A stretch of DNA of 49,424 nt, the filler included, from Bipalium vagum (taxonomy: Eukaryota): assembly GCA_037834085.1 (NCBI GenBank). It is 2 parts of 2 records of this genome, joined end to end, with 100 filler letters (N's around TTAATTAATTAA, not from the genome) between each part and the next. Parts side by side here need not be neighbours in the genome. Positions count along the whole stretch, not along the records: positions 1 to 30,098 come from JBBMKC010006430.1; 1 more part is not named here. One strand, 5' to 3'. Under the pieces are notes generated by a model, which was given only the letters and a program-made list of their open reading frames with translations, ran no database searches and was not told the DNA's origin. How positions within the stretch are numbered: position 1 is the stretch's first letter; every line of letters begins with the position of its first letter. This document shows, piece by piece, positions 1 through 49,424 of the stretch. Position numbers and translations under genes: made by a program.

Positions 1-1799
1 ATATTGTAAAATTATCTAAACAGTTTTCTATTATCATAATTTATATAGTTTTATAATTGTGTAAAATTTTTGATTAATATAATTATTTAATTGTTATTTT
101 ATTATTTAATTATTTATTTTTCTTGAAATTTATAAATTCTATTTTTCTGATTTTCTTTGACTTCCATATCCATTAAATTTTTTCTCGAATTCTAAATATG
201 AGGTTCTTTCCCTAAAACTTTGAAGTACATTGTTTTTATTCTTTCCACAGGAAAAATTTTGAAATAAAAAATTGTAATTTGAAGTTCGGAAACACATTAT
301 AATTATTATAATAAAACAGTTTACCAGTTTATGATAAATCATTAAAAATTCATTTCATTTAGGAAAAAATTGATTCCGCCTAATAATTGAATTCGCATAA
401 AAACATTCCAACAATTTTTTAATTTATAATTATCGAAAAATTGTTTTAATGAAACAATCTAAATTGATTTATTATTAATGACCAAAATTTAAATTAATTC
501 CTGATTGAAATGTTTGAAAAACATATCTTCAAGAAAAATGTGAAAAATAATAAAATACAAAATGAAATATTTTAAGAGCAGGACACAACTTTGATGACAT
601 TTACCCAACTGGAAACTGATTTTAATGATTTTATAAAGTGACCTCTATCTTTCTGAATGTGTTTAATTCGTTTTAATTCACGAATAACATTAACATCTAT
701 ATTTTTCCAAATTTCACCATTATTTAAAAAATAATTTTATAATATTTTACGGAATTAATTTCTTGGAATAAAATTTATAAATATTAATAATTATGACGAT
801 AAGCGGCCTGTTAGTGTAAATAATTGTTTAGAATGAAGATAAATGGCGATAACTCGGATAATATATTAAAAATACAAAAATATCCCACTTGACAGAACGG
901 TATGATATCTTCTTTCCAAAGCCTGGCTAATCCAGAGAAACAAATATCCAAAAACACATAATGCCCCTATTAATGTCCAAAGAAGTTCAAAAATCATTTT
1001 CTGTTTGAAAGGAAAATGAAATACAGATGAAATACAATAAAATATTTAATAAAGATTCTCGTCACAATTTTATGGAACATGCAGCCAACCTAATGGTAGA
1101 AATGTGTCTGTTGGTGCTGGGAAATCTGTGTTGTTGATGTAGCACAAATTTATTGGAGAGTTATTGAATTTATTTTTTCTATTGAAATTTATCCAAACTG
1201 GCCAACATTACTAGCATCAGGAATCAATATTTGGAAGTCTTTTTTTTCATTTTCCTTTTAATTTATTATTTAAATATATTTCATGTTGAAATAAAGGAAA
1301 AATACAAGGTTTCAATGAAGAAATATTTTATTTTATTTTTATTTTATATATACTTTTGCCACAATATTTAGTCTAGTGCAATTGGATTTAATATTTTTTA
1401 TATAGCTATGTTTATGTATTAATTAATATTTATATTAATTAAATTTAAAAATTAAAAAAAATTTTATTTTTCAGCTCATTTTTAATTATATTTTTTAAAC
1501 AAATAATTTGTTTTAATAATCTTATTTATATATTTTAATATTTACCAAAATACACTTTTATAATTTTGAGACTAATTTAAATATCTATTATTTTTAATTT
1601 ATTAAAAAAATATCCTTGACCCATTCACATCTGTTTTACGGATTTTCTCCTCCCATTTATTTATTCTATCAAAAACAACTTTTACACGAATGAATGTTAT
1701 TTATGATTTTCTTAATACTTCATTATGTTCATGTTGCATTAGCAATCTGTAAAGAAATGACTTTGACAGACATCTTAAAACTGTTTCGTAATTGTAATA

Positions 1800-2889
1800 A
1801 TATTTTAATTTGGTACAAGCCTAAAATTTATTGACGTCTTGTTCTTCCCATATGGTTGATCAGCACAGGATCCGAATTTGATCCATCTCTACACTTAGAT
1901 CATTGACGTTTTCTGTTATATCATATTTATTTGTGTCGCCAGAAACTGGTCTCATTACAGCCCGGGTATTCTTAAAAGCTTATGATATTATTTTATTTCA
2001 GTCTCTTTCCTTAATTTGTAGTTGCTTTTAACAAGAAGAAAAAAATTTGTCAGCTTTCTAGCAAGTATGTCGATGTACACTTTTGAGTCCATTTTTGTTT
2101 TTTTCTAAAATTTCTAATTCAACCACATCATTGGCACTAATGCAACCTCATATCATCAGGGAGTCAACATGCTTCATTGTCGGTTGTGTGTACCTTTCGT
2201 TGTACCTTTCACCAGTTGGTCTGCGAACATTAGAAGAATAGTGTCCAAAAAGGCTTATACACCACTCATCAGACCAAAGCACTTTCTTAAAATCTTCTGA
2301 GGTCCAATGTCTGTAAGTCTTCTTAAATTGCAATTTCTTCCTCCGACTCTTGAGACTTTTTTGTAGATTTGAAAGCTTTAAAATCCATAGCTTTGAGACG
2401 TCTACAAATAGTGCTCCTGTGGAGATATATATCAATATATAATAAGTTCTTTCGAACATCTTCTGTCATACATATTGAAAACCATAGATCGGAGAATTAC
2501 ATGATCCTTGCAGGATGTCATTTTCTTCAGCCTACCACTTCCTACTGCGTCATGATAGCTACCCGTTTCATTGTATTTGCGTAATGCATTCTGCACTGCA
2601 CATCTTGTGACATTTAACCTTCTTGAAATGTCCATCTGACTATACCCTTCTCGGTCTAAGCATTCAACTTATGATCTAATTGTCGGAGTAAACAATGGAT
2701 TTTTCCCTATAAATTTATAATAGTTTTTGTGTCAAAAAGGACAAACTGAAATGTTAAGTTATGTTTGATTAATAAATAAATCAGTTACTTTACTTGAACA
2801 AATCTTAGAATTTTGTAACTGATACAATATAATAATTACTTAATTTATGATGATAATTTGACGGTGCCTTAAACGTTTGCATACCAATG
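1800..2889 (-). mobile_element. Decayed Tc1-family transposon (HTH plus first catalytic D region)
   Basis: Minus-strand fragments ISRRLNVTRCAVQNALRKYNETGS..GSGR (Tc1 HTH) and WTSEDFKKVLWSDE..VRRPTGERYNERYTQPTMKH..SLMI. A TA plus CATTGGTATGCAAACGTTT terminus lies at 2889-2891. Frameshifted; left boundary approximate. Confidence 0.85.
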
Positions 2890-2949
2890 TACAACATCTT
2901 CCCATATTTCGACAAGTTATTATTTTTCACTGTACCATTCAATAAACCT

Positions 2950-3200
2950 TGAAGCAAAGAAAGTGCTGCAAAATTTCTTTTCTTCAAGATTAAAACCGCT
3001 GTCCTCTCAAAAAGTTTTCCATCGATCTAACAGTGTAAAGTCAGAGGGTGTCAGGTTTGGACCTCTCTTTTGCAACTTTTTGAACCATTCTGAGACTGTG
3101 TTATAGGCAGCAGCACTTTCTTTTTCAATATCAAAATTTCCTTGTTGTGGCAGCAATAGTATATTCCCCTTTTCATTAAACAAGGATCAAACTTAGAATT
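2950..3200 (-). mobile_element. Short internally deleted mariner-like fragment
   Basis: Minus-strand translation YNTVSEWFKKL resembles the mariner HTH, followed by KLLRGQRF resembling the C-terminal region. Confidence 0.4.
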
Positions 3201-3541
3201 TCAATTTTTTATTCATTTTACTATAATTATAAATCAAAATAAATGTATTGATATGTTTATTCTAAACGGAACTTACGAATATCAAACATTAGGAGCTTTT
3301 TAAATTTATTTTATATCCATTTTTAAGGATCTTAATATAAACAATAAAACCAGTTGTTATAGTAATCTACAATAGGAGCTTAAAAGTAAGCAAAACAAAA
3401 AAATAAAAATTTATCTTCTAATTTATGAAACACTAATTCAAATTATATTTTTCTCAAGAAGCTTGTAAAGATGAAACAATTTTATTAATGAATCAAATAG
3501 AATTCAGTTCTTAAAATATTACATAATTATATTTTAAACTA

Positions 3542-3711
3542 TTAGGTTGGCAACTAAGTTCGTGCGCTTTTCTAAGGCACCTTGACCTGTTTTTTGCGAG
3601 TAAGTCTTCAGAGTTCTACGAACGTGGCATTATGAATTTATGAATTTTATCAATAAAAATTTATGGTTTTCATTTCTTCTTAAAAGCGCACGAACTTAGT
3701 TGCCAACCCAA
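3542..3711. mobile_element. Mariner-type MITE, 170 bp
   Basis: 30-bp TIRs with one mismatch: TTAGGTTGGCAACTAAGTTCGTGCGCTTTT ... AAAAGCGCACGAACTTAGTTGCCAACCCAA. Flanked by TA on both sides (3540-41, 3712-13). Confidence 0.92.
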
Positions 3712-3923
3712 TACATCGAGATAAAGTAAGAATTGCAAATCGTATAAATTAGACAAGTATTTACAAATGAAATCTTTTATGAAGAAATTATAAAGTGAAA
3801 TAATAAATAAATTGAAACTGACATAATAACCAAAGATGGTTTTGTCGATCATCATAATTACCACCGAGTTTGTATTTATTTTTCAACTTCAATTTTTAAT
3901 TGTTTACAATGTATAAAAACGAA

Positions 3924-3975
3924 TATTACTGACTGATGAAGAGCTGACAAAACGTTCGAAAAATGTTTCATAATA
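3924..3975 (+). ncRNA. Minimal type I hammerhead ribozyme, copy 1 (slightly degenerate)
   Basis: Stem I TATTACTGA/TCA-TAATA; core CTGATGA 3933-39; stem II GAGC/GTTC; GAAA 3958-61; minimal stem III region AAAATGTT, one change from palindromic AACATGTT; predicted GUU cleavage after 3967. Confidence 0.7.
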
Positions 3976-4399
3976 ATAAATGTTTAAGCAGATCTTACTG
4001 TATAGTGATAAAATATGTTTAAGTTAAAAAAAGATATTATATATAAATATATATATATAAATTTGTTAATGTTTAAAATGTTTAATATTTTATAAAATTA
4101 CTTAACTGCATAATGAACAAGCACTATTATTGAACACCGTTTTTTTAGATTGAATAGGATGCTAAATGACATCATTTCCAAGTTAAGTAAATATGAAAAA
4201 TAAATAAATATATTATATATATTCTCAGTTGTTTTATTTTTCAAAAAATTATAGTACGGTTTATTTTAAAAAATTCATTATTATTGTAAAATGATTTATT
4301 TATTTTAATATATTTTATATATTATATTTTTAATATAAAATGTTTTTCACAAGTAATCTGATTATTAATATTTTAGACCTTTACAGTGTATAATATCAA

Positions 4400-4445
4400 A
4401 TTACTGACTGATGATGAGCAGATTTTGTTTAAAACAGGCATCGTT
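4400..4445 (+). ncRNA. Degenerate hammerhead ribozyme, copy 2
   Basis: Same context TTACTGA-CTGATGA (core 4408-14), stem II GAGCA/TGTTT, AAAAC in place of GAAAC. Flanks resemble copy 1 at a 475-bp offset. Confidence 0.5.
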
Positions 4446-5581
4446 GAGTGGTATAACATTTATTATCATTATATACATGGTAAAAATATTTCTTAATTAA
4501 ACGCTTTTCAGCAAACATTCTTAATAGTTAACCATTGTGATTATTTTTTTTTATTTCTTTGTAATTTTACACGTGTGAAGATCTTATTTTTTACAGACCA
4601 TAGTTGGTCAACCGTAATATTTCGTTTAGAGAAATATTAATCAAATAAAACTATATTTTTAATTTTTCATTATATTATTTTTAACTATTTTAAACATTAC
4701 TTTTAATTTTTAAATTTTAAAAAACTTAATTTTGCATAAATATTTATCAAACTTTTAAGGAGATCTAAAAATCTTCTTTTCAATCTCTCAAGAATAATTG
4801 AATTTAAAAGTACTTTTAAAATTAAAAATAACTTATATCATTTTTTCTATCAACTAAAATAGTTTTATAACCAGAAATGGAAACCAGCTTGGAACCGAAC
4901 GGTACATAATGTTAATTTAACAGTATGCATTTCCTATTAAATTTTTGTGTAAATTTGATAACATTTATTTAGTAAAATTAACTGGTACGTAAAGTATCAA
5001 TTTGATTATGTATTATAAACGAATCGAATTAAAAACATAGTGACTCCAATAACGCTAAACAACTAAAACTTAATTTTTTGTACAATAGGTATCTTTACAT
5101 CTCTGAATTAAAGAAAACATTAACAATTCATTAATTTATTATGCTTGCCTTATTTTGATACTTATTGAATATAATATTGTATAACAATTGTTTTAAGTTT
5201 ACCCAAGACATCACTCGACTATGGTTAATTGTGGAAACCCTAGAAAGTGTCAGAATACTTACTTTAATTTGGCAAAAACTTTCGATCTCAGGCGCATCAA
5301 CCGACATTGACAAATCCCAGACTGAACATAAAACTATGAACGATGATCAAGTGGGGAGCATCAAAGAAAACGGGGAAGTTCTGAATAGTCAACAACGAGA
5401 ATCTGGCTTTCAAAAGTTCATTTAATTAGAAAAATCCATGCGAATACTTTTTCAGACAACAGGAAAAGATAAACTTAGCCTATCAACTGCGGATGAAAAG
5501 AACCAAAATGAAAATATGAGTTAAAATTGGATTTGACACCTGGCAAATTTTGGTTTTATTTTTAATTAAACTTCTGTATTT

Positions 5582-5582
<1 letters not shown>

Positions 5583-5657
<75 letters not shown>
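5583..5657. repeat. (TAA)n microsatellite
   Basis: Pure TAA run of about 25 units. Confidence 0.97.
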
Positions 5658-5660
<3 letters not shown>

Positions 5661-5887
5661 CAAATAATAAGAGAAAGACTCACTTTAAAGATTAGCCAAA
5701 AATAAGAAGAGGTTTTTAAGATAATTTTTTTCGGAAACAGTTTTTCGAAGATAATAAGGGTTGCTATTAACAATTTAAGGAAATTTAGAGGATTTTAAAA
5801 ACAATTTTAAGAATTACCCTCATATTCAAGAACTTTAGCAAAATAGTAGATAAAATAAGGATTTTCAGAGCAGCAAAAAGAATCAAG

Positions 5888-6020
5888 ACGTTACTAGAAG
5901 CAAAGTATTACTAAAAGCAAAGCGTTCCTGGAGCCAAAAAGTTACCAGGACTAAAGCCTTACTAGGAGCAAAATGTTAGTAGAGACAAACTGCTATTAAA
6001 ACCAAAGGATTATTAGAAGC
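5888..6020. repeat. Degenerate 17-bp minisatellite, about 8 units
   Basis: Units such as ACGTTACTAGAAGCAAA, GTATTACTAAAAGCAAA, GCGTTCCTGGAGCCAAA, AAGTTACCAGGACTAAA, GCCTTACTAGGAGCAAA. Confidence 0.8.
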
Positions 6021-6581
6021 TTATCAAAACGTTATCAGAAGATTATTGTGTTACAGGTATACGATAAATTTATATATATATAACCCATAACATTATACTA
6101 TCTCTATTTTTGATTACGCTTTCCAGAGTTTTTTTCAAAACATTTCTTTTCCGGAAACCAAATCAAGAATTGTATCCGTTTTAATTATGAACTCAATTTG
6201 CTGTCTCCACACTGAAAATTTTTATGAAAATTATCTTGGAAATTGTGTTGCAAGTCAAAAGGAAATTATTTTCGATTTAATAAATGTTCAAGTATGTACC
6301 ACGCTTAAATAGTTTATTTTTCCAAGGTATGTATGATATGCATGGGTTGCCATATTTTATAGTACAGACCTCTAGCACAATAGCCTAAAAAATAGTTAAC
6401 TAATTTTGTGTAAAGTGAAGAAAAAAGAGGTAAACCACAATAATTTATTTATATAAAAGTAAGTTAATAAAATCTTCAGAATTTTTATTAAAATTTTTAA
6501 TTTTTTATTTAAAAGGAAAAATATATAATTTTGCAAAGTATATTAATGTGAATGTCTGCTAAGATGTTATATTCCTGTTAA

Positions 6582-7739
6582 TTAAACCTTGTTCTTGTTA
6601 TATACTGATTTTGATAGTTCCGTTACTTCATAATCATTCATCTTATTTTTTTGGGTCTCTTTGGTTGAATTAGAAAGATAGACTTCCTTACATCTCATCA
6701 TACATAAATTGTGATAGCGAAAATTTTTCATCCGTGCCATATAAACAAACCAGTTAGTTGCTTCCTGGATGAAAAACAGATGCCATCCGATATCACTAAA
6801 ATTATAACTCAGTCTAACTAATTCCGTAGCTCCTTTTATAGTTTGAAAGTACACTGCAAACATATAAGCAACGGTTTGTGGTAATGATCCTAGAACGAAA
6901 ATGATCGACAGAACAACCAGTAACGTACAGGCAGATATTTCCTTTGTAGCACTTCCAACGTGATTGCATAACTCCTTTCTCAGTTCTTGGGCGTTTTTCA
7001 ATTTTAAAAGAAGAGACAAGTTAACGGTCACAATGGCAACTGTTTGGGCGAAACCACAATTAGAAAACAAAACATGACAAAGTTGGCCAATCATTACCAA
7101 ATTTGAGTTGTCTATCCAACAAATCATACGTTTGTCTATGTTCATATGTAGATTTATAATAATACCAAAAGGTATTACTATTATTCCACTGACAACCGTT
7201 GTAATTGCTATCAAAGTCCAAGCAAATGTTTTACCTTTTTTACTATACTTCAATGGTTTGTAGATGGATAAACATCGATCCACACTTGTCAATAGAAATA
7301 GGTTCACCGCCAATGTTGAAGCGAATGAATAAATATAACGATGAACCTTACAGGCATTGTTACTTTCATTGAAAGTGAAAAAAAATGAATTTCCTTCTGT
7401 CATGTATGGTAAACCTTTAGCTGGAAATATCCATAACCATCCGAAAGATATTAGACAAAAATTATCCGCTAACGCCAGGGCTGATAAATAGATTATCTGC
7501 CTTGTTCTGTATTTCGGTGGATATCTTATCAGGAAAATGTAACATATCAAAAAATTGGACAATATTCCAAATGTCCCAACAAATGGGTATACATATCCCG
7601 AAAGGATCCCTAAAACATGACTTGTTGCACAGCTGGCTAATCTTTGCATATTCTTTTCCGTTCCGTTTGTTTCACAAGGGATTAAAAGATCCCATGGTGT
7701 ATCAATAAAAGGCCATTTATTAAATTTTTCTAAATACAT
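6582..7739 (-). CDS. Intronless class A (rhodopsin-like) orphan GPCR, 385 aa, resembling flatworm-expanded peptide/chemoreceptor-like families
   Basis: Seven hydrophobic segments: TM1 GILSN, TM2 LSALALAD, Cys at the top of TM3, DRC in place of DRY, TM4 Trp and Pro, ECL2 Cys (MICW), TM6 LP, TM7 NWFVY followed by NFR. N-glycosylation sequon NGT in the N-terminus. Confidence 0.93.
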   Translation of the reverse strand: MYLEKFNKWPFIDTPWDLLIPCETNGTEKNMQRLASCATSHVLGILSGYVYPFVGTFGILSNFLICYIFLIRYPPKYRTRQIIYLSALALADNFCLISFGWLWIFPAKGLPYMTEGNSFFFTFNESNNACKVHRYIYSFASTLAVNLFLLTSVDRCLSIYKPLKYSKKGKTFAWTLIAITTVVSGIIVIPFGIIINLHMNIDKRMICWIDNSNLVMIGQLCHVLFSNCGFAQTVAIVTVNLSLLLKLKNAQELRKELCNHVGSATKEISACTLLVVLSIIFVLGSLPQTVAYMFAVYFQTIKGATELVRLSYNFSDIGWHLFFIQEATNWFVYMARMKNFRYHNLCMMRCKEVYLSNSTKETQKNKMNDYEVTELSKSVYNKNKV

Positions 7740-8779
7740 TAAACTGTTATATTAAATTAAATTTATTAATAAGTAACATAAAACTGTATTCAAGAATTTA
7801 TATAAATTTTAAGCCTGTGTTTTCAAGAATAACCAATGATAGTGAATTTTCATAATTTAAAAGACAATATCGTTTTAAATATTTGTTTTAATCGTTCAAG
7901 GAAAAATAATAATTTAAAATTTCTTCTAAAATCCGTTGCTTATTTTAGTTAAATATTAACAAGCAAATATAGACTTCATTTTTCGTTAATTCACTTTTTC
8001 ACAATAAAATAGAATTTTGTGATTGGAACAAATAATATGATTAATTTAATTATGTAATTAAAAATTACGTTATGATTTTTAGCTACTCTTCACCATTCTT
8101 TTTTAAAATAATTTTATTGATGAGGAGATGATAAGCAATCTTTTCTTTACAGAAAAGGTTATTGTTTAAAGGGAATATTTTTTGGAAGATTGTATTTACT
8201 ATTAATAATTATTAATTTATTATTTCTTTCAGTAATTATTTTTTGTAATAGAAAATATTTATTTTTTTAAGTTATTATTATATTAATATAAAAAAATGTT
8301 TAAAATTAAAATAATTAGAAGCAGTTAAAATGATTTTTTTAATTTTTATAGTTTTTTTTTTTTTAAATATTTACTTAATAAAAAAATTTTTAAATTATGT
8401 ATGATTTTATTTTATTTGGATTTTTTTTCATTTTTTTGGTTAAGAAGTAAATTATAAAAGTTTGCGTAGTAATTTAATTTAAAAATAAATTAATAAGATA
8501 TTATATTTCTTTTAATTGGTGTTCTATTTTATTAATTTCATTTTTATCAAAACTCCTTGAGAAGATCTTCTTATGTCAAAATTAAACGACCACAGTGGAT
8601 TAAGTAGAAATTTTATTATGAGAGTAAAGAAATATAAATTTTCTGAATTTTTATAGTTTAGAACATTAGATTCAGATTATTTGAGTTTTTAGTAAGATAT
8701 TTATTTACCACCAAACCGATATGTAGGGATTTTTCTTTATTTTATGAAGATAATTTAACTGAAGTCTTGACTAAAAATA

Positions 8780-9674
8780 TTTGGTTGTCTAAAAGGTTTC
8801 CACCGATTTTAGCAATATGAAAAACGTAAGAATACTAAGACAATTTCAGAACTTTGTTAAAATACATATACACCCTATTGGAGGACAATGTCTTTCCATT
8901 TCTTTGATAAAGCTAGAATTTCATTTTTTTAGAACTCCTCGGATTTTTCTCTGAAAAATAGAGATAAATTACTCTTCCTTTAAATTCAATTTTACACAAT
9001 CAAGAAGGTTCTGCAATGAACGAAACAAATAAAAGTCTGGCGGTGAAATATCAGGATTATATGGTGAATGCAGCAAAACCTCCCATCAATGTCCTTCAAT
9101 TTTCGCTGAGTTATCAAAGACACTTGTAGTCTTGCATTGTCATGATAAAACACAACGCCTTTCCTTTTGATCAATTCTGGCCGCTTTATTGTAATTTCCT
9201 GCTGTAATCTAGTTAATTGTGATTTCTTTGCCTCAAATATGCCTGTCTTTCTTTACCTTCTGAATGATTTGATCTACTTTTTGACATGTTAGCTGGCCAG
9301 AACTTTGTGTGTCTTTGACGCCGAAATTTTCAAAGATAAATCAATGGAACTATTCACAAACCATTATATCAAATACAATTTCTGCACCATGAACCGTTCC
9401 ATTTTTCGCAGTTTGCATTGTATTTTTGACTTTAATGAAATAGAATTTCATAAGGTATCGAACTTCTTCCTAATTAATGTTAATTTTAAAAATATATAAA
9501 TATTTTTGTATTTATTATTAATAAAATAATAAATATTTTTAAACAATTTGGATGTTGTGATTATTTAATTTATATAATTGAAATATTTAAACAAATAAAA
9601 TATTAATATAAATATCTGTAGACGTTTTTCGCCGCCTATTCACAAATTCGATGGATACTTTTTAGACAATCCAA
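8780..9674 (-). mobile_element. Internally deleted mariner element with both TIRs
   Basis: TIRs TTTGGTTGTCTAAAAGGTTTCCACCGATTTT and revcomp TTGGATTGTCTAAAAAGTATCCATCGAATTT, with TA flanks. Transposase remnants GVVFYHDNAR and HSPYNPDISPPD. Confidence 0.88.
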
Positions 9675-11379
9675 TATTATACATGAAAAATCAATAAACT
9701 ATAGAAATTGTAATAAATTATATATGAAAATTCTGAATAAAGAAACAGAACAATCTGGACTTTTTCGTAAAATAATTTTTATCAATCAGCATTATCTGAG
9801 AATTAAATATGGCTATAGCAGCTTTCAAATTCTATTTCTATTCCTCAATCGCAAGTTCAATTCTAATTATGAAATGTATTTAAATAAATCTGTGCTCTTT
9901 ATTTGATGAAAAGTATTTTCTATTGAAAGGTTTTTTAGCTTTTGGACATTACAAAAGTTTTTGCTTAAAACACTGCAAAATCTGAGAGGTCTTGATTAAA
10001 ATTAACCTTTTCTTCTATAAACTAGGTATTTTTACTAGTTTTAACATTTTAAATCCTTGTGTACTATAAATTATTTTTTTCATTATAGTTAAAGTTCATT
10101 CTTCTATTTTATCCTTTAATTACTCGTACTTGATAATTGAACATTAGTCAAATGTAAAAGTTCCTATTTGAATTTCGGCTCCAATAATATCATTTCAAAG
10201 ATATCTCAAGAGCCTAAGCATTTTCTTTATTATTGAAAAATTATTCGTGTTTTGTATGGAATTTTTTAAAATTTTATATTCAGTACTTCTTTAAATATCG
10301 TTTCACATGTATTAGATATGGAAATTATTTTCCATTGTTTTTTTAAAAAATTAATTGTTAATATAAATATCGTGTATTTTTCATTGAAAATTTAAATAAA
10401 AATAATGTTGTAATATATCTTTTTAAGCTATTGATATTTAGTATTTGTCTTAACTGATTAAATAGCAAAAATGCAAAATCATATACCAAAACAGCATTTG
10501 CGGGAATCATTATTATTGTGCTGCAATTTTCAAAAATCAGCAGCCAAAGCCAACAGATTAATGACAAAAGCCTAACATGAATAAGCTCTGTCCGAATCAA
10601 CATGCCGAGAATAGTATGGACGATTTAAGACAGTTGACTTTAGCGTCGAAGGGACAACAAAAGAAGTTCGAAGATGATGATTTACGAGGAATTACGAGAC
10701 ACTTTCCAATGGTTATCTCGTTAAAAGTATGATATCTTAAGCTCACCGGTGTCCTATCTTGTACTAGTAACTTAAGGCCATAGCAGTCGTTCAGAATGCC
10801 ATTTTTTGTATAAGTATAGTTGAATGATACTCCACTACACTGTTTTGTACTCATTGTCTCACAAGATTCTCTTCTCGTTTCAAAATTGTCTTCATTGATC
10901 GCAATTACTGTGATCGGTTTGAATGAATAATAGTGTTGCTTTCAATGCTAATAGTCATTCGAGCGCACCTGTCTAATTGACAATTACTTTGATTTCTGGA
11001 TCATTTATTGAAATCTTTGAATATTTTCCTTTGTTAAAATTGAAGGTTAGCAGAATGTATATTTTTTGTATCCATTGTCAGTCTTCTTAAATACTGTCAA
11101 TATTATTTTTATCGTTTCTCTATTTGTTGATGATATAAGAAACTTGACTGATTACTTCCTGATATTTTTCAAAGTTATCCTTTCACAGAACAATTTTAAT
11201 TTTTCTTTCTTAGAAAAAAAAATAACACTCATATTTTAAAATAATTTAAATTAATTATTAGACTTTGAATCGATATAAGCAAATTAAAAATATATCAATT
11301 TTATCAATTTTCATTTCACAAGGAAAGAATTTTAACATTCATGACAAGCATCTTTTGAGATTTACCTTATATTTTGTTT

Positions 11380-12058
11380 ATTGACAACTCCATTCAGATA
11401 AAAATGGGCTTCATCGCTCATTATCAGATTGTTCAAAAAGGTGGTATTATCTCTTGCTAACTTGTGAAAATGAATAACATAATTCAAACGGACAGTATTG
11501 TCTGATGGGAGAAGAACTTAAGCTGATTGGATTTTATAAGGGAACGTTTTTAAGTCCTTTTCCAAAATTGTTTGAAGTGTATTTCTGCCAATAGCAACCT
11601 GAGCAGACCGACGACGTACAGAAGTTGTTGGATGTTCTTAAACGATTTGCCGCATAGATTCAACCATCAATCCAGTACGCACAGTTTTCCCTGGACCCTT
11701 CTTCGTAAGATCTGCAACAGATCCAGTTTCTTCAAATCTTTTAATTAAATTTCTAATCATGTTGTCACTGGGAGCTTCTTTAACATTAAGTTGTTTTCGG
11801 CAGTTTCTCTGCGCTTGAGTGATTGATTTTCTATTTGAGTAGAAAAATTCAACAATTTTCACTTTATTATTATTCTTTTATTTGAAAATCTTAACTGCAA
11901 ATACTGAAATATTGATTAAGTTTAAATAATAACTATAACAACAACTTTGTATTATAAACTCCAATAAATATATATTCATAAAAATTCCAATAACATTTCA
12001 TATCAAAACTTTTGTAAGTTATTTTAGATCATCCTTCAGTCTTCCAGTGCACATCCTG
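11380..12058 (-). mobile_element. 5' half of a DD41D (rosa/Visitor-like) Tc1/mariner element
   Basis: HTH KIVEFFYSNRKSITQAQR..PSDNMIRNLIKRFEETGSVAD, SDEAHF near 11405-11420, and a TA-CAGGATGTG terminus at 12058-60. Confidence 0.8.
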
Positions 12059-12964
12059 TATAAATTCTCGTTAAAATGGGATTATTAAAATTTAATTATT
12101 TGTAGGTGAAGAAATAATATTAAAATATTAATATTTGTTATTTTATGTGAGGGACAATTTAAAAGAATGGTTAGAATTATTGATCATACACTTTTCACTA
12201 GAAAGTGTAAATGTTATACCAGTCTTTTTCATAATGATTATGAATTTCATTTAATAATAGATTTAGCAGAAATATTCCTTTATATGAAAATGCTTCAGAT
12301 TCGATCCGAAGACTAAAAACAAAAGAAAAAGATTTGCATTTACCAGTGTAAGAAAAAACTTTCTTTACAAATTGCAATGAATATAATAGGGTTTACGAGT
12401 AATATAAGAAAATACATTGAGATCGGAAATTTTTAACATGAGAAATGTAAGGCTAGAAGACCAGCAGGCATATTGAGCCGAAATGGATCCACGGAAGAGA
12501 TCAAAACATTGAAAAGTGTGAATTGAAGGTCATATTAAGCAGTTTCAGTCAATTATTGCGATGAAAGATGAAAAAATAATTATTCATATTTTATATTATT
12601 CTCATGTATTACATGTACCAATCTATCATATAAGTACCAAATATTAAAGATCGTCATATAAAATAGCTAAGTGATTTTTTATAGTTGTATGTGATTATGA
12701 AAAATATTCTTTCATTCAAAATTTTCTGAATAAGAAATAAATTAAAAATCGATAGCTTTAAAGGTTTCTTATTTACAAAGAGAAATTTTTTGTAACAAGT
12801 TGTATAAATAATAATATTAAAAAATTTTAAATTATTCTTTTTAAAAATGGTAATTTTTCAGTTATTTTTAAAAAATAAAAATCAATATTTAATCAATACG
12901 TTAATATGGAGAAATAATAAATGAGTATAGCATTAATTAATTTAATAATTATGGTATTATCCTA

Positions 12965-13174
12965 ATGCCTGAAAGTGAAAATGCAATCGTATATCATTTT
13001 ATTTCGGTGATCATTTATTGTATCTTTTTAACAATTTTAATTTTTGCAATTTTCATTTGTTTATTTATGGTTTTGTGGCATTCTTGGTGGAAAATCTATT
13101 ATCCGAAGAAACGAGACAGTCTTCGAAAGAAAATTAAAAAAGATATCAGAAGATTTATAGAAAACTTAACTTAA
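12965..13174 (+). CDS. Candidate 69-aa single-pass membrane microprotein
   Basis: ATG start, ~28-residue hydrophobic stretch, aromatic belt WHSWW, strongly basic juxtamembrane tail, AATAAA ~70 nt after the stop. No recognised homology. Confidence 0.45.
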   Translation: MPESENAIVYHFISVIIYCIFLTILIFAIFICLFMVLWHSWWKIYYPKKRDSLRKKIKKDIRRFIENLT

Positions 13175-13769
13175 GGATATGAAATATAGATTATTTTTAT
13201 TTACCTAGTATAAACGTCCTAAAATAATGTTTAGAAATTATAATAAATAAAATGTATTGTTTAAAACAGTTTAACACTAATTCAATTGTATTTGATTTTA
13301 ATTTTAGTAAATTTTAATAAAAAAATTATTAGTATGATTATATTTGAAAAATGATTTTTTAATGTGATGGGTTTGCCAAAGGCACAGACCCTAAAAATCG
13401 TGAATGATAATAATAATGTTAATAAGAAGAATAATAATTTAAAATGTACATATATATATATTTTTGTATATATATTACAAAAATAAATTATTACTATTGT
13501 TAGCTGCAATATTAAAAAAATCAGTCATAATTTTAAAGATACATTTTTGAATGCTCTTTTAAACAATAATACTTAAACAAATTTTCCATTCTTAATAAAA
13601 TAATTTATTGTGCCATTAAATATCAGAATTCATTTCAATAAAAATTATTTTAAAATAAATATTAAAATTAAGTTTACAATTAATTAAAAATTTAAATAAG
13701 GCACAATATAAAAATTTAAAAATTAGAAATCAATTTAAATAATCAAAACTTATTTTTTTTAATATCATT

Positions 13770-14106
13770 TTACTAACTTTATCTCTGCGTAGAAATAAAG
13801 TTAGAATTTATAGACTATTAAGGAAAATAGCCGTCTAAAAGCGTAGAGATTGGTGATCATGGACCAATATATAAAGAGATGGCTCTCCCCAGAAAGCCAC
13901 CCATTAAAAAAGGAAAGATTTTTACAGGATTTGTTGGAAGAAAGTTATTTACTTTGTTTTTACGAAGACGTTTTGCCGAGGATTTTTGCTGAAGAAGATT
14001 TGTAGGAGATTTCAATTTTAGACGAAGATTTTATCCGAAGACGATTTCAATTCCAGTCATTTTATTTCTGTGTTATGAGGATGCAAAAGGATTTAACAAT
14101 GGGGTC
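13770..14106 (+). repeat. Partial LTR (same family as the 23.2, 33.1 and 48.8 kb copies, opposite orientation) upstream of gypsy pol
   Basis: GGAAAATAGCCGTCT..GCGTAGAGATTGGTGATCATGGACCAATATATAAAGAGATGGCT matches the reverse complement of 23880-23940 and 49130-49195. Hairpin CTAACTTTAT/ATAAAGTTAG at 13773-13804. Confidence 0.7.
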
Positions 14107-14189
14107 GTTTTGATCGTTGGAAGAATTATTTTTGATCGTCGGAAGAATTAAAAACGAAAAAGAATTCGTTAAAAAGAGACAATTTTGAG

Positions 14190-15965
14190 GTGAGTAATAG
14201 ATGTGATACAGGATGGGTGAATATGGTCAGCGAAAATCAAAATGCGATAATATCTTACAATGTGATGCAGGGGAGGCCGAGTGTGACAGTAATGATACAA
14301 GAGTTGAGATTGGAATGCTTATTAGATACAGGGGCCAGAATTAATATAATGAGCAGTAATTTAGCTACAAGATTGCGTAATATTCAAATTAGAAAATGCG
14401 AAGACAGATTACGGTGTGCAAATGACAGCGCATTAGAAACTATGGGAAAACTGGCAGTAAATGTCGTAATAGAAGGCAGACAAGCAGAAATTAATTTTAT
14501 TGTGGTAAAAAATGTTACTCCTGAATTGATAGGAGGTGTAGAATTACAACGACAGTTTGGTTTTGTATTAAAGCAAGAAAACTTTATTTCGAAAGTACAG
14601 ATAGACAAAATAGAACACAGAGAAAAACCATTTATTTGCAATATTGAGGCAAAATTTGGGAGACAAATAAACATTGGAGTACGATAACATAGAACATTAA
14701 CAGCATTGAAAATAGAACGAAAGTCACAGATAGGTAAATTTATCCAAGAAAATGAAGACGCCTTTATGGCTGATAAGTGGGACATCGGATGTACTCATTT
14801 AGCTCGGCATAACATAAAAACAACGGGTAATTCTATTAATCTTAAGCCATTTAGACAGCCGATGAATTTAGAAGACAAGATCAATGAAGCAATAACCTTC
14901 ATAAGAATGACATAATTAGGAAATGTCAATCACCGTGGAATACGCCTTTAATATGTGTGTGGAAAAAAGATAAGCAGGAAATCAGGTTATGCTTTGATTT
15001 CCGACAGCTGAATGCAATAACAGAGAGACCAGCTTTCCCAATGCCAAATGTTGATGAAATTATAGATCAATTAAGTGGGTCAAAATATTTTAGTTCAATT
15101 GATTTAGGAAACGCCTATTACCAAGTAGAATTGGATGAAGAGTAAAAAAAAAGACGGCCTTTTCAACAATAACAGGTCAATATTGTTTTAATCGCATCGC
15201 TGCTCCAGGAACGTTTCAAAGGATTATGAATAAAGTAGTTGGTGGTTTGATAGGAACAATTGTTTATCTGGATGATATCTTGGTATTCTCAGACAACATC
15301 GAACAACATTACACAAGGCTAGATAGGGTATTAAAAAAAAATAAAAAAAGCCGGATTGTTAGTGAACCCTGAAAAATGCCAGTCTTTAAAAGAAGAAGTA
15401 AAATTCTTGGGACACGTTATAAATCAAAAAGGGATTAAGACGGATCCACAGAAGATAGAAGCCATTAGATCTTTCAACAAACCAAACTGCATAAAAGGTC
15501 TACGAAGTTTCCTAGGAATATGCAAATATTATAAGAAATTCATCAAGGATTATGCAAGAAAAGCTGGGGCTTTGGAACGCATGTGTGGAATGAAATTGCA
15601 TTTCTGAATTTGAAAAAGGCCCTGATGTCAAGTCCAATACTGTGCTTTCCAGATCTAAGAAAAGACTTTATCGCAGATGGATAATAATGGTAAAGAACGG
15701 GTAGTAGCGTATGGATCTCCCACATTGAATAGCCACGAAAAGGGTTATTGCGTGACCAGAAAAGAGTTACTTGCTATTTACTATTTTTGTAAGCACTTTA
15801 ATCATTTTTTATACGGCAGGAAATTTTTGTTGCGAACAGACCACAAGGCTATTACATTTATGATAAGCACAAAGAAGCCAATCACATCCCAGTTCCAAAC
15901 GTGGATCAATTATTTGAGCAGCTTAGATATTCAATTAGAGTACCGTAAAGGAACAGACCACACCA
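14190..15965 (+). pseudogene. Ty3/gypsy pol remnant: aspartic protease, RT and RNase H; integrase deleted
   Basis: LLDTGA protease motif; SPWNTP, RLCFDFRQLN, SIDLGNAYYQV, VYLDDI (~15262-15280), LRSFLG, KELLAI, LRTDHKAI. Several stops and frameshifts. Confidence 0.93.
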
Positions 15966-16070
15966 GGACACCAACCAGCGGACGAGGTCTCGGAAGTAGA
16001 ATTGTAAAGGAATTGCATGGAAATGGAAGTAAAGAGACTCGGGGCGGTTAAGGGTATGGATGTGAGGTTT

Positions 16071-16110
16071 AAAGGAGGAGGATGTGAGATAAATTGAAAA
16101 TTAGTCGGGT
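16071..16110 (+). promoter_or_regulatory. Polypurine tract and start of the 3' LTR
   Basis: AAAGGAGGAGGA (16071-82) is immediately followed by TGTGAGAT (16083), the same terminus as the LTR at 24200 on the minus strand. Confidence 0.7.
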
Positions 16111-16129
16111 GATATATAATGTATATATA

Positions 16130-16380
16130 CAGGGTCTTCCAAAATAAGCTTTACTATTTTTAACATATTAAATACTAAGTAGTTTTTGTTTAAATAAATT
16201 AATATTTAACATTATTCTAGCTAAATATTTGAAAAGTCATTTTCACTTGAGTGAAGGTGTTTTTAATAAACAAAATTGTCGAATTTGGGCAACAAAGCAA
16301 CCCTATGTTTTGAAGGAAGAAGCATTACATTGGCCAAAAGTTACTGTATGGTGTGGAATTTATCAAGACTTAAGGATGTT
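16130..16380 (+). mobile_element. DD41D/rosa-like fragment interrupting the 3' LTR
   Basis: TA-CAGGGTCTTCC terminus; peptide HFHL..NKQNCRIWATKQP..LHWPKVTVWCG. Confidence 0.7.
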
Positions 16381-18077
16381 GTCTCAATTATAAAAATATA
16401 AAATAGTATTTGTTCATGCTTATTCTAATTATTGAATTAAAAATAAGGAATTCTTTTTCCCTATTACATTTTTTATGTTCATAATTTTTTTTCACGGTAT
16501 GTTAACGTACAATATATATAAATGTTATGATTAAACATTGTAACAAAATAAAAATTTTCGTAAGTTTTCGTATTGATACCAAATAATATTGAATAATGTC
16601 TTTCATGATATTTCACAGTGGTCTTGTAAAACAAATTGTTATTTAATTTATCATATACTGTTAAACCTAAGTGAATAGAATTAATATCAAGCGAAATGAG
16701 TTCAAGTTCATAAGATAGGATACAATCATTTATGGTAGTGTGAGGTTCACTGTCTCAATAAAAATGAAACTCTATTTTCCCAGACAAAACAAGGAATACA
16801 CTTGTAGAAAAAGACAAAATCTAAATTAAAATGATTCTGGTTCTCGTTATTCATGCCAGTGAGAATCATTTGGGAATTATTATCCATTCTTATTGATTTT
16901 AGTGATTTTAGTTACAGCCTAAAAGACAAAAATATGTATCTACTTATTTGATTGATATATCCCTTGGGATATACCCTTACTGGCAGATATGGCTGACTTT
17001 CTCCTGTCACTTATATGTAAATTTAAGAGAATCATTTTAATTATAATTTGATTTGGCCCCGTTTCATAGCTCACTGTTGTTATTTTAAGCAAGGGTATTT
17101 TTCTATGCAACAATTTTGAAACTAGTCCTCTCACATAAAAAGGAAATATGGACCATTTTTCTGAACCTTGAAAAAAGTTGAATAGATTTTATAATCTTTT
17201 AAATTTCTGAATTTTTTCTTTCAAAGTACCATCCTAAAGCAAGTAAAATCTTCGTCTTAACAAAATTTACTTGTTATATACTGACAAACAATGTGGCATT
17301 AAGTGAGACATATATTACTGCAAGCCTCCCATCAATATCTTTTTTATTTTTTCAGGCCTGGATAATTAATTTTTAAATGTTATGATCAAGCTCTTAAGAG
17401 ATTCAGTAGGCCTTAAAGACCTCCAACTAAACATGGTGTTTTAGACAGTCTCTAATAATATTTCTTCGAAATCACCCGAGGATATCAAAAGTAAATCGCT
17501 TTGTCATGATCTTATGCATTTAAGTCAAATGCTCTTTATAACGAAAAGTAACGAATATTTTTTCTTGACATCAAATTGAAGTAAAATTAAAAATATTCGG
17601 AATGAGTTTATTAAAATGGTGAACTAAACATATATACAATTTTATATACCTGTATAAAAATTATTAAATCTCACATGACCCCTCTCAAATTTCAAAGGAA
17701 GATATTTAAGATGAATCAGTCCAAATAATTTTTTTAGTTCAAAATCTTTTGAAGTTTTAAAAATATAAAATAATCAAAGCATTTAGAAGCCATCAGCAGT
17801 CAACTCAATAAATTTTACTCTAAAATCAACGAAATAACCATTGTAAATTTATTATTATATTTTGGTACTCTACATTATTTTTCATATTCATTTTAATTTA
17901 TCATAAACTTTGTATTCTTTATTTTTTATTTTCTTTTTCTTTATTTCTTTTGAAATAATAAATATTTCTTTCTTTATTATAATAAATATTTGTCTTTATA
18001 AATGATAAATATTAGTTTAGAGCTAATTTTAATTAGCGTAACATTAACATTAAACTTGTTTTATTATTCACGTTGTC

Positions 18078-19034
18078 ATGGAAATTCGTAAACTTATTTT
18101 CAACGGCGGCCGCCTGAAAATCCTTAATCGGATAATTTATCACAATATTGAACTAAACTCTCAAAGAGAAAACTTTTATTTTCAAAAACTACTAATATAA
18201 AAAATCACATTATTCACAAAAAAAATTTTTCGGATTGATTCTTTAATGAAATAATATTTAATAATTATTAATTGCAGTTTTCTTTGTTTTGTGAAACTCA
18301 ATTTTGAAATTCTAATTAGGCTATTATTCTCATAATTGATTTGTTCCTTCGTGAAAATAGATAGAATTGTCTTTAATTTAATAATAATTAAATAAATTTG
18401 CGGTACTCATTAAAATTGACATTTTTCAAGCTTAAAATATGCTCTAAACTCCTAAGAAGAAATCAAATCCTTTTTATAAAATATATTATCATTTCTCATA
18501 TGATTATTATATATAATCCTTTTATAATATTTAAAATAATTTTTATGATTTTCAGTTGTACCCTGTTATGCATTGTTTGATTATGATACCGGAGCGGTCA
18601 TTGAGTATGTGCCATTGAAGGTTACTTCTTCTAAACACCACATGCTTCCAGTGTATCGTTATTACAAACCTGCTCCACAGAGAAACAATCTCCAACGCTA
18701 CAATCAGATCATGAAGTCTCTATCTCGAAGCACAATTGATCAGAATTCATGCCTTCACCATTCTCTGTCGTCGATTAGAATCAGCGATAAACGTTCCCAC
18801 ATGGTCACCAAACAGTTCTCACCTTCAGAGTCCGATCTTGACAAGTGCAACTCCCCGAAACTGCTTTCCCACTGCAATTCAATTGAAAAGTTCCATTTAG
18901 ATCAAATGAACGACGATTACAGTTTCGATCCCCAAGACTCAATAAACTTACAAGTGCTATCTAACAATAACAAATTCAAGTTCAATTATTACCTGAGCGA
19001 GGAGAGCAGCGATATCACCGAATCAATTTGGTGA
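18078..19034 (+). CDS. Orphan spliced gene (putative exons 18078-18087 and 18556-19034), Ser-rich, function unknown
   Basis: Strong acceptor TTTTCAG at 18555 and a higher-GC, codon-like open frame. ATG GAA ATT C|GT joins in frame to give MEILVPCYALFDYDTGAVIEYVP. The first exon is tentative. Confidence 0.55.
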
Positions 19035-20394
19035 TCGCCACGCGACCTTTTGATTGAGAAGAAGCTGGCTTCTTTGTACGAACTGCTTTACCAAGTGTCA
19101 AAATATCTTTCAAGTATTCAAAGGATTTTCCCTTTTCTTTCTAAGTTATTGTTTAGAAATTGTCTTTTATTCAATTTACTGATCACTTGCTTATCAGTTA
19201 GAAATATTTGATAGATTTTACTAGGAATTTAACCATTGTTGCTTAATTATCGTTTTAATCATTGATCAATTATTAATTAATTATTAATCAACGGCATTGG
19301 AAAGTAAATATTTCTTGTTATAAGAACAGTTAGCGGTTCTTTGAAATCGAGAGATTGCGAAAAGAAAATTCCGGTTTTCAAAGGCGGGATGAGTGTAGTT
19401 CATTGATCCGGATCAACTATTGATGATCGGGAAATAAATGAATAGATTTTTCAAAGATCAGATCTTGTGAAGATGGAGACTTCTTAGGATTAATGAAAAA
19501 TGACTTGGAGTTTCGAAAAAACATGTTAGGAATAGTATTAAAATAAATCCAAAGCCGTTATGAAACCTTATAGAAATTGATAGCTTCATTAATTTGTAAT
19601 TCGAGTCTTACACTAAAAATAAAAGTTCTCCTTACAATCCAATATAATAAAAACTGAAACTAGAAACGTAGTTGAAACTAAGAACTTCCTGAGATCCTGA
19701 TGAAGTTAACATAAGGCTTTACATGGAGTGTCGCTGGAGATTCCTTAAAATTTAGAGAAAACTTAATATAGAAAAGTTAAAAAAGGAAATCGAACACAAT
19801 CAAAAATTCCTAAAGAATATCTTTGTAGTTAAGTACTCTTGTATACTTAAACTTTTGTCATTAATCCAAGAGAAGTGTTTCCACAGCTATGTGAAAGAAA
19901 ATTTTCAAGAAGTGCCAACCCACTGAAACAGAAACTTAAATCACAGTTATAAATTTTATTAATTGCTCCTCAATTGCCAAAATCGTTATTTTTCTTCAAA
20001 GAATTCATTTCACTTCACAGTCTGCTTAAGACCACTTATGGTGGCAATAGCCCGTGGGCACTGGGCCTGATTCGACAGAAATCCGTTAATTTCATTTTCG
20101 AAAAAGTGATTTCTTATTTTTCAGTACAGGTTCTATTTATTAAAATTTATTTCACTTATTATATTTACCTTCAAATATAAAATATTCGTTTTTTCCAAAC
20201 CTATTTAATCCGTTGAACAAAGATGCTCCATTTTTGCTATCTTTATTGATTGGTTGCTGATATTACAAAATCTGTTAAAATGGTTTAAATACAAGGATGC
20301 TTAAACTACATGTCGTTTTCTTTTATAAATTTGTTATCAGTTGTGAACGAAAACGAATTAATTATAAACGAAATATTTATTAATTAAAAAAAAA

Positions 20395-21322
20395 CATTTT
20401 GATAACTATTTCGCGTCACTACAATACAGGTGAAAAATATTTATCACAATCGATCCGACTGTCAACGAAAAAAACAAATAGAAGTGACGATAAGATATTT
20501 ACAATAAATACTGCAAGCCAATTCAAACCTGCTTCTGATATCAGAGCTGAAATAATTGAAAGGTTATCTTTGCCTATTTCTTTGTCAACCATTCAACGAC
20601 GACTAGGAGAAAAAGGCATTTTTTGATGTATTTATTTAGCGACAAAACCACTTCTTCTTGAGATAATATTAGTAAAAGTTTAGAATTTGCTATTAACTAT
20701 AAAGTTTGGACAATCGGTCAGTGGAAATCTGTGTTATTTACAGATGAATCAAAATTTGAACTTTTTGGAAGTCTTCGTCGATAATTAGTTAGAAGAAAAT
20801 TAATCAAAGATATAAACCCCAGTGTATTTTACCTTACATTAAGACATGGAGGTGGTTTAGTAATGATATGGGGTTGTTTTGCTTATGCTGGAGTTGGTGC
20901 ATTAGTGAAAATTGATGGCATCATGAAGAAAAACCAATATCATCGCATTCTTCAGCAATACGTAATCCTATCCGGAATTGACTTAATTGGCCAAGGTTTC
21001 ACTTTACAAGATGACAACTATTCGAAACACACTTCTAAGCTGTGTTATAATTATTTAATGAAAAAAGAAGAAGATGCAATACTTCAAATTTTAAAGTGAC
21101 CGCGCACAATCGCCAGATTTTTGTCCTGTCGAGTTACTTTGAGATGAGTTTGACCTTCAAGTAAGAAATATGCGAATAAACAGCCAAATAGATATGAAGA
21201 ATTGCTTAGATGATGCTTGGAACAATATAAGTGTAGAAAAACTATATAAACCTCTGGAGAGAATAGCTAAAAGATGCATCGCCGTGATCAAAGTAAAAGG
21301 TGATTACATCAATGAAAATTAA
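20395..21322 (+). mobile_element. Decayed Tc1 (DD34E) transposase
   Basis: STIQRRL, WKSVLFTDESKFELFGS, HGGGLVMIWGCF, QDDNYSKHTS, QSPDFCPVE. Stops and frameshifts present. Confidence 0.9.
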
Positions 21323-23152
21323 CTATTATGATTTTGCGTGTAAAAATAGTGTTGTCGTAATCTTAAAAAAAGTATTTTAATTTTTAAACTTAAAAGCAGT
21401 AAACAAATCAAAATCATTAAATAAAAGAAATAAAACCAGTTGCATTAGGCTGGAATCTTCAATTTTGATTTTTTTCGGTAGGGTTTCAAACTTTTGACAG
21501 TAATGTAAATATTTAAGTGAAACTGAAAATACACAATAAACTCTTTATATTGGTCTTTATAGATATAATATTTTCTTTCTCTCAATTTAATCTTCCTTGA
21601 CCAATCTGTAACCAATTCCATGGTCACTGCATTGATATTATTAATTTTTACGAGTTTAACTGAAGACCGATGGGCACTAAAAATCCACGAAAATAGTAAG
21701 ACTTTTTGAGAAAAAAGCCCAAATTTCCGAAGATATGAAAATTTGATCAATACATTTTTATTGTTTGTTTAAATGTGCAGATATATGCACTTTTATACTT
21801 GAAAATATAAAATATAATATTTAACACTTAAAATATATTTTTCTTGTTAAATTGATCTGAAAGGACTGTTTACATATATTCAAATATATAATATAATAAT
21901 AATTTTTAAAAAATATTAATTTTAAAGAAAAAATAAAAAAAAATTATTAAATAAAAAATGTGGTTGAAATTTTTTGAAGAAATCAAAATATTTTATCACC
22001 TCATCTGATGTAGACTGAAGGCACAAAAAATAAATAAAATAATCACAATAAATGTGATTAATAATTAAAATTGTGAATAACTTTTCCATCGTGCTTAAAA
22101 GCTAATCTATTGATTTTTGGATTTTTCATTATTTTCACATATTTATCATAAATCAAATGAGTTTCCACTGAGAGCTCTGCAAATAAACAATATTTTCAAT
22201 TGACTTTTTCATTAAAGTAAAAAATCAATAGCAACAACAACCACGACCACAACAGCAACAACCGGGAATTGCCCGCGGGGAGAGCTCTCAGATGTGGGCT
22301 ATACCAGAGCTAAGACCCACCCAATGCGATACGTTTTCAATCTCGCTGAGAAAGGAGGAAATATTACTTTCCGAATTACACAAATTATTTTTCCACTGGT
22401 AAATTGTACGAAAAAATCAATTTCTCCTCATTCTTCGATCAATATTTAATGACAATTAATTAAAAATCAAAACAATGATGTTAGATCTGATGGTATTAAC
22501 CATTTCAAATAGTCGACCTAAAATTACCTGAGAGACGTCCGAGAATAATTAAAGTAAGTCATCGGAGATCCTTTCATACGTAACAAGAGGTAAATAATCA
22601 CAAAAATGGTTAAGAGTCGCAAAGAAAAATAAAGTTCGAGAATTTTTAAACGAAAATGAAGAACGTAATACTTTTATTTTTAAGACCTTAGAACGGAGCA
22701 GTCTGTAAATGAAGAAGCAGAATTTGTGAACTGAGAGGACTAAGTATCAGTTCTGAACTTCGATGTACTCTATTGGAAACATGCCCTTAATCAGTAGGAA
22801 TTGGTTTTATTTAATTTGATGCCTTGATTTATGACAGTCAGTGTTCGTTACCGTCACGTTACAGGTATTTATTCGAATTCATAAGTCAAGGTTGAATATA
22901 ATGTTTATTCCAAAATACCATGCTGAGTAGCTGCCAAAGTCACATTCCTTTATTTGTTAATTTAATTTATTAACATTAATTAAAATTGTGATTTTAATAA
23001 AATTGTGATTATGAAATTAATTTAATCATTTTTTTTATTTTAAAAACTTTGGGCACTTTTAAAACTTTGATGATAAAAAGAAATACAATTTTTAAATTTG
23101 GTCAAATTTCTCTTACAAGGTGGACTCTTTGGTCAAAACAACAACATCAGCA

Positions 23153-24200
23153 ACTGAGAACGTAACGTTTGAAGGGTTTACACGTTTTAATTAAAAAAAT
23201 ATTTGATAAAACAAACAAATTTATCCACGTCATTTTACACATTAACTTTTAGGAAATCCCCAAAATGTGTTTATGTTTTCGTATAATTTGTTACTATTAT
23301 ACTAAAATGTAGTAACGTGTGCTCATCTACTCGTGACTCCTCAATTTGTGTAACTCGTTGTGTTCGAAATCCCTCTCAACTCCTTTGAATGTAAAACACC
23401 CTCCACTATACAATATTCGCTCCTTCAATAATCAATTCGAAATATTTAAAATAAAACTTTATTTGTATTAACAATTACAAATATTAAATCGATCACAAAA
23501 AAATGTTATTATGAATAAACTGAAATCTCGCTACCGCTGAATGCGTTTTTAATAATAATGATATTAATCTAATAATAAAATTAAAGCAATGAAAACAAAT
23601 AAATGAAAATGAACAAAATCAGTCTCACCAAGAGCGACAAGGGGTCCCCGGGTCACCCTCTAAGCCCTTCTCAGGTCGCCTAGGGGTTCCAAAACTCGCT
23701 GGGTCCCCTTGCAAAAATCCGACGGCATAACTACGAATAAATCCGGCTGCATAATCAATAATTATTTCGGAATTGACGTACTGAATCTGAATACTTCTGG
23801 ATGCTTCTGGCTACTTCTGGTTACCTCTGGATACTTCTGGCTACTTCTGGTCACTTCTGGTCACTTCTATATATTTCTGAAAAATAGCTGTCTCCTTTTA
23901 TAGGCGTATATCTCTACGCTCAGAGACGGCTATTTTTTCCAATAGCCCTTCACTATCTCCACGCCGAGATAGTCTCACTTCTGTCGAGGCTAATGGATTC
24001 CCGTTTTTAATTATTATTATAAAAAAATTTTTATTATTATTATTATTATTATTATTCAAAAATCCTTATTATTATTATTATTATTATTAATTAAAAATTA
24101 GTATTATTATTAAATTGCCAAATAAAATAATATAATAATTTTTTTATAATTACTACTAATAAAAACCAACAAATTGAAGGAAGAATAAACTCATCTCACA
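23153..24200 (-). repeat. Solo LTR (~1.05 kb), gypsy-associated family
   Basis: Minus strand starts TGTGAGAT at 24200 and contains (AAT)n, TATAAAAGG at ~23894-902 and AATAAA at ~23458-63. The left end TGAGAACGTAAC..GAAGG aligns to 33151. Extensive identity to 48783-49254. No target-site duplication found. Confidence 0.7.
23792..23867. repeat. 10-bp tandem repeat (ACTTCTGGNY) x ~7.5 inside the LTR
   Basis: acttctggat gcttctggct acttctggtt acctctggat acttctggct acttctggtc acttctggtc acttct. Confidence 0.92.
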
Positions 24201-24238
24201 CGATACTTGTATCAGTGGTATTCAATGTCCTGCAGATA

Positions 24239-25000
24239 CGAGGGTCAGTCAAAAAGTAATCATAAAACACATTTATTTTATTTAAAATTTAATTCACATT
24301 TAAGAGTTAATATCACTTTTCAACATAGTCCCCTCCACGTCCAATGCACATACACCACCGCTAAATTAGAGCCTGGAATCTATGAGAGAAGAAATCTTTT
24401 GGCTGACTACGAATCTACTGATGCACTGATTTTTTGTGTTCTACGTCTGAATGAAACTTTCTTCCTCCTAGTGCTTCTTTGAGAGGTTCAAATAGATGGA
24501 AATCACAAGGGGCCATGTCGGGAAAATAAGCAGAATGTGTCAAACATTCAATTTCAATTTAATTTTTTTAGTTCTTTAATTTCATTCACTGTAGCACGGA
24601 TAGTATGTGGTGGAAAATAGGACACCAGGACCAAGCAGTCGACGTCGAATTTTACGGATAGCAGATTTTAGAACATTTTAAATTAGATCAAAATACGATT
24701 CACTTGTTAGTGTAGATCATTTTGATATGTAATGCTCATGAATTGGGCCTTTGTTATCCCAAAAGAGTGTAAGCATCAGTTTATCAACTGATGGTGTAAC
24801 ACGAAAATTCTTCGACAGTGAAGAAAAAGAATGTTTCCACTTTTTGCTTGCCCTTTTGACTCGATTTGGAAATAATGAACTAAACATTCATCGCCAGTAA
24901 CGATGCTATCAAGGAAATCCATGCCCATCCAGCGGACTTTCATCTTGTGAGTAAGCTCTCTTGGAACTCACCTAGCAGACAGTTTTCTATATTTCCGTAG
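24239..25000 (-). mobile_element. Decayed mariner (DD34D), 3' TIR present
   Basis: TA-CGAGGGTCAGTCAAAAAGTAA terminus. Minus-strand IVTGDECLVHY, KLMLTLFWDNKGP and AYFPDMAPCDFHLFEPLKEALGGRKF. Confidence 0.88.
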
Positions 25001-25339
25001 TTCACTACTCTAATTCTAAAAAGAAAAAAGTTTTCGAAAAAAAGAACCAAAAATAATTATTTGATCTCAGGGTCAGAGTCATAATATTTATTTATAAAAA
25101 GACATTATTAAAGGTTTGCAGATTATTTAACACTTAGTAACATAAAATTATTGGTGTTCAGAATAATGTAATTTTCATATCGATTATTTATTCAATTAAA
25201 TTTAATTTATGTGACTTAATGTGCTCAATAAGTAAAACCACGATCGTTGTAATTTAATAAAATTTATAGTTAGATCTTCTTTCATATTATTTAATAAAAC
25301 GTATTCGATTTTAAAAAGTACTTATTCAAACAAAAGTAT

Positions 25340-26690
25340 TATATAAACTCTAACTCCCTTCTTGCTGAAGACTGTTGCTACTTCTTTCAATTCTTCTTGT
25401 TTAAGTGCTGTTTGGACCCTTCAATTAGATTTAATGTGAAGATATTAATTTTGTAATCTGGCAAGGTCCCTCATACTGGAAATCTGTCTTTCGATTCTGA
25501 GGTTGACTAATACTTTATAAAACTCTCCAGTCTTATTCATGTAGGCCACCTCAATTAGGACTTGTACCATTAAATGTGAAATTCTTTTAAGAATCAAAAT
25601 GTCTTTAGTGCGGGTCTGATCTATTTTAAGTTTTGCACAGATAATAAAAGTTTTCAAGTTGTATTGATCGAGCTCCACATTGACGGCAGAAATATAGATT
25701 CTTTAGATAATGGAATATTTTCTTAGTTCCAAAATGACACAATTCTGTTTGAACGTCTTTCATAAATTCGTCGACAAATCCTTTTGGAACTGTAATAAAA
25801 TCCCATTCATTTTTTCTTAACACTAGTAACTTGTCCATCACATATAGGTTATTTCTTCATTGATAAATTTACTATTTTGAACTTTTTCCTGTAGATTCCT
25901 CCTTCTATCCGCGAATCATAGTATCATATCCGCAGTAGAAATATGGACCATCTGTTTTGACCGAATTCTTATCAACTTTCCATTTACAATATGAGATACA
26001 TTAATGTACCTAGTTTTCGGTTTCTCTACCTTAGCTCCCTCATATCTAATTTGATATTGCACACACAAAGTATATCCAATTCTGGACATTCCATCAGAAT
26101 TAGTATATTCCTCCCCTTTCCTATATATCAAATCAAAATCGAATTTAGATAAATTCTCTAACCATGTCTGAAATTGTGGGTTGATTGGATTTTTCGTCGT
26201 GTTCTTGCGATGAAGTGTTCGCCATACAAATATTGATTAAAATGCATGGCAAAATTCGTTTAATACCAGTAATTATTTTCTCATTAAACAATAGTCAAGC
26301 TCGTGTGATGAGAAGTGTCTTGAACCACGTTTGATATCTGCGTCTCTCCCCTCTTCAGTGATTTGACTCAAAACAGCACCAATCACACTAAAACTAGCGT
26401 CCGTGTCCCAAACAAATTCATTATCCTTCCTCGACAAATCAAAAATTGGAGCCTGGCATAATTTATCCTTCAATTCCTGAAAACTCTTCCTATATTGATC
26501 TGTTCATTTTAGTTTTTCTCTTCACCAGAAAGTGGCACACAGTAAGAACGCAATATCCGCATTTTTCGATTAAACGTCTATAATAATAATTTGTTAACCC
26601 TAGAAAAGATCTCAATTAAGGAACACAGCCCGGAGTTTCCATATTCATTATCTCTTCAATATATTTTTGTTGGTTTTTTGATTCGTCTAC
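25340..26690 (-). pseudogene. Ty3/gypsy pol remnant (RT end, RNase H, integrase zinc finger)
   Basis: LRSFLGLTNYY, DTDASFSVIGAVLSQ, YRKGEEYTNSDGMSR, HFGTKK followed by C..CAK. Fragmented. Confidence 0.87.
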
Positions 26691-27398
26691 CTTAACCGTG
26701 TGACGGCTGTCTGAACAAAACATACCATAGTGATAATCTTTTTTCATTATTCTTGGGCTATGAGAATCATATCTCTAGATTAACTATAAGAGATATTCTT
26801 TTTAAATATCAGAAATCTAAGCTTAGCAATACTTTCAGTTTTCTCTAATCTTTGGACAAAGAATTAAAAATACTCTGATTTTATTATTTAAAATGAAATT
26901 AACTGTCATTCATTCTTGGAAATTTTACAAATTGTTTGAAGAAATATTTTCATAAATTTTATTAGATAAATATTGGCTAAAAATGTAATAAATGAAATAA
27001 TTCAATTTAAAATATAAAAGAGATAAATAAAATAATAAAATATAATAATATTAAATGTTATTTAATTATATTAACATCCTTTATTTTTAGTAGTCACAGT
27101 AGCTTCTTTAAAACTTGTTGTTTTCTCCCTATATTGTTAATACTTTTTGTATTTTGAATTTTTAAAATATCTTCAAAACAGAAAAATAGGCAACGGCAGA
27201 ATAATCAATAATTATTTTTCATTCTCTTATTTTCGTTAAAATAAACCTATTGTTTTAATAATACACTTCATTTTAAATTATCAACATATAAATTATGCAA
27301 TTTTAATTTCATAATTTATTACAAAATCGAATTAAAATGAGTACAGTGGTTTTGCACAACGAATTTATCAATTTTTATCTTTGAAATATTGAAACAGA

Positions 27399-27708
27399 AT
27401 GGGCCGAAAGAAAATACAGATTAAACGAATAGAGGATGAACGCAATAGACAGGTCATTTAATCAGTTGAAAAAGTGAAATAATTAAGACGAAAACTGTTT
27501 CTAGGTAACGTTTAATAAGAGAAAAATGGGTTTAATGAAAAAAGCTTATGAATTGAGTGTTCTTTGCGATTGTGAAATAGCACTGATTATCTTTAACAGC
27601 TCTCAAAAGCTTTTTCAGTATGCCAGTTCAGACATGGACCAAGTCTTGTTGAGATACACCGAATGCAATGAGCCTTTCGAATCGAAAACCAATCAAGATA
27701 TTATTGAA
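27399..27708 (+). CDS. mef2: MEF2 MADS-box transcription factor, first two coding exons (27399-27452, 27505-27708); remainder not found before the contig break
   Basis: [18 protein letters not shown]|[56 protein letters not shown]|gtaagt. 52-nt GT-AG intron; both intron positions are typical of MEF2 genes. Confidence 0.97.
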
Positions 27709-30006
27709 GTAAGTTAATGATTGTTCATTGATTTATTAACTATTGATTTTTTAACGATATATTTTTACATTATGGTATTATATTGATTAAAGATAATAGG
27801 AAAAAGAGACTACATTCCCTTTCGCAGCAAAGGAATAATTCTCTAACCACTTCTCTAATAACCCAAACCTTTATTGAACTTCTCTCTTATCATTCTCTAA
27901 ATATATAAATTGCAACCTGTAAATATCTCTGCAGTCGGTCAAAGTCCAACCTTTATTTATATCTCACTAATCTTTATTGACCTAATCATTTCATAACTTC
28001 GACTCTTTGACGATGTGTCTATAAATTTCGGAAGAACCATTTTCTGCCCGTCAGAAGGATTGGAGAATATTAGGAGCTTAAGAATTCTTAGGTCATGAAA
28101 TAATATTTTGCATTTATTTTATTTGAATCGAAAATAATTGACAGTGGAATTTTATTATAGACTATGCAAATTTAAACAAATTATTCCCCAATACTTTTAT
28201 TTTTTAATCATCCTGAGTTTCATCATTTATTAAAGACAATTACCCCTTTCTTTATTCTTATATTTTTCAAGGTCAACAGGTTTGATTTAATTAAAACAAA
28301 ATATTAATTTTGTGTATCGATTTGTTTGTTCTGACTTTTGAAGTTGGTAAAACTATTAATATCGAAATAATTTACCTCACCATGACCATGAACTGAGACA
28401 GTAACTTTGAAGGAAAAGATTGAAAATAGATTTTGTTCTTGAAATTTTCATAGATCTTTTTGAAATCGTTTTAGATTTGAAAATGTCGTTCGTTGTGTAT
28501 TGAGATACATTATAGAAAGGTATGACTTCTGCTGAGAGGATTGGTTGTTTCTGGATAAAGAACTCAATGAGAATGTTTTTTACGTGAGATCCGACGAAAA
28601 ATGCTCCATTTATGAGTTTAGTAACATTATTTTTGTTACGGAAACCGATTTAAGCTGAAACTACTTTCAAGATACCACGACTTGGCTAATCGAATCGTTA
28701 CCTTTTCTTCATAAATATTCTTGAATGCGCTGTGAGCCTGGTTTTGAATAGAAGACCCTCGAAGGGTAGAAATGTTTATAATTTCCAATATTATTAAAAT
28801 TAGAAAGCGAAACTAAATGCGCTTCCTGTGGCACCTTGTAACCGTAAATCTGTGACAGAAATATCTTCATTCGAAGTGGATGAAGTTTTCTTTTGATAAA
28901 GTCGTGATGTATCTGAAATAATAATAATTTTCCATTATATCAAAGGGGACATGATCAAGTTCATGGATTGTACTTTTCCTATGTATTTCTGAGAATAAAT
29001 CCCAAACCCCATCTTTGATAAGTAATAAATAACCACATTGTGCTTGATAATCCCATTGCTTTGCAAATGATCAGTGTTGAAATGATTCCAGCTCTTCCAA
29101 TCCTTTTCCGTAGACATGTCTAGTGGAATATTGACATTGAAGTGGTAGTAATGAGTTCAATCATTGTTCAGAGTATTGTAAGGTTTTTGGGATTTTCGAT
29201 GAACTTCATTGGCAGAATGATGGACGTAGGTGGTAATGATCAAACAGATTCTCTTTCAGAACCTCCACTTACTGTCATGAGATTATTGTCATTCAGTCAT
29301 GACGTTTTTAGTCCCCTTCCTGGACTGCTCATTTTACTCTGACGTCTTTTGCTGATGAAACTTTGCTGTCTCTTTCAGCTCAAATGAAAAGCCAGTTGCA
29401 GTATCGCTGCAGTTACTGTACACGGCCCCAGTGAGATTTGATATCATTCAATACAATTAATGTTTTTAAATTATCACCAGCTTTATTCGTTGCCCAGGCA
29501 ACGAAATCTACTCGGATAAAAGTATTAGAAAAATTATCATTTTGATCTTAATCTTAATGGAAAAATTATTTTGGTAGATGAATATTTCCCATTTCATTTT
29601 CATTGGCATTTTGCTTTGAGACGCTTTGAGACAAAGCGAAATAAATCGAAAACTGCATGACAAACGGGAATATTTGTGAACAGTTAAGCAACGGTTAAGG
29701 GTCAGCAAAACCATGCTTGGGAGGGGTTTGTCGACAAATTGAGAACGGTTGATTTGGGGAGTAAAAGTACGAATTTGTTTACGGTTTCGTAATTGCAATT
29801 GTGAAGATCTGCATTAGACATTCTTGTGCAAACTAAGAATTACTGCTGAAGTGCGTTTTGAATTCACTGTCGGGAGAGCCCATTGAACCGCCGCGACTGC
29901 TATGGATTGCCTAATTACAATAAAATTAACTAACTTCACATTTTGCGAAGTCTTCTCAATTATGAGTCCCTTTTTATTTTTTGTGCTTGCAATGGGAAAA
30001 TCAGTC

Positions 30007-30053
30007 AATAATAATAATAAGAATAATAATAATAAGAATAATAATAATAATAA

Positions 30054-30098
<45 letters not shown>
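30007..30098. repeat. (AAT)n microsatellite at the contig end
   Basis: AAT run with three AAG interruptions, running into Ns. Confidence 0.97.
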
Positions 30099-30198
30099 NN
30101 NNNNNNNNNNNNNNNNNNNNNNNNNNNNNNNNNNNNNNNNNNTTAATTAATTAANNNNNNNNNNNNNNNNNNNNNNNNNNNNNNNNNNNNNNNNNNNN
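30099..30198. other. Artificial contig-joining linker
   Basis: 44 N + TTAATTAATTAA (stops in all six frames) + 44 N = exactly 100 nt. Confidence 0.97.
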
Positions 30199-31014
30199 CT
30201 TTGCTGAGGACCTCTGAGCCTAAGAGCGAGAGGATTTTTATAATTAATAAATATAATTAATAAAATCATTTTTTGCAAATTGAATAGAATCGGTCAGAAT
30301 TGTCTCATTTATTGTAAATTGATTTGTAATTTGATATCGATTTGAATATACGTATTAAACTAAAAATCGTTTTCTCAGTGAATTTTAATTAAACGAACAC
30401 GCACAAACGCAACCTTCAACCGTTGAGACCTGATAGATATTTAGGCTCCGATCTATAACATCCTTTTATCCATCCAATATCAGGATCTTAACAATTATAT
30501 CATTTTTAGAAAATAATTAGTTGTTCTTTTTTGTTTTAATTAGGTTTGTACTTTTTAATCAATTATTTTCATTATTTAATTATTATTATTATTTTTATTA
30601 TTATTAATAGGGATGCGTCCTTGGCTGACCCAACATCATCAGTATTTAAAATTTTAATTTATCCTGTTTTAATGATTTCATTAAAGAACCGAAACTGGCA
30701 TTGGTAATATTTTAGACTCGTTTATTAATATTATGTTTTATTTTCGTTAATGTTGATTAGAATACAGAAAAAGACATAGCTGATAAAATCTTTTAAAAAT
30801 TAATTTTATTTATTATCTAAATATGCTGAAAACATAAATAATATATAATTATATAATATTTGTGTGCAAAATTCTTAATAAGCCCATATTTTTGGCACAA
30901 AGAACACGGTGCGTGTAATTACGTAAATCATTTGAAATAATTGTAAGCATTTATTGTAATCAGGGTCGGGCAAGCATAATAAAGTAAAAAAAATTTTGTA
31001 TAATGCATTTAACA

Positions 31015-31630
31015 GTGACTCTCATTTATTTTAAAAATGGAAGTATCAACAGAGGTAATCTTAGATATTGTGCGATTAAAAGAAGAGGGTTAATCAAATC
31101 GTCAAAAAGCTACCAAAATTGATGTCAGTCTGTGTGCTGATATTGGCATAAGGCAACGAATAGTTATGTTTAAAAAAATCGTTCTGGTCGACTCAGAAAA
31201 ACATTATCAACGACTGATGGTATGATTAAAAGAATTTTTATTCTTAAAGCAACAGTTAGTAGCTTCTTCCGACGATCTCGACTACCATCTCGTATGTAAA
31301 TCCACGATACGTAGACGTCTCTCAGAAGTAATGGGACTATTTGCATATCAAATATCGTCAAAAAATATTCGAGACTGTATATTATTTTGCGAGGTCCACA
31401 AAACCTGAACAGAATCACCAATGGTTATGTAAAGTGATTAATCAATGATAAGAAAATTTAATCAATAAACAGAAACAAAATCAATTTTTCAATCCACGAT
31501 ATGCCAATCTTAATGTTATGTAGTACCCGCACATAATGCTATGAGGGTTAATGTCATGAAGATCCTGCTAGACGTTAACTTTTAGAAAATGGAAACAATG
31601 AATACTGCCACATATCTAAATATATTATAG
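31015..31630 (+). mobile_element. Highly decayed Tc1-like remnant
   Basis: RSGRLRKTLSTTD, STIRRRLS and ENGNNEYCHI (MN...Y..I-like) fragments. Confidence 0.6.
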
Positions 31631-31799
31631 AAGCAAATCTACCTAACTTCTTTTTAGCAGAATCTTATTGTAAAATAAAAAAATACGAGAAACAATTTTT
31701 TTCTCATATTACTTTAAGTAATACTTTAAAATTATTTAGTAAAATTTTAAAATATTTTTTTATTAATTAAAAATAATGACAACGTTGGAATAGCACCTT

Positions 31800-32393
31800 A
31801 AGTATAAAATGCCCAATATCCAATTCATTTTTTCATCAACGGCAAAAATCTGGCAGACTTTATAAAAAAAATTGCGAACTCGATTTTATTTCAATATTGT
31901 TGACAAACCATTTACCTTTAAGGAAGTGCTGCAAAGATCGAAAAAGATAACAATCTGATTCCAAGATGTCAGGACTATAAGCTGGATGAGGCAATACTTT
32001 ATAGCCAAACTCACAGATCTTTTGTTGAGTAACTTTGGAGGTTTGCGACCTACCATTACTGTGAAGAATAGTACTACCATCATCGGTCTTCGAATATTTC
32101 AATTTATAAGTATTGTTCCAGTTCTTGACTATTTATTAGTATATTTCTTTTTAACTTTCAAGAAATAAAATTTCATTATGTATTGCATTTCTTCTCTATT
32201 TATGTCCATTTCTAAAGATGAATAAAATTTTATTAATTAATCAAAATTCTTACTTTCTAAAGATATTTGGATGCTAGGATTATAATAAATTAAAAGATGA
32301 TATATTAAAACAAAATTAATTTCAATCAAACTCCATAAAGAAAATTTTCACCGTATATTAAGAAAATCGGCTGTAACTTTTTAAACTACCCAA
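31800..32393 (-). mobile_element. Deleted mariner remnant
   Basis: ILHSNGRSQ..YKVLPHPAYSPDILESDCYLFRSLQHFLKGKWF; TIR-like TA-TTGGGTAGTTTAAAAAGTTACAGCCGATTTT at the right end. Confidence 0.85.
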
Positions 32394-33130
32394 TATTAAA
32401 ATCTTCTACGATATAAATAAATGATTGTAGATTTTTGGCTTTTTATATATTTACACCGAGTCTCGCTTTTTTATCACTCTTTCTTTACTTCTCCAATTTC
32501 AGTTTGGTTGATCTTTCCATCATCTCTCTCCATATTTGACAAGCTGTAACCTGCTCTTCACAATCTTCAAAAGCTTTCATGTGTCCACATGATAAAAGGA
32601 TCATTTGAATAATAGACAATAGTCCAGGTGCACCGATCAGGATAGATAGATTGTAAATACTAAACTATGGTATCATACTTACTTCTTAACATTAGTTATA
32701 CACTTCATGCTACTTTATTCACTTTCCATAGCAATTCTCTAATTTGATCACATAGCATTATCTTCCACAGATCTTAGGTATTTACACGAATGTTACTATT
32801 ATACCTTGAAAGTACCTTTCACTCGTATATCAACAACTCCTCACTTTAATGTCTTGCCTTCGTAATTTTATTGTCGCTGCACAAAGTTAAACTCGATTTG
32901 AATGAAAACTCCCATAATAATACTTTATCCGCAACCTAATTGAGTCAAAACAGTCAGGATAAAACTTTATTGAATAACGCAAAAACAATGAAGAAGAAGT
33001 CAGCATTTATTTTAATATACATCTTCTTTCTTCATCATTCATTGTTATTTTTTAAATTTTCATCGAGTTGTGTTTTATTGGAATCTTGTCAGTCGTCTGT
33101 TTATGTTCGTCTTTCATCGGCTCATCATTT

Positions 33131-33148
33131 CACCAGTCTTCGGCGCGA
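33131..33148 (-). promoter_or_regulatory. Primer-binding-site-like sequence adjoining the LTR 3' end
   Basis: Minus strand ...TTTCTCACA followed directly by TCGCGCCGAAGACTGG, one change from a TGGCGCC-type PBS start. Confidence 0.5.
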
Positions 33149-34277
33149 TGTGAGAAATTAACATGAAGGAAATTTACTTAATTACGCCCTTCATCGGCTG
33201 CGCAGGTTTTCGTTCCCTAATTCATCATACAAAAACCACAAACCAACTTGCATCAACAAACACTTGACCTTATCTGACTTTAGAGGTTGTATTTCCTAAT
33301 CCCCTCTCCCACATCATCCTTTCGTATATTGCGAGAAGAAACCCCTATGCTTTAACTCAAACAAACAAAACTATATCACAGAAAAATAAAATAAAGACTG
33401 AAATTAGTTCTCGGATTACACTCGTCGTAAAATCATAATCAAAATCGTCAAAGGTTTAAAATCAATAATCGAAATTGTCTCAGAATCAATACGTTCAGTT
33501 ATCTGAAAATCAAAGAAAAAAAAACAAATAATTCAAAATCAAAAATTCAAAATGAGTAAAATGAAGTTTCTATTATTCAAAAAATAAAGAAAATAAAACA
33601 AAATTAAAGATACTTTCACCAGGAGCGACAAAGGGATCCCATTTTCAGGTTGCCTGGGAATTCCCAAACGCGCTGGGTCTCCTTTTAAATCCTGTAGCAT
33701 ATTTGTTGAACTAAAAATCATTACTGATGCGGCTCCTTGGCAATGAATCCTTTTCTTAAAAGTCTTGAATATGTTTTCCACTTCCAAAGAATATAACACT
33801 ATTAGAATTCACTGTAATAATTTTCTAGGCGGCTTTCTGGGAATAGAAGTCTATTTATATAGTCGTAGAGATTAGTCTACGATCACCAATAGCCATTAAT
33901 CAAACTCTATTTCCAAGCCGAGATAGAGCCCGATTGCAACCTGCAGTCAACACTAAAAATAATCCATGAGCCTAATATATCAAAATCTCTACGGCAAGAT
34001 TTTGATATATGGCTATTCGCGAAAATATTTTTTTTAAAAAAATTTTTATTATTATTATAAATTCTAGAACCTAACATGGCTTATATTTTCGATTCATTTT
34101 CGGATTATATTATAATAACCACAAATTCTTTCTCTAACCCTTGGTTCTTGAAATATTCGCATCATCCATTTCAATTTTTTTGAAAATTAATGATTTCTAC
34201 TCATTTTCGGTATTTTCTTATTGAATATATATATATTGAATATATATATCTAATCTAATACATCGATCATTATCACA
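33149..34277 (-). repeat. Diverged LTR copy (~1.13 kb), probable 5' LTR
   Basis: TGTGA..TCTCACA termini; shared blocks GAGCGACAAAGGG..CAGGTTGCCT..CGCTGGGTC, GTCTACGATCACCAAT and GCCGAGATAG; TATAAATAG on the minus strand; adjacent PBS-like site. Confidence 0.65.
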
Positions 34278-35476
34278 GTCTATACAAGTTTTCTTACGAT
34301 TAATATTTTTCGTTGTTTAACGGTGCGCTCTAGATGTCTCAGAAAAGCTGTAATTATGTATTCAGTTTGAATTACGAAATGAGTCAAAAGAATTTTATAA
34401 CTCTTTTCAACAGCTACTAAATTTTTTATCTCCATATTGGAAGAAATTTTAGTCTTATACCAATGCAAGCATTTTTCTGTCAATTTTTTTAAACCCAATT
34501 TTTGGTTTATGCAGGTAGATCCAGGGATCGTGGAAGACCTTTTCAAAGTTGACAGTCATCTTGGAATGCGTATTCAGGACAAAACCTACTCAATGTTCTC
34601 AATCCCACGTATTTCTATTAATTTTCTGAAGTTCTATGATTTCTAACAAAGAAAGATGTCATTTGAAGGTTCATTTTTAAATGTAGTTTGGATCAATAAG
34701 TAACGTTTCCAACTTAGAATTTAACAGTTCCAGTATCCTTGCTTTTGGTTTCTAAAATACAAAAATTATTTCTTATATATTTTCATGCATTCAGCCATTA
34801 TGTTATGATTTATATTAAAATAATTTTTTTTAATTTATTGATTAATGTGTAACAAGAATCTTTGTTAATGAAGACTAATATTAGTGATGCTTTCAAAGAT
34901 AAAATTAAACTACTGTACGAAACAAAAATGTAATATACATTTTAAACACATAAGTCTTCAAGTATCTATGGTATGCAGATTGTTTAAAATAAATCCTGTT
35001 TATCAACCAAAATATTCTTTTTATTAACATAATTTTAAATTACGCACATATAATTTGTTAATTATCAAGTTTAATCTTAAATTAAATTATTCAACCTATA
35101 TATTATTGTTATTTATCAATTCTTTTAACAATAAATTAAATTCAAAATCTTTAATTTAATAAAATAAATATTTAATAATAACTATGTAATTATAAATTTT
35201 TTATAAAGTAATTTTTTAATATTTTATTTTTATTAATAATTTGTAATTAAGAACATATTTATGTATCTCTTGTTTTAATAAGTTTAATAAAGTTTATGAT
35301 CTCTAAACAACATGATTTTAAATTTTTTCAATATATATTAATGTGTATATAATAATATTGAATCTAAATTATTTGTTCACGAATTATGAATAATAACTTT
35401 AAACGGATTGCAATTTATAATTTTTAATTTTTACATATTAAAATATTCTTTAAATATTTTTAGTTGACAATTTAAA

Positions 35477-38400
35477 ATGTCTAAAGATCCTTCAAAGTTA
35501 GATCCATTTCGAGTAAAGAATGAGCTGAAATTAAAAAAGATGAAAAAATCTCAAGGTTCTTCTCACTACAAACCAAAGGCTCCGACTGAACTAACTCCAT
35601 TGTCGTCATTTAAAGGTAGAGTAATACTCTCAGGTATGCAGAAGTTCTATCTAATAAAAAACATTCCAGACAGTCCATCATCGGAACACAATGATCTTTT
35701 TATCAGTAAAATGCAACAATGCTGTGTGGTTTTTGATTTCATGGATCCCATGAGTGATTTGAAGAGCAAGGAGATCAAACGGGCCTGCTTAAATGAGCTC
35801 GTGGAATTCATCTCCATAACACGAGGTGTTTTGAATGAAGGCACTTATCAGGAAATCGTTCGAATGGTTAGTTCAAGAAAACCGAAAAATCGTTTTTATT
35901 GACACTTCACAGATTGCCTGTAATATTTTTCGAAATTTACCTCCAACAGACAACGTAGATTTCGACCCCGAAGAAGACGAACCAGTTTTAGAGGCCTCGT
36001 GGCCCCACTTACAAGTAATTTTCTCTCGCATTGATTTTTCTTTCTATCGTGATATTATATTCCTTGTAGATCGTTTACGAATTCTTTCTCCGCGTGTTAG
36101 AATCTCAGGATTTCCAACCGAGCACTGCAAAGAAATTCATCGATCAAAAATTCGTATTGCAGGTGAGATATTTCCCCTCGATTTTCATTGGTTAATTCGT
36201 GTCAATATTTATATCAATTGATTGTGCCATTTTTGTTTGTTAATTATTTATTGATTTTTTTAAAAAAAATTCTGATATCAGAAAATGGCAAAGGATTAAT
36301 ATGGTATTTTTTTGGAAAATTGATTGTTTCCTTTTTAAAACGTGTTTGTATTAATGAGGAAGAGGGTGGGGCGTGGTGCGAAACTTTTCTCATTGTTTCT
36401 TTCGACATTGAACAACGCCGTGCATTTATCGACAGCAAATGATGATAAAAATTTCCAGGCGCTCTATAAATATATATGAATTTACATGGAGACTGCATTT
36501 TCTCATTTACACTTGTCGTTGGTCGCCCTGTGTTGTGTATGCCATATGTGTGTCTGTCTCCATGTGTATGAGAGCGGGTGTATGCAAATCATGTCTCTTT
36601 CTCCAGTCGTCGTTGCCTTTTTTACCTTATTTTCTCCCAGTTTTGCCTATATATATTTGATTCCAAGAATCCGGTTTTCGATCAAGTTGCGTTTTTGAGA
36701 CTCATACTCGTCACCCTGCCTTTTCCTTATTGCTCAAAAGAAAGAGCGCACGAGAGGGAGAGAGAGCAATAGTTTCTCTCGTTTGGACATTTTTACTATT
36801 CCCTCAACCCCTCTCACCAAAAAATTGATCAATGCCAATTAATGTCTGTTTGGAGGACATAAAAAGTAAAAACAAAATACTTTGTTTGGTCATTGGAATG
36901 TGAAAAATGTGATAATTTATTTTTCGGTTACTTTTTGGATGGTTCAATGCCAAAAGCGGCCGCGCGTTGAGAATGTAAATTTGAGAATTTGGCATTCTCT
37001 TTTCCATTGAAACGGGTCAAATAAATTGCCTGTGTGTGCTTGTTAATCAATTGACATGCCATGCGTGCTTGGGGGCCCTTTCTGGGAAGGGTGATCGAGA
37101 ATGGGTAAGGGGTTGTAGTGATTCCCTCTTGGTTTGTGTCACACTACGAAGAAAAAGAAAGAAGGCGACTGTATCTGTCAAGACACCGCCACTTACATCG
37201 CTCAAAAATCTGTCAATTGATTTCCGAATGAAAGAATCAATTGTCAAAAATATCTGCTGTCGTCTCTTTCTCTCTCATTTATGTGCAATTATTAATTTTA
37301 TTGATCGAAAATTAGATGTGTAGTGTCAAATTCTTTCTCCAGTTTGATAATATTGACAAAAATAATTTTGTTTAACTTGTCCCGATAATTGATTTTTCGT
37401 TGATCTGATTTCGGTTCAAATTTTCGTTTCTTGATTATTTTACCGAAAAAATTCCACTTGTCGACTTTCTCACATTTCGATTGATTGATTCATTGACGGA
37501 GATAATTATTGATTTCAGCTGCTTGAGCTATTCGATAGCGAAGATATCAGAGAGCGCGATTTTCTGAAAACTGTGCTACACAGAATTTACGGAAAATTTC
37601 TTGGACTGCGAGCATTTATTCGTCGCCAAATCAATAACATTTTTCTAAGGTAATTCCACTTACCTTTCTAAGTATTTGATAAAATTTAATTATTATTTTA
37701 TAATAGATGTTGTTTTTTCGTAACCCTTCAGTTAAGCGGCGTAAAGTTGACACCAGTTTCTTGGACGTAAAATAAATAAGATAATAAGTGATTTGAATAA
37801 AAGCTGTATGTAAAAAAGTAAAAATATACAGTTCAAAGCTTCAACTGGTGAATAAAAATAAAAACCGAAAATGTCGAACTGTGGCGTTCCCGCCGCTTAT
37901 CCGAAGTAAAATATTTCTTATTATTTTACGCCCTTTACTGAAGGATTACCGTTTTCTTAAGTATTAATAATCGTATTAATTATGTAATTCATATGTGTGA
38001 GTATAGTTGTTTTTCTCTGATAAGATCTTGATTTTTGAAATTATCGATTTTTCCTTTTGTTGTTCTAAGTGAAAAGAATGGTTTTTATTCTATTTTTATA
38101 AAAATTATTAATCAATGGTTCCAAGCAGATTTTCAGATAAATATGAAAAATCAATTTTGTTCTATTTATTAACCGCGACAACTAAAACATTTATACCACA
38201 AAACTTGTTGATTTTCCTGAATTCTAACGAAAAATGGATTTATTGTGGTCTATCCGTTTCATTTTGTATGGAAAGGAAAAAATTGATATCCAAAAAAACA
38301 CGTGTCACATGTTTATCAATTTAAATGAATTTCTTTTTTCTTTCTAGATTTATTTACGAGGCGGAACGATTTAATGGAGTGGGAGAAATGCTGGAAATAC

Positions 38401-41400
38401 TTGGCAGTATTATCAACGGGTTCGCGTTGCCCCTGAAAGCAGAACATAAACAGTTTTTAATCAAAGTCCTCATACCGCTGCATAAAACAAAAACGTTAAA
38501 CTTGTTTCATGCTCAAGTATGATAAAATGCCATCTTCTTTTGTTTTATTTTTTTTCATCACGTAACAGTTGGCGTATTGTGTGGTTCAGTTTCTGGAAAA
38601 GGATCCCACTCTCACCGATTATGTGGTGCGTGGACTACTGAAATTTTGGCCGAAAACGTCGTCACCAAAAGAAGTAATGTTTCTCAACGAAATGGAGGAA
38701 ATATTGGACGTGCTGGAACCTGCACAATTTCAGAAAATTATGGTTGTACTTTTCAAACAAATTGCTCGATGTGTCTCCAGTTCACATTTTCAGGTATTCG
38801 TCACCATAGGTTTTTACTGTTTTATCTTGCTTAAATCGATTTTTATAATTTTATAGCACCTAAATTATTTTGAAAGATTATTTTTTATAATATTTTTCAA
38901 CTTTTCCATCGCTAATCAATAACCTCACTTCTCTTTTTGAGAATTTATAATAACGATTTGTGTCGTTTTACTGATTTTAACACTTAACGAGAGAATTAAT
39001 TTTTCTCACTGGTTTTTTGTGCACCCTATGTCTCTAGACCATTCCTTGCGCTGCGAATTATTTTTACTTGTTTTAATATAATATCACCTCAGCACTTTTC
39101 GTTTTGGAATTGATCTCAATTGGTAGTAACATTGTGGTAATTACATTGGTAGGAGGTGGAGGCTCTCAGTCATGCACGACTGAATCGTTAAGACAGATTT
39201 TATTATTTGGACACCCATTTTTCATTTGGAGTCGTACACAATAATTAAATCGATTATGTGAACCCCAATCTCACGTAAAATGTGCTTTTGTCCGAAAAAT
39301 ATTTTACGGATTTTTTAACTGTTCAAAAAGTTTTCTGTTATAAAAGCTGAGGTCTTACTATGAGGTTTCCAATGAATCTGAAGCAGATTCATTTAAGATA
39401 TCGATTATCTTTAACAGAAAAGGATGGAAGCAGCAATTCTAAATTATTAAAATCTGAAGTTTATTGTTTTTGTTCAAAAATCAATTACCAGGATCAGAAG
39501 AAAATATCTGAAACAAAAAGAATGAGGGAATTCCTAATCGTTTTTTCTCTATCCTCTCAAAATGGAAATTTTTCATTTTTTAATTGATTTTGTTAGAAAA
39601 TAAGGATCAGAGAAGAGAATCATCGTTTTTATTACTACCGATTTAATCTAGACAATGGTTTTTGTTGACGATTGTCATCTTATTTCGGACTTTGACTTAC
39701 ATCCTCGCTATATTTTCATACAGTGTTCGATTTAACATCGATTTTACAAATTTTAAATTTGTTCAATGTACAAAGCCAAGGCTTACATTGCGTGTGTCGA
39801 ATTGAAAATTGCATTATAATATAAATTAAATTGTATTATATTGCGTTTTTCTATCGTTGATTATCTATCTTAAAATATCTTTTTTGTTTATCGATTTTCT
39901 AATTTAATAATCATTAAATATGATCGAAGAATATTAGTTCAATGTCGTTTTGGATGATCATTTTGATTAAAAAATATCAATACTTAATTTTGACATTGAA
40001 TGTGTTCGCTCAGAAAGCCTAATCATGATTGTATCACACTCCTATACTTCTCCATCTCTCTTTATCAATGTAAACGTTATTTAAAAATAGAAAAGATTCC
40101 TATCGAATTTTATTTAAGGTAATGAAATATTAAAATTTTCAATTAAAAAATCGATAAATTATCGTTCATTCTTTTAATTGATATGAATTGTATCCAGTGT
40201 TTGAGCCATAAAATCTTTTGTAAGAGTAATTCAAGTCAATATTCATTGTGAAAAATCGATTCTTTTCACCTCTTTTGTCCTCTAAATTATTTAAGTAAAG
40301 AAAACTATTTCAGAAAAATATTATTGTTCATCGAACCTTTTAATCATCTGTAGCTATTATGTATATATATTTGGCATTAATTTCAACGCTTGTCTGTAAA
40401 TGCCACCGTTATTGATTTACCGAACTCTAAAAGTCGCTTAAGACATCCATATTATTCTTACATCACACAACTATAACACCGGTCACATTGATCGCTAAAA
40501 GCGTCACACAGTCAACTATTGGTTCTGAGCAACTGTCTGAATTCGTCGCTTAATCAATATTCAATCTTACTTTCCAGGTTGCTGAACGAGCTCTTTACTA
40601 TTGGAATAATGAATATATCGTGTCGCTGATTGAGGAAAACAACGAAACGCTGATGCCAATCTTATTTCCTGCATTTTATCGAATATCGAGGGAGCACTGG
40701 AACCAGTCCATTGTCAATCTGGTTTACAACGTTATGAAGACGTTGATGGATATGAATAACAAATTGTTTGACGAGCTCAACAATACTTACAAAGTAGACC
40801 GTCAGAGGTATACTTTTTTTACTTTGAAAAACTTTTTAAATTTTATAATGATTTAAATTTTTTTACCTTTTTGACAAAATAAAATTATTTTTTAATATTA
40901 GCTTTATTTCCTCTCTTTTTTAAAGAAAAAAAATTAAAATATCGGGTTTTTTTGATTAAAAATTATTTTCTGGCGAAAACCAAATCTTTTTTATTGAAAT
41001 CTAACTTCGTATTTTAATAAATCTAAAATTGATTTTTATGTAATGATTAAAGTTAATTAATTATTATATCACACTAGTACTAATTATTGATTCTTTATCT
41101 ATTAAAATATGACGCGAAATAATCTGTAACGATCAATAAAATTTCCTGGTTTATTTTCCGAAGTTATTAATAACTGGTTTTGAATATCATTCGATTCAAT
41201 CATTTGTGTTTTTCGAAAAAACATTATTGATTAAGTTTGATTAAAAAATTAGTTCTTTTTATTAAAAAACTATTTTGCCAAACAAAATTCGCAACTGCTC
41301 GTTAGATATTTCTGATTGTGGTGGTTGAAAGAGGTTTCTTTAAAACATAAAAATCAATATTATTATTATTATTCTTGTTTACTTTTGATCAATTATCAAC

Positions 41401-42121
41401 AAAATCATTATTGCACTCTATTATCACATCATTAAATTGTTTTTTGAAAATTTTCTACCAAAAGCAATAGTAATGATAATAATAATTACACAGAAAAGTG
41501 TCAGTCAATCACTATCCAAATGTGAAGAGAATATTTAATTATTTTGAGTCAGTGTGCGAGATTAATTATTGATTGAACACACAATGAGAATGATAATCTT
41601 TTTCAAATTCAAACAATAAAATTAATTGATTTTTTTATTAATGTTAATATTATTGATTATTAGTGCTACTGAAAAATTGTTATTTCTTTTTTTTGACTCA
41701 TCATTCTGTTGATAAAATTTTCTATTTTTATAAAAAAATATGTAAAAATAAATCAATAATTCTCCTTTTTTTCTGTTAATCGATAATATTCGTTTTGGAC
41801 ATGTCGCATTCTCAACCTGGGGCTTTTTAATCTCTCTATTTATTTTATCCAATTGTTTATCGATAATATAAACAACATTTGTGACATCATACACAAAAAA
41901 TTGATGAGTATTGTGCACAATCGATTTTCTGTTTCTGTTTATTTATTTTCTGTTGTTTTAGTCTGTTTTCTGATTGTTTGTTGTCTCCTTTTTGCAGAGA
42001 AAAGAAACGGGAGAAGGACCGCGAGGAATTGTGGAAACAATTGGAAGACATTAAACTAAAGAATCAGTTGGAAAACGGAGATGCCGACAGCAAGGAGAAG
42101 GTTGCTGCCGCTAATCAATGA
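35477..42121 (+). CDS. PPP2R5: Protein phosphatase 2A regulatory subunit B' (B56), alpha/epsilon (widerborst)-like, 469 aa, 9 exons
   Basis: Exons 35477-35615, 35670-35866, 35913-36014, 36070-36162, 37519-37649, 38348-38516, 38569-38793, 40578-40807, 41998-42121. All GT-AG, phase-consistent, 1410 nt in total. Motifs [67 protein letters not shown]. Confidence 0.97.
37724..37945. mobile_element. piggyBac-like MITE in PP2A intron 5
   Basis: TIRs CCCTTCAGTTAAGCGGCGTAAA / TTTACGCCCTTTACTGAAGGA with flanks GTAA and TTAC (TTAA-like). An extra internal inverted copy lies at ~37890-37906. Confidence 0.65.
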
Positions 42122-43229
42122 CGATGATTTGATAGTTATAATCACATTATTTTTATAAATTAGCTGAGTGATGTGTGACACTGATAATCAATAATAATAA
42201 TAAATCAATAATAACAAATAATAATAATAATGGTAATTACCTTTATAAGAAATACTAATTGATAATGACTCCTTGTTTAAAAGTGTTTATTGTGTCAACT
42301 TGAAGATGATGTGGACAGTGTTTTTAATTAATATTCATCAGAGGAACAATTTTGTATAGATTTGTATTGATTTATCAAATACATACAGACCTGCTTTTGT
42401 CTTATTTGTGGCATCTTTTTGTCTATTCCCGAAGCATTTGTTTTGGACTTTCAGTTAATATTTTGGAATATTAAATTTCTATAATCAATATTCTTCCCAC
42501 TGTCTTGTTTAATTATTTAAATTGGAAAATAGTAATTTCAAAAGCAGCTAATAATTTGATATAATTAATTCTAATCCGTCAAGACCTAAAAATGGACCAC
42601 ATAGGGTTCAGTTGTGTTTGTTAAAAATTATTGGTTAAGTCAAGGTAAAAGTGATTTTTTATCAAATTAGAACAAGATTTTTAAAAAAAATGATTTTGAT
42701 TGTAATTTGGCTAAGTACGTGCCTGTTGCTCAAAATTCGACGTTATTTAAGTACTGAAGAGTTGAACTATCGCCCTTTAATTTTATTATTAAAAATGTAA
42801 TCTTCTGACACCTAAATCGAAATAATTAAGAAAAACTAGTTTTATTTTTAAGACTTAATGCTTTAGATTACTTTACGGAAAAGAGGATATTCTGTTGAAA
42901 TGGGCAGAAGTTCTACGGATAAAATAAATAGTTTACTTGACAATACCAAATTGGCAAGACAAAGTGGAAACTGCCAATTAACAGATTCAAATTGGTAACT
43001 GAGCAAATTTCCTTTATACGAGTTCTATTATTTTCTTAATCTTCATGATTATCTCAACCATCATATATTGTGTCATCACAGAATGCAAAAGGATATTGTT
43101 TTTATACGTTATGGAAATACTGAAGTAAATTTATTCAAATCCTTTTTTATTGTTGTCTCATAAAACTTGATCACTAAAATATGAAATCAAAACAAATATT
43201 TATCATGACATTTACAACATGAATCTTCA

Positions 43230-44010
43230 AAATATAATCCACTGTGCTTAATTCTTTTATACCACTCTTTGAGCTTTGATAAAAAAAATCTGTGATACCG
43301 ATTTTCACTTCCACATACTGAAAAATTTTCTCCTGCAGATAATGAGCCATGCAATGGAAGAGGTAATAATCCGACGTTGCAAGGTCCGGACTATATATTG
43401 GATGTGGTATTACCTCAATCATTTCTAGTTCCCTTGTTTTATTTTTGGTTTGATAATCATATGGACCAGCAATGTCCTGCTGTAACAATCTACGTTCCTC
43501 ATTTATGATAGTTGGGTATTTGGCCGCAAGGATTGCATAAATACGTTGCAACCGTTCAACATAAGACTAGTCTGTTATTGTGTAATAGGCCTTCGTAATT
43601 CCAAAAAACGCATAAAAACCTTGCGTTCAAATCGTTGGCGCTTGGCAACCTGTATGGGAGTCTAATTAGGTCTTAATCACTGATTTCGCAAGTCTTGATT
43701 CTGGAACTACACGCATTTTTCATCGCAAGTAACGATGGCTTTTAGAAATCGCTCATGATTTGGGTAGAGGAGTGGTTCACATATTTGCAAACGTTCGTCT
43801 GCTTGTTTGTGAGTCAGGTTAATCGGTGCGTCTCAGGTTAATCTTTGCGTCTCCTATTTCTCTTACCATGAGACAGATGTTTGTACTAAAGATTTCGGAA
43901 TTTAAACTTCTTCTGAAACTGATACAGAAATTCTTGTCCAAAGAAAGCATAATTAATTGGGAATCAACTGTTGATGGTCTTCTAGAATGTGAAATTATAT
44001 TTTGATAGTT
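43230..44010 (-). mobile_element. Decayed mariner transposase
   Basis: RRPSTVD, IVTCDEKCV, EVIPHPIYSPDLATSDYYLF on the minus strand. Confidence 0.88.
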
Positions 44011-44379
44011 GCGAATAGTTTTTGAAACAGACTGTACATATGTTTTGATCCACCATGTAAAAATACACACAATATAAGATTGTGAATTATATTAGAAGTT
44101 TTATGATTTTAACTATTTTAATTTAGATATATTCTGACGTTAGGTTTATATTATATAATATTTCAGTAAAAATTATTACAATCAACTAGTGTATAATTGC
44201 TCAATTAAATTTTTTTTAATTTTCAGAGTATTTAAATATGTAATATATTTTTAGATTTTCATTTATTTATTAAGTAAAAACTATATTTACAACATTTAAC
44301 TGATTGTTACCTATATATTTTTATAATTTTAGAAATTTTTTATACAATATGAAATATATTAGGGAATAAGTTATTCAAA

Positions 44380-45033
44380 AAAAAGAATAATGGTTGGTCT
44401 ATTAAGAAAGGATTGCAGCAATATATGAGACACAAAGTATATTTCAGCAAGACAGAGCTCCATACTTTAAATCAAGATTGGTGTCTTCATTTTTGGACAA
44501 GACAAAAATCTGCGTACTCAGTGATTAGCCGGCTCAGTCTCCAGATCTGAGTATAATTGAGTAGTTGTGGCTGACCTAAAAGCTATGGTTGCGACGTGTA
44601 GGCCAACAAATATTGAGGCACCGTGGAAGAATTCGAAGGAGCAGTAAACGATGATTCCAATAACTAAAATAAAAAATATTTATGAAAGCATGCCAAGAAG
44701 GATCCCAGAGGTAATAAAAAATAAAGGAAGGAATACAAGGTACTAATTTTTCATGAGGTTGGCTGTCTATTAAAATAGGTTTATGGACATTTGAAATGTA
44801 CATAAAAGATGTTTTAGTCTTCTATTCAAAATGACTTAAAATTGGTGTTTATGAAAAATTCAGTTTTCTGGTTTTACAAAATTTTTATTTTGAAAGTATT
44901 TTATTGGAAACATGTACTTCAACATATTCTCTGATATAGTTAAATAAAGATTGGATCAAAGTATTTATAGCTAGATATTTCAATCATTTAATGAAAATTA
45001 TAGGGTTGGGTCCAAACATATGGACGACATTGC
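44380..45033 (+). mobile_element. 3' part of a decayed Tc1 element
   Basis: YIFQQDRAPY and PAQSPDLSIIE*LW; Tc1-like terminus GTCCAAACATATGGACGACATTG. Confidence 0.75.
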
Positions 45034-46889
45034 ATACATTGATTTTGTATATATTGCTTTCAGTCAGTATTTACAATTTTGTTTATTTTCTGTTCAATAT
45101 TTATGGTATCAAATTTAGACTTGACTACAACTCTTAGGTGGTGCAAATAAAAACAATCAGTAAAGCAACAATTGTATTTATACCATACAAACACAAAATA
45201 CACGGAAATACAAAAGATAAACAAGAGTCTGAGATCACAATCAATGTCCGCAATGTTACATCAACCTCACACTATCTTATCACAACACAACAATAAAGAA
45301 TGAATTAAATGTTTAATCAATTACTATCAATAATAATCAAATATAGTCAAAATGGATCAAATGTAGTGTTAAATCAAATACTAATAGTTAAATATAGTCA
45401 ACGGTTAATAAAATATTAAAATTCGATCAAAACAAAATAATAATTTTATAATTACTTTTATAAAAGAAGGTAAAATTGAAAGATCTTACGGTTTGTGTTT
45501 GGTTAAAACTCCCGTTATCGTCTGAGCCCTAACGGTTGCTCACCGATAACCCGTTGGTGGGGAATTTTAAGCATAGTCCCAGCATTTAAATAAACGTTGA
45601 AATACTTGTGAATTGAACTGTAATATTCGTCCTGTTGTAGAAGTCTGCTTCTGTTTTTGTCCGTTCTCGAACTCTGCTTCTTTTACAGAACTCTGCAATT
45701 GACAATAATTGTAAGCACGTTTTCTGAGGCGTGAAAATATGCTGGAATCCCTTTGCTTATATACTGTTTATTGCTTATCTTCATCTGGAAAATATTCTCA
45801 AAATCGTACTTGAAATTCTAAAAATTTTATTAAAATTCTAAAATTTCCTAACAATTTTCTCTTTCAGACTTCTTTAAAAATAAAAATTATTTTTGGAGGG
45901 TTGTTTTTTTTTCTAAGTATTTCTGAAATCAAAATTAGTGGGAATTTTAAAATGGTTTTCAAGTATTAATTAATTTTAATTATTAATATTATTAACATTA
46001 TTATTATTAATAATATTTCTACTCTTTTTATGATTTTACTTAGTTATATTTCCCCGGGGAAATGTCTTGGGTAAACCAATTATTTCTATAAAATGGGGTT
46101 TGAATAATTTTTTTCAGTTATTATCCATTTTTATTTTAGAAATGGAAAATTTTTAAAAGGAATTACAGTAAATTATGAATTTCAGAAAAGTAAATTATGG
46201 GAATGAAAGAAATTTAGAAAAATTGTGTAGATTTTGAAAATATTTTAATTAAAAATATTACTGAAGATGTAGATATGTTTACACCAAATAATAAAACTTT
46301 AGGCAAAGAATAATTATCAGATATTCTTTTTATTTTATTTTCATATTTTATTATCTATAAATAATTATATTTAAAATTCTTAAATAAATTTATTCATTGA
46401 TAAAATGGAAAATTGTGGTCAATAATAAAATAAATTATGTCTATAATTGGATATAAGCAGTGAACGGAGTTCACTACAATGGCCAATATCAGATCAGTTT
46501 TATTATTTTATTTTAATATTTTAGAAATAATGAAGAAATTAAAATATTCAGTTTTCAAAAATTACTTATATTAATAATAAAGAAATTAATAATAAATTAT
46601 TAAATTAAAAATAAAATTAAAAAATAATAAATTAAAATTTAATAAATATTTTTTTTTCATTTTTATAGTGATAATGAAATAAATGAACATTTATAAACAA
46701 TGAGATTTTGGCTCAAATTCGAACTTTATCCTCAATATTTTTTTAATTTTAAAATATTATTTATATTAAATAATTGAAATCACAGGAGAAAATTAAAAAT
46801 TATTATTGACCTAGGGAAATCGAAATGCATAATTTTTAATGGTAAACAATATTATTTAAATAAAAGATAATTAATTATATAAATGATTA

Positions 46890-47310
46890 AATTAGAGAAC
46901 AAAAATCAAGATGTGTTCTACCACTTATACCAATTTTAGATGCAGTCTTAGCAGGATTATATGCTGCAGGTGAATTAACTAGAGTTTTTGCCACAGTTGT
47001 TCAAAGAGGTAAAAGAATCATCAAAATCAGATTTAGAAAAACAGAGTTTGGAAAGTGAGATTGAAAAACTAAAATCTAAATTAGTAACAACTGGCAGAGA
47101 TTTATACCTTGACCCACCTAAAAGAAAAGGTTTGTATTTTGACTTGAGGTAGGAATTTAAGGTGCAATAAATTTGTCAAAAAGATGCAAATTAAAATTTT
47201 AAGTTCGATTATTACATAGTCCAATATCAAACTAATAAGAAATACATCAAGTCACCGTTACAAACAAGTTTTTAAAAAGTCAAATGCAATATTTAATTAA
47301 TATCAATCGT
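46890..47310 (+). mobile_element. Probable Polinton/Maverick remnant: pX-like small virion protein pseudogene
   Basis: VLPLIPILDAVLAGLYAAGELTRVFATVV, then after a frameshift a coiled-coil and TGRDLYLDPPKRKGLYFD. Resembles the GGFLPLIP..GL.A.G / G.GLYL.P pattern I recall for Polinton proteins. Confidence 0.55.
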
Positions 47311-47318
47311 CCGAAAAG

Positions 47319-48299
47319 CACTGGTGGACTAAAAAAGTAGTACACTTTTATTATGAAATTTGAAGAATTTCAAAAAATATCAGTATTGGGCTGAACAGTG
47401 GCAGAATAATTTATGGACTGACGAATCAAGATTCTCGCTAGATTCCCATAATGGATGGATTCGAGTTAGAAGAATGAAAAATGAGCGTTATGCCGATTGC
47501 TGCATCCTAGAGCACGATCGTTATGGAGTAGGCGGTGTAATGGTATGCGTCAATATGTGGTGGAAAAATCTTACAGATATTGTTGTTGTTTCAGGTACAA
47601 TGACAGGCAAACGATATTTAAATGAAATTAATCGGCCACAGGTCTTACCAATTGTGAAAAAGAATAATTTGATATTCCAACAAGATTATTCCAGGCCTCA
47701 CAAATCAAAAATTATGTCAGAACTGGATTCAATTCAGGTTCTACCGTGGCCAGCAAGATCACTAGATTTGTCACCAATAGAACATATGTGGGATGAAGTA
47801 GGATGCCATTTAAGAGATGATTGTGAGTTACCAGCTTTCGGAGAGAATATAATGTGTATGGAATTCTATTACACAACAGTATGCCAAGCATGCCTGAAAG
47901 GCTCAGTGAATGTATTAAGAAAGGTGGTGGTCAGACATCATACTAATTTAGGGCCACAAACATTGATTGTTAAATTGTTCGATTCAATTCGTAAATATTG
48001 GTTGAAAATATATTTGTTAATATCAAAGAGGTTTGGAATCAGAATTAGAAGACATTTTAAAATAGATTTTATTAAGTGATAAAACAAATAATATTTAAAC
48101 AAATTTTCACAGACCTAAAAATTTATTTTTTATTAATTTTTTAAAAAAATGTTTATTTTTAAAATTTCATTCATACTTTTTAAATATTTAAAATAAATAA
48201 TTAAAAAATTCCTCATCTCTGATTAGCCTCCTCATAATATTAATTGAAAGTTAAAAATAATTCATGAAAAAGTGTACTTCTTTTATTTGGCCACCAGTG
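47319..48299 (+). mobile_element. Tc1/Tc3-like element with both TIRs, HTH region deleted
   Basis: TIRs CACTGGTGGACTAAAAAAGTAGTACACTTTT and AAAAGTGTACTTCTTTTATTTGGCCACCAGTG-TA. ORF 47360-48079 contains WTDESRF, QQDYSRPH and WPARSLDLSPIEHMWD. Confidence 0.92.
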
Positions 48300-48782
48300 T
48301 AAATAAAATTCATAATTACAAAGATTTTCTAATTGAGACTACATCTCCAGTCACTGTAAATACTTTTACGTTGAGAAAGATCTTTTAACGTCAACTGTTA
48401 CAAGTTAGTAAAGCACACATATTTGTAGCCACATAAACAGCATCGGTGTTTTTGGCTAAGCTCTGCTACAACTTCTTTTTTTAATATCTCTTAGTGCTTC
48501 CTTCACAATCATCAAAATGATCCAATCCGCATATTGCTTCTCCAAATAAGTAAGAGCTGGTGTTAGAAAATAGTACTCATGTGCAGCTAGAAGTTCATCT
48601 TGTAATTATTTTTCAGATGTTAAGTTTTTGGCCTTTTCATAGCTGAAAAATTATTTTGCAAAGAAATATAAAAACGTATAGCATCTGTTTAAATATCTGT
48701 CCGTTAAAGGGTGCAACTAATATATTTAAACCATGCCTATTCCGTCTATATTTATTTTTTTATATTTTTATATTTATTAATA

Positions 48783-49349
48783 CTTTATTTGTATTAACAA
48801 TTACAAATATTAAATCGATCACAAAAGAAATCTTATGGATAAACTGAAATCTCGCTACTACTGAATTTAAATTTAATCATGATAATAATTTAATAAAAAA
48901 GAACGAAAAATAAAAATAATCAAAATCGATCTCATCGAGAGCGACAAGGGGTCCTCGGGTCACCCTATAGGCCCTTCTCAGGTCGCCTAGGAGGCTCCCT
49001 AACTCGCGGGATCCCCTTGTAAAAGAATCCGAATGCATAATTCTGGACATGGGTAAAACATTTACTGTGGTCGTTGCTCTGGAATCTTGCGCTGAAAATT
49101 TGCTCTGGAATTTTTGGGCAAATTAACGGGACTAGCCGTCTCCATTTATCGGCGTAGGGATTGGTCTACGATCACCAATCCCTACTCGGAGACGAATATT
49201 GCTTCTCACTATCTCCACGCCGAGATAGTCTCCCTTCTGTCGAGGCTAATGGATTAGCCTGATCAAAAAAATAATCCCCACGGTTGGATTTTGTCATAAA
49301 AATGACACAAAAAAAATTATTTAAGAAAAAAATTATTATTATTATTAAT

Positions 49350-49424
<75 letters not shown>
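48783..49424 (-). repeat. LTR copy truncated by the window end, ending in (TTA)n
   Basis: Near-identical blocks to 23457-23999, e.g. CTTTATTTGTATTAACAATTACAAATATTAAATCGATCAC and CACTATCTCCACGCCGAGATAGTCTC.CTTCTGTCGAGGCTAATGGATT. (TTA)n from ~49333. Confidence 0.8.

What the first reader, a model, noticed from the sequence alone, without database searches (positions are those of the whole stretch)
3900..4520. Tandem minimal hammerhead ribozymes 475 bp apart: Penelope pLTR or retrozyme-like unit
Seen: two direct-repeat blocks TTTACA(A/G)TGTATAA..TTACTGA-CTGATGA-N-GAGC..GTT(C/T)-(G/A)AAA, with cores at 3933 and 4408 and further similarity ~70 nt downstream. The defects are complementary: copy 1 keeps CGAAA and GUU plus stem I, copy 2 keeps the C of GAAAC. 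The consensus gives a palindromic stem III (AACAUGUU). Established: minimal type I hammerheads with palindromic stem III occur in Penelope-like pLTRs and tandem retrozymes and cleave as dimers. Inference: double cleavage would release a ~475-nt monomer that could circularise. Upstream sequence (YLQMKSF, ~3758-80) weakly resembles a GIY-YIG C-terminus.
Basis: partly seen in the sequence, partly recalled or inferred. Interest (0 to 1): 0.8.

Follow-up and report, generated by a model that had tools for sequence, protein, structure and literature searches.

The report
Decayed Penelope retrotransposon tails with hammerheads
The two hammerhead-like blocks are worn-out 3' end fragments of an old, very abundant Penelope-like retrotransposon whose tail carries the minimal hammerhead ribozyme typical of that class; they are not a working tandem ribozyme unit, so the locus itself is ordinary.

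Summary
The two blocks are real: the cores sit at 3933 and 4408, 475 nt apart. Block 1 (3895 to about 4035-4088) belongs to a dispersed repeat family. In other contigs that family lies directly after an RVT_1 then GIY-YIG reading frame, so it is the 3' tail of an endonuclease-encoding Penelope-like element (PLE).

The family consensus and four natural copies meet every published hallmark of a metazoan PLE minimal hammerhead (min-HHR):
- the CUGANGA core;
- one extra A after position 9;
- a G10.1-C11.1 closing pair on a 5-bp helix II;
- GAAA;
- the palindrome ACAUGU, then U as the cleavage nucleotide.

A strict descriptor matched 9 of 200,000 shuffled tails. At least six other PLE tails in this genome carry the same architecture with different helix II sequences.

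In the window, copy 1 keeps all core nucleotides but has C15.2 changed to A, which breaks helix III. Copy 2 is a unique fragment of about 68 nt with changes at C11.1, G12 and U16.1. The spacer is not part of the family and the window holds no PLE protein remnant.

The claim of a 475-nt self-cleaving, circularising unit is not supported. This is a new member of a known kind, of low interest.

The parts
3895..4088 (+). Copy 1: a 5'-truncated 3' tail of a Penelope-like element. It is confident for 3895-4035 and probably continues to about 4088, across a TA microsatellite at 4037-4060.
   Evidence: A family HMM built without this copy gives E 2.3e-30. BLAST to 11 other copies gives 72-83% identity. 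It is 84% identical to the family majority over 96 columns. I judged the 3' end by eye against the family end motif.
3929..3971 (+). The hammerhead of copy 1:
- stem I 5' strand, 3929-3932
- CUGAUGA, 3933-3939
- extra A, 3940
- helix II GAGC/GUUC with a 9-nt loop, 3941-3957
- GAAA, 3958-3961
- degenerate helix III AAUGU, 3962-3966 (C15.2 to A at 3962)
- H17 = U at 3967, so the predicted cut falls between 3967 and 3968
- stem I 3' strand, 3968-3971
   Evidence: Read directly. It passes the loose descriptor but fails the palindrome test. All 11 core nucleotides are present.
4089..4379 (.). Spacer between the two copies. It is not part of the repeat family.
   Evidence: The family HMM gives no hit here. 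In the genome there are only short, low-complexity matches of 69-80% identity.
4380..4447 (+). Copy 2: a short decayed fragment of the same tail, on the same strand. The core CUGAUGA is at 4408-4414. C11.1 is U (4430), G12 is A (4431), the loop 3 U is G (4437) and U16.1 is C (4439).
   Evidence: The family HMM aligns 4385-4417 with E 0.013. A global alignment to the family majority reaches about 4447. The fragment is unique in the genome.

Best explanation
Both blocks are dead fragments of the 3' untranslated tail of an old, very abundant endonuclease-encoding Penelope-like retrotransposon (PLE). In that family the tail runs: stop codon of the RT/GIY-YIG frame, about 110 nt, a minimal type I hammerhead of about 65 nt, then about 90-95 nt to the 3' end of insertions.

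The hammerhead has no hairpin helix III. Instead it has a short palindrome, so two copies on one multimeric transcript, or on two transcripts, must pair to build helix III before cutting after the U that follows ACAUGU. That is the proposed way PLE RNAs are trimmed out of longer transcripts.

Copy 1 is a heavily 5'-truncated insertion, as target-primed reverse transcription often leaves. It keeps the catalytic core but has lost the C15.2-G16.2 pair. Copy 2 is a more eroded fragment that lacks catalytic G12 and U16.1. Neither is expected to cleave, alone or together.

Shown: family membership, linkage to RT and GIY-YIG, the motif architecture and the defects. Inferred: ribozyme activity of intact family members, the dimer mechanism, and why the two copies lie close together.
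For: - Copy 1 matches a dispersed family. The core pattern has 70 copies against 0 for the control. A downstream anchor has 208 copies against 2 for the control.
- The family HMM hits directly after, and overlapping, GIY-YIG frame ends: L078 E 6e-44, plus L083, L089, L091 and L093-L098.
- Pfam finds RVT_1 (E 1e-11) upstream of GIY-YIG (E 4e-8).
- The protein pieces have more than 3,300 first-look candidates. All 150 scored were at E<1e-33, and open frames reach at most 391 aa.
- The strict min-HHR descriptor is met by the family majority and by natural copies L020, L021, L040 and L091. It matched 9 of 200,000 shuffled tails.
- Six other PLE tails in this genome carry min-HHRs on the sense strand, 150-515 nt after the frame end. 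All have an extra A after position 9 and a G10.1-C11.1 pair, helix II differs in sequence while still pairing, and some have the U3-A8 core variant.
- These are the hallmarks listed by Cervera and De la Pena 2014 (PMC4209133), including mostly single dispersed motifs and pairs on opposite strands 100-700 bp apart. Such pairs are seen here in L021/L057, L036, L045 and L067.
- The C11.1-G12 step decays as a CpG would: 21 CG, 11 TG, 4 CA, 1 TA.
Against: - No Rfam hammerhead model matches the window, 20 family loci or an intact copy. A GC-rich PLE min-HHR of the published type is missed too, so this negative carries little weight.
- Within the family there is no compensatory covariation, and in anchor-selected copies the core is no better kept than the flanks. 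That is expected for dead copies, but it gives no positive support.
- Helix II is almost all A-U.
- No RNA data exist to show cleavage.
- I recovered no full-length copy with a direct upstream pLTR.
- Chance does not explain two same-strand fragments 475 nt apart in a 440-Mb genome, and this reading does not fully explain it either.
Confidence: 0.85

Rival explanations
1. The pair is what remains of one partial-tandem (pLTR-type) PLE insertion or of a retrozyme-like non-autonomous dimer: a truncated upstream tail followed by a short downstream unit, eroded later.
For: - Same strand and close spacing. At a few hundred to a few thousand copies per 440 Mb, a second copy within 500 nt is unlikely by chance.
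- Both copies share subfamily states: C in AUUACUGA, G in GAGC, U at N7.
- PLEs are known to insert as partial tandems and into their own tails (PMC4209133, PMC11167929).
Against: - The 290-nt spacer does not match the 285 nt that precede the core in the family, nor any PLE protein.
- Copy 2 is far more eroded than copy 1 (about 73% against 84% identity, and only 68 nt), which does not fit a single event.
- Copy 2 keeps consensus states that copy 1 has lost, so it is not a local duplicate of copy 1.
- No direct pairs appear in about 70 other loci.
Confidence: 0.1
2. The two motifs form a functional tandem hammerhead pair that releases a 475-nt RNA able to circularise.
For: Only the spacing, and the fact that copy 1 keeps all core nucleotides.
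Against: - Copy 2 lacks G12 and U16.1.
- Helix III cannot form in either copy or between them.
- The predicted homodimer gain is -4.7 kcal/mol for copy 1, against -12 to -14 for intact copies.
- The unit is not repeated anywhere.
Confidence: 0.02
3. The hammerhead look of the PLE tail is incidental. The conserved element is instead the 12-nt perfect palindrome GAAACAUGUUUC or nearby sequence, serving as a protein-binding or reverse-transcription signal.
For: - The palindrome extends beyond what helix III needs and dominates the predicted dimer fold.
- In the Anolis PLE the hammerhead was dispensable for insertion in vitro, and no reads ended at its cut site (PMC11167929).
- There is no within-family covariation.
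Against: - All four independent hallmarks of PLE min-HHRs are present.
- The descriptor is rare in shuffles.
- The same architecture with different helix II sequences recurs in other PLE families of the genome, which lack the long palindrome.
Confidence: 0.08

Closest known systems
Minimal hammerheads (min-HHR) of metazoan Penelope-like elements (Cervera and De la Pena 2014, PMC4209133)
   Same: - Type I topology, with no hairpin helix III.
[quoted passage not shown]
- A G10.1-C11.1 pair.
- Palindromic 15.2-16.2 and a short helix I.
- Location in the PLE untranslated repeat region.
- Mostly single dispersed copies from truncated elements, with occasional pairs on opposite strands.
   Different: Helix II is short (5 bp, four of them A-U) with a 7-10 nt A-rich loop, rather than the 6-8 bp GC-rich helices described. 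The palindrome is 6 nt and is embedded in a 12-nt perfect palindrome.
Drosophila virilis Penelope hammerhead variant (same paper)
   Same: [quoted passage not shown]
   Different: The D. virilis motif has a bulge inside helix II and sits at an intron end. Its copies are nearly identical (a recent invasion), whereas this family is old and diverged (median 81% identity to the majority).
Animal non-LTR retrozymes (tandem type I hammerhead repeats giving circular RNAs; bioRxiv 10.64898/2026.07.22.740005 argues they derive from PLE pLTRs)
   Same: They derive from the PLE tail, carry a type I hammerhead that needs a partner, and have units of a few hundred nt.
   Different: Retrozymes are head-to-tail arrays of the same unit with intact ribozymes. 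Here the spacer is unrelated, copy 2 is a 68-nt fragment and both ribozymes are defective.
Poseidon element of Anolis carolinensis (PAc; PMC11167929)
   Same: A canonical RT plus C-terminal GIY-YIG PLE with a hammerhead in the region between reading frames. Insertions end at an internal 'tail' site.
   Different: In PAc the hammerhead overlaps the start of the reading frame and needs the protein to cleave. Here it lies about 110 nt after the stop codon, and the position of the next frame start is unknown.

Membership tests
Endonuclease-encoding Penelope-like element (PLE) | Reverse transcriptase domain | tested here: met
   RVT_1 at E 1e-11 in L098:1414-1695 and L096:2451-3044, and a YVDD motif in L097. 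This holds for family members. The window has no remnant.
Endonuclease-encoding Penelope-like element (PLE) | GIY-YIG endonuclease C-terminal to the RT, in the same frame direction | tested here: met
   PF01541 at E 4e-8 in L078 and E 1e-4 in L095, downstream of the RT pieces and overlapped by the 5' part of the tail family.
Endonuclease-encoding Penelope-like element (PLE) | Flanking repeats (pLTR) from partial tandem or inverted copies, with frequent 5' truncation | tested here: inconclusive
   5' truncation at many different points is seen, and head-to-head inverted pairs occur in 5 of about 60 loci. No direct pLTR pair was found. The longest copy, L096, has no upstream tail. The assembly is very fragmented.
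Endonuclease-encoding Penelope-like element (PLE) | RT groups with telomerase-like PLE RTs in a phylogeny | not tested
   Only broken RT pieces were recovered, and no tree was built.
PLE minimal hammerhead (min-HHR) | Core CUGANGA ... GAAA, with U16.1 and H17 | tested here: met
   Met in the family majority and in 14 of 43 distinct copies, including window copy 1. Not met in window copy 2, where G12 is A and U16.1 is C.
PLE minimal hammerhead (min-HHR) | One unpaired nucleotide between A9 and 10.1, and a G10.1-C11.1 closing pair | tested here: met
   The extra A is present in 39 of 43 copies. G-C is found in 22 and G-U in 12, the latter from CpG decay. Copy 1 has both features. Copy 2 has an extra U and a G-U pair.
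PLE minimal hammerhead (min-HHR) | Palindromic 15.2-16.2 and loop 3, allowing a dimeric helix III | tested here: met
   ACAUGU is present in the majority and in L020, L021, L040 and L091. It is not met in either window copy.
PLE minimal hammerhead (min-HHR) | Helices supported by compensatory changes | tested here: inconclusive
   There are none within the family. Across six other PLE tails of the genome, helix II differs in sequence while keeping its pairing.
PLE minimal hammerhead (min-HHR) | Self-cleavage | not testable with these tools
   No RNA run is available for this organism, and there is no bench.
Non-LTR retrozyme (tandem hammerhead repeat giving circular RNA) | Head-to-tail repeats of one unit, each with an intact ribozyme | tested here: not met
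   The spacer is not repeated and not part of the family, copy 2 is unique and defective, and no direct pairs occur in other loci.
Rfam hammerhead families (covariance models) | Score at or near the gathering threshold | tested here: not met
   No hit at E<=10 in the window, in 20 loci or in an intact copy. The control PLE min-HHR in L084 is missed as well, so the models do not cover this class.

The most novel reading that the evidence does not exclude
This PLE family's hammerhead is an obligate-dimer ribozyme with a built-in switch. The 12-nt perfect palindrome GAAACAUGUUUC covers the catalytic GAAA, helix III and the cleavage site. Two copies can therefore either form the active double hammerhead or lock each other into an inert 12-bp duplex. 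On this reading, the same-strand pair in the window is the remnant of a multimeric (tandem) insertion made from such RNA.
Probability: 0.07. Interest if true: 0.45.

Novelty: new member of a known kind. Interest (0 to 1): 0.2.

Why it matters
It matters little for this locus, which holds two dead transposon fragments in AT-rich intergenic DNA.

For the genome it is useful annotation. One PLE family with thousands of fragments, and several other PLE families, all carry minimal hammerheads, some with the U3-A8 core variant. That extends the published picture that these ribozymes are a fixed module of PLE tails. The A-U-rich helix II and the 12-nt palindrome widen the known sequence range slightly, and they show why covariance models in Rfam miss the class.

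Tried and rejected
- **Rfam scans.** I ran the gathering threshold on the piece, E<=10 on 3700-4700, E<=10 on 20 family loci, on an intact copy and on a GC-rich control. None gave a hammerhead hit. The control shows the models do not cover min-HHRs, so I did not use these negatives against the reading.
- **C/D-box snoRNA idea.** The weak SNORD44 and snoR69Y hits (E 2.4-8.6) were rejected. They are far below gathering, and the same bases are explained by the family.
- **MITE or foldback idea.** A few loci have inverted ends. I rejected this once the 5' part of the family proved to be the end of a GIY-YIG frame.
- **tRNA-SINE idea.** GTTCGAAAC resembles a B box, but its position deep in the element and the PLE linkage rule this out.
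- **PLE protein remnants in the window.** tblastn with 60 frames from PLE loci found nothing below E 0.03, and no GIY-YIG query hit 3300-3900 or 4500-5900.
- **Expression and cleavage test.** Only one run holds the stretch, it is not RNA, and the organism is coded.
- **Organism.** Not identified beyond a metazoan. The nearest Atlas clusters of the PLE endonuclease are mostly from arthropods.
- **The big protein searches.** Not used, because they were not needed.

Full report
**Observation.** The window piece is contig C6430 of a 440-Mb, very fragmented, AT-rich animal genome. CTGATGA stands at 3933-3939 and 4408-4414. The repeat finder reports a 23-nt direct pair 475 nt apart. The 17-mer ACTGACTGATGANGAGC occurs exactly twice, against none in 100 shuffles. 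A pairwise alignment shows about 45 shared positions (3903-3947 against 4380-4422) and then only AT-rich noise. So the two blocks are real and not chance, but the similarity is short.

**What block 1 is.**
- A genome search with 3890-3965 found 11 other copies at 78-93% identity.
- A 29-nt pattern over the core found 70 copies against 0 for the reversed control.
- A 25-nt anchor 50 nt downstream found 208 against 2.
- Alignment of about 30 loci gave a family of roughly 375 nt whose best-kept part is the last 150 nt.
- An HMM built without the window's copy hits window 3827-4035 with E 2.3e-30, reliably from 3895.
- Many copies are cut off at different 5' points. A few form head-to-head inverted pairs, and none of about 70 loci shows a second core (up to 5 mismatches) in the same orientation within 1.5 kb.

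**Link to a Penelope-like element.**
- A scan of the genome for GIY-YIG domains returned 53 places, many inside open frames of 400-1,080 aa.
- The tail HMM hits four of those loci. In L078 (E 6e-44) its first 130 positions overlap the end of the GIY-YIG frame.
- The layout in L078 is: stop codon, 108 nt, core, about 91 nt from the predicted cut to the element's 3' end.
- More copies fetched by place (L093-L098) show the same order, and upstream frame pieces score as RVT_1 (E 1e-11) with a YVDD motif.
- Protein pieces of this family have more than 3,300 first-look candidates. All 150 scored were below E 1e-33, identities were 47-100%, and no open frame exceeded 391 aa.
- This is therefore an old, decayed, very abundant PLE with RT followed by a C-terminal GIY-YIG endonuclease. 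The repeat family is its 3' tail.

**The hammerhead.** The family majority reads: helix I strand AUGA, CUGA(U/A)GA, one extra A, helix II GAACU/AGUUC around a 7-nt loop, GAAA, the palindrome ACAUGU, U as the cleavage nucleotide, then UCAU pairing back to helix I. Cervera and De la Pena (PMC4209133) list four features that emerged beyond their search descriptor for metazoan PLE min-HHRs:
- consensus families within a genome;
- a conserved G10.1-C11.1 pair;
- palindromic 15.2-16.2 with loop 3.

All four are present here. A strict descriptor encoding them is met by the majority sequence and by natural copies L020, L021, L040 and L091. It was met by 9 of 200,000 composition-matched shuffles of a 231-nt tail.

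Independent support comes from other PLE families of the same genome. Six further tails carry min-HHRs on the sense strand, 150-515 nt after the frame end. Each has an extra A and a G-C closing pair, and helix II differs in sequence while keeping its pairing. Four have the U3-A8 core variant that the same paper described in Schistosoma.

**Limits of that evidence.**
- Within the family there is no compensatory change. In copies chosen by the downstream anchor, the core (73% kept) is no better preserved than the flanks (80-84%). That is what dead copies should show, and it argues neither way.
- Position 7, the free position of the core, is the most variable core column: 23 U, 16 A.
- The C11.1-G12 step decays as a CpG would.
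- Rfam models find nothing. They also miss the GC-rich control, so the negative says little.
- No RNA run exists for this organism, so cleavage is inferred, not shown.

**The window's two copies.**
- Copy 1 keeps all eleven core nucleotides, the extra A, a 4-bp helix II (one G-U pair) and 3 bp of helix I. Position 3962 is A where the family has C, so the C15.2-G16.2 pair and the palindrome are lost.
- Its predicted homodimer gain is -4.7 kcal/mol, against -12 to -14 for intact copies.
- Copy 2 aligns to the family only at 4385-4417 by HMM (E 0.013) and to about 4447 by global alignment.
- Copy 2 has U for C11.1, A for G12, G in loop 3 and C for U16.1, and nothing like it exists elsewhere in the genome.
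- Copy 2 keeps consensus states that copy 1 has lost, so it is not a local duplicate of copy 1.
- The spacer 4089-4379 matches neither the family nor any real repeat.
- tblastn with PLE frames finds no significant PLE protein remnant in the window, including at the YLQMKSF codons.

**Mechanism.** By analogy with published PLEs, intact members would be transcribed as more-than-unit RNAs. Two hammerheads pair through the palindrome to form helix III and cut after the U (PMC4209133). In the one PLE studied biochemically, the ribozyme needed the element's protein and was not required for insertion in vitro, and reverse transcription started at an internal site that defines the tail (PMC11167929). 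Severe 5' truncation during target-primed reverse transcription explains tail-only copies such as copy 1. Why two fragments lie 475 nt apart on the same strand is not settled. PLEs insert preferentially into AT-rich DNA and into their own tails, which would favour nearby independent insertions. A single old partial-tandem event is the main rival (about 0.1).

**Verdict.** The functional inference, a 475-nt self-cleaving and circularising unit, does not hold. This is a new member of a known kind, and the locus itself is ordinary.

**Constraints met.**
- The majority sequence I used covers only the short non-coding tail of a retrotransposon. I built no full-length or repaired element.

Noticed in passing
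window 3540-3713: A 174-bp mariner-type miniature element. It has 32-nt terminal inverted repeats, 97% complementary, that begin TTAGGTTGGCAAC, flanked by TA on both sides.
   Followed up: partly
window 6582-7739 (-): An intronless 385-aa rhodopsin-family receptor frame (7tm_1, E 1.4e-13). Similar intronless 7TM frames lie next to several family loci (L003, L007).
   Followed up: partly
window 14190-16051 (+) and 25445-26131 (-): Pieces of LTR-retrotransposon polyprotein: an aspartyl protease (E 2e-6) and an RT-linked RNase H (E 3e-21). Tc1/mariner-like transposase fragments lie at 2148-2459, 11638-11862 and 20399-21099.
   Followed up: partly
L016:356-469 (-) (same place in L006 and L047): An Rfam potassium-channel RNA editing signal above gathering (66.8 bits, E 2e-11), inside a Shaker-like channel frame.
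   Followed up: no
L020:1481-1543, L021:1481-1543, L091:1282-1347, L040:1487-1549: In intact family copies, GAAACAUGUUUC is a perfect 12-nt palindrome covering GAAA, helix III and the first two bases of helix I. The other PLE families of the genome lack this extension.
   Followed up: partly
contigs C195782, C190271, C155211 (L074, L079, L085): Pairs of other PLE copies lie tail-to-tail (convergent) 1-1.5 kb apart, each with its own min-HHR. Several of these have open frames of 500-1,080 aa, so other PLE families here may be younger.
   Followed up: no
L097:3140-3851: One family copy has about 220 nt inserted or duplicated inside the tail (HMM positions 138-215 occur twice).
   Followed up: no
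window 4037-4060: A TA microsatellite interrupts the end of copy 1's tail.
   Followed up: no

Follow-up and report, generated by a model that had tools for sequence, protein, structure and literature searches.

The window, 49,424 nt of the planarian Bipalium vagum genome, joins two stretches (1–30098 and 30199–49424, ~28–29% G+C) of a fragmented 441-Mb assembly. It carries a 389-aa ORF with the look of a seven-transmembrane receptor (6582–7751, minus strand) and, at 35468–40856 on the plus strand, exons resembling the PP2A B56 regulatory subunit, both of which we take, by eye, to be host genes. Fragments that by eye resemble Tc1/mariner transposases lie at 2148–2465, 20785–21099, 31860–32132, 43174–43566 and 47357–48079. 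The feature under study is a set of four mutually homologous repeats, copies A–D, whose cores all align with further copies in the genome (Table 1); copies A and D share 66% identity over 731 nt (E 1.6e-72). These repeats are the long terminal repeats (LTRs) of a high-copy Ty3/gypsy element. A sequence-only reading had located all four homologues and assigned them to such an element; the assignment is borne out by termini, target duplications, primer site and a linked gypsy pol, and the homology stands as well, while the limits of copies A, B and C had to be redrawn.

Table 1. Features of the hairpin LTR copies and of neighboring or linked elements. Positions count along the window unless a locus is named.
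Feature	Position	Strand	Description
Copy A	23289–24171	−	Solo LTR, TGTT…AACA, 883 bp
Target duplication of copy A	23285–23288, 24172–24175		AATT, 4 bp, both flanks
H1, copy A	23952–23973	−	8-bp stem, GGCGTG loop; outer arm varies by subfamily
S3 outer stem, copy A	23881–23936	−	Arms 23923–23936 and 23881–23894; encloses H2 and the TATA-like box
H2 remnant, copy A	23904–23919	−	Left after a 20-nt deletion
Intact H2, copy D	49154–49185		Example; 13-bp stem in other copies
TATA-like box, copy A	23896–23902	−	TATAAAAG in 48/138 copies, TATATAAA in 46/138
R stem-loop, copy A	23637–23712	−	Irregular, conserved; GNRA cap at 23669–23672; R presumed
Splice-donor-like GGTGAG, copy A	23624–23629	−	Directly after R stem-loop; exact in 98/147 copies; putative donor
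AATAAA poly(A)-signal-like motif, copy A	23458–23463	−	42/57 copies scored; median 172 nt to LTR end
Copy B	32791–34076	−	LTR of another subfamily; flanks do not match as target duplication
Hairpins of copy B	H0 33977–34008; H1 33905; R stem-loop ~33614–33689		Part of H2/S3 deleted
Foreign insert in copy B	32994–33422	−	~430-bp fragment of an unrelated nested repeat, outside the LTR family
Copy C	13365–14106	+	5′ part of an LTR, third subfamily; start approximate; cut right before R stem-loop
Hairpins of copy C	H1 13775–13802; S3/H2/TATA 13825–13884		
Copy D	48782–49424	−	LTR cut at its 3′ end and by contig end
Hairpins of copy D	H0 49273–49292; H1 49208; R stem-loop 48930–49022		H2 with a G-C variant pair
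Protease–RT–RNase H fragment, broken	14136–15963	+	Different gypsy family, not parent of the hairpin LTR
Polypurine tract and first ~30 nt of an LTR	16072–16113	+	Different, tRNA-bearing LTR family
ISG20-like ORF	L201:3717–5003	+	Candidate exonuclease by sequence
ISG20-like ORF	L260:1063–2163	−	Candidate exonuclease by sequence

The family, first taken to number four copies, has at least 508 in the genome by exact 18-mer count (control 0). Used as DNA queries, three of the copies drew 2026, 1602 and 1062 first-look candidates, and 40 per search were scored. Homology among the copies starts at TGTT, and the termini read TGTT…AACA instead of the TGTGAGA…TCTCACA proposed earlier; short inverted LTR termini of the TGTTRNR…AACA type are described in a passage of PMC3601003. 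Both ends were found in 27 of the 98 copies having both core regions, giving LTR lengths of 638–1220 bp (n = 27). Among 24 of these 27, those adjoining the primer site or an internal junction being left out, an exact 4-bp target duplication flanks 13 copies (chance 0.02) and one with at most one mismatch 17; 5-bp duplications were absent. Homology of copy A with the other copies stops at 23289, at a common end reading …TAGTAACA; its shared ends and 4-bp duplications therefore define it as a solo LTR. The end at 24200 assigned to it previously falls between the true start of this LTR and a further repeat at 24236–24420, which matches locus L368 at 78%. No contig among those examined held two whole LTRs.

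Three landmarks that the sequence-only reading had linked to the family belong to other repeats. The polypurine tract at 16071 leads into a different, tRNA-bearing LTR family: a purine tract plus TGTG as at 16072 occurs at 19 places, and 15 of the 18 others run on into tRNA-like sequence (ARAGORN called no tRNA in 10 of those loci). The primer-binding-like site with TGTGAGA at 33148–33149 lies inside the repeat nested in copy B, a segment that matches no other copy of the LTR family and represents a separate repeat with 317 first-look candidates; in L336–L344, copies of this repeat mostly end at the same T-run. The gypsy pol at 14.2–16 kb, proposed as the family's own, has RT and RNase H only 31–37% identical to those of the parent, groups with its own family at 87–97% DNA identity up to 15963, and has the hairpin LTR nearby as one 78-nt match in 19 pol-family loci. 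The internal end, purine tract and LTR start of the tRNA-bearing family (15963–16113, plus strand; L366–L383) adjoin a gypsy RNase H fragment here and lie ~630 nt from related pol in L363, so the two families might be partners.

The parent element was reconstructed from sequences that adjoin the LTR elsewhere in the genome. Right after the LTR end, 27 among 100 listed matches read AT and TGG (counted by eye), and the sequence continues as a tRNA-Trp-type primer site, the motif TGGTGA(G/C)CCCG being as given in PMC2582038. A host tRNA-Trp gene was not found in the genome, and the sole candidate is no tRNA. Beyond the primer site come a repetitive leader (in L016:600–820, minus strand, ~110-bp repeats with the primer-site core copied inside them) and gag with CCHC knuckles. 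The domain order, read from broken copies, is zf-CCHC, PF24664 fusion glycoprotein (E about 1e-15 to 1e-19), protease, RT, RNase H and integrase zinc finger; a last ORF after pol resembles the ISG20 3′–5′ exonuclease (E 1.4e-5 in one copy, 0.19 in a second, partial copy) and has no Pfam match. At the other end, a conserved internal terminus precedes TGTT in 16 of 30 loci and, slightly altered, in 4 more, with H1 downstream in 6 of the 13 internal–3′ LTR junctions that have enough sequence. In loci L215–L244 a 7-bp hairpin is conserved ~20 nt ahead of the 3′ LTR, accompanied by a purine run of just 5 nt; no common long polypurine tract precedes this LTR among the loci compared. Elements flanked by two such repeats do exist: L201 and L205 carry partial LTRs in direct orientation at both ends of internally deleted elements, and the two LTR ends of L205 differ at 4 of 72 positions (by eye). 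Each parent copy seen is interrupted by stops, frameshifts or deletions, and overlaps between the copies suggest a length of ~14 kb with an internal region of ~12 kb. The parent is thus a Ty3/gypsy element with the order gag, env-like gene, pol and ISG20-like ORF, by its gene order of the flatworm GAG-ENV-POL/Burro type. With 256 occurrences in the genome, the Trp-type primer motif also follows at least two other LTR ends (L175–L194, L203, L208–L213), and L209, with another LTR end, also has an env-like gene, so several related families exist.

The GAG-ENV-POL arrangement has been reported for flatworms (PMC13524379) and for Burro (PMC6431247). In the passages compared, the parent has in common with Smed_errantivirus_1–6 and Burro/GYPSM1 an env-like glycoprotein between gag and protease, a CCHC gag and the gypsy pol order (PMC13524379, PMC6431247). 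Its inferred ~14 kb is close to the 14.5–18 kb windows of the Smed elements, and its env fragments resemble, by eye, the Smed_errantivirus_1 row of supplement file 3 (PMC13524379), although LTR structure and tRNA primer are absent from the passages and supplement rows of that source that were compared. In Burro proper the internal region reaches 25 kb and encodes MATH, BIR, BCL2 and ankyrin domains, according to part of PMC6431247; the parent is about half the size of Burro and has the ISG20-like ORF after pol. The inferred ~12-kb internal region does not fit Burro proper, nor do the 21 parent-type fragments scanned, in which BIR, BCL2, MATH and ankyrin domains were all absent. Members of the CsRn1 clade (CsRn1, PwRn1, AgCR; PMC2582038, in part) likewise have a tRNA-Trp primer site, a 4-bp target duplication and flatworm hosts, but they are described there with a CHCC gag, short LTRs (381 bp in PwRn1) and no env, in contrast to the CCHC knuckles, 0.7–1.2-kb LTRs and env-like gene of the parent; its zf-CCHC and env-like matches do not fit this clade. 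An RT protein search recovered unnamed or distant gypsy RTs only (best 67%) and no named planarian element among the best 120 of 1981 matches. The element type is therefore a known one; we found no published description of a structured planarian gypsy LTR, the LTRs of Grohme 2018, Repbase and Dfam lying outside the comparison.

The U3 region of this LTR is packed with inverted repeats that are predicted to fold. Alignment of 140 rows, reduced to 138 copies after two reverse-strand duplicates were dropped, shows a core made of H1, a short alternative hairpin, and S3 enclosing H2 and the TATA-like box, with one or two further hairpins upstream; the two most upstream hairpins are deleted in copy A. 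The inverted repeats that had been quoted for H1 in copies A, B and D, for the S3 arms of copy A and for H2 of copy D are where they were placed, and the nested repeats do enclose the box, a putative promoter element. These hairpins exceed chance: mean folding z is −4.5 in U3, with z < −2 in 28 of 33 sampled copies and the two strands alike, against 0.5 and 2 of 30 in a U5 control. The segment 23860–24010 scores −4.9, and another copy, which holds near-perfect stems of up to 27 bp, reaches −10 over 221 nt. The short GCGTA/TACGC pairing, regarded earlier as a diverged equivalent of a 12-bp stem, is what a 20-nt deletion left of the 13-bp H2 stem. Across 87 copies, 88% of cells in the H2/S3 stems are paired, compared with 35–43% in slid controls, but the covariation score of 0.121 does not significantly exceed the 0.116 of shuffled alignments (matched in 59/500 shuffles). 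The arms around the TATA box are thus conserved in sequence rather than covarying, and covariation does not show the selection that had been claimed for them.

Covariation was found at other stems than those the sequence-only reading had emphasized, namely in the upstream hairpins between subfamilies and in an R stem-loop that it had missed. Nine groups, holding 74 of 98 copies, differ by 39% on average, yet their inner arms and loops are nearly invariant. The H1 stem has 8, 13, 14 or 16 bp, its arms differ from group to group, and one version contains two tandem G·U pairs; the H1 arm-swap matrix separates only some groups. For the hairpins upstream of H1, a strict finder overlooked many decayed stems, and loop-anchored counts used in its place gave 131 C-GNCGTN-G loops in 98 of 138 copies; at least five of six pairs form in 88/131 of these versus 231/919 swapped arms. 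A common GNCGTN loop is carried on different arms, and its pairing persists between subfamilies. RNAalifold, proposed earlier as a check, returned little structure for the U3 groups and no consensus structure for the R alignment, probably because the copies are decayed. One S3 arm (23923–23948) can pair upstream as a short hairpin or downstream as the long stem around the TATA box, possibly a two-state fold; one subfamily is without the upstream option.

A promoter set within nested hairpins had been called unusual; U3 and R are indeed unusually structured, but maize Sireviruses provide a precedent (PMC4728375, in part). Their LTR palindromes appear to be the closest one for a hairpin-rich U3: Ji and Opie likewise place a GC-rich array of U3 inverted repeats, with predicted hairpins, before a conserved TATA box, and structure is kept while sequence differs between families (passages of PMC4728375). 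The same source describes Sireviruses as plant Copia elements that have a single palindrome unit, its arms better conserved than its center; the planarian LTR, in contrast, combines a shared loop, changing outer arms, a TATA box inside a stem and a separate R stem-loop. Such palindromes invite a DNA-level account, in which a CG-centered motif, present in four to five copies upstream of the TATA box, forms palindromic enhancer sites while template switching lengthens and homogenizes the arms, with no selection on folding. The near invariance of inner arms and loops between groups 39% apart points this way, as do a CGT-N-G-R-GAT-like word that recurs in direct and inverted form, the interpretation of Sirevirus U3 palindromes as cis-regulators in a passage of PMC4728375, and the capacity of template switching to create and repair stems, as outlined in part of 10.1101/2021.04.15.439925. 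We nevertheless judge this account unlikely: copying yields Watson–Crick pairs, not G·U states fixed on one strand; loop inversions were absent (0/138 and 0/125); and the irregular, bulged R stem-loop, with its GNRA loop and distant compensatory pairs, is left unexplained. If only DNA palindromes are involved, the LTR would be a convergent animal counterpart of the Sirevirus U3 array and a caution that LTR hairpins can appear covarying without RNA-level selection.

The R stem-loop is a conserved 75-nt element ~200–300 nt after the TATA-like box (median 270 nt from the box to GGTGAG). In an unbiased column-pair scan of R over 147 copies, the top pair (C-G 69, T-A 57) extends a helix; most top column pairs in such scans are subfamily markers, not base pairs. 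With 80 copies, the covariation score is 0.180 versus 0.139 shuffled (0/500; slid controls ≤ 0.087) and 91 cells versus 41 are changed on both sides (0/500), two measures that relatedness inflates and that relatedness alone can lift above the shuffle control. Pairs with a double change, 14 versus 11 shuffled (50/500), do not exceed the shuffles, and the signal comes from just three pairs. A GNRA loop caps the stem in 134 of 140 copies, switching between GAGA and GAAA. Folding z is only about −1.5; single-copy folds recover the R marker pairs in 44–83 of 133 copies, with the antisense strand similar. The R bulge and the 3′ tail are complementary, but a pseudoknot joining them is unsupported, with double changes at 0 of 4 pairs. 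Rfam gave no match at gathering score in the window and two weak, unrelated matches in six loci, and no known structured RNA or ribozyme (retrozyme hammerhead, HDV, twister, TAR, RRE) was matched.

HIV TAR and the HTLV Rex-response element are structured RNA elements of retroviral R. The R stem-loop differs from such elements in having no sequence or Rfam match and no predicted refolding by U3. The latter bears on a switch of the foamy-virus kind, in which U1 on GGTGAG would suppress the poly(A) signal of the 5′ LTR and U3 would refold R in the 3′ LTR. The donor-like motif is conserved from one subfamily to another and precedes AATAAA by a median of 188 nt. Foamy virus has the same arrangement, with structured RNA in R and a donor-like motif ahead of the poly(A) signal (passages of PMC3694450). 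The predicted accessibility of GGTGAG is nevertheless 0.29 with and 0.27 without U3, shifts by more than 0.15 in only 1 of 35 copies, and is likewise unchanged by U3 at AATAAA, which makes such a switch very improbable. Spliced or polyadenylated reads were likewise not seen.

Inherited mismatches on the sense strand bear on the choice between RNA and DNA. Group-level states over 52 pairs comprise seven G·U, one A·C, seven other mismatches and four extra Watson–Crick types, so that clear compensatory events are few; the 7:1 bias itself is modest (p ~0.04–0.06 by hand), and four of the seven come from three-copy groups. Among copies, H2 pair 85–108 is G·T in 79, A-T in 26, G-C in 9 and A·C in 2, pair 76–123 is T·G in 42 and C·A in 2, and pair 13–88 is G·T in 28 and A·C in 1; R pair 47–60, with T·G 18 versus C·A 16, is a counter-example. 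Decay after insertion is strand-symmetric in the conserved stem columns (C>T 6.9–7.7%, G>A 7.6–8.0%), so the inherited wobble states are informative, and the U3 stems bear no ADAR signature (A>G 2.9%, T>C 3.4%).

DNA secondary structure, as promoter cruciforms or as hairpins in single-stranded plus-strand DNA during reverse transcription, would draw on the long near-perfect stems that adjoin very A+T-rich sequence. In sense-strand single-stranded DNA, too, G·T would be less disfavored than A·C. A cruciform requires both strands to pair, and a G·T on one strand is an A·C on the other; GNRA loops, moreover, are a feature of RNA. We consider this explanation as remote as the foamy-like switch.

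On balance we lean, with slightly better than even confidence, toward selection on sense-strand RNA folding as what has kept the hairpins, likely as docking sites for proteins acting on the full-length genomic RNA. This reading is favored because decay is strand-symmetric beneath an inherited G·U excess and because an ADAR signature, loop inversion and refolding are all absent. With a presumed transcription start ~30 nt downstream of the TATA-like box, the U3 hairpins would be present as RNA only at the 3′ end of the genomic transcript, and four to five stem-loops there would display a related GNCGUN loop. The GNRA-capped R stem-loop would appear at both transcript ends, in place of a TAR or Rex-response element. 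The most likely job would be 3′-end formation, export or packaging, through a bound protein that we infer. The inner arms around the TATA box do not vary, probably because they double as promoter sequence in the DNA.

In a more specific form, held only tentatively and as a minority possibility, GNCGUN loops on freely evolving stems and a TAR/Rex-like GNRA stem-loop would constitute a multivalent 3′ RNA signal read by an element or host protein. RNA control in the style of complex retroviruses would then exist outside vertebrate retroviruses, in an envelope-carrying animal gypsy element. If the folds are functional, the hundreds of diverged copies would form a covariation data set for RNA signals of invertebrate envelope elements, and the hairpins would be candidates for triggering small-RNA silencing or for being targeted by it; PIWI-mediated control of elements of this kind has an effect on cell differentiation in a planarian, according to a passage of PMC8532177. 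Four of 24 sequencing runs were compared with the LTR family: three match only A+T-rich bits, and one has the family as contigs.
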